This document shows, one piece after another, positions 1 through 64,000 of a stretch of 64,000 nt of DNA (positions are counted from its first letter, which is position 1; each line of letters begins with the position of its first letter). Source of the DNA: Bryobacterales bacterium (GTDB lineage Bacteria; Acidobacteriota; Terriglobia; Bryobacterales; UBA6623); contig CBDFIK010000006.1 in the NCBI GenBank assembly GCA_965248105.1, positions 259,761 to 323,760 on the forward strand, given 5' to 3'. The notes under the pieces were generated by a model that worked only from the letters and a program-made list of their open reading frames with translations, was not told where the DNA came from and ran no database searches. Position numbers and translations under genes: made by a program.

Positions 1-1553
1 AAGTAGTCGAACGCGATCCGGCTTTTCTCGAACTCCGTATAGCCTTGAAGCTCGAGTACTTCCATGCGGTCCAGCAGCGCATCGGGGATGGGATCGGTGA
101 CGTTCGCTGTCGTAACGAACAGGACTTTCGACAAGTCGAAAGGTACGTCGAGGTAGTGATCGCGGAAGCTATTATTCTGCTCGGGATCGAGCACTTCCAG
201 CAGCGCCGAAGAGGGGTCTCCGTGGAAGTCCCTGCCGAGCTTGTCGATCTCGTCCATCATGAAGACGGGGTCGTTCGTGCCGGCCCGCCGAAGTCCCTGG
301 ATGATCTGTCCGGGAAGCGCTCCGATATAAGTTCGCCGGTGACCCCGGATTTCAGCTTCATCGTGCACGCCGCCCAGTGAAATCCTAACGAATTCGCGAT
401 TCAATGCCCGCGCGATCGACTTACCCAGCGATGTCTTGCCCACCCCGGGCGGGCCTACTAGACAAAGGATGGGGCCCTTCAAAGTGGGCTTCAATTGCAA
501 CACGGAAAGGAAGTCGAGAATACGCTCTTTGATCTTCTCCAGGTCGTAATGATCGGTGTCGAGAACTTGCTTGGCCCGCAGAACGTCGACTCCGCTGCGG
601 GAGGACTTATTCCAAGGAAGGACCACAAGCCAGTCGAGATAGGTTCGCGTTACGGTATAGTCGGCTGCCGCTGGCGACATGCGCGAGAGGCGCTGCAGTT
701 CACGATGCGCTTCTTTCTTGGCCTCCTCCGGCATGCCGGAGTCATCGATTTTCTTGCGCAGCACTTCGATTTCCGCCTCTTCGTCGAACTCTCCGAGCTC
801 CTTCTGGATCGCCTTCATCTGTTCTCGCAGGTAAAATTCTCGCTGCGACTGAGAAAGCTGATCTTGCACCTGGGTCTGAATTTTATTCCGCAACTGCAAA
901 ACTTCACGTTCTTTATTTAAATAGCGTCCAATGTCTTCGAGCCTCTGCTGGACATCGGTCGTCTCCAGGATGGTCTGCTTTTCCGCCGACGAGAGACCCG
1001 GCAGCGTGGCGGCGATAAAGTCCGCCACCCTCCCCGCCTCGCTGATGTTTTGCACCATCGTCTGCATGTCCCCCGACAAGGCCGGCGACAACTGGACGAC
1101 GTCGTCGAAGACGCTTATGGCGTTCTGACGAAGCGCTTCAATTGCAGCGGTTGGGTCGGGCTCCTCGTTCTGCAATTCCTGGTAGCGAAAGCGGTAAAAC
1201 GGTTGTTGCGAGACCAGATCGGTCAGTTGAATTCGTGCTAAGGCTTCGCAAAAGATCAATAGGCTGTTGTTCGGCATGCGAATGGACTTGTGGATGACAG
1301 CTACGCAACCGATTCGGTAGAGCTCTTCCGGGCTCGGCGCCTCGACACTCGGGTCCCTTTGGGTAACCACGGCCAGTAACTTGTTTTCGCCCAGGGAGTC
1401 CACGAGGGCCTTCGAGCTCTCCCGCCCGATGTTGAGAGGCATTACGGCGTGGGGGAACAGCACCGTATCGCGCACGGGGAGGACAGCCAGTTCGTCCGGG
1501 AACACGTGTTTTACGATTGCGGGTTGCGGGACGTCTTTTTCTTCATCCGCCAT
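1..1553 (-). CDS. lon: ATP-dependent protease La (Lon), 3' part runs off the window
   Basis: Absent from the ORF track (no stop in window). Manual minus-strand translation from ATG at 1553: MADEEKD...LAVLPVRDTVLFPHAVMPLNIGRE (Lon N-domain), QREFYLREQ, Walker A GPPGVGKTS, DEAEIRGHRRTY, Walker B MMDEIDK, SALLEVLDPEQN, LLDRME. Confidence 0.95.
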   Translation of the reverse strand, partial: MADEEKDVPQPAIVKHVFPDELAVLPVRDTVLFPHAVMPLNIGRESSKALVDSLGENKLLAVVTQRDPSVEAPSPEELYRIGCVAVIHKSIRMPNNSLLIFCEALARIQLTDLVSQQPFYRFRYQELQNEEPDPTAAIEALRQNAISVFDDVVQLSPALSGDMQTMVQNISEAGRVADFIAATLPGLSSAEKQTILETTDVQQRLEDIGRYLNKEREVLQLRNKIQTQVQDQLSQSQREFYLREQMKAIQKELGEFDEEAEIEVLRKKIDDSGMPEEAKKEAHRELQRLSRMSPAAADYTVTRTYLDWLVVLPWNKSSRSGVDVLRAKQVLDTDHYDLEKIKERILDFLSVLQLKPTLKGPILCLVGPPGVGKTSLGKSIARALNREFVRISLGGVHDEAEIRGHRRTYIGALPGQIIQGLRRAGTNDPVFMMDEIDKLGRDFHGDPSSALLEVLDPEQNNSFRDHYLDVPFDLSKVLFVTTANVTDPIPDALLDRMEVLELQGYTEFEKSRIAFDY

Positions 1554-1663
1554 AGCTTCTGCTCGAACCTTTCGACTCTCGGTAGCAGGCCTGCGCCGCC
1601 CAACCGGGCAAGGAAAACGAGGCTGCCCCAGGCCCCGGCTCGCTGCTATCACACCGGCTTGTT

Positions 1664-2500
1664 CTAGGCTGCTTGCGGGTAGCACCCCAATACCGACAGC
1701 AGATCAGTCATCTCGGCCAGGTGGTTCATCGCGTGACGGCAATTTGGCTGTTTCGGCGATCCGAGAAAGTCGAGATAAAACAAGTACTCCCACGGGCGCC
1801 CTCGAAGTGGCCGAGATTCAATTTTTGCCAGATTGATATCTCGCAAAGCAAAGGCGCTCAGACACCGGAACAGCACGCCCGGTTGGTTGCGTGTTGAGAA
1901 GACGATCGATGTTTTCAAAACTTCGTCGTTCTTACTGTTTAGCCGGAGCGCCTTTCGCGCCAATAAGAAGAAGCGTGTGTAATTCCGGCGGTCATCTTCG
2001 ATCGACTTGCGGATAATCTTCGCGCCGTAATATTTTGCAGCCGCCGCCGAAGCGATCGCCGCCTCTGTCACGTCGTCTCCTTCCATCACTCGCTTCACAC
2101 TTCCCGCGGTGTCGTAGTAGCTTTCAGAACGAATCCGAGGATTCTTTCTAAAGAAGTGGAGACATTGTCCCAGCGCAACCGGATGAGAGATCGCGTGCCG
2201 AATTTGCGAGAATGTCGTTTCCGGGCGTCCGATCAGATTGTGAACGATCCGGACACGAGCTTCGGCGATGATCGGCAACTTGAAGTTCAACAAGTGATCG
2301 TAGTTCTCGTGTACCGAACCCGCTAGGGTATTCTCAATGGGCACGACCGCGTAGGGCACTTTCCCGGCGGCCAGCAGCTGGAATACATCCTCGAAACGCT
2401 CGCAGGGGACGTAATCTAAATCGTCCCCTAGAAACTGGCGGCTCGCTTCCTCGCTGAAAGCGCCCCTCGCGCCTTGGAAGCCGACCTTCTTTCTCGCCAT
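1664..2500 (-). CDS. pheA: prephenate dehydratase (PDT + ACT domain)
   Basis: VGFQGARGAFSE, PIENTLAGSV, NYTRF, INLAKIESRP, WEYLFYLD motifs. Confidence 0.93.
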   Translation of the reverse strand: MARKKVGFQGARGAFSEEASRQFLGDDLDYVPCERFEDVFQLLAAGKVPYAVVPIENTLAGSVHENYDHLLNFKLPIIAEARVRIVHNLIGRPETTFSQIRHAISHPVALGQCLHFFRKNPRIRSESYYDTAGSVKRVMEGDDVTEAAIASAAAAKYYGAKIIRKSIEDDRRNYTRFFLLARKALRLNSKNDEVLKTSIVFSTRNQPGVLFRCLSAFALRDINLAKIESRPLRGRPWEYLFYLDFLGSPKQPNCRHAMNHLAEMTDLLSVLGCYPQAA

Positions 2501-2606
2501 CGTGGGATCACTAACGTGCTCGAACCCCTATTGCAAGCCACTTTCGTGGGGTATGGGGGCGCCGGCTGCTACAACGCTCCTCAGGACCATTATACGGGGT
2601 ATAGGA

Positions 2607-3923
2607 TCAGCGCCCCGTAGACTTGGATTTGACGACCACGGGTGTCCCTTCGAGATCGAAGGCCCTGCGCAACTGGTTGCGAAGAAAACGTTGAAAGGAA
2701 AAGTGAAAGGGGCCGGCCCGCTTGGTAAAAAAGACGAACGTCGGAGGCGCCACGGCCGGTTGGGTCACGTAGCGAATCGTCGGCTTGCGGAATCCGGGAT
2801 AGCTGACGCGGTCGAAATCCACCGCTTCCAGAAAACGGTTCAGCTCGGCCGTTGGCACCCGTCGATGCGCCGCCCCATAGACCTTGCGAATCAACGGGAA
2901 AAGCCGCCCGATCCCTTGCTCCTTCGTGGCTGATACAAACGCGAGTGGTGCATAGTCGAGGAACTTCAGGCCTCGCCGCACCTCGGGTTCCACTTCTGAA
3001 GTCTTCTTTCCGTGGGCCAGGTCCCACTTGTTGATGACGATGACGACCGCTTTGCCCGCGGAGTCCGCGTAGCCGGCAATCGAACCGTCGAGGGCCGTCA
3101 CTCCCTCAATAGGATCGAGCAGCATGAGGACGACGTTAGCCAGGCGAATGTGCCTCTGCGCCATCACCACGCTCAGTTTCTCAGCCATTTGCTTCGTCTT
3201 GCCCTTGCGACGAATACCGGCGGTATCGACGAACTGAAAACGGGCGCCTTTAACCACGACTTCTTCGTCAACGGCGTCGCGGGTCGTTCCAGGCGTCGGG
3301 GAAACAATCGCCCTTTCCGTCCCGGTTAGCTTGTTCAGTAGGGTCGATTTGCCGACGTTCGGCCGCCCGATAATGGCTACTCGGACTATGCTCGGGTCCG
3401 GGTCGGACGCCTCGGATACGGGGAATCCTTCGGTGGCGTGGTTGAGGAGGGCCTCTATGCCGCGGTCGTGTTCCGCCGAAACAGGAAACACCTCAGCGAT
3501 GCCAAGCTCGTAGAATTCCGAGGCGAGGGCATCTCGAGTTTGCGTGTCGCACTTGTTGACTACCAAGGAGACCGCTAAGCTGCTGCGCCGCAACAAGTCT
3601 GCCAGATCCCGGTCTGTGGCCGTGATCTCCGAGCGCCCATCCACCACGAAGATTACATGCGCGGCATCTTCGATCGCTTTGCGAGCCTGTTGCTCGACCA
3701 AGGCGGGGAATTCCTCCCGGCTGCGGAATATCATCCCGCCGGTGTCGATCAGCCTGAACCGACGACCTTGCCACTCAGCCTCAAGGTGAATACGGTCTCG
3801 GGTTATGCCCGGCTCGTTGCCGACGATAGACCGGCGGCTCCCCGTGATGCGGTTGAATAGCGCTGATTTCCCTACGTTAGGCCGGCCCACGATGACCACC
3901 GTGGGCGGTGTTGAGCGGCTCAT
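2607..3923 (-). CDS. der: ribosome biogenesis GTPase Der (EngA)
   Basis: Two GTPase domains (GRPNVGKS...DTGG...NKCD; GRPNVGKS...DTAG...NKWD) plus KH-like C-terminus. Start placed at the second Met of the ORF. Confidence 0.95.
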   Translation of the reverse strand: MSRSTPPTVVIVGRPNVGKSALFNRITGSRRSIVGNEPGITRDRIHLEAEWQGRRFRLIDTGGMIFRSREEFPALVEQQARKAIEDAAHVIFVVDGRSEITATDRDLADLLRRSSLAVSLVVNKCDTQTRDALASEFYELGIAEVFPVSAEHDRGIEALLNHATEGFPVSEASDPDPSIVRVAIIGRPNVGKSTLLNKLTGTERAIVSPTPGTTRDAVDEEVVVKGARFQFVDTAGIRRKGKTKQMAEKLSVVMAQRHIRLANVVLMLLDPIEGVTALDGSIAGYADSAGKAVVIVINKWDLAHGKKTSEVEPEVRRGLKFLDYAPLAFVSATKEQGIGRLFPLIRKVYGAAHRRVPTAELNRFLEAVDFDRVSYPGFRKPTIRYVTQPAVAPPTFVFFTKRAGPFHFSFQRFLRNQLRRAFDLEGTPVVVKSKSTGR

Positions 3924-4075
3924 CGATCCCCATGATAGCATCGGAATCAGAGCGTTCCCGGACCGGTAAGGGGGGCGTCGCCTCTGGCCTTTGGATGGTT
4001 GATTCGCCCTTGAGACGCGGCGTCGGCGTACGTGAGGGTGCCTGACTCCAGCCGACGGTTCAAGGCCTCCCGGCC

Positions 4076-4375
4076 ATGAGATTACGCAGCGCGAAAGGCC
4101 GGCTCAAGGTTGAACACTCCATCATCGGGGGTTTGCGCCCCGTGCTCGAAGCGCTTCTCGAGCGCTACCCCGAGATCAAGTCCATCATTCCCGGCGACAT
4201 CCGCCGCGTGCGAAAAGCCCGAGGAGCGGTTAAGATCCGCATCACCATCCCGACGCACACAGGTTGGAAGGCCATCGCCCTGGCGAGCGGTGCTCGGCAG
4301 GAGCTGTTCCTCACGACGAAAATGAGCCGCGGCGATTTGGACATTGCGCTACAGAAAGTCCTGGCGGCCCAGTGA
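4076..4375 (+). CDS. small basic protein, DUF2103-like
   Basis: 99 aa with EHSIIGGL, IKSIIPGDI and GARQELF segments resembling DUF2103. Family call is from memory. Confidence 0.55.
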   Translation: MRLRSAKGRLKVEHSIIGGLRPVLEALLERYPEIKSIIPGDIRRVRKARGAVKIRITIPTHTGWKAIALASGARQELFLTTKMSRGDLDIALQKVLAAQ

Positions 4376-4377
4376 TG

Positions 4378-4549
4378 GCCGGCCGCAGTGGAGCAAGGCC
4401 CCGCTGTTCGAGATGTAGGGGCGCGATTGATCCCGCCCGCTTGCCTTACCAACTGTAAGCCGGACGATGTACACAAACTGTCGCCGCGAGCCATAGCCAC
4501 CGGGCTTTTGGCCCCCAATCGCAGTGACAGTGGTGAGAAAAGCGGGCTA
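4378..4549. repeat. dispersed REP-containing repeat, empty allele
   Basis: Aligns with 16817-16933 plus 17122-17177. Contains GTAGGGGCGCGATTGATCCCGCCC and ends TGGTGAGAAAAGCGGGCTA. Confidence 0.8.
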
Positions 4550-5353
4550 TGGCCTTTGGAGGTGCAGTTCCTTGAGAACCGAATCTGTCTCGATGTAGGT
4601 CCCGCTATGGCTCGAGCTTTCGCGAACGATGCCGATTCCGGGCTTGAACCAGCGGATAAGCGGGCCTCCGAGCGTGCGGTAGACGAGAAGAAAGGCATCC
4701 TCGATTTCGCTGTAAGGCGTCGTGACATCCTGTCGGCTTTGGACGACCCAGTAATAGTTGCCTGGGTTCGGCGCCCCTCCCTTGCCTTGCCGGAACAAGG
4801 TCAACTTTTCCAGGTCTTCCTGTTCTCGCTGTCTCTCGGACCAACGGATGCCGATCGTCATGGGGAAGAAAAAGTCGGGAGTCGCCTGGTCCAGCTGCGA
4901 TCTGCATTGTTCCGTGAGGGCCTTGGCGGCATCATCCCAACAGCGTGGGTAAAGGGGAAGAACGTAGCTGCCGCGGACGAGATAGAAGCGGTGCGTTGCC
5001 GGGCTGGGACGTTTGATAAAGGCGACCTTCTGCTCCTCGCTCCAGCCTGGAGCGAAGTCATGCTCAACGTCGGTGTTACGTTCGCGCCAGTGAACGACGG
5101 TTCCTTCCGGGATCGAGTCCCGCCCGACGATCGTTACCTCCCGGGTCGATGTCCTTCGCACCCGACGAGGTGGATTTCCGGTGGCATAGGTGTCTTGGTA
5201 GACCCAGCGGTTGCCCAGCTCGAGCGGGAAGTACTCGAAGACGTTGGCGCTTTCTTTGACCTCTAGGCTCAGGAAGGGGCGGTCTTGGCCCAGCACGTGG
5301 GATGCATAAAGCGCCAAGAACCAGAGAAGAAAGGGCAGGCGCCTAGTGCACAT
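4547..5353 (-). CDS. secreted hypothetical protein
   Basis: Signal-peptide-like N-terminus MCTRRLPFLLWFLALYASHVLG; FPLELGNRWVY and IRWFKPGIGIVRE segments. Start could be 5392. Confidence 0.7.
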   Translation of the reverse strand: MCTRRLPFLLWFLALYASHVLGQDRPFLSLEVKESANVFEYFPLELGNRWVYQDTYATGNPPRRVRRTSTREVTIVGRDSIPEGTVVHWRERNTDVEHDFAPGWSEEQKVAFIKRPSPATHRFYLVRGSYVLPLYPRCWDDAAKALTEQCRSQLDQATPDFFFPMTIGIRWSERQREQEDLEKLTLFRQGKGGAPNPGNYYWVVQSRQDVTTPYSEIEDAFLLVYRTLGGPLIRWFKPGIGIVRESSSHSGTYIETDSVLKELHLQRP

Positions 5354-5426
5354 TACAGCTTTGAGAATAGCCTGATTCGTCGGACGCTCCACTTTCGACG
5401 GGGTGTTAACCTCCTCGGTTCGACAC

Positions 5427-6582
5427 TAGTGTAGTGCCACTAACGGTTCTGGACAATGGCGTGGGTTTTGGCGGCGCGCTCGACTTTGGCGAGGATATCT
5501 TGTGCCGGAGCTGTCCAGACAAAGGGCTTGGGCGCTTGGTTGCTCGCTTCCAGGTACTCGTGGATGGCGGCCTCGAGTTCGGGAACACTGCGGAACACGC
5601 CGCGGCGGAGGCGCTTCTGTGTCAGCTCGCGGAACCAGCGCTCGACGAGATTGAGCCAGGAAGAAGACGTGGGAATGAAGTGAAAGTGGAAGCGGGGGTG
5701 CTTCGCGAGCCACTTCTTCACCTGCTCATGCTTGTGCGTGGAGTAGTTGTCCACGATCAGATGCAGCTCCAGCGCCGGTGGTGTTTGGCGGTCGATCTGG
5801 CGTAGGAATTTGAGGAATTCCTGGTGCCGATGTCGCGGCAGACACTCCCCGATCACCTGGCCGTCGCGCACATTGAAGGCGGCGAACAGCGTCGTTGTGC
5901 CATGTCGTTTGAAGTCGTGGGTCATGGTGCCGGCACGACCCTTTTTCAGGGGCAGTCCCGGCTGGCTGCGGTCTAAGGCCTGGATCTGGCTTTTCTCATC
6001 GACACTGAGCACCAGCGCGTGCTCGGGCGGATTCAAGTACAGACCGACCACGTCGCGGAGTTTCTCGACGAACTGCTTGTCGCGGCTGAGCTTGAAAGTT
6101 TCGAGGCGATGGGGCTGCAGTCCGTGCGCTTTCCAGACGCGCTGGATGGCCATCTTGGAGACGCCCAAGTGCTTGGCGAGGGTGCGGGTGCTCCAATGCG
6201 TGGCCGCCCGGGGCTTCTCGTGAAGTGTTGTATTGAGGATGCCTTGGACGAATTCAGCGGAGAGCGCCGGTTTGCGTCCGGGGCGCGTCTGATCGCGGAG
6301 TCCGTCGAGGCCGGACTGGGCGAAGCGCTTTCGCCACAGGATGACGGTCTTGCGGTTGACGCCGAGTCCGCGGGCAATGGCGTGGTTCGCCAACCCCTGC
6401 GCACAGCGCAAAACAATGTGCGCTCGCAAGACCATTTTCTGCCTCGTATTGCGGCCTCGAACGAGGCGACGAAGAGCGTTTCCCTGCGGAGCGGTGAGGG
6501 GTAGAGCGTCAGCGGATGGCCACACAAACCATCCTACCGCGAAAGGGTGTTATTGTCCAGTTATTTATGTGGCACTACACTA
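5427..6582 (-). mobile_element. IS630-family insertion sequence, copy 1
   Basis: Ends TAGTGTAGTGCCAC and GTGGCACTACACTA. TA duplicated at 5427-5428 and 6581-6582 in a CTAG context. Confidence 0.95.
5440..6525 (-). CDS. IS630-family transposase (HTH + DDE), intact single ORF
   Basis: HWSTRTLA, DEKSQIQAL, IVDNYSTHK, SSWLNLVERWF motifs; 361 aa. Confidence 0.95.
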   Translation of the reverse strand: MWPSADALPLTAPQGNALRRLVRGRNTRQKMVLRAHIVLRCAQGLANHAIARGLGVNRKTVILWRKRFAQSGLDGLRDQTRPGRKPALSAEFVQGILNTTLHEKPRAATHWSTRTLAKHLGVSKMAIQRVWKAHGLQPHRLETFKLSRDKQFVEKLRDVVGLYLNPPEHALVLSVDEKSQIQALDRSQPGLPLKKGRAGTMTHDFKRHGTTTLFAAFNVRDGQVIGECLPRHRHQEFLKFLRQIDRQTPPALELHLIVDNYSTHKHEQVKKWLAKHPRFHFHFIPTSSSWLNLVERWFRELTQKRLRRGVFRSVPELEAAIHEYLEASNQAPKPFVWTAPAQDILAKVERAAKTHAIVQNR

Positions 6583-6633
6583 GCGGCGGATTACATATAG
6601 GAGTATTGATCCGAGCGGCCCCTACGCGCGGGC

Positions 6634-6702
6634 GACAAGCAGGAGTGTTTATCCCACCAGAATCTCCGCGCCGCGGACGACAAGCAGAAGTGCTTATCCT
6701 AC
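6634..6702. repeat. two REP-like palindromes related to the IS110 target
   Basis: GACAAGCAGGAGTGTTTATCCCAC (6634-6657) and GACAAGCAGAAGTGCTTATCCTAC (6679-6702). Confidence 0.75.
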
Positions 6703-6713
6703 CCGGCGGGCTG

Positions 6714-7640
6714 CTACGCAGCCAGAGCCTGCTTGCAGTACTCGAAACACTTGCGCACTTCCGCGACGGTGTCGTCGCCGTCGTACTCGTATTCGATATT
6801 GGCGGGGATCCTGTATCGTTTTTCGCGCAGCAGGGCCAGGACTTCCCGGATCGGCGTATCGCCTTCTCCGAAAGGCACGTTGGCGCCCTGGTCGCGCTTA
6901 CGATCCTTGATGTGCAGGGTCAGGATGTCGTCGTGGTGCTTGTCGAGGTAGTCGACGGCGTCGAAATTCGCGGCGGTGAAGTGGCCGATATCCAAGTTAA
7001 TAGCGATGTAGTCGGAGTTTCCCTTGCGGGCGCGGGCGAAGTCATCCGGCGTGGCGAACTCGTTTTCTCTGATGTTGGAGTGATTGTGCATCCCCACGCG
7101 CGTCTTGTATTTCTTGGCATAGGGATCGATGCGGCTTGCGGTGTTGACGTTCGCCGAAGCGGTGATGACCTTGGCGCCGAGCGCTTGAGCCATCTCAAAG
7201 CCGCGCTCGATTTCGGCATCGGTGAAATCATCCTTGAAACTGTAGTTGTAGGCGTAGACGTCAATGCCGGCGTCCCGAAACTTCTTGCCCACGGCTTCGA
7301 ATTCCTCGAGTGAAACAGAAAGCCGCCATTGACGCAGCTCCTCGCGGCTTTTTTTTGGAGACCCACCGAATCCTCCTTCCAAGTGCCCGGACGCGACCTC
7401 ACAGGAGCCAATGCCGATATCGGCAATCGCTTGGATGGCTTCGTCCAGCGAACGATCCCGGAAGCTATAGCTCTGCACGCCGATCAACACCCCGTTGAAC
7501 GTGGAATCGATCATTGGAGTAGGTGGGGTGCCCTCGGTTGGGGCCGGTTCGCTCTCGGGACTGGACTCGCAACGAGCCAGAAGCAAGCCTCCTACACCGG
7601 ACAGCGAGAGTGCTCCGAAACGTCTTCGGTTAATCGACAT
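6714..7640 (-). CDS. sugar phosphate isomerase/epimerase-family TIM barrel protein, probably TAT-exported
   Basis: MSINRRRFG twin-arginine-like leader; GVQSYSFR, GMHNH, NLDIGH, LHIKD, NIEYE metal-ligand motifs. Confidence 0.85.
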   Translation of the reverse strand: MSINRRRFGALSLSGVGGLLLARCESSPESEPAPTEGTPPTPMIDSTFNGVLIGVQSYSFRDRSLDEAIQAIADIGIGSCEVASGHLEGGFGGSPKKSREELRQWRLSVSLEEFEAVGKKFRDAGIDVYAYNYSFKDDFTDAEIERGFEMAQALGAKVITASANVNTASRIDPYAKKYKTRVGMHNHSNIRENEFATPDDFARARKGNSDYIAINLDIGHFTAANFDAVDYLDKHHDDILTLHIKDRKRDQGANVPFGEGDTPIREVLALLREKRYRIPANIEYEYDGDDTVAEVRKCFEYCKQALAA

Positions 7641-7863
7641 GTCTTATCTCCCCTAGGGTCTTGGCAATCCCACACGCGCCTACCCGGCGGATCTGAGCCC
7701 GCGCCGGGCTGCGCGCCGCCGGCAGCACCAAATGCCTACTTTACGATGCGAATCGCGGATCGGCGAGTGGCATCATAGCGCAGTTACGGAACCGAGGGCT
7801 ACTAGGTTCACTTTCCATAACTCCGATACAGTAAGAAGGCCGGCACGGGCCAGATGAAGAGAC

Positions 7864-8805
7864 ATGAAAAGCGCTCTAGTCACAGGCGGGGCCGGGTTCA
7901 TCGGATCGGCGCTGGTGCGAGGTTTGTTGTCCCGGGAAGACGTAGAGCGGGTTGTCGTGGTGGATAACTTGCTGACCGGCAGCGAGGCCAATCTTTCGCA
8001 AGTCGGTGACTCGATTGAATTCCATGTTGCCGACACCCGCGACCTGGAGGCGATGGAGGGCCTTTTCCAGGGCGTAGACGTTGTCTTTCATCAGGCGGCG
8101 ATCCCGTCCGTACCGCGGTCGATCGCGGAGCCCGACCTCACCCACGACGTCAACATCAATGGGACGTTCACCGTGTTCCGAGCAGCCCAAAAGACCGGGG
8201 TCCGCCGTGTTGTCTACGCGGCGTCCTCGTCGGCCTACGGCGATCAACCCGATCTGCCCAAAAAAGAATCGATGCTGCCTAGCCCTCAGTCACCGTACGC
8301 CGTTCAGAAGCTGGTTGGCGAGTATTACGCGCGGATTTTTTGGCAAGTTCATGATGTCGAGACGGTTTCGCTGCGCTACTTCAATGTTTTTGGGCCGCGC
8401 CAGGACCCCTCTTCCCCCTATTCCGGGGTCTTGTCGCTGTTCTGCACAGCACTTCTCGAGCGACGCCAGCCGACGATCTTCGGTGACGGCGAACAGTCTC
8501 GCGACTTCACTTACGTGGACGACGTCGTGCAGTTGAATCTTCTCGCGGCGGATTCTCCCGGAGCTCCTGGGAACGTTTACAACGGCGGGACGGGGAGCCG
8601 CCGCACCTTAAATAAGGTGTGGGCCCTCCTGCAGAAGATCGAGAGTGTCCAGATCACTCCAACCTACGGGCCACCTCGTGTGGGGGACGTGAAGCATTCC
8701 CAGGCTGACTTGACTTCCGCCCGCCGGGACCTGGGTTATGAGCCGCGGGTTAGCTTCGAAGAGGGGCTCAGGCGTACGCTGCAGTGGTACCGCGAAACCA
8801 GGTAG
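7864..8805 (+). CDS. NAD-dependent sugar epimerase/dehydratase (extended SDR, GalE/WbpP-like)
   Basis: TGGAGFIGS, FHQAAIPSVPRS, YAVQK, YFNVFGPRQDP, RDFTYV. Confidence 0.9.
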   Translation: MKSALVTGGAGFIGSALVRGLLSREDVERVVVVDNLLTGSEANLSQVGDSIEFHVADTRDLEAMEGLFQGVDVVFHQAAIPSVPRSIAEPDLTHDVNINGTFTVFRAAQKTGVRRVVYAASSSAYGDQPDLPKKESMLPSPQSPYAVQKLVGEYYARIFWQVHDVETVSLRYFNVFGPRQDPSSPYSGVLSLFCTALLERRQPTIFGDGEQSRDFTYVDDVVQLNLLAADSPGAPGNVYNGGTGSRRTLNKVWALLQKIESVQITPTYGPPRVGDVKHSQADLTSARRDLGYEPRVSFEEGLRRTLQWYRETR

Positions 8806-8859
8806 AAAACCCAGCGTGATAGATTGCGTCATGCTTCCTGAGATGAAAGCTGGGCTTCG

Positions 8860-10440
8860 ATGAGTCACTTCGCACCGCTTGCCGAGGTGTTGCTTCGGCA
8901 CCCGCTTCCTTTCTTTTTAGTGTTGCAGGCGGGCCTACTTTTCTACCGCATCGATCTGCTGCCCGTTTGGGGTGACGAGCAGTTCACCCTGAACGCGGTC
9001 GCCCGGCCGTGGACCGAGATCCCGAGCGCTCTGGCAGCCGACATCCACCCTCCGCTCTACTATTTCTTGACCAAAGCCTGGATCGCACTGCCCTGGCCCG
9101 GCTCACTTCTGACGCAGGTACGCGCGCTTTCCGTTGCGTGGGCTCTTCTGTCCACGGTCCTGTTTTGTTTCTTGTGGCTCAGGAACAGCAGCCGTTCCAC
9201 GAGAGTGTGGTTTTTGGCCCTGTGGAGCCTTTCTCCTGCCCTAGTCTTGTACTCGCGCATGGCGCGTTCCTACAGCTTGCAAGTGTTGTTGAGCTGTTTG
9301 CTCTTGTGGCTGGCGGTGCGGTGGACCAGGGAACCGATGCAGAAGAGGCTGCTGGCTGCCTACACGGCCGTCGCGACTTTGCTCTTGTACACCCACTATT
9401 TGCCCGGGTTGGCGATCGTCGGAGCCGTGAATCTGTTGCTGCTGGCACGCTGCCTGCGACATTGGAAATGGCACGTGCTGGCACCGCTTGCGGCTTCAAA
9501 CCTGTTACTGGCGGCGCTCTACGCGCCGTGGCTACCCTTCCTGAGGGCTGCCATGACACGTGTGTTCACAACCGAGTCGTACTCGCTGGTGGATAGTGCT
9601 GCCGTTGAACCAGCTTTGCGCCTGGCCTTCAGCTTTGTCTCTTTCACGTACGGAGAATCGATTTCCGTTTGGGGTCTTGCGGCCGGGCTGTTGATCGGTC
9701 CCCTCGTCGGTTGGATGGTCTGGCGTGGCGCGAACAGCTCTCCGGGATGGCTGGTTGTCGTGGGACTCTCTGCCGCGATTGCCTACCTGGGCGCTACGGC
9801 ATGGGTGAGCGTGCCCTTTACACCGGCACGGATGCTGTTTCTGCTGCCGTTTTACCTTCTCTTGCTCGTGCGCGGGAAAGAACGGAAGCCGCGACTGGGT
9901 CTGGCTGTTTGCAGCGGTGTCTTGCTTGTCGGCATGAGCTCACTATGGAGTTACTTCCACAAAGCCAACTTCCTTAACAAAGGGTACGTACTGCCGTTTG
10001 AAGAGATGGCGGCGTACGTGAAGGGCCAACCTGAGGCCGACAGCGCTCTGATTTTGGTGGATCGGTGGAACAGTGACCCCCAGCCCTTCCTAGCGGCGCT
10101 CGGCGATCGCTTCTCCCCCCTGTTGATCTACGGGGAGAAGTCTGTGCGGAAAGTGCGTGAGCGCGTTCTGCACGATCGGCCGCACAGGATCTGGTATCTG
10201 CGCAATACTCACGACATCTCGCCTGACTCCCTAAACAAAAGGCTGGAGGCGGAGCTAGCTGCCACGTATGACGGCCAACGTCATTTGTTCCTCCCTTATT
10301 CGCCGCTCGATCGGTTAGCCGCACAGCTACTGGGTGACAAGAACCCACCAACCCATCACTATCAGGTGCTCGAGCTGCGCCGGCGAGGCAACGAAGCATC
10401 TTCAGAAGGTGGCGCCCTTAGGGAACCGATCCCGCCATAG
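8860..10440 (+). CDS. multi-TM GT-C fold glycosyltransferase (GT39/PMT_2/ArnT-like)
   Basis: VWGDEQFT, DIHPPLYY, YSRMARSYSL, YTHY motifs and many hydrophobic helices. Confidence 0.75.
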   Translation: MSHFAPLAEVLLRHPLPFFLVLQAGLLFYRIDLLPVWGDEQFTLNAVARPWTEIPSALAADIHPPLYYFLTKAWIALPWPGSLLTQVRALSVAWALLSTVLFCFLWLRNSSRSTRVWFLALWSLSPALVLYSRMARSYSLQVLLSCLLLWLAVRWTREPMQKRLLAAYTAVATLLLYTHYLPGLAIVGAVNLLLLARCLRHWKWHVLAPLAASNLLLAALYAPWLPFLRAAMTRVFTTESYSLVDSAAVEPALRLAFSFVSFTYGESISVWGLAAGLLIGPLVGWMVWRGANSSPGWLVVVGLSAAIAYLGATAWVSVPFTPARMLFLLPFYLLLLVRGKERKPRLGLAVCSGVLLVGMSSLWSYFHKANFLNKGYVLPFEEMAAYVKGQPEADSALILVDRWNSDPQPFLAALGDRFSPLLIYGEKSVRKVRERVLHDRPHRIWYLRNTHDISPDSLNKRLEAELAATYDGQRHLFLPYSPLDRLAAQLLGDKNPPTHHYQVLELRRRGNEASSEGGALREPIPP

Positions 10441-10555
10441 CCCGCAAAAGGATGATCGGCAACTGGGATCGACGATTAGCGTATTCTGAAGGAAGAAGCC
10501 TTGATATACTTGGTGTTCGTCTCGGCTTCGGGCCGGGGCTCGCCGGTAGGTAAGT

Positions 10556-11560
10556 ATGTCTGAAACAGGAACCAAGGTCGCATCGGGGACAGAGGCTGGA
10601 GAGAAGGCCATCTATCTCTTGAAACCCCGTGGCTTTTGCGCCGGCGTAGTCCGAGCGATTGATATCGTAGAGTTGGCGCTCAAGGTTTACGGGCCCCCGA
10701 TTTATGTCCGCAAGGAAATCGTCCACAATCGTCATGTTGTGAACGATCTGGCGAGCCGGGGAGCTGTCTTTGTCGACGAGCTGAGCGAGGTACCCGCCGG
10801 GCGTCGCGCGGTTTACAGCGCGCACGGTGTCGCTCCCGAGGTGCGGCGGGAGGCAAGTGAGCGTGGGTTGGATGTCATTGATGCGACCTGCCCCCTGGTA
10901 ACGAAAGTACACTTGGAGGCCGTCCGCTTCGCGCGCCAGGGGGGAACGATTCTATTGATCGGACACCGTGACCACGACGAGGTCATCGGCACAATGGGGG
11001 AAGCCCCGGATCGCACGATTGTCGTCTCCACGGCCGAGGAGGCGCAGACGGTTCAAGTGCCTGATCCGGAGAAAGTTTGCTATCTGACGCAAACGACCTT
11101 GAGTCTGGACGAAGCGAACGTTATCATTACTGAACTGAAGAAACGCTTTGCGAATATGGAAGGTCCCCCAGCCCAAGACATCTGCTACGCTACCGAGAAT
11201 CGTCAACAGGCGGTCAAGAGGGTCGCACCACGTTGTGACTTGCTGCTCGTCGTCGGATCGCAAAACAGTTCCAACTCACGCCGCCTGGTTGAGGTGGGAG
11301 AGAATTTGGGCGCCCCCGGCTATCTGATCGACGATGAGATCGACCTGGATGCTCGCTGGTTCGAGGGCGTCAAGACCGTTGCCGTGACCGCCGGCGCCTC
11401 CGCGCCCGAATCTTTAGTGCAGCGCGTAATTCATCACCTTTCTCGATTCGGCTTTGCCCGGGTTGAAGAGGTCGAAGTCATTGAAGAGGACGTAAAATTC
11501 TCCCTTCCGCCGGAGCTGGCGCCCTACGAGGGTGAACTGACGCAGATCGCGAACCTATGA
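10556..11560 (+). CDS. ispH: 4-hydroxy-3-methylbut-2-enyl diphosphate reductase
   Basis: PRGFCAGVVRA, EIVHN, SAHG, DATCPLVTKVH, ICYATENRQ, NSSNS, TAGASAP. Stop overlaps the shc start (ATGA). Confidence 0.96.
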   Translation: MSETGTKVASGTEAGEKAIYLLKPRGFCAGVVRAIDIVELALKVYGPPIYVRKEIVHNRHVVNDLASRGAVFVDELSEVPAGRRAVYSAHGVAPEVRREASERGLDVIDATCPLVTKVHLEAVRFARQGGTILLIGHRDHDEVIGTMGEAPDRTIVVSTAEEAQTVQVPDPEKVCYLTQTTLSLDEANVIITELKKRFANMEGPPAQDICYATENRQQAVKRVAPRCDLLLVVGSQNSSNSRRLVEVGENLGAPGYLIDDEIDLDARWFEGVKTVAVTAGASAPESLVQRVIHHLSRFGFARVEEVEVIEEDVKFSLPPELAPYEGELTQIANL

Positions 11561-13526
11561 CGCGTGCCAATCGCGCCGCCCTCGCCGCCACTGCCGTCGC
11601 TCGCGCCCCGGCCGAGCAGCCTCTGCCGCAGGTCGAGGATGCGATCGACCGGGCCACCCGCCACTTGCTATCCCTTCAGGCTCCCGAGGGCTACTGGGTG
11701 GCCGAGCTGGAAGCCGACACCACCCTGCAGGCTGACTACATTCTGCTGCAATTGTGGCTTTATCCCCCTGAGCCCGACGGTATTTGGAATCCTCCAACTC
11801 GTTCCCGAGTGAATAAGGCGGCGCGCCAGATTCTTTCTCGCCAGTTGCCCGGGGGCGGGTGGCAGATATACCCCGGGGGAAGCGCGCACGCCAACGCCTC
11901 AGTTAAGTCCTATGTGGCTCTCAAGATCGCGGGCTTGCCTGATTGCGATGCGGCGCTCGAGAAGGCCAAGCGAAAGATCCTCGAGCTCGGTGGCGTCGAA
12001 GCGGCATATAGCTACATCAAGATCTATCTGAGCTTCTTCGGGCTTTATGATCGCGAGAAGACGCCGACGATTCCTCCTGAACTCTTCTTGTTGCCGAAGA
12101 AGGCGCGCTTCAACATCTACGACATGTCGTCGTGGACTCGGACGATGATAGCGCCGCTGGCTATCTTGACCGCTCTGCGAGCGTCGCGGCCGATCCCCGC
12201 CGGCCTTGAGATACGCGAGATCATCACGGGAAAGGAACCGCCAAAGCCGGAATTCTTTAGTTGGCGCAACCTACTCATGTGCGTCGATGAGGGCTTGAAG
12301 CTTTGGGAAAAGAGAGGCTCTTGGCTGACCCGCAGAAAGGCCATCAATGCGACGAAGAAATGGATGTTCGAGCGCCTGGAGAACTCGGATGGGTTGGGGG
12401 CTATTTTCCCCCCTATGATGAATTCCATTATGGCGCTCACAGAGCTGGGCTATGGCCTCGACCACCCGCTGCTGAAAAGGGAAATCGAAAAGTTCGACCA
12501 GTTGCTTGTCGAGGAGGATGATGTCCTTCGTGTGCAGCCCTGCCTGTCGCCGGTGTGGGACACGGCCATCGGCTCCTACGCCCTAGGATCGGCAAACCCG
12601 GAGCCGGACGCCGAAGTCACAGCCGCACTCCGTCGGGCAGCCGATTGGCTGCTCACGAAGGAGGTCCGCCACTATGGCGACTGGTCGGTGAAGAACGACA
12701 AAGCTGCGCCCGGAGGCTGGTACTTCGAGTTCTCGAACGAGTTTTACCCAGACACGGACGACACCGCCAAGGTCCTTCTTGCGATGCAATACGCTCGCGC
12801 CCGAGACCAACAAGCCCAGCGAGCTGCCGAACAACGGGCGGTCGCGTGGCTGCTGAGCATGCAATCAAAGGATGGCGGCTGGGCGGGGTTCGACGTGGAT
12901 AATGACAATCACTACCTAACTTACCTGCCCTTCGCCGACCACAACGCGATGCTGGACCCGACTTGCGCCGACGTCACTGGCCGAGTCCTGGAGGCCTTGT
13001 GTCGCGTGGGACCCGGTAGACACCATCCCGCGGTCTGGCGAGGCGTCGAATACTTAAAGAATAGCCAGGAGGAAGACGGCAGCTGGTCGGGTCGCTGGGG
13101 CGTGAACTACATTTATGGAACGTGCTTCGCGTTGCGAGGTCTGCGCGCTGCTGAAGAGGACGAGCGCGAACCCTACATCATCCGTGCGGGCGAGTGGCTG
13201 CGATCCATCCAGAACGCGGACGGCGGGTGGGCGAAACCTGTGCCAGCTATGACGATCCCCGCTTGAAATCGGAAGGCGAAAGCGCCCCCTCGCAAACCGC
13301 CTGGGGGCTGATGGGACTTTTCGCCAGTGGAGACTATCGCAGCGACAGCGTAGAGGCCGGCATTCAATACTTATCGTCGAATCAGAACGCCGACGGCTCG
13401 TGGGACGAAGATGCTTGGACCGGAACGGGATTTCCGCGGGTCATCTATTTGAGGTATCACCTTTATGGGCAATATTTCCCGCTGATGGCGCTAGGAGCTT
13501 ATAAAGACTGGCTGCGGGGTCAGTGA
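11557..13526 (+). pseudogene. shc: squalene-hopene cyclase split by a 1-nt deletion (sequencing error or recent inactivation)
   Basis: DTDDTA catalytic motif, QW repeats (QSKDGGW, QEEDGSW, QNADGGW, QNADGSW), RWGVNYIYGT. The frame switches at TGGG 13228-13231, where W-G-E-T-C needs TGGGG. Confidence 0.9.
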
Positions 13527-13685
13527 CGACACTGGGTAGCCCATTGACTTCCGCTCTCGCCCTTTCGCTTCCATGACCCTTCCGTCCGCTGGAACCGGAC
13601 GCCAGGTCCTGAGAAACGTTGATCCGCGGACATCAGTCTGAGCTGGAACGCGGCTAGTCGACAATGCTCTCCGGCACCGTATCTA

Positions 13686-14414
13686 ATGGCTTCAAGGCGC
13701 CGAGTGCTTCTCGTGGTCTCCGGGGACCGGCGAGAGTTGGCGGGATTCGGGGAACCCGACAACGGCCTTGCTCCGTTCTCGTTCGGCGTCCGGTGGAGCG
13801 CGTGGGCGAATCTGAACGGCCGACAGGCTCTATTGGTCGCCAATGGGCCGGGGCGCGAAAACGCCGCCCAAGGAGTCGAATCTGCTTGTAAGAGTTTTGA
13901 CGTGGGCGCGATTGTGTCCGCCGGTTACGTCGGGGCGCTGGACCCGGAGCTGACAGTCGGATCGACTCTGATCGTGCGGCGCATCATACAGCTCAACCCG
14001 CGCCTAGAGTATGCTGTAAGGTTGCCCGTGTGCTCGGGGGAGCTGCGACCCAGAGTGGCTGCGCTAGTGACAATTGATGAAGTCGCACAAGATGCTGACA
14101 GCAAAGCCCAACTCCGAGTCACGGGTGCAGCCGCGGTAGACATGGAAGCCTCGGCCGTGGCGGCGGAAGCGGCGAGGCGGGATCTGCCATTTTATTGCTT
14201 GCGTGCTGTCAGCGACGAGGCTGATACCTCTTTGATCATGGACTGGAATAGCGCCCGGCGATCGGACGGTACGTTCTCAGGCTGGCGCCTCTTAGCTCAG
14301 GCGGCCGCGCATCCCCGGCATTGGAGAAAATTGCACGTGCTCCGACGCGATGCGCAAAGGGCTTCGGCGGCGCTCGGACGGCTGTTTCAACACTGCCGCT
14401 TTGATTTCGACTAG
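13686..14414 (+). CDS. hpnG: hopanoid-associated nucleoside phosphorylase
   Basis: PNP/UDP phosphorylase motifs (SAGYVGAL, AVDMEASAVA, LRAVSD), directly downstream of shc. Confidence 0.75.
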   Translation: MASRRRVLLVVSGDRRELAGFGEPDNGLAPFSFGVRWSAWANLNGRQALLVANGPGRENAAQGVESACKSFDVGAIVSAGYVGALDPELTVGSTLIVRRIIQLNPRLEYAVRLPVCSGELRPRVAALVTIDEVAQDADSKAQLRVTGAAAVDMEASAVAAEAARRDLPFYCLRAVSDEADTSLIMDWNSARRSDGTFSGWRLLAQAAAHPRHWRKLHVLRRDAQRASAALGRLFQHCRFDFD

Positions 14415-14434
14415 CATCTGATTTCAACCAGCTT

Positions 14435-15532
14435 ATGATAAGTGCTCCTGAAGCGGCGGTCCCCGATGCCATGGCGGCATCGGTATACCGCGGAAACAGT
14501 CGCCTGCAACTGGAGAGACTTACCGTTCCCGAGATCGGGCCGGGCGAATTGCTGGTCAGGGTCGAGGCTTGCGGCATTTGCCACACTGACCTCAAGAAGA
14601 TCGAATACGACCTGCTTGCGCCGCCACGCATCTATGGGCATGAGACGGCGGGGGTTGTCGTTTCCGTTGGCCAGGACGTCGGAGGCTTTGTCCCGGGGGA
14701 GCGCGTTTGCTTGTTTCATCACGTTCCCTGCCTCGATTGCTTTTATTGCGAAAAGGGTGACTACGCGCAGTGCGCGACGTACAAACGCGTCGGGGTGACA
14801 GCCGGATTTGAACCGGCGGGTGGCGGCTTCGCGCAATACGTTCGAGTCATGGACTGGATCGTTCGGCGCGGGGTTATCCGCATCCCCGAAGGTGTGGGCT
14901 TTGACCGCGCCAGCTTCGTGGAACCGGTCAACACCTGCATGAAGGCGCTTGCGAAATGCCGGGTGACGCCCGAGGAAGTGGTTCTGGTGATGGGGCAAGG
15001 GCCGATCGGACTGATTTTCACCTGGCTGCTCGCGCAAATGGGTGTCGAGAGGGTGTATGCCACGGATTTGATACCGGCGCGGCTGGAGACGTCGCGATGC
15101 CTCGGAGCTCGAGAAGCGTGGAATGCCTCCGCGACTGATTTCATCTCCGAGATCCGCGGGTTGACCCACGGCCGGTGCGCTGATCTGGCCGTAGTCGCGG
15201 CCTCGGCTCCTGGAATCGTTGAGCAGGCCCTCACGGCATCCCGGCCCGGCGGGCGCGTGATGTTATTCGCTCAAACTTCGGCCAAGGAGACTTTCGAGTT
15301 GAACGGCGACGCGCTGTGCACGGAAGAACGAAGCGTGTTTGGCTCTTATAGCGCCTCGGTCGATCTGCAGCAGGAGTCGGCCGAGCTGGTCTGGCGGAAC
15401 GACTTCCCCGTGGAGGAATTGGTTTCTCATCGCATTGGACTTGATGAGATAACGCGCGGCATCGAAATGGCTCGTCGTCCTACCAATGGTTCGCTAAAGT
15501 TGATTGTGCACCCGCAGAGGTATTCATCGTGA
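14435..15532 (+). CDS. Zn-dependent medium-chain dehydrogenase 1 (polyol/threonine dehydrogenase-like)
   Basis: CGICHTD, GHETAG, CxxCxxC-x7-C structural Zn site, EPVNT, GQGPIG. Confidence 0.9.
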   Translation: MISAPEAAVPDAMAASVYRGNSRLQLERLTVPEIGPGELLVRVEACGICHTDLKKIEYDLLAPPRIYGHETAGVVVSVGQDVGGFVPGERVCLFHHVPCLDCFYCEKGDYAQCATYKRVGVTAGFEPAGGGFAQYVRVMDWIVRRGVIRIPEGVGFDRASFVEPVNTCMKALAKCRVTPEEVVLVMGQGPIGLIFTWLLAQMGVERVYATDLIPARLETSRCLGAREAWNASATDFISEIRGLTHGRCADLAVVAASAPGIVEQALTASRPGGRVMLFAQTSAKETFELNGDALCTEERSVFGSYSASVDLQQESAELVWRNDFPVEELVSHRIGLDEITRGIEMARRPTNGSLKLIVHPQRYSS

Positions 15533-16572
15533 AACAGAAAATGCTAGCCGCGGTCCTCTATGGCGAGGAAGAGCTCCGTGTGGAACCGGTCGCCTTGCCG
15601 CGGATTGGGCCTTCCGACGTTTTAGTAAAGGTTCGGGTGGCGCTTACTTGCGGTACGGACCTGAAAGTGTTCCGGCGGGGATATCATGCTCGCATGATTC
15701 AGCCTCCGGCGATTCTGGGTCACGAGTTGGCTGGGGATATCGTCGCCGTCGGCTCGGAGGTACAGGACTTCCGCACCGGGCAGCGGGTCGTGGCGGCGAA
15801 CTCGGCGCCCTGTTGGAACTGTTACTACTGTCGGCACAAGCAAGAGAACCTCTGCGAAAATCTGCTGTTTAACAATGGCGCTTACGCGGAATACGCGCGC
15901 ATTCCCGGCCCCATCGTCCGCTGCAACACCCATGAGGTTCCCGAAGGTATCGATTACCGGGACGCGGCTTTGATCGAGCCGCTGGCTTGCGTATTGCGGG
16001 CACTAGAGGCTACACAGGTCCGCGTGGACGACACCCTGGCCGTGATGGGGCTCGGTCCGATCGGGCTCATGTTTGTTCGCCTGGCGAAGCTCAAGGGTGC
16101 CCGTGTGCTCGCCGTAGGCCGTCGTCAGACACAGTTGGACCGCGCTGAGCGGATGGGGGCGGACGAGCTCGTTTTGGCGGAGCCTGGAGCCGACCCCGTC
16201 AAAGCCGTTCGGTGCCTGACAGGCGGGTCTCGCGGAGCTGACATCGTGATCGAAGCGGTCGGCGCCCCCGAAACCTGGCAAGCAGCAGTCGCGATGGTTC
16301 GCAGCGGAGGCATTGTCAATTTGTTCGGCGGTTGTCCCTCCGAAAGTACTATTTCGGTGGACACATCCCAGATTCATTACTCGGAAATCACGCTGCAATC
16401 GAGTTTCCACCATACGCCGACCCACATCTTGAAAGCCCTGGATATCATTTGCCGAAAGCAGCTACAGGCTTCCGACTTCGTGATTGATGAGGCTCCTCTT
16501 GCGGATCTCCTGCGAGTCTTCCGGCAGATGATGAGCCACAACGGCCACCTGAAAACCGCGATTCTTCCGTAG
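15529..16572 (+). CDS. Zn-dependent medium-chain dehydrogenase 2 (polyol/threonine dehydrogenase-like)
   Basis: TCGTD, GHELAG, CWNCYYC-x7-C, EPLAC, GLGPIG. Its start overlaps the stop of dehydrogenase 1. Confidence 0.9.
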   Translation: MKQKMLAAVLYGEEELRVEPVALPRIGPSDVLVKVRVALTCGTDLKVFRRGYHARMIQPPAILGHELAGDIVAVGSEVQDFRTGQRVVAANSAPCWNCYYCRHKQENLCENLLFNNGAYAEYARIPGPIVRCNTHEVPEGIDYRDAALIEPLACVLRALEATQVRVDDTLAVMGLGPIGLMFVRLAKLKGARVLAVGRRQTQLDRAERMGADELVLAEPGADPVKAVRCLTGGSRGADIVIEAVGAPETWQAAVAMVRSGGIVNLFGGCPSESTISVDTSQIHYSEITLQSSFHHTPTHILKALDIICRKQLQASDFVIDEAPLADLLRVFRQMMSHNGHLKTAILP

Positions 16573-16796
16573 ATTCGGTCGCGCCAGGTCGGGCGGCTTG
16601 CCGGCCCAGCGGATTTCTCTCTGCCGTCCGCGGCAGTCCCACTTGAACCGCGCGGGGCGCCTGCGCGGTAATGTCATAGTGGAATGCCGGCCGACAGAAG
16701 GGAAGGCAGGCGGGGGCGAAGCCGCTCCGCGAGCTGTGTGCGGAGTTGCTCGCGGCTGTTTCGACCTGCGCCCCTCGACGAGGAAATTCCACCGGC

Positions 16797-17177
16797 CCCA
16801 GCCCGCCTTTCTCGCCAGCGGCCGGCAGCAGTGGAGCGAAATCCTCGCCGCTTGAGATGTAGGGGCGCGATTCATCGCGCCCGCTTGCCGGCATACTGTA
16901 CGCTGGGCGATGTGCACAAAGTTTTGCCGCTAGCCCGTATTTCTCACGACAAACCAGTAGGGGCGGGCCGCTGCGCCCGCCCAGAGAGGCTCTCGCGGGG
17001 TTGGGTTGGGTGATCGAATGGGACGGAGTGCGCATCTTACAAATGGGCGGACACGGCGGTCCGCCCCTACAAATAAAGTCCGTTCAACGCCGGTCGTCCG
17101 AACGCTCGTGAGAAATGCGGGCTAGCCATGGCTACCGGTCCCTTCGCCCCAATCGCAGTGACAGTGGTGAGAAAAAC
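16797..17177. repeat. outer REP-containing repeat carrying the MITE insertion (filled allele)
   Basis: Ends AGCCCGCCTTTCTCGCCA and TGGTGAGAAAAACCGGCT are imperfect inverted repeats; homologous to 4378-4549 outside the insert. Confidence 0.7.
16930..17125. mobile_element. MITE-like element with ~20-bp TIRs, CTAG at both ends and an internal REP doublet
   Basis: CTAGCCCGTATTTCTCACGA ... TCGTGAGAAATGCGGGCTAG. Homologous copies at 47817-48008 (inverted) and 55994-56316. Confidence 0.85.
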
Positions 17178-17219
17178 CGGCTCGCCGTTCAGCAGTCCGC
17201 CAGGCAATGAGGCTCCGAG

Positions 17220-18185
17220 GTGAAGCGCTTCTTACAACCGGCTGAATTCAGCGAAGTCTATGGGACAGACAACCTTCGGGCCTGGCCCCTGGGCGATTCG
17301 CTTGCCTACACGCGCTGGTTAGCGCAGGTTCACTACGAGAACTTTCACGTTGTCAGTTTGTTGTTGCCCCGTCGCCTGCGCCAGGATTTTCGCAACGTCT
17401 ACAGTTTTTGTCGCTGGTCGGATGACCTGGGCGACGAAATCGGAGATCCTCAGCGCAGCCTCGAGTTGCTGGAGTGGTGGAGCGGCGAGCTGAAGGCCAT
17501 GTATCAAGGTGCCGCCCGGCATCCCGTGTTCGTCGCCCTGAAGCAGACCGTCGAGACGCACGGTATCCCGGAGCAAACGTTCGCTGACTTGATTCATGCT
17601 TTCGTCCAGGATCAGCGCATGACCCGCTACACCACGTATGCGGACCTGCTTGGCTACTGTCGCTACTCAGCCAACCCGGTGGGCCGGCTTGTGCTGCATT
17701 TGTGCGGCTACACGGACGAGCCGCGAAGACAGCTTTCCGACAGTACCTGTACGGCCCTACAGCTGGCGAACTTCTGGCAGGACGTCGGCCGCGATTGGAA
17801 GAAGGGCCGTGTCTATATCCCTCTGGAGGATATGGACCGTCACAGCTACTCGATCGAGAATCTGGAAGATGATCTGAAGCAAGGGGTAGCTCGTCCCGCT
17901 TTTCGCAACCTCATGCGAGAGCTGGTCGACCGGACTCAGGAACTTTTTCAAAAAGGGCTTCCCCTGGTTGATCTTGTCGGCCGGCGGCTCTCGATCGATG
18001 TGGAATTGTTCAGCCGGGGAGGCCTGGCGATTCTGGAGATGATTCGCCGGCAAGACTACGACACCGTGGCGCGGCGGCCGACGTTGGAAAAGTGGGATCG
18101 CTTCAAGCTCCTTTCGCGAGTTGTCAGCCGGCAGATCCTCGGCCGTCCCCGGCTGAAGGGGACCGCAGAACATGCCTACCGTTGA
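17220..18185 (+). CDS. hpnC: squalene synthase HpnC
   Basis: HYENFHV, RWSDDLGDE, YCRYSANPVGR, ALQLANFWQDV, GRVYIP. Confidence 0.92.
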   Translation: MKRFLQPAEFSEVYGTDNLRAWPLGDSLAYTRWLAQVHYENFHVVSLLLPRRLRQDFRNVYSFCRWSDDLGDEIGDPQRSLELLEWWSGELKAMYQGAARHPVFVALKQTVETHGIPEQTFADLIHAFVQDQRMTRYTTYADLLGYCRYSANPVGRLVLHLCGYTDEPRRQLSDSTCTALQLANFWQDVGRDWKKGRVYIPLEDMDRHSYSIENLEDDLKQGVARPAFRNLMRELVDRTQELFQKGLPLVDLVGRRLSIDVELFSRGGLAILEMIRRQDYDTVARRPTLEKWDRFKLLSRVVSRQILGRPRLKGTAEHAYR

Positions 18186-19053
18186 CGAATCGTTTGCCTA
18201 CTGCCGCCGGGTTGCGCGTTCGCGAGCGCGCAATTTCTACTATTCGTTTGTTCTGCTGCCGCGGGAGCAAAGAATGGCCATGTGCGCGATTTACGTCTTC
18301 ATGCGCTATAGCGACGACATCAGCGACGAGCCCAACCCGTCGCCGGCTTCGCGGCGGGCGGCTCTTGCTCGCTGGAAGACAGCCTTCGAGGATGCGTTGC
18401 AGGGCCGATACGGGAACGACCCGATCCTGCCGGCCTTTCATCACACGGTGGTGAAGTACCAAATCCCGGAGCAGTATTTCTTCGAGCTCATCGCCGGCGT
18501 AGGCAGTGATCTGGTCCCCCAGCGCCGGCGAACATTCGACGACCTCTACCGCTACTGCTACCAGGTGGCTTCGGTGGTCGGCATGACCTGCGTCCACGTC
18601 TTCGGCTACGACTCGCCCGAGGCTCTCAGACTGGCGGAAAAATGCGGCGTCGCCTTTCAGCTCACCAACATCCTGCGCGACATACCCGAGGACGCGCGCT
18701 TGGGCCGTGTGTATCTGCCGGAAGAGGATTTGGAGCGCTTTGGCCTCGGTCCCCAGGACTTGATGGAGAACCGCAGCGGCGCGCGGTTCCGCGACTTGAT
18801 GGAGTTCGAGTGGAGCCGCGCCAAGCGCTACTACGAAGAGGCGGCGCCCTTGTTGACGATGGTTCGTCCACAGAGTCGCCCGGCACTGTGGGCCATGATC
18901 TCGATCTACTACGGGATTCTGCGGCGCATTCGCCAGTCCGACTACGATGTGTACGCCAAGCGGGTCAGGCTCAGCGACTTTGAGAAAGTCCGCATCGTGC
19001 TCCAGGCGCTGAAACTTCGATTCACAGGAGGAGCGCCTCCATTCCCCGCGTAA
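18172..19053 (+). CDS. hpnD: presqualene diphosphate synthase HpnD
   Basis: ARNFYYSF, RYSDDISD, YCYQVASVVG, AFQLTNILRDI, GRVYLP. Confidence 0.9.
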   Translation: MPTVDESFAYCRRVARSRARNFYYSFVLLPREQRMAMCAIYVFMRYSDDISDEPNPSPASRRAALARWKTAFEDALQGRYGNDPILPAFHHTVVKYQIPEQYFFELIAGVGSDLVPQRRRTFDDLYRYCYQVASVVGMTCVHVFGYDSPEALRLAEKCGVAFQLTNILRDIPEDARLGRVYLPEEDLERFGLGPQDLMENRSGARFRDLMEFEWSRAKRYYEEAAPLLTMVRPQSRPALWAMISIYYGILRRIRQSDYDVYAKRVRLSDFEKVRIVLQALKLRFTGGAPPFPA

Positions 19054-20318
19054 TCATCGTCGGCGGAGGGCTGGCGGGCTTGTCCGCCGCGGCTGCTCTG
19101 GGATCGCTCGATTTTGACGTCGAGCTGCACGAAGCCCGACCGTTTCTGGGCGGTCGAGCTACCTCCTTTCCCCTGCAGCCGGCGGAGGAAGATTCCGAGC
19201 GCATCGACAACTGCCAACACGTGCTGCTGCGCTGCTTTACCAACTTGTTGGACTTCTACCGGCGCTGCGGGGTGGAGAAGAAGATTCGCTTCGACGACCG
19301 GCTGTATTTTGTTCGCCCGGGGGGCAAGACCGACATCCTCCGGCGGAGCTTTCTGCCGGCGCCGTTTCACCTTTTCAGCTCGCTAATTGGGTTTGGCGGC
19401 CTCGACGCCCGCGACAAGTGGTCGCTCATTCGAACGCTCGCCGCCTTGCGGAGCGAGCGTCATCGAGCAGACCTCGACCGGCTTACGATGGGACAATGGC
19501 TCTCCTCGAAAGGCGCCACGCAACGCACTTGCGAGCGTTTCTGGCGTCCTATCCTGGTAAGCGCACTCAACGAAGAGCCCGAGCGCGCATCTGCGGCGCT
19601 TGCTTTTCACGTTTTTCTCGATGGGCTGATGGCAACCCGCGACAGTTTCGAAATCGGTGTGCCAGCTGTGCCATTAGCGGACCTATACTCCACGGCCTTC
19701 GAGCAAGGGCTTGGGTCCGGGGTTCGCATTCACTTGCGCTCAAGTGTCGAGCGAATCGATCCTGCCGACCGCCAAGCGGACTTTTACATCAGTGCCGTGC
19801 CTTTCGAGCGAGTGAACGCTTTGGTTCCGGGACTCGATCTGCGCCTCGGGCGTTTCGAACATTCACCGATCACGGGCATCCACCTTTGGTTCGACCGTCC
19901 GATTACCGAACTCCCCCATGCGGTGCTCCTCGATCGCACTCTACAGTGGCTATTCCGCAAATCCGAGAACTATTTTCAGGCCGTGGTCAGCGCGTCACGC
20001 TCCCTGTTGCCGTTGGCGCAAAAAGACATCGTCGAGATGGCATGTCGCGAGCTGCGAGAGTTTTTCCCCGAGTCGGCGAATGCTCAACTGATCAAATCGC
20101 GCGTGATCAAGGAAGCGCGCGCGACCTACTCCGCCGTCCCCGGGCTCGAGGCTGCAAGGCCGGGAGCCAAAACGAAGTTTCCGAATGTCTTCCTCGCGGG
20201 TGATTGGACAAACACCGGCTGGCCCGCCACGATGGAAGGCGCAGTCCGCAGCGGTTACCTTGTGGCGGAAGCGGTGGCGCACGCAGCGGGGACGGAGGCG
20301 TCGTTCCTCGTTCGATAA
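19041..20318 (+). CDS. hpnE: hydroxysqualene dehydroxylase HpnE (FAD-dependent)
   Basis: GGRATSF, IDNCQHVLLRC, LAGDWTNTGWPATMEGAVRSG. The FAD motif VIIVGGGLAGL lies upstream of the track start (19080), so the start is placed at the in-frame ATT 19041. Confidence 0.88.
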   Translation: MPRVIIVGGGLAGLSAAAALGSLDFDVELHEARPFLGGRATSFPLQPAEEDSERIDNCQHVLLRCFTNLLDFYRRCGVEKKIRFDDRLYFVRPGGKTDILRRSFLPAPFHLFSSLIGFGGLDARDKWSLIRTLAALRSERHRADLDRLTMGQWLSSKGATQRTCERFWRPILVSALNEEPERASAALAFHVFLDGLMATRDSFEIGVPAVPLADLYSTAFEQGLGSGVRIHLRSSVERIDPADRQADFYISAVPFERVNALVPGLDLRLGRFEHSPITGIHLWFDRPITELPHAVLLDRTLQWLFRKSENYFQAVVSASRSLLPLAQKDIVEMACRELREFFPESANAQLIKSRVIKEARATYSAVPGLEAARPGAKTKFPNVFLAGDWTNTGWPATMEGAVRSGYLVAEAVAHAAGTEASFLVR

Positions 20319-20445
20319 GAAGGCCGATGAAAGCGAATCTGATTAGGCGAATTCAACGGGGCGAAGCGCACAGGGTTTGCCCAGGTCGTGCTCCGCTAGT
20401 AAGCTGTCCTAGACCTAGACAAGACTTCCTGATCGTGCCGGCGAC

Positions 20446-20486
20446 GTGGCGCACGCTTTCAGCGTGCCGTGTCGGGCTTTCCAGCC
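20446..20486. repeat. GTGG-type REP-like palindrome cluster
   Basis: GTGGCGCACGCTTTCAGCGTGCCG followed by TGTCGGGC..GCCCGACA; related copies near 28821 and 43521. Confidence 0.55.
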
Positions 20487-20586
20487 CGACATTTCCGAAT
20501 CGATAGTGAACTCGTCTCCGGGACAGAGGCCACGTTCGCGCCTCTCCGGCCACAGTCTACTCCCGGTCCGGAAACTCCCCAGCCCA

Positions 20587-20595
20587 TGCTATACT
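20587..20595 (+). promoter_or_regulatory. possible extended -10 promoter element of the LytTR regulator gene
   Basis: TGCTATACT about 27 nt before ATG 20623. Confidence 0.35.
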
Positions 20596-20622
20596 CCGAA
20601 AAATTCCTGAGTACTAAGACTT

Positions 20623-21414
20623 ATGGCTGAAAGCAGCAGCACGACCGCCACGCTGACGACGTTGGTCGTCGACGACGAACAGCTCGCTCGGGAAGAGCTG
20701 ATGTTCCTGCTCAAATCGATTCCCGGCGTGGAAGTCGTCGCCGCCGCGGGCAACGGTCTGGAAGCGGTTGAACTGATCGAAGAGCATCAGCCCGATTTGG
20801 TTTTCCTCGATGTCCAGATGCCCGGTTTGGACGGGCTGGGTGTCGTACGCAAGCTGGTTGAGAAGGGATCTCCGCTGCCGCACTTCATTTTCGCTACGGC
20901 GTACGACCAGTATGCGGTGGAAGCTTTCGAAGTTAACGCCGTCGATTACCTGCTGAAGCCGATCGAGAAGGAGAGGGTAGCGGTCTCGATCGAGCGGGCG
21001 CAAAAGTTGCTGGAGGCCCCCTCGAGCCCCAGCCGTATGGAGCAACTGCTGTCCCAGATTCAACACACCATCCGCCCTCCGTCGAAGCTTTTGGTGAAGA
21101 GCAGTAAACGAATGTTTTTGGTCGATGCGGGCGACGTCATTTACGCAACGATTCAAGACGGGCTGATCACGATTGTTTCCACCTACATAGAAGGCGAGTC
21201 AAACTACAAGACCCTGGAAGAGCTACAGTCCAATCTCGACCCCAATCAGTTTTGGCGAGCGCACCGCTCCCATTTGGTGAACATCAATCGCATCAAGGAA
21301 GTGGTGCCCTGGTTCAAGTCGAGCTACCAGCTGCGGATGAGCGACAAGCGCCAAACCGAGATCCCAGTCAGCCGCGCACAAACCAAACGCCTGCGAGAGC
21401 TGTTCAAGCTTTAA
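20623..21414 (+). CDS. LytR/AlgR-family response regulator (REC + LytTR), no adjacent kinase
   Basis: VVDDEQLAR, FLDVQMPG, ATAYDQYAVEAF, DYLLKP, FWRAHRSHLVN, IPVSR. Confidence 0.93.
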   Translation: MAESSSTTATLTTLVVDDEQLAREELMFLLKSIPGVEVVAAAGNGLEAVELIEEHQPDLVFLDVQMPGLDGLGVVRKLVEKGSPLPHFIFATAYDQYAVEAFEVNAVDYLLKPIEKERVAVSIERAQKLLEAPSSPSRMEQLLSQIQHTIRPPSKLLVKSSKRMFLVDAGDVIYATIQDGLITIVSTYIEGESNYKTLEELQSNLDPNQFWRAHRSHLVNINRIKEVVPWFKSSYQLRMSDKRQTEIPVSRAQTKRLRELFKL

Positions 21415-21767
21415 CACGCATTTCTCATGTACGGGCGCGACATGTCGGCCCTGGCGATCCCGCCGGTCCGAAGAACGTCATGAATTGCGGCAGTAGGGAC
21501 CGGCGATCCGGCCGGTCCTTCGCGGCCGCGCCGACAAGGACCACGAGCCGGGCCCAAGGAGAAAGGCCCGCTTGTTTACGACGAGCCGCCCGCGGCGGCT
21601 AGGACAAGCGGAATCGCTTGTCCCTACTTTGAGTCGTCGCAAGTTGGCGTCCGGCTTGGAATTCCAGGGATCACCCTCACTGCTTGCCCCAAAGCCGCGA
21701 GTGGGCTGTGGGAAATCAGGCCCCAAAAACCTGCTAGACTCGAAGCAATCGGCAAGAAACTCCACGC

Positions 21768-22352
21768 ATGAAGGCGAGCACAAAGCGTTGGGCAGTCGCC
21801 ATCGGCATAGGCCTGCTACTGGCCAGCCTTCTCTATCTGCTCTTTAACGTTGTGGTGATTGCGGTTATCAGCGCCGCCGTGGCCTCCGCGGTCGCCATTC
21901 TCGTCTACCGTTATCTCGATAAGGGCCCCCAGCCGGAGGTTGCTTCTCGTGTCGTTGATCCGGCGGCTGAGCTTCGCGGACTGCTCGACAACCTCGTCAC
22001 GGTTAACATCGCGATTCGCGAAGAGGGACTAGCCACGGATGTCGTGACGCGAGTGGAAGAGATCATTGACAAGTTGCGGGAGCTGTTGCCGGGCATCAAC
22101 GAACGCCACAACGGCCATGAGCTTACCTGGGCCGTCAACAAGATGGCGAAGGACTATTTGCCGCGAGTGGTCAACCCCTACGTTGCTCTGTCACAAACGG
22201 AACGGGAGAGCCGCCGCAAGGAGCTGCTCAACAGTCTCAACGGTCTTGAGGCTGAACTCGACAACGTGGCGGACCTGGTTCGCAATGAAAAACTGGGTGA
22301 CTTCCGAGCCAAGGCCGCATTCCTGCGAGCCCGCTTTGTTGAGGAGGCCTGA
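21768..22352 (+). CDS. membrane-anchored helical protein, XpaC-like partner of TelA
   Basis: Two N-terminal TM helices followed by a helical domain (YLPRVVNPY), directly upstream of telA as in xpaC-yaaN pairs. The family call rests largely on context. Confidence 0.55.
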   Translation: MKASTKRWAVAIGIGLLLASLLYLLFNVVVIAVISAAVASAVAILVYRYLDKGPQPEVASRVVDPAAELRGLLDNLVTVNIAIREEGLATDVVTRVEEIIDKLRELLPGINERHNGHELTWAVNKMAKDYLPRVVNPYVALSQTERESRRKELLNSLNGLEAELDNVADLVRNEKLGDFRAKAAFLRARFVEEA

Positions 22353-22407
22353 GGCGAGCAACCCGGGCTAGAACGAAGTCGAGCGCGCAGCGAAAGGAGA
22401 AACAGCG

Positions 22408-23610
22408 ATGAGTGATCCAACGCCCACCGCAAGCCCCACACCCGGTGGCGGGGAAGCTGAGCAGAAGGCTCTGGTCCCTTTAGCGCCCAAAGGGCTGGAC
22501 TCGGCCGCCGAATCGGCGCTGGTCGAGCGGGCTGAACAGTTGGCCGGCAAGGTCCAAGCCCAACCGGGAGACCGCCAACTCTCCCGGCAGTTGGGCGCCC
22601 TCGGAGCGCGCGAGCAACAAAGCGCCGCCCAAGAAATCAACCTGCTCAAAACTCGGGTCGGCACTCTACTCAAAGAGGTAGACGGCGAAGGCGGCGAGAT
22701 TCCCAAGGCGCTTGTCGAGCTTCGCCACCAGATGGACGAGATAAACCCTCACGTTTTGAGCCAGCCCGGCAAGCTAGGCAGGCTGCTGGGCCGCGTCCCC
22801 GGCATCGGCAAGGTCCTGAAGAACATCGCCGTCAAGTATGAGTCCGTTCAGACCCAGATTGACGCCATCATGGCCGGGCTTCGGGCCGGCAAAGACAGAC
22901 TGTTGCAAGACAACGCCGAGCTGGAGCAGCTCTATCAGCAGGTGAAGCAGGCGCAGCTTGGTATCCAGCAAAGCGCTTATGTCGGCGAGCTGTTGTGGCA
23001 AAAGCTCGATGATGCCCTGGTCGATTGCGATCCGGGCGAACGACAGAAACTGCAGGCGATGATGCACAGAGTCGCCATGCGGGTCCAAGACCTGCGCACC
23101 ATGGAGCAGGTCAACCTGCAGTTTTTCGTCTCCATCGACATGACGTTGCAGAACAACGACACCCTGGCCGAACAGGTTGACCGCACGGTCATGGTGACGC
23201 AAAACTTACTCACCGTGGGTCTGGCCATCCAGGCGGCGCTTGCCCAGCAGAAGAAAATCGCCAAGGCGGTGAAGGGCGTTCAAGAAACCACGGCGGCCAT
23301 GCTGGAAGCCAACGCGGCGGCCATCGGGCGCCAGACCGTCGAAATCGGCGAGATGCAGAACAACCCTGTGCTCGCGCTGGAAAGCGTCAAGAAGGCCCAC
23401 AACACACTGCTCGAGGCCCTTGACAAGATGGATGAGATCCGGCAACTCGGCACCGAGAAAGCGCGTACCGGAATTGCCGAGCTGAACAGGATGTCCGCTG
23501 TGCTCGAACCCAAGGTCGAGGCGCTCGAGGCAGCACGCGACCTTCCCGCGATCGAAGCTAAGTCCGAGCCTGCCGAGTCTGAGGAGACCACTTCGCGGCC
23601 AAGCGAGTAA
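22408..23610 (+). CDS. toxic anion resistance protein, TelA/KlaA family
   Basis: 400 aa coiled-coil; KYESVQTQIDAI, L-DN-L-QLY, RVQDL, NN-L..-VDRT..T; RBS AAAGGAGA. Confidence 0.85.
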   Translation: MSDPTPTASPTPGGGEAEQKALVPLAPKGLDSAAESALVERAEQLAGKVQAQPGDRQLSRQLGALGAREQQSAAQEINLLKTRVGTLLKEVDGEGGEIPKALVELRHQMDEINPHVLSQPGKLGRLLGRVPGIGKVLKNIAVKYESVQTQIDAIMAGLRAGKDRLLQDNAELEQLYQQVKQAQLGIQQSAYVGELLWQKLDDALVDCDPGERQKLQAMMHRVAMRVQDLRTMEQVNLQFFVSIDMTLQNNDTLAEQVDRTVMVTQNLLTVGLAIQAALAQQKKIAKAVKGVQETTAAMLEANAAAIGRQTVEIGEMQNNPVLALESVKKAHNTLLEALDKMDEIRQLGTEKARTGIAELNRMSAVLEPKVEALEAARDLPAIEAKSEPAESEETTSRPSE

Positions 23611-23621
23611 ACGAGAGACGC

Positions 23622-24248
23622 ATGGCATCATTGCTGGACACTGCTACCAAGAAACGCTACGATGAGCAGTTTGCCGCCATCCGCCAACTCGCGGCAGCCG
23701 TTCCTCCGAAAGAGCGCTACAAGCTCTCGATCGAGGATGTTAGAGTCGGCGGCCTGCTCAAATTCGGCCGCAAGAGTCATCTCGTCCGCGGCATCAACAC
23801 CTACGAGAGAGAGGGTTTTCGTTGGCCCGAACTCGTCCTCTATTGTTTGCAGGATGGCCAAACCAGCTATTTGGAATGGGAAAAGGGCGACGAAGTGTCG
23901 GTCTTCGTCTCGCTTGAAAAACTGTCCTTTGCCCAGGTCGGCATTCAGGGGAAAGAGCAACTGTGGAAGATCTCCGAAGACGAAGAGGGATCCGCTCACT
24001 ACCGAGGACAGCCCTATTCCTATCACGAAGATTCAGCGGTCACCTTCTTCCGGGACAGCAAAGAGGGGGGGACGCCGTTTCATCAGTACCTGTTCGCCTC
24101 CGACGACGAAGAGACTTTCGTCAGCGTAGAAGAGTGGGGTGACGAAGACGAAGGCTATGAACATAACGTGATCCTCAGTGGAAAATTAAACGCCGCGGCG
24201 ATCGAGGTAATTACCGCCGGAGAGGATTCAGGAGATGGGAATGGCTGA
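23622..24248 (+). CDS. DUF4178 domain protein
   Basis: VGG..F...H.VRG...Y, W.E, YLEWE, Y.Y.E, VSVEEW pattern. Confidence 0.7.
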   Translation: MASLLDTATKKRYDEQFAAIRQLAAAVPPKERYKLSIEDVRVGGLLKFGRKSHLVRGINTYEREGFRWPELVLYCLQDGQTSYLEWEKGDEVSVFVSLEKLSFAQVGIQGKEQLWKISEDEEGSAHYRGQPYSYHEDSAVTFFRDSKEGGTPFHQYLFASDDEETFVSVEEWGDEDEGYEHNVILSGKLNAAAIEVITAGEDSGDGNG

Positions 24249-24849
24249 GATCGTCTACAAAGACGAATCGGCCACCGATTTGCGTCTTCACCTCATCCCG
24301 GGGCTCGTCGAAAAGTCGCGTTTCTCGATTCTCAAGCAAGGCAACCTTTCCTTCGGCGATCTTCACATCGAGGCCCATATCATCGGTGCCAGCCACATGA
24401 TTCACTACGCTATCCAGGGGCGCCAATTGACGGAAGTGCTGGCTTGTTCGGGCGGGGCCACGGAGCTCGACGCCAACGTCTATTGGGAACCAGCGAACAA
24501 GGCCGGGGGCCATGTGGACGTAACCCTCTGCCATGATCTCGAGTACAGCTCGCGCATCGAGCGGACCGACTGGAACCGGGCCGCGGATGTTCGCCGGGAC
24601 CTGGAACAGGACATCGCGCTTGCCGCCGACCGTTTCAACGAAATCGGTCTCACCTTTCGCTTCCCTCGACCCGATGACTCGACTCCCACTCCAGAAACCT
24701 TGGTCTGGGTTCGAGCCTCAGACGACGCGAGCGTGGACGTCCGCACGGCCCACTCCTATCCTGTCGAGCGAAGCCTTGTCCTGACCTCGACTCGAATTCG
24801 CCTGAAAAGTGACGCCAGCCGGCTCGGAGGAAATGGAGGCCTTAGATGA
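24241..24849 (+). CDS. DUF2617-like protein
   Basis: IIGASH motif and C-terminal W..A...V.V.T.HSYP.E..LV.T.TRI. Overlaps the upstream stop. Confidence 0.65.
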   Translation: MAEIVYKDESATDLRLHLIPGLVEKSRFSILKQGNLSFGDLHIEAHIIGASHMIHYAIQGRQLTEVLACSGGATELDANVYWEPANKAGGHVDVTLCHDLEYSSRIERTDWNRAADVRRDLEQDIALAADRFNEIGLTFRFPRPDDSTPTPETLVWVRASDDASVDVRTAHSYPVERSLVLTSTRIRLKSDASRLGGNGGLR

Positions 24850-26450
24850 TAACCTGGGCCTATGCCCCGACTGTTCTGGCCGTAGTGGTATCGCTAGCGG
24901 GTTGCGGACTTCCGAGCGCCGATCGACAACGGGCCGAATACGCCGCCAGCCAAGTAGAAGAGCAGCGGAAGGCACTTCCCGCCGCCCAGTCGGATTTCGA
25001 CAAGGTCGCACAAGATAGCTTCTTTGGTCCCTTCGTGCGACGGGAAAACCTGGGGGACAGTTTCAAGCAGGCGGGCGCCGCGCTCGACGAAGCGAAGAAG
25101 CGCTACCAAGCCAGAGTTGTCCCGATCCTCGAAGCCGACAAGTCCGAAGACGTCGCGAAGCTCAGGGCCGAGCTGAAGCCGATCAAGGCGGAGATCCGCA
25201 AGGCCAGCCGGCTCATCAAGAAGCCGGCGGAAAGTCGCGACCGGCTTGCCAAGACACGAGAAGAGTTCCAGCGCCGAGCCAAGGCTGACGCATCGCAGCT
25301 TGTCTCCGAGTCGGGGGACCTCGTCGACGGCATGCGAGTGACTCTCGGCAAACTACAGGGATCGGTCGACGAAGCTGCCAAGAACCACCCATCGCGCGCC
25401 GCCGATATCAGCGCTTTTGCTACCTCAGGGGCCACTCTTTACAGTGAGGCCCAAGACAGTTTCGATAAGGCAAAGTCTGCCGCGGCGGAAGGTTCCGGTG
25501 ACGCAGCGGGCGATCACTCGATGGCGGTGAAGCATTGTGCGGAACATCTCAACCTGCTCTCCGAAAACACCGCGGGCCAACTCAAGGAGCTGGGCACAAG
25601 CTACTCCAAAACCCTGCTCGACATGAGAGCGGATTTCTACCTCACCGTGCGGCGCCTAAGTTGGTCGAGCCGCTATGATCGCCCTCCCCTACATCCCTAC
25701 GACTACCGCGCACGCAAAGTGCCCGAGGACGTCTACGACTACTTTGACAAGCTCAACGTGGATTCTCTTGCCAGCTATCGTCGGCGGGCGAACTACTTAA
25801 GGCTTTCAAGAGGTGTGGACGCCGACCGCTGGAAAGCCCTACGGATTACTAATCCCAGCCGGGATTGGCGTGATCGGTTCGACGACGAGGCGGAATTCTG
25901 GATCCAGAAGTTTCAAGAAGCCTATTTCCACAAGTATGCCGTCGTGAGGGACGGTGAGCGGCAAGAGACCGATTGGATTCCTGTCAGCGAAGCGTTCTAC
26001 TACGCTCACATCAACGACCTGGGGATGGACATCGAGGTCAAGCCCTACGGATCATTCGAAAGCGAGAAGATCACCGAGGCGAACCCGCCGGGCATGGCTT
26101 ACGTCGGCAACCCGCGCTACGGCCGCTGGGAGAGTGACGGCCGCGGCGGGCGGCGCTGGAGCTTTTTCGAGGCCTACCTGTTCTACCACCTGATGTTTGG
26201 GGGCCGCCGCCACTACTACGGCTACAACACCTGGAACACTTGGGGTCGCGACTATCGCGGCCGCCGGCCGTTTTACGGCGGAACGCAAACAGCTCCGCTC
26301 TACGGCTCCCGAGGCCGAGTGACCCAGACCGCGCCCCGCTACCAAGGGAGTGCGTTCGCTGGCAGTGGGGGATTCCGGCGTGCCTCCGCCTCGGTGCGAG
26401 GTGCCGGACCCGGCAGCCGGGGCGGTTCATTCGGAGGCAGCGGCAAATAA
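24846..26450 (+). CDS. lipoprotein with long coiled coil and a Gly/Tyr/Arg-rich tail ending RGGSFGGSGK
   Basis: Lipobox LAGC; ATGA overlap with the upstream gene; tail GNPRYGRW...WSFFEAY...RGGSFGGSGK. Confidence 0.75.
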   Translation: MITWAYAPTVLAVVVSLAGCGLPSADRQRAEYAASQVEEQRKALPAAQSDFDKVAQDSFFGPFVRRENLGDSFKQAGAALDEAKKRYQARVVPILEADKSEDVAKLRAELKPIKAEIRKASRLIKKPAESRDRLAKTREEFQRRAKADASQLVSESGDLVDGMRVTLGKLQGSVDEAAKNHPSRAADISAFATSGATLYSEAQDSFDKAKSAAAEGSGDAAGDHSMAVKHCAEHLNLLSENTAGQLKELGTSYSKTLLDMRADFYLTVRRLSWSSRYDRPPLHPYDYRARKVPEDVYDYFDKLNVDSLASYRRRANYLRLSRGVDADRWKALRITNPSRDWRDRFDDEAEFWIQKFQEAYFHKYAVVRDGERQETDWIPVSEAFYYAHINDLGMDIEVKPYGSFESEKITEANPPGMAYVGNPRYGRWESDGRGGRRWSFFEAYLFYHLMFGGRRHYYGYNTWNTWGRDYRGRRPFYGGTQTAPLYGSRGRVTQTAPRYQGSAFAGSGGFRRASASVRGAGPGSRGGSFGGSGK

Positions 26451-26490
26451 CGACGGCCCGCCGAGCAGGGTTGGGCAAGGAGAAGGACAC

Positions 26491-27390
26491 ATGACTCACT
26501 TAGAAACTTTTCTAGTAGCCGCCGTCGACACCCTGATCGTATTTCTCATTCTGCTGCTTGCCAAGAAGTTGAGGGATGCGCGGTTTCGAGCGTCCTTCGA
26601 CGTCCCCAGCGGCGCCGATCCGGCCGAGTTCACCGCCGATCACCAGATCGAAGAGAAAGGCAACGTTGCGGTCGCTCTGCGCCGTTGCGGATTAAGTGTT
26701 GCCTTCGGGTTCGGTTTGGCGGGAGTCGTGAGCGGCGGTATGCAGGGCTTTGCTTCGGGCATCGAGGGCTTCCTGCAAGACACGGGTTTGATCGTACTTG
26801 ACTGTGTGATTCTACTGGTTTTCCTCTTCTTTGCCCAGTTCGTCGTGGAAAAGATCATCCTTCGCCGCATCAACAACAACGCCGCCTTGAAGGACAACAA
26901 TACGGCCGTCGGATTCACCGAATTCGGCAGCTACGCCGCTACCGGCCTGATCGCCTACGGCTCGTTCAGCGGCGAAGGCGGTGACTGGAAAACCGCCGTC
27001 GGCTTCTTTCTGCTTGGCCAGCTCGCGCTCCTGCTTTTCGCTGTCATCTATGAATTGTCGACGCCCTTCAACATGATCGAGGAGATTCAAAAGGGCAACG
27101 CCGCGGCCGGTGTCATGCTGGGTGGAACGCTGCTCACTCTCGGCATCATCCTCTCGTGGACGATCGCGGGCCCTTTTGTCGGCTGGACCGAAGGGATCAT
27201 CGGGTTCGCGAGAAGCACTGCCATGGGGGTCATTCTGCTCATCCCCTTCCAATTTCTCATTGATAAAGCCTTCCTGCCTCACACAACCCTCAAGATCGAA
27301 GTCGAGCGCGACCGGAACGTGGCGGCCTGCGCCGTCACTGTGTGCGCGCAAGTGGCGCTGGCGATCATGATCGGGGCTTTGGTGGCCTGA
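26491..27390 (+). CDS. DUF350 membrane protein (tandem repeat form)
   Basis: Repeated motifs IEEKGNVAVAL, LKDNNTAVG, IQKGNAAAG, VERDRNVAA; RBS AAGGAG before ATG 26491. Confidence 0.8.
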   Translation: MTHLETFLVAAVDTLIVFLILLLAKKLRDARFRASFDVPSGADPAEFTADHQIEEKGNVAVALRRCGLSVAFGFGLAGVVSGGMQGFASGIEGFLQDTGLIVLDCVILLVFLFFAQFVVEKIILRRINNNAALKDNNTAVGFTEFGSYAATGLIAYGSFSGEGGDWKTAVGFFLLGQLALLLFAVIYELSTPFNMIEEIQKGNAAAGVMLGGTLLTLGIILSWTIAGPFVGWTEGIIGFARSTAMGVILLIPFQFLIDKAFLPHTTLKIEVERDRNVAACAVTVCAQVALAIMIGALVA

Positions 27391-27746
27391 GGACGTCGAT
27401 CCCGCTTCTAAAGCGAAGCGCTACGTCACGCACTCAGGTTGTCACGACCGCCCATGTCTTCCACCCACAACCAGGGGCACATGGCCCCGATGACCGACCC
27501 CGAACGGGTGAACTCGTACATCATCCGACACCTGGCCCGCTTTTCTCACGGGGGGTTTGGATGGCCGGCGTCGAACGAACGTTATTAGTGGGGCGTGCCA
27601 CCGTGTCCGCCCGTCGGAGTGGCGCCTATGTCCCGGTCTGCTCACTAGCCAGACTAGCCCCGTTGCAAGGTGAAAGGGTCGTTTCAAACTTAGAACAGAA
27701 GCAAGCGGGTCGGGCCTAATGCGCTTTTCTCAGCAAGGCCCCTGTC

Positions 27747-27935
27747 GTTCTGCGAGCACGCCAGGGGAGAGCTCCGTGACGTCCTCGAAGCTGCCGTCAA
27801 GTGCAAACATCGAGAGTCTACACTAGAAACATGCCCGCCGAACCGTGGAGAGTATCCTTGCACGGTGGCCATAGTGGCCAGTTCTGCGAGCACGCCAGGG
27901 GAGAGCTCCGTGACGTCCTCGAAGCTGCCGTCAAG
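27747..27935 (+). repeat. exact 55-bp direct repeat (27747-27801 and 27881-27935)
   Basis: Direct sequence comparison; the second copy lies in the coding region of the PHP gene. Confidence 0.95.
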
Positions 27936-28712
27936 GCCGGCTATCACACTTTCGGCGTGAGTGAGCACGCTCCTCGGCTGGAAGATCGCTTCCTGTACCC
28001 GAGTGAGTTGGAAAAGGGCTTCACGGTGGCCCGGCTTTTGGAGGACTTCGAAAGATACACCACGACGGTAGAAGAACTACGCGCGGAGTTCGCCGGCCGG
28101 CTTGTGGTCTTGCGTGGGTTTGAAGCGGAGGTAGTTCCCGGAGCCGGCTACCGTGACACAATGCTTGGCTATCGAAGCCGATACGGTTTCGATTACATGG
28201 TCGGTTCGGTGCACTACGTGGACGAGATCTCGATCGACAGCGAATCGGGCCAGTTCCGTCGGCTCCTCGATAAAAGCGGCGGGCTGGAAGAAGTAGCCCT
28301 TCGCTACTACGAAACGGTGGCGGAAATGGTTGAAGCGCTGCGACCGGACGTAGTCGGCCACCTTGATCTCATTCGCAGACACGCCGGGCCGCGGGCGAAG
28401 CTCGATACCGCGCGAATCCGAAGCGCCGCGACACGAGCCTTGGAGGCCGTCAGCGACTGCGATTCGATTCTCGACCTGAATACGGCCGGCTATCGGAAAG
28501 GCCTGGGAACTCCCTACCCGGCGCCCTGGTTGGTCCAACTCGCGAACCGGATGGGCATCGGGTTCTGTTTCGGCGATGACAGTCACGGGCCGGACCAAGT
28601 CGGTGCAGGCATCGAGGACGCCCGAGAATACTTACTCGAAAACGGCGTTGACCGCGTCACCACGCTCACCCGCGAGGATGGCGAAGTAGTCCGCAAGGTC
28701 GCCCGTTTATAG
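27831..28712 (+). CDS. PHP-domain histidinol-phosphatase (HisJ/HisK family)
   Basis: SLHGGHS, FGVSEHAP, GFEAE, GSVHY, GHLDL, LNTAGYRK, FGDDSH. Confidence 0.85.
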   Translation: MPAEPWRVSLHGGHSGQFCEHARGELRDVLEAAVKAGYHTFGVSEHAPRLEDRFLYPSELEKGFTVARLLEDFERYTTTVEELRAEFAGRLVVLRGFEAEVVPGAGYRDTMLGYRSRYGFDYMVGSVHYVDEISIDSESGQFRRLLDKSGGLEEVALRYYETVAEMVEALRPDVVGHLDLIRRHAGPRAKLDTARIRSAATRALEAVSDCDSILDLNTAGYRKGLGTPYPAPWLVQLANRMGIGFCFGDDSHGPDQVGAGIEDAREYLLENGVDRVTTLTREDGEVVRKVARL

Positions 28713-28943
28713 ACGCCTCTTGCGGGTTTGACTGCACCGTTTCCCGTGCTCTTATCGAGTTGATCGAGCGATAGGCGGACCTAACCTAAGCGCCTGTGAA
28801 AGGGGGCCGGACAGCCGTTTGTGGCGCACGCTCTCAGCTTCTGCAACTTGTTTGAAACACCGAGGTGATACCAGGGTCTGGACGTCGAGAGGAGTCTCGA
28901 TCCGGTGGCCGGACCCCAGGATTGAGCGTTTTCACGCGAACTT

Positions 28944-30260
28944 TTACGGTTGGCTTTTGAAGATGGCCGTGCCACCCTCAAGCGTCGGCTCAAAGACGTA
29001 CCGCGTAAGGCGGTCGTCTTGCAATATGTAGAGTCCGTTGGCCGTCGCCAGGTAGAGAGACCCCTGCCAGCGCTTGATCTGGGAGATGACTTCACCGACG
29101 TCAAGTTCTTCCGCTTCGCCGGAATCTCGTTCATACCGTAACAGTCCGCCGGAATAGGTTGCCCCTTCCGGATGCCCCACCAGGCCTAGCCAGATGTCCT
29201 TCTCTTCGACTAGAAGAGCCGAGGCTGACCAGCGGGCAACTTCAGGCGGAGAAAACACGATGTACTTTCTTTCCTCAGGATCAAAGTAGCCAAAGCCGCC
29301 AACCCCCGTCAGTCCTTCGCCGTCGTAGAAAGCTTTGCCGAACCAGAAACGCTCCCCGACGATCTGGTAGGGCCCGATCACCTCTTCAAAGGCCGCGACG
29401 TCAGGGCGGTATCCGTCTCTGACCCGCCTGGGCCGCGCCCGTGCGAACTCTTCATAGGTTGACTTTGGCAGCTCGTAGAGCGTGTACTCATCGCCGACTC
29501 GCTCGGCTACGCCTTCGACCGCACGAGTGTAAGGCTGAAAGACGAGTGACGCAGCGAAACGCCCTTGCGAACCGATGGACAGATACTCCCGGCGGATCGC
29601 GAACGAAGAAGACACGAAGGGCGTTACGTGGCCCGCCGGCGCTTCCCGGGCGCGGGCTAGCGCCGGCTCCATTTCTGCACCCACCGCCAGAACCGGTTCG
29701 TCCTCGTCAAGGCGCGCCACCACCGTTTGTTCCCGGGTACCCACCACGAAGTATAGATTGTCGTTCACGGCCAGGATTTGTCGCACCGGCAAGGGTTCGA
29801 ATTCGATTTGCTTCAGCACTCGCTTGAACGCTACATCAAAGAAGAGCTTCATGGAGTCCGTCTGGATACAATAATCTCCGAAACGCGACAGGACAATGGA
29901 ACTGTCGTCCGCGCGCTCAACCTCAACACGGACGTCGTGCTTGTTGGCCAGAATGGCCAGTTCCCACACAACGTCAGGATCGTCGGTCTTCATCAAAAAC
30001 AGGCCCACCAAGTCGTCCCGGTTCCACCAGAACTGTTTCAGCGGCAACCGCCACCCCGACGTCGGGGCTCCGCCGTGAACGAGCAGCAACGTGTGCCTGC
30101 CGTCCAGGTCCTTTCTGTAGAAGGTCTGGAAATGGACGATGTTCGGGTTTCTTCGGTGAAAAGCGGGGATAACAGCCGTTTCGCGAAACTCTGGGTTCGG
30201 AGTGAGCTGCGCTGAAATAGGAATGACGGCCAGCAATACTGCCGGCGCAAGAGACCTCAT
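28944..30260 (-). CDS. secreted hypothetical protein with a possible C-terminal beta-propeller-like region
   Basis: Signal peptide MRSLAPAVLLAVIPISA; C-terminal blade-like segments DIWLG, GGLLRY, LYLATANGLY. Confidence 0.65.
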   Translation of the reverse strand: MRSLAPAVLLAVIPISAQLTPNPEFRETAVIPAFHRRNPNIVHFQTFYRKDLDGRHTLLLVHGGAPTSGWRLPLKQFWWNRDDLVGLFLMKTDDPDVVWELAILANKHDVRVEVERADDSSIVLSRFGDYCIQTDSMKLFFDVAFKRVLKQIEFEPLPVRQILAVNDNLYFVVGTREQTVVARLDEDEPVLAVGAEMEPALARAREAPAGHVTPFVSSSFAIRREYLSIGSQGRFAASLVFQPYTRAVEGVAERVGDEYTLYELPKSTYEEFARARPRRVRDGYRPDVAAFEEVIGPYQIVGERFWFGKAFYDGEGLTGVGGFGYFDPEERKYIVFSPPEVARWSASALLVEEKDIWLGLVGHPEGATYSGGLLRYERDSGEAEELDVGEVISQIKRWQGSLYLATANGLYILQDDRLTRYVFEPTLEGGTAIFKSQP

Positions 30261-30459
30261 ACTTCTATTCTGACGGTTGACCGCGTCAAACCGGGTACTA
30301 GACGGTGTGATCTCGGCAAAAGCTGTATCCGATATAATGACCAACGGTTAGGGGTGTCAGGTTTAGTCCGCGGGAAGCCCTAAAAAACTTCAGCTTCGCT
30401 GGCCCCTGAGCCACAGGGCCGGGGATAACAAGCGATAATAGAGGAAGGCGTAACGAACG

Positions 30460-31299
30460 ATGCCTGAGCAAGCGAAGCCCATCCGCGCACCGGACTTGAA
30501 AGAGAAGAAACGGCGTGGCGAAAAGATCGCCATGTTGACGGCTTATGACGCGACGATGGCTCGCCTTCTCGACCGAGCTGGCATCGACGTCTTGCTGGTC
30601 GGAGACTCGCTGGGAATGGTCATCCTTGGCCACGAGACGACCGTGCCGGTCACCCTTGAGGAAACCATCCATCACACGCGCGCGGTGGCTCGGGGAGCGC
30701 GCCGGTCTCTAGTCGTTGCTGATATGCCGTTCTTGACGTACCAAGTCAGTCTGCCGGAAGCCGTGCGCAACGCAGGGCGGCTGATGCAAGAAGGCCGTGC
30801 GGCGGCTGTAAAGCTCGAAGGTGGACGAGCGGTGCTTGAGGTCACGGAACGCCTGGTCGATGTCGGCATTCCGGTGATGGGTCACCTCGGGTTGCTTCCC
30901 CAGTCGGTCCACCAGTTGGGCGGGTTCCGCCGCCAAGCCACGGATCAACCGAGCGCCGAGCGACTGATTGAGGATGCACATAATCTGGAAACGGCGGGGG
31001 CATTCGCGGTGGTGCTGGAGTCGATCCCCGAGGAAGTCGCCCTGGCCGTCACTAGGGAGCTAACGATCCCCACGATTGGCATCGGTGCTGGTCCGCATTG
31101 CGACGGACAAGTCCTAGTCAGCTACGACGCCTTGGGCCTGTTTGATGAGTTTGTGCCACCCTTTGTCAAACAGTACGCCCAACTCGGGGCGGAGATCGTT
31201 TCGGCCGCCCAAGCGTATGCGGACGACGTGAGAGCCAGTCGCTTCCCAGCCTCGCAGCGTGACTCCTCCATCCCCCTCGTCAAACATGGGCGCAAATGA
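30460..31299 (+). CDS. panB: 3-methyl-2-oxobutanoate hydroxymethyltransferase
   Basis: MLTAYD, LVGDSLGM, ADMPF, VKLEGG, GHLGLLPQS, TIGIGAG. Confidence 0.97.
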   Translation: MPEQAKPIRAPDLKEKKRRGEKIAMLTAYDATMARLLDRAGIDVLLVGDSLGMVILGHETTVPVTLEETIHHTRAVARGARRSLVVADMPFLTYQVSLPEAVRNAGRLMQEGRAAAVKLEGGRAVLEVTERLVDVGIPVMGHLGLLPQSVHQLGGFRRQATDQPSAERLIEDAHNLETAGAFAVVLESIPEEVALAVTRELTIPTIGIGAGPHCDGQVLVSYDALGLFDEFVPPFVKQYAQLGAEIVSAAQAYADDVRASRFPASQRDSSIPLVKHGRK

Positions 31300-32168
31300 G
31301 CGTCGAGCTGGTCTCTTCGATCTCGAAACTTAGAAAACGCCTTTCCGGCGTACGGCGCAAAGGTGTATCGATCGGCCTGGTACCCACCATGGGCGCCCTT
31401 CATGCCGGCCACATCCGATTGATTGACCGCGCTGTGAAGGACTCGGACTTCGTCGTCGTCAGCCTATTCGTCAACCCCATTCAGTTCAACCAGGAGGCCG
31501 ACTACAAGCGCTACCCGCGCGAGGTTTCTCAGGACCTCGAGGTTTGCCGTGAATGGGGCGTGGATGTCTTGTTCGCACCGTCGCTCGAGGAAATGTATCC
31601 CCGCCCACAGCGCACTTTCGTGGAAGTCGAGCGTCTCACGGAACACTTGTGCGGCAAACATCGGCCAGGGCATTTTCGAGGTGTGACGACGGTGGTGTTG
31701 AAGCTGCTCAACATCGTCCAGCCCGAGCGGGCTTACTTCGGACAAAAGGACGCCCAGCAGTTGGCTGTGATCCGGCGCATGGTTGACGACTTGAGCGTGC
31801 CGCTCACGATTGTCGAAGTGCCCACCGTGCGCGAGCGCGACGGGCTAGCGCTCAGTTCCCGTAACGAGCACCTCAATGCCGAGCAGCGGGGTCTCGCCTC
31901 TTCCTTGCATCAAGCTCTTCAGGTCGCCGGGAAGTGCATCGCGGAGGGCGAGCGCGACGTGCGAAGCATCAAGGACCAGGCGCTGGCAACCATCGAGCGC
32001 CGGCGGGGGCTGCGGGTTGAATATTTCGAGATCGTCGATCCCGAAGAGATGCAGCCAGTGGACGAGGTTGCGGGACCGGTGAGGGTGGCGGCGGCGGCCT
32101 GGGTTGGATCGACGCGTCTGATCGACAATGTGCTGTGCGAACCGGTCAAACAAAAAGCCTCCGCCTGA
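31296..32168 (+). CDS. panC: pantoate-beta-alanine ligase
   Basis: PTMGALHAGH, FVNPIQF, RPGHFRGV, FGQKDAQQ, LALSSRN, TRLIDN. Confidence 0.97.
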   Translation: MSVELVSSISKLRKRLSGVRRKGVSIGLVPTMGALHAGHIRLIDRAVKDSDFVVVSLFVNPIQFNQEADYKRYPREVSQDLEVCREWGVDVLFAPSLEEMYPRPQRTFVEVERLTEHLCGKHRPGHFRGVTTVVLKLLNIVQPERAYFGQKDAQQLAVIRRMVDDLSVPLTIVEVPTVRERDGLALSSRNEHLNAEQRGLASSLHQALQVAGKCIAEGERDVRSIKDQALATIERRRGLRVEYFEIVDPEEMQPVDEVAGPVRVAAAAWVGSTRLIDNVLCEPVKQKASA

Positions 32169-32250
32169 AGCCACTGGCGCCCTCCTACTTTTCTGCTTTC
32201 CGCTTCTTCAAATTGTGCCTCTCCCTCTGGCGGTGTATCCTCTAAAAGCT

Positions 32251-33273
32251 ATGCCGCCAACCGCCGCCAAACGTCCGCCCCGAGGATCGGTGACCGACGT
32301 AGAAGGCATCACAGTTGGTCACTTCACACACCATAGACGTCCGACCGGCTGCACGGTCGTGTTGGCCGAGCAAGGAGCGGTAGCCGGCGTCGATGTCAGG
32401 GGCGGCGCGCCGGGAACACGAGAAACCGACTTGCTGCGACCGGAGGCCGTGGTTCAGCAAGTGCACGCTGTAGTTCTATCGGGTGGGAGCGCTTATGGGC
32501 TAGCCACCGCGGACGGAGTCATGCGCTACCTCGAAGAAAAGAGCGTCGGATTCCGTGTGGGAGCTGCCGTCGTGCCGATCGTCCCAGCCGCGATCCTGTT
32601 TGACCTGAATATCGCTGACCCCAGCATCCGCCCCGACGCAGCAAGCGGATTCCGGGCGGCGGAATCGGCTTCCGGCGACCCCGTTCCGCAAGGAAACGTG
32701 GGTGCGGGCGCCGGCGCGACGGTCGGCAAGCTCTTCGGAATCGAGCGGGCCATGAAGGGCGGCTTAGGCAGTGCTTCCATTGAACTGCCGGGGGGGCTGG
32801 TAGTGGCCGCGCTGGTCGCGGTGAACGCCCTGGGAGACGTCGTTGACCCCGAAGACGGAAAGCTGCTCGCGGGCGCCCGGACCGAAGACGGCAAGAGCTT
32901 AGCTGACACGCTGCAACAAATCCGACAAGGGGTCGCCATTGCCGGTCCTTCGCCTGGCGAAAACACGACCCTCGGCGTCGTAGCGGCGAACGTCAACTGG
33001 ACTAAGGCGCAGGCGACAAAAGTAGCGCAAATGGCCCATGACGGCCTCGCACGCGCCATCCGCCCCGCGCATATGCCCTTCGATGGCGACACGATCTTCG
33101 CCCTGGGTACCGGAGGGCAAGAGGTGGATTCCAATCTTCTAGGCTGCATCGGCGCTTTAGCGGCCGATGTCACAGCACAAGCGGTGGTCGCCGCGGTGTT
33201 ACATGCCAAGGGAATTGAGGGGTTGCCCGCGTCAGGCGACATCGCGCGCGCGGATGAAGTATCCGATGGGTGA
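32251..33273 (+). CDS. P1/S58 (DmpA-like) peptidase family protein
   Basis: GGAPGTRETD, LSGGSAYGL, VPIVPAAILFDL, GNVGAGAG, ENTT, DGDTIF. Start placed at ATG 32251. Confidence 0.85.
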   Translation: MPPTAAKRPPRGSVTDVEGITVGHFTHHRRPTGCTVVLAEQGAVAGVDVRGGAPGTRETDLLRPEAVVQQVHAVVLSGGSAYGLATADGVMRYLEEKSVGFRVGAAVVPIVPAAILFDLNIADPSIRPDAASGFRAAESASGDPVPQGNVGAGAGATVGKLFGIERAMKGGLGSASIELPGGLVVAALVAVNALGDVVDPEDGKLLAGARTEDGKSLADTLQQIRQGVAIAGPSPGENTTLGVVAANVNWTKAQATKVAQMAHDGLARAIRPAHMPFDGDTIFALGTGGQEVDSNLLGCIGALAADVTAQAVVAAVLHAKGIEGLPASGDIARADEVSDG

Positions 33274-33523
33274 GATTCGCGGCTATGACCTGCGTTTGCT
33301 CGCGGCTTGTCAAGGGCGGAGCAAAATTAGACCAGTTCGGCGGAGGGAGAATAGACCAGTTTTGGGGTAGAGCGGCGGAGCAAAAATAGACCAGTGGGGG
33401 GGGAGTCGGGGTTTTGCTTCGAGTTTTTGTGGGACGGCTGGAACGCAGCCTGAGGTCGCCCGTTAGGGCGGCTGAAGGCGGAGTGGAAGGCGGCTCACAA
33501 AAACTGTGGCGAGCCGGCGGGGA

Positions 33524-34285
33524 TCAATCCGAAGACGGAGAGCGTTGCTTCTTGCTCTGCTTGAGGCGGAAGCTATCGCCGTTCATCTCCAGGATGTGGA
33601 CGTGGTGAGTGAGCCGATCCAGCAGGGCGCCGGTCATGCGCTCGGACCCGAGGACTTCGGTCCACTCGTTGAACGGCAGGTTCGAGGTCACCATCGTGGA
33701 GCCCTGCTCGTAGCGCTGTGAGAAGGTTTCGAACAGCAACTCCGCTCCGGTCTTCGACAGCGGCACGTAGCCCAGTTCATCGACGATCAGCAGGTCTTGC
33801 TTGGCGAGCTGCTTTTGGGCCCTCAGCAAGCGCCGCTCATCACGGGCTTCCAGCAGCTCGTTGACCAGCGCTGCGGCGGTAGTGAAGCGAACCCGATAGC
33901 CACCCTGGCAGGCCGCCAGTCCCAGCGCCAGAGCGAGATGCGTTTTCCCCGTGCCGGAGTTTCCTAGAGCCAACACGTTCTCGCGACGGTCGATGAACTC
34001 TCCGTGTGCCAGCTCGAGCACCAGCTTCTTGTTCAACTTGGGTAACGCCAGGAAGTCGAACGTATCAAGGGTTTTCGTGACCGGGAACTTGGCGGCCTTG
34101 ATGCGCCGCTCGGTCGCTCGGCGTTCACGGTCGAGCAGTTCGAGCTCGGACAGTTGCAGCAGAAAGCGTCTCGCATCCAAGCCCTCCGTGGCGCACTGCC
34201 GTGCCACCTTGTCGTACTCGCGTAAGAAGGTCGGCAGCCGCAGTGCTTTCAGATGAGCTTCCAGCAGCAGTTTGGATCTCGCCAT
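33524..34285 (-). CDS. istB: IS21 helper ATPase
   Basis: Walker A GNSGTGKT, LIVDELGY, TSNLPF, ALLDRL. ATG overlaps the istA TGA. Confidence 0.95.
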   Translation of the reverse strand: MARSKLLLEAHLKALRLPTFLREYDKVARQCATEGLDARRFLLQLSELELLDRERRATERRIKAAKFPVTKTLDTFDFLALPKLNKKLVLELAHGEFIDRRENVLALGNSGTGKTHLALALGLAACQGGYRVRFTTAAALVNELLEARDERRLLRAQKQLAKQDLLIVDELGYVPLSKTGAELLFETFSQRYEQGSTMVTSNLPFNEWTEVLGSERMTGALLDRLTHHVHILEMNGDSFRLKQSKKQRSPSSD

Positions 34286-35784
34286 CAGTCCACTCCCTGT
34301 GCCAGCAGCACCAAATAATCTGTTGTCGATGTCTGTTCGACTTGTGCTGTGGGTAAGTGCGGATACTGCGTCAAGTCCAAGCGGGGCGGCCGTTGCTCGA
34401 TCCGACACAGGACGAGGTGCTTGACGGCGTCGAAGCCGATCGTTCCCAACTCAACGGCCTGCCGCGCGGCGGCGGTGACGTCGGTGAGCGGGAAGTCTTC
34501 GAGTAAACGCAGCACCTGCACGTACTCGCGCTTGCCTGGTTTACCCAGCCGCACTTCGAGCAAGCGTCTCAAACGCACGAGATCTTGCGGTAACTGCCAA
34601 CCGACGAGCGGCGCGGCTTGATCCAGCGCGTTCGTCTTGCGCTCCAGCAAGGCCAGGTAATGCAGCGGATCGAAGATCAACTCCTCGCGTTCGTAGCTGC
34701 GCCGATGCCGGGCGATCTCTTCGCTGCCGCAGCCGATGACCACCTCATCGACGTAAGCTCTCAGCAGTACTTCGCGGTGGCCGTAGCGCGTCGGAACCGA
34801 GTAGTCGTTGGTCCGATAGCGCACCAGCGACAACGACGTCACCCGCGTCGTGCGCTTGTCGCAAGCGTCATACCCGACAGCAGGCAACGTCAGAAACGCC
34901 TGGCGGTCGCGCTCGAAACGCTCACCGATCGTTTCCGAGTGTCGCCGCAAGCGCCGTCCACGGTTCTTGCGGCACTTCGCTTCGAGGTGTTCGTTGAAGG
35001 CTTCCCAACTTGAGAACCTGGGGATCGGCACCATAAAGTTGCGCCGCGCATAGCCCACCAACCCTTCCACTTTGCCTTTGTCGTTGCCCTTGCCCGGCCG
35101 CCCGAAACGGTCGGCGAACAGATAATGTGACTGCAGCTCGGAGAAGACACGGGTCCTCTGGCGTGTGCCGTCTCCCAGGATCCTCGCCACCGCTAGCTTC
35201 GTGTTGTCGTAGACGATGCTGCGCGGCACGCCGCCAAAATAGCGAAACGCCGCATTGTGCCCCTCGCAGAATGCCTCCGTCGTCTCGGCCGGAAACGCTT
35301 TCACGAATGCGTCATCGCTATGCGGCAGATCGACGACCAAGAAGTGCGCCTTGCGCTGCACTCCGTTGATGACGACGACCGCTTCGCCGAAGTCCGCCTG
35401 GGCGTCACCCGGCGGATGCGTCAGCGGCACGAACATCTCTTGTCCGCCCAGCTTCTTCTCGCGTACGTAGTCCTTGACGGTCGTGTAGCCGCCTGTGAAC
35501 CCGTACTCGTCGCGGAGGCGGTCAAAGATGCGCTGTGCGGTGTGGCGTTGTTTCCTCGGACGCTCCCGATCGTCGGTCAGGATCTGATCGATGATCCCTG
35601 TGAAGGCCTCCAGTTTGGGACGCCTCGCCGGTTTGCTCCGCCGATAGCCCGGCGGAATCCGGTAGCGCAACATCTTGCGCACGGTCTCGCGAGCAATCCC
35701 AAAGCGCCGTGCTGCTTCGCGTTCGCTTAGCCCTTCGACGCAGACACTTCGTCGTACTTGAACGTATAGCTCCACCCGATACAT
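34285..35784 (-). CDS. istA: IS21 transposase
   Basis: N-terminal HTH, GGYTTVKDY, AQADFGEA, IVYDNTK, KGKVEGLV; RBS GGAGG before ATG 35784. Confidence 0.95.
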   Translation of the reverse strand: MYRVELYVQVRRSVCVEGLSEREAARRFGIARETVRKMLRYRIPPGYRRSKPARRPKLEAFTGIIDQILTDDRERPRKQRHTAQRIFDRLRDEYGFTGGYTTVKDYVREKKLGGQEMFVPLTHPPGDAQADFGEAVVVINGVQRKAHFLVVDLPHSDDAFVKAFPAETTEAFCEGHNAAFRYFGGVPRSIVYDNTKLAVARILGDGTRQRTRVFSELQSHYLFADRFGRPGKGNDKGKVEGLVGYARRNFMVPIPRFSSWEAFNEHLEAKCRKNRGRRLRRHSETIGERFERDRQAFLTLPAVGYDACDKRTTRVTSLSLVRYRTNDYSVPTRYGHREVLLRAYVDEVVIGCGSEEIARHRRSYEREELIFDPLHYLALLERKTNALDQAAPLVGWQLPQDLVRLRRLLEVRLGKPGKREYVQVLRLLEDFPLTDVTAAARQAVELGTIGFDAVKHLVLCRIEQRPPRLDLTQYPHLPTAQVEQTSTTDYLVLLAQGVD

Positions 35785-35865
35785 CCCTCCGGTGTTCCAC
35801 AAAACACCTCGGGGATGCTTGCGGACCACATCAGCGGCTTGGTCCTCCGCCTCCTCTGGGAGCCT

Positions 35866-37044
35866 TCACACCGCCGCTATGTGGTCTAGTTTGTCAGCGC
35901 CGTTCTCAGCGGCTGCTTTGAGTCTGACCTGCACCAGCAACGCCGCGGTTTCTCGGCCGACGATCAGTTCTTCGTTCGTCCCGAGCACAACGACTGGAAC
36001 CCGGCTTTCTTCGCCTGAGATGAGGCGGTCGCCGGGCCCGCCCTCGTTGGTGGCAGGATCCAAGCGCACGCCAAGGAACTCCAGCCCCTGGCAGCAGAGC
36101 GCCCGCAGCGATGCTGAATTCTCGCCGCTGCCGCCCGTAAAAGCGACCGCGTCAAGGCCGCCCATCGCCGCGGCATAAGCTCCAACGCACTTGCGGACTT
36201 GGTAGGCAAACGTCTCAAGGGCCAACGTCGCCTGAGCCGCGCCCCGAGTCGAAGCCTCTTAAAGGTCGCGGATATCGCCTCCCTCGATTCCCGAAAGCCC
36301 GGCTAGCCCACCGCCTTTGAGCAGCTCTTGGCGCATTTGGTCTGTGGAGTAGCCGAGCCGGTCCATCATATAAAGAACGGCGAAAGGGTCTAGATCGCCG
36401 TGCCGGGTAGCGTTTTCGAGGCCCGACTGCGGAGAGAAGCCCATAGTTGTATCCACGGATCGGCCACCGTTTACGGCACATATCGAAGAGCTGCCACCGA
36501 GATGGCAAGACACGAGCCGAAGCTCTTCCCCAGGCTTGCCGACGATCTCGGGAACCCGCTCGCTGACCCAGCGGTGGGAAGCCCCGTGGAATCCGTAGCG
36601 CCTCACCCCATGCTTCTCCGCCCAGGACCTGGGGACGCCGTATTGAGCGGCGTGTTCGGGCATAGTCCGATGAAAGCCGGGTTCCACAACTGCTACCAAC
36701 ATCAACTCGGGCCTCAATTGGTGGAAAGCCTCCATCGCTATGAGGTAGATGCCGTTGTGAAGAGGAGCGACGGGCTCGAACTCGCGCATCGCCGCAAGCA
36801 GACCCTCATCCACTTGGAATGACCCGCAGTAGTGCGGACCCGCGTGGACCGCTTTGAAGCCGACGGCGTCAACGGGGTCAGAAGTCCCAAGAATTCTCTG
36901 GATGGCCTCGCGATGGTCGGCAGCGTCGCCGCCGGATTGACCAATGCGCTCGAACCGACCCTTCGCGAGGACTCTTTCGGAGGGAAACTCCAGGAGTTGA
37001 TACTTCAAAGAAGTGGAGCCTAGATTCGGCACCAAAATGTTCAC
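35866..37044 (-). pseudogene. ackA: acetate/propionate kinase with an in-frame TAA and IS21 in its 3' end
   Basis: NLGSTSLKY, GFHGASH, CHLGGSSS, FTGGSGENS, TNEELI. TAA at 36259-36261 is in frame with the downstream half. Confidence 0.88.
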
Positions 37045-37255
37045 TTGTTGAGCACCTTTCCGGTTAAGACACGAGAGACGCGGGTTTTATCAGGAGCGCG
37101 AAATTACGACTGGCCGGTGCCGACAAATCCCAGTGCAACGAGGCATCCTCAATTCGCTGGAGACTTGGCGGGATAGGAATTCCGCTTGCCCGGCCCTGAG
37201 GACGAACGTTACTTACTTGCTCGGGCGACCGTCACCGAGGGGGCCTCGGAGGAAA

Positions 37256-38416
37256 CTACTGAGACTCTCTGATTTTTGCGAGGGTCGCTTGAGCCTGCTG
37301 TTGGAAAGAATTCGGGACGTCCGCCGCGATGCTCATCCAGTTCGTGGCGGCACGGATGTTGTCACCCTCGATGTCCAGCTTGACGTAACAAACACCCATG
37401 TAGTAGGCCAACTCGCCGTACGCCGCACCGCCTTGAGCTTTCAACGGCCCCTCGGCTTCGCGCAAAAGCACTCGCGATTCCCGAAACTTCTTGAGATCGC
37501 TTTCGCCCCCCTCCACAACGAGCACTCTACCGAGCGTGTATTTCGAAAGCGCCGTGAACAACTCCTTGTGCCTGGCCCAATCTTCCTCGGCCACGTTATC
37601 CGGCTTCGGTTTTTCCGCTAGAACCTGCAACACTCGATCGGCGTACTCCCTGGCTTTGGCGAGGTCTCCCTTTCTCAGGCTGGAGTCGGCTAGGTTGTAC
37701 AGGTACGACTCATTGTTAGGGTCGCTTTCAAGGGCGAGCTCCATGTAGTGGATCGTTTTCTCGAAGTCACCGAGCTGCTGGTAGGCGCTGACGTAAAGGG
37801 GGGGCGTCAGCTTGGCGTACTGGCTCTCGGGGAAGTGCTCGATCAGGGCGTCCAAGTAGGCCACTTTCTGGGCCGCATCCGTCAGGCTGAACGCAGAAGC
37901 GTACAGGTGGTATTCGATATTGCGATTCGCCGCGTTCCCGGCGCCGGTGACAGCCTCCCACATCGGCATTTCGTCTTCGTACTCGGGTTCAGGCGTAGCT
38001 GCTGTCTTATCGGCGATAGGCTTTGTCGCGAGCATATGTGGCAGCAACGCTTCCCAATCCTGCGTGCCATAGAGCGCCAGCGTCATGTTGTCGCGGGCTT
38101 CGACCAGATCCGGCGCGATCGCTACTAGCTTCTTCCCATACTCCAGCACCTTCGGGAAGTTCTTCTCTTCCACGTACAAACCCTGCAACTGGAGATAGAC
38201 ATAGCCGATTTGCCCGTGTTCGCCGTACTTCTCGACGAAAGCTTCGAGCAACTTGGCTTTCTCGGCCGGATCCTCACTCAGGATGGCCTGGTTGATGAGA
38301 GATCCTTCTTCACTCTCGGTATTAATCGATGGGTTGCGAATATCCTCGCGCAACTGAGCAGCGGCAGGAGTGCCCAGCAGGCCCAACAGAACAAGAGCCA
38401 GCGGTAGTTTCTTCAT
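37256..38416 (-). CDS. secreted TPR-like helical protein
   Basis: Signal peptide MKKLPLALVLLGLLGTPAAA; TPR-like repeats. Confidence 0.7.
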   Translation of the reverse strand: MKKLPLALVLLGLLGTPAAAQLREDIRNPSINTESEEGSLINQAILSEDPAEKAKLLEAFVEKYGEHGQIGYVYLQLQGLYVEEKNFPKVLEYGKKLVAIAPDLVEARDNMTLALYGTQDWEALLPHMLATKPIADKTAATPEPEYEDEMPMWEAVTGAGNAANRNIEYHLYASAFSLTDAAQKVAYLDALIEHFPESQYAKLTPPLYVSAYQQLGDFEKTIHYMELALESDPNNESYLYNLADSSLRKGDLAKAREYADRVLQVLAEKPKPDNVAEEDWARHKELFTALSKYTLGRVLVVEGGESDLKKFRESRVLLREAEGPLKAQGGAAYGELAYYMGVCYVKLDIEGDNIRAATNWMSIAADVPNSFQQQAQATLAKIRESQ

Positions 38417-38840
38417 TTGCGATTCTCCCAAGCAGGTATCCAAGCTGTTCGACGTGTTCTGCATACTACGCCAATCAGACCACGGAATCAAGGGGGCAGA
38501 GCACGGTTTGATCCGAAAAACACATCGGCAAGGCTGATCGTTCCAACGAAACTGAACGAAGAAATGGGAAGAAACCCCGCACACTGACTTGACCTAGGCT
38601 CCCCGGGTTCTAGCCCCAGACTCGATCTCAAGGCACAGGATCGGAGAAAGAAAGGTGAAAATGCGATTTCAGTGGTACCGTTGCCGGTCGGGCCGTCAGG
38701 TGGCGAGAAATGGGGGCCAGCCCGCAGTAATCTAAAGAGAAAGGCAAAGACCCCTGGCGCGTACTCAAATGGCAGCCAGGGGTCGCAGCCTCGATGGGTC
38801 CTACTGTGATGTTTTTGTTAGAGCCTCTTAGTCCCGGCGC

Positions 38841-39539
38841 TTACCTGGTGGGCCACTGGTCGGTCATCTCCACCACGCCCCACCGTCCGTACAGTGCAAC
38901 GTCCGAGCCGGGCCAGCAGGGCAACCCGTACTCTCGGGTGATTCCCTTGCCAGGCCGGTCGTGCTCCAATACGCTTCGAATGTCGGCGCCAAAGGCCTTG
39001 ACTTCCACGAAGCCTTGGAAAGTCGGGTTCGGGCGGTCCAGTTCTGCTCGTCCCCTCGCCTCTGCGGGGATATATTTTACGTCCTCAAAATCCGGCGAGA
39101 CCACTCGCACCAGGGCGTAACCGTCATGGTCGTTCACGTTTGTGAGCACGAGCAACGGGCCCTCCCAGTAGGCTGGGAACAGCACGCAGCTAATCACCTT
39201 CGGGTCGCTACGCACTTGGCCCGATTGTCCTGAGCCTCCGTTTGGCGCCGGGTCAGGCGGGTCGGGCGGGTCAGGTGGGTCCGGCGGGTCGGGCGGGTCA
39301 GGTGGGTCGGGCGGGTCAGGCGGGTCGGGCGGATCGCCCTCACAGGGTCCCAGGTAGTCCAGCTCATGTCCCTCAGCCCCCTCGCCGGTCTCGGGGTCGA
39401 TATGCGCACTGGGGTTGGCAGTCTCAATCGTCACCGCATTCTCCGGGTTGCCCTTGGGTACATGGCATAGTGTGACCTTCTCTTGCTGTGACCAAACTAC
39501 AACAGCCGAGCTTAATAGCAAAAGTATTATTTTTTTCAT
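38841..39539 (-). CDS. secreted protein with a small Cys/His N-domain and (Asp-Pro-Pro)n linker
   Basis: Signal peptide MKKIILLLLSSAVVVWS; VTLCH.P.GNP...H..DYLGPC; about nine 9-bp repeats at 39250-39335. Confidence 0.75.
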   Translation of the reverse strand: MKKIILLLLSSAVVVWSQQEKVTLCHVPKGNPENAVTIETANPSAHIDPETGEGAEGHELDYLGPCEGDPPDPPDPPDPPDPPDPPDPPDPPDPPDPAPNGGSGQSGQVRSDPKVISCVLFPAYWEGPLLVLTNVNDHDGYALVRVVSPDFEDVKYIPAEARGRAELDRPNPTFQGFVEVKAFGADIRSVLEHDRPGKGITREYGLPCWPGSDVALYGRWGVVEMTDQWPTR

Positions 39540-40420
39540 TAAACACCTCTAGGTTTGGTGGGCGAGTGAGGAGAGCCTTCACGAGCCACTTTTGGCAAGA
39601 GGCCAGGCGACTCCGTATCATCACGCTTTGCAGCGGATGCGTCTGGCGCCCCCCCACGTTTTCTCCAATTCGCCCTGCGACAGGAATTCGGGACACCAAC
39701 CTGGCTGCACCCACGCGCGTGAAGCGGAGCTCTTCGCTGCAGCGTGTTTCCGGTTGGCTCCATATCAAAATTCTGCCTCAGATTCCCCTCGTATTCCATG
39801 ACATGACGGTACCGATTACTCGCAAAGAAGAGGAGAAAGTAGTACTGGTACCAGATTGGAGAAAGTCCTTGCAGCCCGAGAACCCGAGTTAGCCCTGGAT
39901 TTCGAAACCTCATTACTGTCGCCTCGCGGGGGGGAGCCGATAAATCGGGTTCAAGTCTCAGGCGGGTAAAGGGGCTGAACTCGGATGGGGATGCCGGAGA
40001 GGTGTGGCGGGGTTGAGATTCAGCGAATCCAGAACACGATCGAAACCAGGCCTCACCAAAACCAGAAGCGCAAGAGCCACCGGAAGTCCACGCTCAGAAC
40101 TTCTCCCGAGGGTGCCAACCGGACGTAGAGACCCGACACTGCGGATTCATCCCCCTCTGTGACGGCATTGCGGAGGTCTCTCCAAATAACCACGGTTTCT
40201 CCCGATGCCTGCGGATGGACCTCCGCGAAAGGGAAGTCTCGCTTGCTGACAAATGTCTGAACCTCTAGGGCTAGCGTCGATCGAGGGGTCATTGGAAACC
40301 TGGATCGTCTTGACCCACATTTTCAGTTTGATGTATGACCTCTTGACCTTCCAGCCGTCCTCAGCGTCCTTATTGGTAGGGGTTCAAGCCCAATCAGGAC
40401 GTCAGGGAGGCCAACACCTG

Positions 40421-40525
40421 ATGGGTGAAAAAGAAACAAAGCCGTTTCAGCTAACTTTCAACGGATTATTGAAGGTCGATTTCCAGGGATCGCGCGTCAC
40501 CTCAGACGGTGGCTTGATTCTGGTC
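40421..40525 (+). pseudogene. N-terminal fragment of an IS1380-family transposase
   Basis: MGEKETKPFQLTFNGLLKVDFQGSRVTSDGGLILV resembles IS1380 transposase N-termini (F.G..VTSDGGL); RBS GGAGG upstream; similarity stops after 35 codons. Confidence 0.7.
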
Positions 40526-40673
40526 GGACGGCTCAAACAGACTTTGGGAACGCTTCGACCCACCCCTGGGACTGCCGTCGGGCTAAGAATCACTTGTGTC
40601 CGGGGAGCAAGCTCGTGTATCCTGTGCGAGCGGGATGTCCGAATCGGAAATTCTGGATAATAGCTTCTCGTCG

Positions 40674-41639
40674 ATGTCCAAAGGGGCTGGTATATCGCTT
40701 GTCGGAAAGAGTGATCTCGTTTGGTTGACCGCATGCGGCGTCGGCTATCTCGCGACGAGTGTGATCCCGCAAAACCTAGACAGCTGGTGCGTTAGCCAAA
40801 TTGGGTCGTTGTTCCTCGTGCTGCGAGCGAAGTCCGTCCGCAAAACCGCCCGCCGAATTCAGTCATCACTACAGCTTGCCGAGTTTGACGATGCCTTAAG
40901 AATCGCTAGAGACTACTACAGGATAAGGGCCGATCTCCACTGGGGACGTGCTCGGGGTCTGCACAAGAGCGGTTGGCAGCCGGAGATCGAACTTCAGGGA
41001 GAGCATCATCTGCACCAGGCGCTGAAGGGCGGGAGAGGAGTCATCGTCTGGCGCATGTCCTTTTGTGACAACCCTGTATTCTTCCAGTGCCTGTGGCGCG
41101 CCGGCATCCCGGTGGTGCATCTGCGTGGCCCGACGCATGGGGCGCCTTCGCGGAGCCGCGTCGGGCTGCGGTTGACGCGTCGCGTGTACACGCGCGCTGA
41201 GGACCTTTATCTCAAAGAGGTGGTGGAAATGCCGCTCGATCCATCCCTCGGGTACATGCGCATCTTGCTGGCGCGACTCCGTCAGAATGCGTGTGTTTCG
41301 ATCGTGGGCGAGAACCTTGGTCGCCAGAATATCCGAGCCAAGTTATTCACCTGCACAGCTGAGTTTGCTACTGGCGCACCTTCCTTGGCCTGGCGCACCG
41401 GGGCAGTTCTGCTGACTTCCTACACGATTCGGCTGAACGCATTCCATTACCGTGTGATTATCGAGGACCCAATCGACCTGGAGCGTTCCCTGGGCCGCCG
41501 CCAGTTCGTAGAGCAGGCCGTCGGCGAGTTCGCTCGCCGCTTGGAAGAGCACGTAACCCAGCACCCAGCTAACTGGCAAGGTTGGACGGGACAGATTCGA
41601 AGCCACGTCGCCTTCACCGACGGCCTACACGTCACATAG
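40674..41639 (+). CDS. lipid A lauroyl-acyltransferase-like (LpxL/HtrB fold) protein, degenerate active site
   Basis: GRGVIV, FATGAPSLAWRTGA, YRVIIEDP, LEEHVTQHPANWQGW follow the family pattern. Start uncertain. Confidence 0.6.
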   Translation: MSKGAGISLVGKSDLVWLTACGVGYLATSVIPQNLDSWCVSQIGSLFLVLRAKSVRKTARRIQSSLQLAEFDDALRIARDYYRIRADLHWGRARGLHKSGWQPEIELQGEHHLHQALKGGRGVIVWRMSFCDNPVFFQCLWRAGIPVVHLRGPTHGAPSRSRVGLRLTRRVYTRAEDLYLKEVVEMPLDPSLGYMRILLARLRQNACVSIVGENLGRQNIRAKLFTCTAEFATGAPSLAWRTGAVLLTSYTIRLNAFHYRVIIEDPIDLERSLGRRQFVEQAVGEFARRLEEHVTQHPANWQGWTGQIRSHVAFTDGLHVT

Positions 41640-42497
41640 CTGCGCTGCTTCGCGCAGGGACGTCATGGGGTCGCGTTCGGGAATGAACTCGTGAGCGAAA
41701 TAGCCGTCGAAGCCGAGCTCTAGGATGGCTTCCGCGATTGCCCTGTAGTTGAGCTCTTGCGTCTCGTCGATTTCCGCCCGTCCGGGGTTGCCGCCGGTAT
41801 GGAAGTGGGCGATGTATTGGATATTCTCCCGTATGGTGCGAATGACATCGCCTTCCATGATTTGCATGTGGTAGATGTCGTAGAGCAATTTGACACGCGG
41901 CGAATCGACTCGCTTCATGACCTCGACGCCCCAAGATGTCTTGTCGCATTGGTAGTCGGGGTGATCGACCTTGCTGTTGAGAAGCTCCATGACAATCGTG
42001 ACGCCGAGATCTTCGGTTTGCGCCTTGACTTTGTTGAGCAGCAGGGTGGAGTTGTCCCAGGCCCGTTCGTCTTCCATGCCGCGCCGATTGCCTGAGAAGG
42101 CAATCACGTTCGGCACGCCGTGCTGCTTGGCGAGCGGCAGCAGACGCCGGAAGTTGGCCTCGATCGTGTTGTGGTTGGCCGCGTCGTTGATGCCATCCTC
42201 GATGGGATTCACCCCGGTACCGACGGCGCACACGATGCCGTACTTTTTCATCAATGGCCAGTCGTCCGCCTCGAGCAGATCCACCGCTGCCAGGCCGATC
42301 CGGGAGGCGTTTTCGGCTAGGTCCGCAACCGTCATGTCCTGGTAGCACCACTTGCAGACCGACTGCTTCAAGCGGCCCTTCTTGACAACCCGTTCCGAGC
42401 CGGAACCCGCGGCGGATCCTGTGCTTAGAGCGGTGGCCGCACTGATCGCCCCTGAGACCATCGAGCGTCGACTCATCTTTGCGTCTTCCTTGTCCAT
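41625..42497 (-). CDS. hydroxypyruvate isomerase-like TIM barrel protein with TAT-like leader
   Basis: SRRSMVSG leader; KQSVCKWC, MELLNSKVDH, LYDIYHMQIMEGD, HFHTGGNPGR, HEFIP. Confidence 0.85.
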   Translation of the reverse strand: MDKEDAKMSRRSMVSGAISAATALSTGSAAGSGSERVVKKGRLKQSVCKWCYQDMTVADLAENASRIGLAAVDLLEADDWPLMKKYGIVCAVGTGVNPIEDGINDAANHNTIEANFRRLLPLAKQHGVPNVIAFSGNRRGMEDERAWDNSTLLLNKVKAQTEDLGVTIVMELLNSKVDHPDYQCDKTSWGVEVMKRVDSPRVKLLYDIYHMQIMEGDVIRTIRENIQYIAHFHTGGNPGRAEIDETQELNYRAIAEAILELGFDGYFAHEFIPERDPMTSLREAAQLCDV

Positions 42498-42566
42498 AGG
42501 ATGCCCCTGGGGATCGGGAATACTGATTATGCGGATTCTACCACTCTGAAGCCCGCGGACCGCTGT

Positions 42567-43355
42567 CTACCGCTGCACCAGCGCCACGATCCGGCACGGC
42601 GCTCCCGAGCCGTCACCAATCTTCATCGGGAGAGCGAACAGCAAGGCCCCCGTCGCAGGCACCTGGTCCAGATGGGCGACGTTCTCGAGACACGCAATCT
42701 GCGCCGCGGCAAAAACCTGGTGAGCCTTGAAATCCTCCGAAGGGCCGTGGTCGATGCTGGCGGTATCGATACCGACCACCGCGATCCCCCGCTGCACGAG
42801 GACCTCGGCGGCTTCCGCTGAAACCCCCGGGAAGTGGAGGTTTTCGGTATCGCCGGGGACGTCGCTGCCTAGATACTGCTTGACGTCAGGCCAAAATCGT
42901 CCCCAGCCGGTATGAATCAGGACGCCGGTGCCCTCTTGGATTGCTCCATGCTGCCGTTCGTGAGCTTCGAGGTCATTTACCGAGAGTAGGTAATCAGGGT
43001 CTGACTCGCATTGAGCTGATATGTCGACTACCACCGCCGGCACGATGAGCTGGGAAAGGGGGATGTCGGAGACACCTCGTTTCCCCTCCGCAAAGTGAAT
43101 CGGTGCGTCGAGATGCGTGCCGCCGTGCTCGCTTCCGGCCAGGTTGTAGGAGCTATACCAATAGCCGCCCTCGGTCCGTCCCCACGAGACCCGCTCGTGC
43201 TCAAAATGCTTTCCGGTAGGCCAATAGATGGTCTTCTCATCGAAGGTGTAGGTCAGATCGATGGGCCGGTAGTCCGCCAGGCTTTGTGTCGGGGGGCCGC
43301 TGCAAGCGCAGAGCCACACGAGACCGATCGACAGCAGAACACGGAGACTAGACAT
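42567..43355 (-). CDS. cyclase family (kynurenine formamidase-like) metal hydrolase, lipoprotein
   Basis: EHGGTHLDAPIHF, GIDTASID, ENVAHL, GSGAPCR; lipobox-like LCAC. Confidence 0.85.
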   Translation of the reverse strand: MSSLRVLLSIGLVWLCACSGPPTQSLADYRPIDLTYTFDEKTIYWPTGKHFEHERVSWGRTEGGYWYSSYNLAGSEHGGTHLDAPIHFAEGKRGVSDIPLSQLIVPAVVVDISAQCESDPDYLLSVNDLEAHERQHGAIQEGTGVLIHTGWGRFWPDVKQYLGSDVPGDTENLHFPGVSAEAAEVLVQRGIAVVGIDTASIDHGPSEDFKAHQVFAAAQIACLENVAHLDQVPATGALLFALPMKIGDGSGAPCRIVALVQR

Positions 43356-44628
43356 GACGTCTTCCTTCCGTAACAGGTCTACTCGGGGGGGCGGAACTTG
43401 CCCGCGGCCGCAGTCCAACCCCGTCCAGGCATTCGCTCAGGTTAGCGCTTGGCCTTCCTGCGAGCAACCCGGCCACAGACTCTAAAATAGGCCCGTCAGT
43501 GGCTGACGGTACTTCCCGACGTGGCGCACGCATTCTAGCGTGCCGTGTCGCCATTCGTGGCGACCTTGAGCCGTTGATTTACGGGATCGGGCTGCTCCAG
43601 GAACTTGCTCTGCACCGGCGGTTGGTAAGTGGAGAAGAAAGCCGTCCCCTGGGCGGACGGCTCGCCCCCACCCCATGCCCCGATCGCTCGTCTGGGGACG
43701 ACCGATCGCCAAGGCTTTCGGAAAGGCGCACTCCAATATGCCGGGACAGACCTGCACCGCCGGTGAGCGGCCCGGCGGCGGGGGCGTTTCGATCCCCGGT
43801 GGCCCGTCCCTTGCGTCCCAGGTCGGGATGTCCGGCAGGGAATCATGGTGGGTCAATTTCCGTGGCCGTTGCACTTTACGATCGGCCCTGATGTGAGCGC
43901 TGCCGTACCGGCGAGGGGGCAAAAAGCCGCTGGGGTCTGCAAACGGCACCAGCCCCGCGCGGTGAACTCCTCCGGGACCCTCCGCCCCCCCGGCATCTCC
44001 GAGATGGCTAGTAAAATACTGAATCTATGTGGGTTATGGGAAATTGGGTTTGTTTGGTAATTCTGCCGCTCGGTATTCTCCATTCCCTCAATAGTCGTCG
44101 CCCTTGGCTGCTCCCGTGGGTCGCCTGCACTCAGGCGAAGGTGGACCGTGACTCGGTGGAGCGATCCGTCGCGTCTTGCCGAGCCGGGCGTTCCGCGGCA
44201 CCGGAACCAGAACTGCAACCCATTGATTCCCCACGGGTTGCTCGAAATTGGCTTTGTTTGGTATTTTTCTTTGCTCCGTTGGCTCGTTGCTCCGAATTGC
44301 CCGTGCTCGAATTGACCCCGGAATGCTTCGGTGCCCAAGCATATTGTACCCCGCCAATCCAAGGCCGCGTCGCTGTTATCGGAACTAAGATGCTTTGAAT
44401 GAACAACTTATATTACGTGACATGTCGGGACCGGAGGCTAGCAGCTCTGGGCGGACACGGTGGTCAGCGCCTACGACGTTAGCTGAGGACCTCCAATATA
44501 CAGAGCGATCCGCGAAAGCCGAGCCCAAGGTCGCGGACAGTGGAAAGGCCCAGGTCCGCGCTACAAAGGCTGATACAGTCCTCATGTGTTATCAACAGCA
44601 ATCCCGCGGCGGTACAATGTTGCTGTCG

Positions 44629-47279
44629 ATGACCGGCCAGACCATTTCGCACTACAAGATCCTCGAGAAGCTGGGCGAGGGCGGCATGGGCGTGGTCTAC
44701 AAGGCCACCGACACGAAACTCGAGCGCACCGTGGCGCTGAAGTTTCTCGCCGCCGACCGGTTAGAGGACGAGGAACACAAGGCCCGCTTCCGGCGGGAGG
44801 CCCGAGCCGCGGCCGCCCTCGATCACCCGAACATCTGCACCGTCTACGAGATCGATGAAGCCGATGGCCAGACCTTCCTGGCCATGCCCTACCTCGAAGG
44901 CTTGACCGTGAGGCAGAAAGTCAAGCAGCGTCCCTTGAAGCTGGACGAAGCTCTCGACATTGCCATCCAGGCCGGCGAAGGTTTGCGAGCCGCGCATGCG
45001 AAGGGCATCGTCCATCGCGACATCAAGAGCGCCAATCTGATGGTCTCGCCGCAAGGCCAGGTCAAGATCATGGATTTCGGCTTGGCCAAGCGGCCGACCA
45101 ATCCCTGCTGACGAAGACCGAGACGCTGCTGGGGACGCCGGTTTACATGTCCCCCGAGCAGGCCCAACGTTTACCGACCGACCGGCGCACGGACATCTGG
45201 TCGCTGGGCATCGTGATTTACGAGATGCTCATCGGGCGCACGCCGTTTGAGGGAGAGCGAGAGCAGGCGGTGTTGTACGGCATCGTCCAGGAAGAGCCGG
45301 AGCCGATCACCAGCCAACGAGCGCGGGTGCCCTTGGATCTGGACTGGGTTGTCTCGAAGGCGCTGGCCAAGGACAAGGAGGAGCGCTACCCCCACATCGA
45401 CGACATGCTGGTCGATCTGCGGGCCGTCGCGCGGCAGGTTGCGGAAGAAAGCGACACCGGCAGGCCGAGCAAGAGACCGACCACGAAGGTGCAGCGGGAA
45501 GCTCCGGCACGCGTCCGGCGAAGGCGCTTGGCCTGGGCTTTGGGGATCGCCGCGGCGGTTGTTCTGTTGACGATGGCCGGCCTGGGCGTACGGAACTTCT
45601 TGCCCACAACCGAAGCGCCCCTGGAACCGCTGCGGGCGGTTCCCCTCACCAGTTACCCGGGCAGAGAGGTTGGCTACTCGTTTTCCCCTGACGGCAATCA
45701 GATCGTCTTCCTTTGGAAAAGAGAGACCCAGGAAGACTACGACGTTTACGTCAAACTCATCGGGCCCGGCCCACCTCTGCGACTGACTACCGATCCTGCT
45801 TGGGATCACAGCGCCGTCTGGTCGCCGGATGGCCGTCACATAGCCTTTCTGCGCGGACATCCCCCGGCCGGAAAGAAAATGGGCCTATACCTGATTCCCG
45901 CTCTTGGCGGGACGGAACGCAAACTCGCCGAGACCCGAGTACCGTTCAATTATTGGCGGGGGTCCTGCCTGAACTGGTCTCCCGACGGCCGTTGGCTGGC
46001 CGTGTGCGATGGGGAGGATGACTCCCCAGCACCGTTGAGCGTGTTTCTGCTCTCGGTTGATACCGGTGAAATGCGAAGGCTGACGTCGCCGCCCGTCGGG
46101 AGAAGAGACGTCAGCTCCGCCTTTTCTCCCGACGGTCGCACGCTTGCCTTCGCCCGGTCCGGCTCCGGGCTTACGAGCGATCTCTACCTGCTGGATCTCG
46201 ACGAAGATCTGACCCCAAAAGGTGAGCCTCGGCGGCGGACCTTTACCGAGGCCACGACAACCAGTCCCGTCTTTACCCCAGACGGCCGCGACATTGTTTT
46301 CTCGTCCGGTCCTTTCGGCAACCCAAGCGTTTGGAGGGTGCCGGTATCCGGGTCCGCATCGCCCGAACGGCTGCCGTTTGGGGAGCGCGGGGATTACCCC
46401 GGCATCTCCCGTCAGGGGAATCTCGTGTATACAACGCGCGAAATCGACCTAGACATCTGGCGTGTCAATCTACCCCTTACGGACGGCGCGGCGGTCAAGT
46501 TGATTTCCTCTTCAAGGCTGGAGAACGCGGCGCAATATTCTCCCGACGGCAACAGCATCGCGTTCGTGTCGAATCGCTCCGGAAGCTACGAGATCTGGAA
46601 GTGCGACAGCGACGGTTCGAACCCGGTGCAGTTGACTTCGCTTGGCGCCCCATTAACAACTAGGCCCCGCTGGGCTCCCGATGGGAAGAGCATCGTATTC
46701 CATTCCGACGCAGAGGGGCATTTCGATGTCTACGTCGTCAACGCCGACGGGGGCGCGCCTCGGCGGCTGACGAGCGATCCGTCGAGGGACGGCTCTCCAA
46801 CCTGGTCGAGAAACGGAAAGTGGATCTACTTCTGCTCCAACCGCACAGGGGATGTGCAGTATTTCAAGATGCCGGCCTCCGGGGGAGGCCCCGCCCAGCG
46901 AGTTGCGTCCGGGGGCGGCAAATCGATGGAGTCACCCGACGGCAGGCTGTTTTACTTTGTGAGTGGCTGGCCCAACCCGTCTCTATGGAGAGTGCCGGTT
47001 GAGGGCGGTGAGGAAAGCCAGGTCCTTGAATCTTTGTTTCGTGGAATCTACGAAGTCGTCGAGGATGGGGTCTATTTCGTTCCCCCCTCGACTCCGAAAG
47101 CCGGCTTTTCGGTTCAGTTCCTTCGCTTTGCCACGGGCGGCGTCGAGCACGTCTTCAGCCTCGAGCGCCAGCCGCCGCTGGGAATGGGCCTGAGCGTTTC
47201 CCCAGATGGCCGCTCGATCCTTTTCGGCCAAGTGGGGCCAATGGAGGCCGACCTCATGCTGGTCGAAAATTTCCGGTAA
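44629..47279 (+). pseudogene. Ser/Thr protein kinase - TM - PD40/TolB-like beta-propeller, split by a 1-nt deletion
   Basis: GEGGMGVVY, VALK, HRDIKSAN, DFG, then a frame change at about 45091-45093; the other frame continues ADQSLLTKTETLLGTPVYMSPEQ; multiple SPDG repeats. Confidence 0.9.
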
Positions 47280-47324
47280 GGGGGGGCCCGCGCTGTTCGG
47301 TCGCATCAGCTGCGTCGTGTGACT

Positions 47325-48063
47325 AGCCGCGAAGCGGCGGCAGGATCATAGCCTAGGGTGGAGCCGAAGGCGGAACCCTAGGTAAGCGGAAAACAAAGTT
47401 GAGCCCTGAAGGGGCGGCAGGAAAATGGGCAGACGTTCTACCAAACAACAACGGCCCCTGCGGGGCCGCCTCCGCAACCTCCTCCACTCAATCTGACAAC
47501 ATCATAAGAAAGGAGCCCCTGTTCACTATGTGCCCGGCATAAAGTCCACACCATGTCCCGGGTAGCACAGTCCTCCCGCCGCTTCGCGGCTCCCGAGCCC
47601 TTTCGGGCGCGGCTCTGTTCGGTTGTTGCCTGTTCTGCCGTTTGGTTGGCCGCGAAGGTGGTCGTCCCACAACGGTTTGGCGTTGATGTTTTCCTCGTTC
47701 AAGGACGAATTTCTCTCTTTGTTGAAGCGGAACGAACTTGAATATGAGGAACGTTTCTTGCGGCGATGAGTGTTTCCCGCCGCCCTTTCAGGGCTCGTCG
47801 GGGCCCGGGCCGTCACCTAGTCCGCATTTCTCACGAGCGTTCGGACGACGGGCGTTGAACAGGCTTTGTTCGTAGGGGCGGACCGCCGTGTCCGTCCATT
47901 CGTGAGATGCACACTCCGTCCCATTTGGCCACCCAACCCCGTGAGAACCTTCTCTGGGTGGGCGCAGCGGCCCGCCCCTACAATTTTGTCGTGAGAAATG
48001 CGGCCTAGGGTTCCGCCGTTCCGGCTCCACCCTAGGCTATAATCCTGCCGCCGCTTCGCGGCT
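47325..48063. mobile_element. relic of a REP-flanked Y1 (IS200-like/RAYT) transposase locus
   Basis: Inverted arms 47325-47422 and 47773-48063 (the latter interrupted by the MITE). Between them 47698-47769 encodes FKDEFLSLLKRNELEYEERFLRR*, resembling Y1 transposase C-termini. Confidence 0.55.
47817..48008. mobile_element. MITE-like element, inverted copy of 16930-17125
   Basis: CTAGTCCGCATTTCTCACGA ... TCGTGAGAAATGCGGCCTAG; internal GTAGGGGCG REP pair. Confidence 0.85.
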
Positions 48064-48350
48064 CCCGCGCCCTAACTAACAAGCGGGGATCTGTCCTGTT
48101 CTAACGTGCGCGGGCCGGCGCCCTGACGGGCACGGTTGTGTCCGGGGATCGCCTGCTCTGCCGGTCCTTCGCCGCGAAGCGGCGACGCAGGAAGGAACGT
48201 CCAGCCCAGCGAGCCGCCTGATAGGCGGCTAAGGACAAACAGGAGTGTTTGTTTCAATGGATAGGGTCGAGATGAAAAGATCCTCCTGGAGGCATAATGC
48301 AGAGCCCGGCCGTGGGGCCGGCTCAGAAACCAACCAGGAGGATCATGCTC

Positions 48351-49379
48351 ATGAAAGGACTTCACTATATCGGACTCGACCTTCACAAGAAAAGCATCAG
48401 CTACGCGATCAAGACCTACGCCGGAGAACTCGTCGATCGCGGTCAAGTGGCCGCCCACCGACCCACCCTCACCGCCTGGGCGCAGCAACTGCCGCGTCCC
48501 TGGGTCGGAGCGCTGGAAGCAACGATGTTCACCGGCTGGGTCTACGACTGTCTGCGGGGGTTCGCCCAGCGCTTGGAGGTGGCCCATCCGGCGATGCTGA
48601 AAGCCATCACCTGCGCCAAGAAGAAGAACGACTCACTCGACGCCGAGAAGATCTGCGACCTGTTGCGCTGCGACCTGCTGCCGCTCTGCTACATGGCACC
48701 CAGCCATATTCGCGAGTTGCGGCGCATCCTGCGTTACCGCAACCTGCTGGTCAGGGAAGCCGTGCGCATGAAGAACAAAACAGCTGGTCTGTTGATGGAG
48801 GTCGGCGAACCCTACTCGAAGCAACGGCTGCACACCAAAAGCTACTTCTACCCGCTGCTGGACGAACTCGGCGAGGAGACGCCGCCGTCGGTGCGCCATC
48901 TGCTCACGATCAGCCGCAGCCAGCTGGAGTTGTTCGAGAGACTCGAACGAAGCTTGTTGGCCGGCTTGCGGCGGCATCCGCGGCTACGGGAGCGAGTCGC
49001 TCGGCGGGAGACGATTGCCGGGGTGGGCCCGGTGGTGGCGCTGACTTGGGCCTTGGAAGTCGGCGAGCCGGAACGCTTCGGCTCGATCCGGCAAGCGATC
49101 AGCTACTGTGGGCTGTGCGCGGGGCAGAAGCAGTCGGCGGGCAAGACGCAACGCGGGCCGCTGTCGAAGCAACGCAACAAGCATCTGCAGCGGGTGTTGA
49201 TCGAAGCCGCCAAGTTGGCGCCGCGTTGGAACGAGCTGCTGCGCGGGGTGCACGAGAGAGAACTCGCCCGCGGCTCGCGCAACCGCGCCACGTTGGCGGT
49301 GGCCCGCAAGCTGGTGACCTACTTGCTGGCAGTCGACCGCCGACAGAGCGGCTTCGAACCCTTGGCCCGGGCGGCCTAG
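48351..49379 (+). CDS. IS110-family DEDD recombinase/transposase
   Basis: IGLDLHKK, ALEAT, KNDSLDA (DEDD) and C-terminal YCGL...QSAGK; RBS AGGAGG. Confidence 0.93.
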   Translation: MKGLHYIGLDLHKKSISYAIKTYAGELVDRGQVAAHRPTLTAWAQQLPRPWVGALEATMFTGWVYDCLRGFAQRLEVAHPAMLKAITCAKKKNDSLDAEKICDLLRCDLLPLCYMAPSHIRELRRILRYRNLLVREAVRMKNKTAGLLMEVGEPYSKQRLHTKSYFYPLLDELGEETPPSVRHLLTISRSQLELFERLERSLLAGLRRHPRLRERVARRETIAGVGPVVALTWALEVGEPERFGSIRQAISYCGLCAGQKQSAGKTQRGPLSKQRNKHLQRVLIEAAKLAPRWNELLRGVHERELARGSRNRATLAVARKLVTYLLAVDRRQSGFEPLARAA

Positions 49380-57884: not shown

Positions 57885-59609
57885 ATGCGCTGGAGCCAGT
57901 TGTTCATCCCGACACTGCGAGAAACGCCGGCGGAAGCCGAGGTGGTCAGTCACCAGTTGCTGTTGCGGGCTGGTTACATCCGGCAGCTGGCGTCGGGAAT
58001 ATATAGCTATTTGTTTCTCGCCAAGCGCTCGCTACTGAAGATCGAGCGCATCGTCCGCGAGGAGATGGACTCTATCGGAGCCCAGGAGTTCCATCTGCCG
58101 GAACTTCACCCCGCCGAGCTGTGGCAGCAGAGCGGACGCTGGGAGGCGATGGGCTCGGACATGTTCCGGCTCCAGGACCGCTGGGGACGGGACCTGTGTC
58201 TGGGTATGACCGAGGAAGAGGTGATGACCTCGATCGCCCGTGGCGAGTTGAGAAGCTATAAGCAACTGCCTCAGCTCTGGTATCAGATCCAGGTCAAGTT
58301 CCGCGACGAGCCGCGACCGAAATCCGGGTTGATGAGGATGCGTCGGTTCACGATGAAGGACTCTTACTCCTTTGACATTGACGCGGATGGTCTCGACGCC
58401 AGCTACCAAAAGCATCACGACGCTTACTGCCGCATCCTCGAGCGCTGCCGGCTGCGCTATCTAGGCGTGGAGGCCCACTCCGGCGCGATGGGAGGCAGCC
58501 AATCCGAGGAGTTCGTCGTGCCCTCGGACGCGGGTGAGGATGTGGTCGTGATCTGCGACGGCTGCGGCTACGCAGCCAACCTCGAAAAGGCCGAGGGCGT
58601 GCCTCCGCCCCCGGATGAAAAAGACCCCGAGGCAGCGGCCGACCCGGAGGAATTCGCAACGCCAGGCAAGAAAACCATCGACGAGGTGGCGCAGTTTGAT
58701 GGGCTGCCGGTAACTTCTCACATCAAGAGCCTCGTCATGGTGGCTGACGGAAAGCCGCTGTTGATCCTGCTGCCGGGGAACGATCAACTCAACGATGCAA
58801 AGCTGAGCTCACTGGTCGGCACAGTGGACGTACGGCCGGCTCACCCGGACGAGATCCGTGAATGGTTAGGGGCTTCGGCGGGATCGATCGGGCCGGTGGG
58901 TGTCGAGAGCATGGAGATCCTCGCTGACTCGGCGCTCGAAGGCCGTCGCAGTATGATCGCCGGTGCGAACAAAGACGACCACCACCTGCGTCAGGTCACA
59001 CCCGGCGAGGATTTTGAAGCTCACTTCGTTGACCTACGCCAAGTGAAGGCGGGTGACAGCTGCGTACGTTGTTCGAAACCCCTGCGACGCCAGAAGTGCA
59101 TCGAGGTCGGTCACATCTTCAAACTCGGCTATAAGTACTCGGAATCCATGGGGCTGCGCGTGCTGGACGCCGATGGAAAGGAAGTAGCGCCGATCATGGG
59201 TTCGTATGGCATGGGCCTGGAGCGCATCCTCACCGCCGCCATCGAGCAAAACCATGACGAGTTCGGCATCGTTCTGCCCGCGCCGATCGCTCCCTTCGAG
59301 GTCGTCATCACCCCGGTCAACATGAAGAAAGACGATCAACGGGAGGCCGCCGAAAGCATCTATCGACGCTGTCGCGAGCTGGGCCTCGACGCTCTATTGG
59401 ATGACCGCCAAGAGCGTCCCGGTGTGAAATTCAACGACGCGGACTTAGTCGGAATTCCCTACCGTATTACGGTGGGGAAGAAGGTGACAGAGGGCACGGT
59501 CGAACTGGCCGATCGCTCGACACGTCAATCGACCGATGTTACACTCGAAGAGTCGGCGGAGCGCGCTAAGGAACGGCTACAAAAGGACTTTGTCGCTTCG
59601 CCTGCATAA
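57885..59609 (+). CDS. proS: proline--tRNA ligase (bacterial type with INS editing domain)
   Basis: [61 protein letters not shown]. Confidence 0.96.
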
Positions 59610-59819
59610 GTCTTCCTACTCACACGCGGGCTTTTCAACCAAGAAACACTATCACAACGGTGGTTCTGTCGCGCACTGATCTCGTAGCCTCGCCGGCACC
59701 TGGGAGATTCCTGCCGGCGAGAAGCGAACTTCGACGGACGCCTTGCGGCTGCACGGTCCCCGGCTCTTGTCTCCATCACGCATCCGGCGGGCCGGCATCC
59801 GCCACAGCCTCTAACGGTC

Positions 59820-62381
59820 ATGGCCTTGCGAAAGCGGTCTCGTAAAAGGAAGCCACGACGCAGCCTGTTCCGCCGAGGTGTGCGCTTTCTGCGCTCTCCC
59901 CTGGGCAAGGTAACGGTAGCGCTCCTCCTAATACTGGGATTGGCAGGTCTTCTGACCTTTAACCACTACTATTGGAAATACGCAAAACTGATCGACGCCA
60001 AGCTGGAACGCGGGCCCTTCAACCGAACCTCGAAGATTCTAGCCGCGCCGAACGCGGTTTTCGTTGGGGAACAGATATCGCCCGATGAGGTGCTGTCGTT
60101 GCTCCGCAACGCCGGCTACTCCGAAGCCCGTCACAACCGAGTCGGACAGTTTGAACGCAAGCCCGACTCGGTTGGGATCTATCCGGGCGGCATGTCCTAC
60201 TTCGCCCCCGAACCGGCCATCCTTCACTTCAAAGGCAGCGAAATCACCGAGATCATCTCGGTGAGCGACAACCAACCGCGGGACGTCTACGAACTCGAGC
60301 CCGAGCTGATTACCAATTTTTTCGACAAAGACCGCTCGAAGCGGCGACTGGTCGAGTACCACGAGATCCCCGAGGCCATGCGGAACGCGGTTTTGGCGAT
60401 CGAGGATCACCGTTTCTTTGATCATGCCGGGATAGACATTGTACGAACCGCCAAGGCCGCCTACGACGGAATCGTCACCGGCAAAAGACCCCGGGGCACC
60501 TCCACGCTGACCCAGCAGCTCTCTCGCGGCTTCTTTCTTACTCCTGAGCAGACCTATCGCCGGAAACTGGCGGAGTTGATGATCGCCATCCAGCTCGAAG
60601 GCCGCCTCAGTAAAGAGGAGATCCTCCAGCATTACTGTAATCAGGTGCCTCTCGGCCGGCGGGGCAGCTTCAATGTCATGGGAGTGGGCGAAGCCGCTCA
60701 GGCATACTTCGATAAGGACTTAGTGGAACTGACTCTGGCCGAAGCCGCGCTTGTGGCCGGCCTGATCCAGCGGCCAAGCTACTTGAACCCTTACCGCCAT
60801 CCCGAGCGCGCGAAGAATCGGCGAGACACCGTGCTGCAGGCCATGCTGCGACACTCCTTTATCACCCAAGAAGAGTTTGAGGCCGCCGTTAGCGAGCCCG
60901 TCGAGCTGTCGGTGGGGCACATTGAGTCCAGCAACGCGCCGTACTTCGTCGACTTAGTCAACAAACGCTTGCGGGAGTCGTTTCCCGAAGATGATCTCAT
61001 CACGCGGTCCTATTGGGTTTATACGACTCTCGACATGGAGTTGCAGCGCGCCGCGGTGGAGGCCGTTCGCGTCGGGATGGCGGAAGTGGACGAGCGCGTC
61101 CGAAAGCAAAGGCGCTTCCGGGATCAGGAGCCGCCCCGCGCCCAATGCGCCCTCGTTGCTCTCGACCCCCTCACGGGCGAGGTCAAAGCGATCGTCGGAG
61201 GAAGAGACTACGGCCAAAGCCAGCTCAATCGCGTGCTGGCCAAGCGACAGCCCGGTTCGGCGTTCAAACCCTTTGTTTACGCCACGGCGATCAATACGGC
61301 CATCGAAGCCGATCAGGAGGTGCTGACTCCGATTACGATGGTGGACGACGTGCCGACCACATTTTGGTGGGACGACAAGCCGTATGAGCCTGCTAATTTC
61401 TCCAATCGCATCCACGGCGTCACGACGCTGCGCGCAGCGCTTATGCGGTCGATGAACATTGCCACGGTCAAGGTGGCCGAGCGAGTAGGTTTTGACCGTG
61501 TGGCGGAAATGGCGCGACGAGCCGGTTTTGGAGACCAAATTCAACCGACGCCAGCTATCGCTTTAGGCGCCTACGAAGTGACCCCGTTGGACATTGCCGG
61601 GGCCTACACCGCGCTTGCCAACGGCGGAATCAAGATGAAGCCGTATTTTATCCGCCTGGTACGGGATAAGACGGGCCGCAATCTGATCCGCAACAGGCCG
61701 CAAGAAGAAGAGGTTCTGGACCCGCGAGTCGCCTACGTCGTGACCAACATGCTACAAGACGTCCTGCGGCGAGGCACGGGGGCCAGGGTGCGCGCGATGG
61801 GCTTCTCCGAGCCGGCCGCGGGAAAAACCGGGACAGATGACGATGGTTGGTTTGCCGGCTACACCTCCAGTTTGTTGTGCGTCGTGTGGGTCGGCTTCGA
61901 CGACAACACGGATCTAAGCATCGAGGGGTCGAAGTCCGCGCTGCCGATCTGGACCGAGTTCATGAAGCGGGCCCACGACCTGCCGGAATACCGCGATCCG
62001 GAACCCTTCGAGCCCGTAGAAGGCATAGTGACCGTGCAGCTTGATCCAGATACGCACCAGTTGGCTACCTACGCCTGCCCGGACCACACAGCGGAAGTGT
62101 TTATCGCCGGGTCTGAGCCGACTCAATATTGCCGTCTCCACGGCGGCGGCCGGGGCGGAACTTTGCTGGCGACGAATGTGGCCGGGTGGGACAGCACGGC
62201 TCCGCGGGCCGCGGCTAACGACCGAGAGGGATCATCCCGTACCGGCCGCGGTGCGAGACGAGCGTCGGCGCCTCCCAGCAGATACCCGCCTCCACTGGGA
62301 TCCCCGCGCCAAGACGGCGACCAAACGTCCGAGAAAAAAAAGAAAGGCCTCTTCGGGCGCATCCTGGACGTGTTTCGGTAG
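59820..62381 (+). CDS. class A bifunctional penicillin-binding protein (PBP1A/1B family)
   Basis: TM anchor, transglycosylase EDHRFF.H.G and GTSTLTQQL, transpeptidase SAFK, SMN, KTG. Confidence 0.92.
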   Translation: MALRKRSRKRKPRRSLFRRGVRFLRSPLGKVTVALLLILGLAGLLTFNHYYWKYAKLIDAKLERGPFNRTSKILAAPNAVFVGEQISPDEVLSLLRNAGYSEARHNRVGQFERKPDSVGIYPGGMSYFAPEPAILHFKGSEITEIISVSDNQPRDVYELEPELITNFFDKDRSKRRLVEYHEIPEAMRNAVLAIEDHRFFDHAGIDIVRTAKAAYDGIVTGKRPRGTSTLTQQLSRGFFLTPEQTYRRKLAELMIAIQLEGRLSKEEILQHYCNQVPLGRRGSFNVMGVGEAAQAYFDKDLVELTLAEAALVAGLIQRPSYLNPYRHPERAKNRRDTVLQAMLRHSFITQEEFEAAVSEPVELSVGHIESSNAPYFVDLVNKRLRESFPEDDLITRSYWVYTTLDMELQRAAVEAVRVGMAEVDERVRKQRRFRDQEPPRAQCALVALDPLTGEVKAIVGGRDYGQSQLNRVLAKRQPGSAFKPFVYATAINTAIEADQEVLTPITMVDDVPTTFWWDDKPYEPANFSNRIHGVTTLRAALMRSMNIATVKVAERVGFDRVAEMARRAGFGDQIQPTPAIALGAYEVTPLDIAGAYTALANGGIKMKPYFIRLVRDKTGRNLIRNRPQEEEVLDPRVAYVVTNMLQDVLRRGTGARVRAMGFSEPAAGKTGTDDDGWFAGYTSSLLCVVWVGFDDNTDLSIEGSKSALPIWTEFMKRAHDLPEYRDPEPFEPVEGIVTVQLDPDTHQLATYACPDHTAEVFIAGSEPTQYCRLHGGGRGGTLLATNVAGWDSTAPRAAANDREGSSRTGRGARRASAPPSRYPPPLGSPRQDGDQTSEKKKKGLFGRILDVFR

Positions 62382-62471
62382 TAGCCGCGTTTTATCGATA
62401 GATCCAGCCCCCTAAGCCCACGTCGCCAATGTGCCCTATGGGACAATGAAGCCAAGCCGCGCTCGGTACCC

Positions 62472-64000
62472 ATGAGTCAATCCGCGGAATCCGAATCCTC
62501 CCCCGAGAATAAGCCTGCCTCGGCCGACGTGTCCTCTTCAGAGCCGGAAACCGCCGCCGAAGAGTCATTTTCCGACCTGCTGGAGCAATTCCAAAGGCAA
62601 CAGGAGAAACCCGCCTCCCGAGAAGGCGGCGTGCTGACGGGCACGGTCGTGAGTATCCGCGATGACGGCGTCTTCGTGGACATTGGCCGCAAATCAGAAG
62701 CGTTCCTGCCCCTCGAAAACCGTCCTGAGAAAGACGAGGATTCCGAGCTACGGGTGGGAGACTCTGTGGACATAAGCATCACCGGACGTTCGCCGGACGG
62801 TTATCTGCTGCTTTCGCGGGTGATCGCCGAGCGCCCGCAAAACTGGGCGCAGTTTGAATGGGCGTTCTCGACCGGTGCCGCCGTCGCCGGGACTGTCACG
62901 GAAGCCATCAAAGGCGGTCTCGCCGTCGATGTCGGTGTGCGAGCCTTCATGCCCGCGTCGCGCTCCGGTATCAAGGACAGCTCCGAACTCGAGAAGCTCG
63001 TGGGCACGGAGGTTCGCTGCCGCATCATCCAGCTCGATGTAGACGACGAAAACGTTATCGTCGATCGGCGAGTCCTGCTCGAAGAAGAAAAAGAGCGTCA
63101 GCGCGAAGAAGCGATTGCCCGGCTGGAACCTGGTGCTGTAGTCCGAGGCACGGTTAGAAACATCCGGGACTTCGGCGCCTTCCTTGACCTTGGGGGCGTT
63201 GACGCCTTGCTCCACGCCAAGGACCTCTCGTGGGACAGGACCTCTGACGTTTCGGCGGTTCTTTCCGAAGGAGACTCGCTGGAAGTCAAGGTTCTGAAGA
63301 TCGAAGACAGCGGGAAGCGGATTTCCGTGGGCCGTAAGCAGCTCACGCCGGACCCCTGGACGCTGATCGGCGAAAAACTCAAGGTCGGCGACCGGCGCAA
63401 GGGTGAGGTCAAACTGCTGAAAGACTTTGGCGCGTTCGTCGCGCTCGAACCCGGCGTCGAAGGCCTGGTGCACATTTCGGAGATGTCCTGGGCCCGCCGG
63501 GTGCGCCACCCGGGGGACCTCCTCAAGGTCGGCGAGGTTGTTGACGTTGTCGTGCTCGACATCAAAGCGGCGGACCGGCGGATTTCTCTAGGCATCAAGC
63601 AGGCGCTAGGGGATCCCTGGGAGAGTATCCGCGAAGGTTTCCCCGTTGGCAAGGTCGTTGAAGGTACGGTACGGAACTTGATGAAGTTCGGCGCCTTCGT
63701 TGAGATCGCCGACGGGATCGAGGGCCTCGTTCATGTCTCGGATCTGACTGCCGAAAGGCAGGTGAACCATCCCAGCGAAGTTCTCAAGGTCGATCAGAAG
63801 ATTCAGGCTGTCATCGTCGAAATCGACCCCGAAAAGCGCCGTCTTAAGCTCAGTATCAAGAAACTCGAGCCGGACGGCCAGGACAACTTCATCCTAGAAG
63901 CCAAGCTCGGTGACACGGTGACCGGGCGTGTGCTAAAAGTGCGGCGGAGGGAAGCAACGATCGAGCTGGGAGAAGGAGTCAAGGGGATTTGCCGCTGGGA
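62472..64000 (+). CDS. rpsA: 30S ribosomal protein S1 or S1-like paralog, runs off the window
   Basis: Absent from the ORF track (no stop). Manual translation gives tandem S1 domains: VFVDIGRKSEAF, RAFMPAS, DFGAFLDLGGVDALLH, DFGAFVALEPGVEGLVHISEMSW, FGAFVEIADGIEGLVHVSD. Confidence 0.85.
   Translation, partial: MSQSAESESSPENKPASADVSSSEPETAAEESFSDLLEQFQRQQEKPASREGGVLTGTVVSIRDDGVFVDIGRKSEAFLPLENRPEKDEDSELRVGDSVDISITGRSPDGYLLLSRVIAERPQNWAQFEWAFSTGAAVAGTVTEAIKGGLAVDVGVRAFMPASRSGIKDSSELEKLVGTEVRCRIIQLDVDDENVIVDRRVLLEEEKERQREEAIARLEPGAVVRGTVRNIRDFGAFLDLGGVDALLHAKDLSWDRTSDVSAVLSEGDSLEVKVLKIEDSGKRISVGRKQLTPDPWTLIGEKLKVGDRRKGEVKLLKDFGAFVALEPGVEGLVHISEMSWARRVRHPGDLLKVGEVVDVVVLDIKAADRRISLGIKQALGDPWESIREGFPVGKVVEGTVRNLMKFGAFVEIADGIEGLVHVSDLTAERQVNHPSEVLKVDQKIQAVIVEIDPEKRRLKLSIKKLEPDGQDNFILEAKLGDTVTGRVLKVRRREATIELGEGVKGICRW

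Follow-up and report, generated by a model that had tools for sequence, protein, structure and literature searches.

Among the core steps of C35 hopanoid biosynthesis, one is still without an enzyme, the reduction of ribosylhopane to bacteriohopanetetrol (BHT). A preliminary description of the locus analyzed here made the same observation, and it holds for the literature to 2026, with papers of 2017, 2025, and 2026 stating that none is known. The activity itself was detected in cell-free extract of Methylobacterium organophilum (Bodlenner et al. 2015, as cited in PMC12583986), and no protein is known to have been assigned to it. BHT occurs in nature as 34R/34S and 22S isomers, and the stereochemistry of its side chain is used by geochemists as a biomarker; no genes have been assigned to these isomers or to the setting of that stereochemistry.

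The closest described system is the hopanoid gene cluster of the Acidobacteria, in which Sinninghe Damsté et al. (2017, Front Microbiol 8:968, PMC5462960) reported two genes, ug1 and ug2, with a function 'not established'. In that study ug1 is a Zn-dependent ADH of ~370 aa that follows hpnA-hpnG, and ug2 is a Zn-binding ADH of ~350 aa that precedes hpnC-hpnD-hpnE. Both were reported from SD1, SD2, and SD3 Acidobacteria, with ug2 found throughout the surveyed SD1 and SD3 genomes that produce hopanoids and missing from the hopanoid producer C. thermophilum. The two genes were assigned to two separate clusters (C and A), ug2 being grouped with hpnCDE, and for the formation of BHT from ribosylhopane hpnA was put forward as a candidate, not ug1 or ug2. 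The proposal that ug1 and ug2 reduce ribosylhopane was not found in the literature searched.

The two dehydrogenase genes at the center of this analysis, termed MDR1 and MDR2, match these definitions in size and placement, with MDR1 (365 aa) 20 bp after hpnG and MDR2 (347 aa) 647 bp before hpnC, and they match the reported occurrence in SD1/SD3 (Terriglobia) loci with conserved hpn synteny. MDR1 is ug1 and MDR2 is ug2, and their association with hopanoid clusters has thus been published since 2017. What is added here, at the level of sequence, is that the two form an obligate, apparently coupled tandem, that their cofactor fingerprints differ, and that the pair also occurs in the Armatimonadota and in stand-alone positions.

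Gene order and gene models of the locus

The locus belongs to a member of the Bryobacterales (Acidobacteriota), and the window is the whole 64-kb stretch of its DNA that was analyzed, in which the genes are ordered ispH-shc-hpnG-MDR1-MDR2-hpnCDE (Table 1). The flanking families score above or near their equivalog cut-offs, and the pair lies inside an shc-hpnG...hpnCDE locus, as first described. TIGR03468 (HpnG) is the top NCBIfam match of the hpnG-like ORF at 121.6 bits, below the curated cut-off of 187.1, and from this family match and its position the product would probably convert adenosylhopane to ribosylhopane. Orthologues of this gene in relatives come after hpnH-hpnA; tblastn across the whole 64-kb window recovered no homologue of either hpnH or hpnA, and hpnH had already been placed outside it by the earlier reading.

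Table 1. Features of the hopanoid locus, in positions of the window
Feature	Coordinates	Strand	Basis
ispH (HMBPP reductase), opens the conserved locus	10556..11560	+	NF002189, 458 bits vs cut-off 444
shc (squalene-hopene cyclase)	11557..13526	+	TIGR01507, 533 bits
hpnG-like nucleosidase/phosphorylase	13686..14414	+	TIGR03468 best NCBIfam match; PNP_UDP_1 domain
MDR1 (= ug1), Zn-MDR	14435..15532	+	ORF, 365 aa, ATG start
MDR2 (= ug2), Zn-MDR	15529..16572	+	ORF, 347 aa, GTG start
Dispersed repeat in MDR2-hpnC spacer	16767..17175		Spacer alignment, copies in window, contig depth
hpnC (squalene synthase HpnC)	17220..18185	+	TIGR03464, 341 bits vs cut-off 250
hpnD (presqualene diphosphate synthase)	18172..19053	+	Best match TIGR03465, 257 bits, just below cut-off 278.6
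hpnE (hydroxysqualene dehydroxylase)	19080..20318	+	TIGR03467, 421 bits vs cut-off 283

The TGA of MDR1 and the GTG of MDR2 share 4 nt. The alignment with homologues is conserved in MDR1 only from Met13, so translation may really begin at the ATG at 14471, in which case the spacer to hpnG would be 56 bp. Metatranscriptome contigs span both genes, and a 1.87-Mb ENA contig encodes a protein (P0121) identical to MDR2.

Upstream, shc is split into two ORFs (11557-13266 and 13194-13526) by a run of G that is one G short at ~13228. The gene is intact (656 aa) in two relatives (L088 and L089), and contigs of four independent runs carry the extra G behind 13228; the frameshift therefore stems from misassembly or from a minor variant, and the reading that it marks a dead pathway was rejected.

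A scan of the locus for promoters and terminators gave none above shuffled expectation. An Rfam scan of 13400-17400 gave a single match, Termite-leu, at 27 bits against 51, which falls within the dispersed repeat and was treated as noise. The spacer between MDR2 and hpnC is 266 bp in L089, and the two spacers align at both ends only. Further copies of the repeat lie in the window at 4377-4548, 27532-27612, 47817-48008, and 56178-56315, and its contig depth is 20-50x above that of the flanks, with many loose ends. The repeat is an insertion and lies outside the enzyme module.

Domains, zinc sites, and cofactor motifs of the two dehydrogenases

The preliminary description of MDR1 and MDR2 as divergent, overlapping Zn-MDR genes is borne out by a mutual identity of 30% and by the Pfam domains ADH_N and ADH_zinc_N, which score 88.1 and 65.2 bits in MDR1 and 89.3 and 85.3 bits in MDR2 (cut-offs 23.5 and 31.8). 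The catalytic-zinc ligands (Cys46/His69/Glu70/Glu163) and the structural-zinc Cys4 site (C99/C102/C105/C113) of MDR1 are invariant in 88 sequences, as are the corresponding residues of MDR2 (Cys41/His65/Glu66/Glu150 and C95/C98/C101/C109) in 79 sequences. All three glycines of the GxGxxG motif are kept in 88/88 sequences of MDR1, and those of MDR2 in 79/79, 79/79, and 78/79. With these zinc sites intact, both proteins read as catalytically competent Zn-dependent dehydrogenases. Both are under purifying selection, with dN/dS against a 90%-identical relative of 0.20 for MDR1 and 0.07 for MDR2.

In MDR enzymes an acidic residue where Rossmann strand beta-2 ends goes with NAD and a Gly-Arg-Arg at that position with NADP. 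MDR1 has Asp211 there (87/88 sequences) and MDR2 has Gly197-Arg198-Arg199 (75-77/79 sequences), a motif found likewise in the MDR2 orthologues of the Armatimonadota and of locus L081. The MDR2 of a remoter hpn-linked pair (L087) carries an NAD-type acidic residue instead. By this fingerprint, MDR1 would prefer NAD and MDR2 NADP, an assignment that comes from the motifs alone.

The AF2 models have pLDDT values of 86 (MDR1) and 86.5 (MDR2), and a Foldseek search with the MDR1 model gave TM-scores of 0.78-0.87 to MDR structures, the top match being an uncharacterized Zn-dehydrogenase (4EJ6). MDR1 has its fold in common with sorbitol dehydrogenase (1PL6/1E3J), L-threonine 3-dehydrogenase (2D8A/3GFB), and galactitol-1-phosphate 5-dehydrogenase (4A2C), with TM-scores of 0.78-0.86. 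Both proteins share with this branch the Cys-His-Glu catalytic zinc, the structural Cys4 zinc, and GxGxxG, but differ from it in an identity of 19-27% and, in MDR1 alone, in a family-specific insert, TAGFEPAGGGFA, after the zinc lobe. Searches for a substrate clue with NCBIfam, PDB sequences, and Foldseek (MDR1) returned generic MDR matches in that same range of identity. MDR1 and MDR2 fall far short of every NCBIfam equivalog cut-off, among them those for L-threonine 3-dehydrogenase (TIGR00692, 139.8 and 158.1 bits against 458.35; NF003808, 139.9 and 155.7 against 380) and for the scyllo-inosose 3-dehydrogenase IolM (NF041097, 142 and 145.8 against 450), and human and sheep SDH and whitefly ketose reductase scored no more than 93-124 bits, their identity in Foldseek being 23-25%. 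The nearest characterized relatives, which use polyol-type substrates, are dehydrogenases or reductases of threonine, sorbitol, galactitol-1-P, and ketoses, and the term polyol-dehydrogenase-like is apt for both proteins as polyol/threonine-dehydrogenase-type Zn-MDRs. JGI labels homologues L-iditol 2-dehydrogenase, which is an automated KO assignment.

Conservation of the tandem and its hpn neighborhood

Homologues of MDR1 and MDR2 number in the hundreds at 57-94% identity, and the best 80 genome loci are nearly all from Bryobacterales, Solibacteraceae, and other Terriglobia MAGs with conserved synteny. An SD1-like version was seen in 80 metagenome loci in a scan with a 4-sequence alignment. 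Relatives that are full-length and at least 40% identical are scarce; their sources are Acidobacteriota, Armatimonadota, a cyanobacterial-type contig, and metagenome contigs. A check of mid-range MDR relatives for model hopanoid producers returned mostly metagenome or archaeal sequences.

Synteny was surveyed in 169 related loci, with each count taken over the loci testable for that feature. MDR2 immediately follows MDR1 in all 148 of 148 loci, the stop and start overlap in 105 of 162, and the spacer is at most 20 nt in 147 of 162; MDR1-MDR2 is, as far as gene arrangement can indicate, an obligate, translationally coupled tandem. This arrangement lends support to the idea, raised at the outset, that the two proteins form a hetero-oligomer. 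An hpnG-like gene lies immediately 5' of MDR1 in 127/152 loci, and MDR2 is followed by hpnC/D at a distance of at most 1.2 kb in 118/128, which is the co-occurrence with hpn genes, here at the level of the locus, on which the original proposal depended. The canonical order across relatives is ispH-shc-hpnH-hpnA-hpnG-MDR1-MDR2-hpnC-hpnD-hpnE, with ispH conserved 5' of shc in most loci. Stop/start overlaps also join the pair to its hpn neighbors, on the hpnG side in L089 and on the hpnC side in L087. Chance co-location would not readily account for a placement between hpnG and hpnC that is fixed in well over 100 loci of at least two phyla.

The pair is nonetheless restricted in lineage. A study of 48 genomes, in its account of the hpn clusters of Alphaproteobacteria, noted no gene of this kind within them. 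With the pair absent from these clusters and from C. thermophilum, it cannot be a universal ribosylhopane reductase, an enzyme that would be expected in all BHT makers with HpnH/HpnG. The M. organophilum activity corresponds to the reaction proposed for the pair, of which MDR2 has an NADP-type motif, but the lack of an MDR candidate in alphaproteobacterial hpn clusters makes it probable that the enzyme there is another protein. The proposal that MDR1 and MDR2 are candidates for ribosylhopane reduction thus survives in part: it is plausible and the link to the hpn genes is strong, while the role of a general reductase falls away.

Possible roles of the pair

The reading favored here, tentatively, is that MDR1 and MDR2 constitute a coupled, possibly heteromeric, redox module that follows HpnG and tailors the C35 side chain derived from ribose. 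Once HpnG had removed adenine, the pair would act on the side chain, with MDR2 (NADP-type) using NADPH to reduce a carbonyl, most economically the open-chain C-35 aldehyde of ribosylhopane to give BHT, and MDR1 (NAD-type) oxidizing a C-34 or C-35 hydroxyl or hemiacetal. The output could be BHT itself, or interconverted redox states or stereoisomers of the side chain. Such a module would be a lineage-specific solution, confined to the Terriglobia and a few other lineages. Ribosylhopane reduction to BHT in M. organophilum is reportedly NADPH-dependent, and a plausible fit to a reaction of that kind is offered by the Gly-Arg-Arg of MDR2 together with the hpnG synteny. A more specific form, possible but doubtful, is an obligate hetero-oligomeric Zn-MDR of NAD and NADP subunits that carries out the post-HpnG step in the Terriglobia, either as BHT formation or as inversion of a hydroxyl through a keto intermediate.

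Several observations count against a side-chain reductase. The conversion of ribosylhopane to BHT would need one reductase, yet two enzymes are present, and BHT is still made where the pair is missing from the hpn clusters (Alphaproteobacteria) or ug2 is missing (C. thermophilum). Polyol-dehydrogenase-type MDRs usually attack a secondary C-2 hydroxyl and not the C-1 of an aldose. To these are added the split loci in which the pair is often linked to hpnCDE and not to hpnG, the pairs that stand without hpn genes nearby, and the degenerate zinc sites of one of the latter (the L172 pair).

The conserved placement of the dehydrogenases between hpnG and hpnCDE makes them a concrete, clonable candidate for the formation of BHT. 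Should they act on the side chain, the gap in the pathway would be filled, at least in the Acidobacteriota, and a heteromeric MDR working on a membrane lipid would be a rarity; should a post-HpnG hetero-oligomer be correct, it would supply the first gene for the step and a genetic marker of BHT stereochemistry for soils and peat. If the pair does not act on the side chain, a tempting annotation by guilt of association can be dropped.

An unlikely alternative is that the pair is a general dehydrogenase module for a soluble polyol, sugar, or amino alcohol, merely co-located or co-regulated with the hopanoid genes in the Terriglobia. It draws on the L-iditol 2-dehydrogenase label of the family and on orthologous pairs at ~40% identity (L171, L172, and L173, one on a marine TARA contig and two on other metagenome contigs) whose surrounding 4-10 kb hold no hpn genes, but these contigs are short (7-23 kb) and hpn genes may lie elsewhere in the same genomes. 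One related pair adjoins the housekeeping gene queF and another a threonine-aldolase-like gene; as functional partners, both were judged coincidental neighbors. A soluble substrate is also suggested by a 602-aa relative (P0256), 37% identical, that is fused to a sugar-1-phosphate nucleotidylyltransferase. Against this alternative stand the hpnG-hpnC placement across well over 100 loci, the overlaps with hpn genes in L089 and L087, and the retention of the family in all hopanoid-producing SD1 and SD3 genomes surveyed.

Slightly less likely is an epimerase couple, in which MDR1 (NAD+) would oxidize a secondary hydroxyl of BHT and MDR2 (NADPH) would re-reduce it from the other face to yield a BHT stereoisomer. 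This would account for two enzymes that are always paired and for their complementary NAD- and NADP-type fingerprints, would agree with closest characterized relatives that oxidize a C-2-type hydroxyl of polyols, and would give a source for the natural isomers that have no assigned genes. It is weakened by the NAD-type residue in the MDR2 of the hpn-linked L087 pair and by the literature, where searches on BHT-34R, BHT stereoisomers, and intact BHPs of Acidobacteria found nothing useful, and so no acidobacterial stereoisomer data. An example of a target hydroxyl is that at C-34, which adjoins the terminal CH2OH, as in the substrates of sorbitol or ribitol-5-P dehydrogenases.

A role with HpnCDE at the squalene/isoprenoid end of the pathway, where the pair would change the oxidation state of, for example, an isoprenoid alcohol or aldehyde instead of the C35 side chain, is improbable. 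In its favor are the nearness of hpnC/D, the grouping of ug2 with hpnCDE by Damsté et al. (PMC5462960), and the loci that have the pair and hpnCDE without hpnG (an Armatimonadota MAG, L085; L087; and the SD1-like L104, L135, L146, L155, and L166). Against it are the chemistry of HpnC, HpnD, and HpnE, which is complete without an added dehydrogenase (Pan et al. 2015, as described in a citing paper), a Bryobacterales subgroup in which the trio hpnG-MDR1-MDR2 stands alone amid unrelated genes with no hpnCD within 10 kb, and nearest characterized relatives that are polyol and hydroxy-acid dehydrogenases, not MDRs of the cinnamyl or geraniol type.

The P0256 fusion was also considered as a Rosetta-stone link to HpnG, which was rejected on the identity of the fusion partner. 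BHT is formally 5-deoxy-5-hopanyl-D-ribitol, and the TarJ-type ribulose-5-phosphate reductase, a Zn-MDR of CDP-ribitol synthesis, interconverts a pentulose and a pentitol that carry a bulky C-5 substituent. The logic of TarI/TarJ resembles the fusion in P0256, a likeness by description only, and the substrate of TarJ is a sugar phosphate, whereas the hopanoid substrate is a lipid.

Conservation and integrity of the MDR1-MDR2 tandem

The best-supported reading of MDR1 and MDR2 (ug1 and ug2 of Sinninghe Damsté et al. 2017) is that of a co-translated, possibly heteromeric redox module for hopanoid biosynthesis in the Terriglobia and a few other lineages. The features reported in the preliminary description all hold. 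The spacer between the hpnG stop and MDR1 measures 20 bp, and the GTG start of MDR2 overlaps the TGA stop of MDR1 by 4 nt. Identity between the two proteins is 30%, and neither hpnH nor hpnA was found by tblastn with the relatives' HpnH and HpnA across the whole 64 kb. Homologue conservation in MDR1 begins only at Met13, and the true start could therefore be the ATG at 14471.

Features of the locus and its surroundings (window positions)
Feature	Position	Strand	Remark
DDE_3/IS630-type transposase gene	5440-6525	-	close to locus
Xylose-isomerase-like TIM-barrel gene (AP_endonuc_2)	6714-7640	-	upstream of ispH
TviC-like SDR sugar epimerase gene	7864-8805	+	upstream of ispH
Membrane protein, 526 aa	8860-10440	+	no Pfam match; weak Agl23/GT-C-like match only
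ispH	10556-11560	+	first gene in order
shc	11557-13526	+	after ispH
hpnG-like, PNP_UDP_1 domain	13686-14414	+	after shc
MDR1, Zn-dependent MDR, 365 aa	14435-15532	+	after hpnG-like gene
MDR2, Zn-dependent MDR, 347 aa	15529-16572	+	after MDR1
Dispersed repeat, ~200-400 bp	16767-17175		inserted in MDR2-hpnC spacer
hpnC, hpnD, hpnE	17220-20318	+	after MDR2
Further copies of spacer repeat	4377-4548, 27532-27612, 47817-48008, 56178-56315		

A species-level scan (one genome per species) identified no fewer than 589 related loci, of which the 80 best are almost all from Bryobacterales, Solibacteraceae or other Terriglobia MAGs. A further 80, of an SD1-like type (~50% identity), came from a metagenome scan that used remote relatives as seeds. 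The canonical order is ispH-shc-hpnH-hpnA-hpnG-MDR1-MDR2-hpnC-hpnD-hpnE. Counted over loci L001-L169, MDR2 is the immediate downstream neighbour of MDR1 in all 148 loci with sufficient sequence for the test. The stop codon of MDR1 overlaps the start of MDR2 in 105/162 (gap ≤20 nt in 147/162), an hpnG-like ORF directly precedes the pair in 127/152, and hpnC/D follow MDR2 within 1.2 kb in 118/128. Based on these counts, the MDR1-MDR2 pair is the invariant unit of the locus. Where the locus is split, the pair is found either with hpnG, as in a Bryobacterales subgroup with the trio hpnG-MDR1-MDR2 amid unrelated genes (permease, two-component systems, recA), or with hpnCDE and no adjacent hpnG, as in several SD1-like loci, an Armatimonadota MAG and contig L087. 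The clade of the window (relatives 90-94% identical) has ispH-shc-hpnG-MDR1-MDR2 without hpnH-hpnA at this locus; for a complete C35 pathway, both must be encoded at another site in the genome.

Both genes are real and look active. Each has hundreds of homologues (57-94% identity), and dN/dS against a 90%-identical relative (MDR1 0.20, MDR2 0.07) is like that of ispH, hpnC and hpnE. Coverage by contigs of an environmental metatranscriptome extends to shc, hpnG and both MDR genes. None of the 88 MDR1 or 79 MDR2 sequences departs from the catalytic zinc ligands or the four structural-zinc cysteines, the GxGxxG glycines are kept in all but one MDR2, and the AF2 models of both proteins are confident (pLDDT 86).

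Predicted cofactors and family comparisons

In the cofactor FINGERPRINTS, 87 of 88 MDR1 sequences carry Asp211 where Rossmann strand beta-2 ends. The same strand end in MDR2 reads Gly-Arg-Arg in 75-77 of 79 sequences, among them the orthologues from Armatimonadota and L081, and two remote MDR2 orthologues have an acidic residue there. Under the established MDR rule, NAD preference goes with an aspartate such as Asp223 in horse liver ADH, and NADP preference with a motif such as Gly-Ser-Arg in Thermoanaerobacter ADH; by this rule MDR1 would prefer NAD and MDR2 NADP. None of the family comparisons points to a substrate. All NCBIfam equivalog models (Tdh, IolM, GatD, idonate dehydrogenase, others) scored far below their cut-offs, the best PDB sequence matches reached only 117-145 bits, and Foldseek with the MDR1 model returned an uncharacterised Zn-dehydrogenase, butanediol dehydrogenase, RspB, and threonine and sorbitol dehydrogenases at 19-27% identity. 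The homologues' label 'L-iditol 2-dehydrogenase' is automated.

Candidate role in side-chain reduction

The module's most likely target is the ribose-derived C35 side chain that results from HpnH and HpnG. In the simplest chemistry, MDR2 (NADP-type) would convert ribosylhopane in its open-chain form to bacteriohopanetetrol (BHT) by reducing the aldehyde at C-35, and MDR1 (NAD-type) would oxidise a side-chain hydroxyl or hemiacetal. A side-chain redox role of the pair is a tentative proposition at somewhat less than even chances, and it is rather unlikely that the pair includes the actual ribosylhopane reductase. The earlier proposal of ribosylhopane reduction is partly supported, as a plausible and testable candidate role.

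The association of these genes was already in print in 2017, with ug1 described as a Zn-dependent ADH (~370 aa) after hpnA-hpnG, and ug2 as a Zn-binding ADH (~350 aa) before hpnC-D-E, reported from every SD1 and SD3 acidobacterium and absent from Chloracidobacterium thermophilum (Sinninghe Damsté et al. 2017, PMC5462960). The same authors gave the function of both as 'not established' and tentatively put forward hpnA for the conversion of ribosylhopane to BHT. In 2025, a survey covering 48 alphaproteobacterial hpn clusters described the enzyme of this step as not established and reported no new candidate genes nearby, a 2026 review lists the step without an assigned enzyme, and no proposal of ug1 or ug2 for it was found in the literature searched. 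The present analysis adds the obligatory order and coupling of the tandem, the contrast between the two cofactor motifs, the Armatimonadota occurrence and the stand-alone pairs, and a long-open pathway gap becomes accessible to direct experiment.

An exhaustive representative search found few full-length relatives ≥40% identical outside the acidobacterial family. Orthologous A+B tandems lacking any hpn gene within 4-10 kb occur on a marine TARA contig and two further metagenome contigs, so either the tandem predates the hopanoid association or the hpn genes of those genomes lie elsewhere. These stand-alone pairs weaken a purely hopanoid reading and strengthen the idea of two proteins acting as a unit; one cyanobacterial relative is unpaired. 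Among the stand-alone pairs, the remote one at L172 (1986-4090) has degenerate zinc sites: its MDR1-like member lacks the cysteines for structural zinc, and the catalytic Cys is gone from its MDR2-like member, losses that would fit a heteromer whose subunits specialise or decay. A soluble-polyol module merely co-located with hopanoid genes would agree with the stand-alone pairs, less so with the conserved hpn linkage, and is unlikely. An epimerase couple working via a keto intermediate, also part of the earlier proposal, would suit the tandem and is distinctly improbable. A role tied to HpnCDE, compatible with the split loci that retain hpnCDE and less so with those that retain hpnG, is very doubtful. 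The pair cannot be a universal ribosylhopane reductase, as BHT producers outside these lineages have no such pair in their clusters.

Neighbouring genes and mobile elements

The shc gene is split into two ORFs by a GGGG run (13225-13232) that is one G short. A pseudogene was considered and rejected, since shc is intact (656 aa) in relatives and contigs from four independent public runs, one a metatranscriptome, carry a G inserted behind 13228; the split is a homopolymer assembly error or minor variant. The shc-hpnG gap (13527-13685) is only ~160 bp in the window and its close relatives L088 and L089, while most Terriglobia (e.g., L002, L037) have hpnH and hpnA there. The MDR2-hpnC spacer is 647 bp here versus 266 bp in L089. 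In four runs the spacer repeat has a contig depth 20-50x above its flanks and many loose ends, with a sub-threshold Rfam match inside it (Termite-leu, 27 bits), and it is possibly a MITE or REP-like element.

On one Bryobacterales chromosome (L016), a xanthine/NCS2 nucleobase permease gene (6824-8662, minus strand) lies shortly upstream of an hpnG-MDR1-MDR2 trio set apart from the other hpn genes. It is of note because HpnG frees adenine, though the placement may be coincidence. The representative search also gave protein P0256 (602 aa), which comes from outside the window. In it a sugar-1-phosphate nucleotidylyltransferase domain is joined to an MDR 37% identical to MDR1, resembling the TarI/TarJ logic of nucleotide-activated pentitol synthesis. 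The three genes upstream of ispH (6714-10440) keep that position in L088 and L089, and PMT_2-like membrane proteins plus an AP_endonuc_2 gene occur near the pair in marine contig L171 and Armatimonadota locus L085; the upstream genes may form a module for hopanoid glycosylation, or their placement may be coincidental. In L088 a different IS (rve family) lies between the membrane-protein gene and ispH, and hpnCDE has been lost from behind MDR2. Together with the IS630-type gene near the locus, this points to rearrangement of the region by IS activity.
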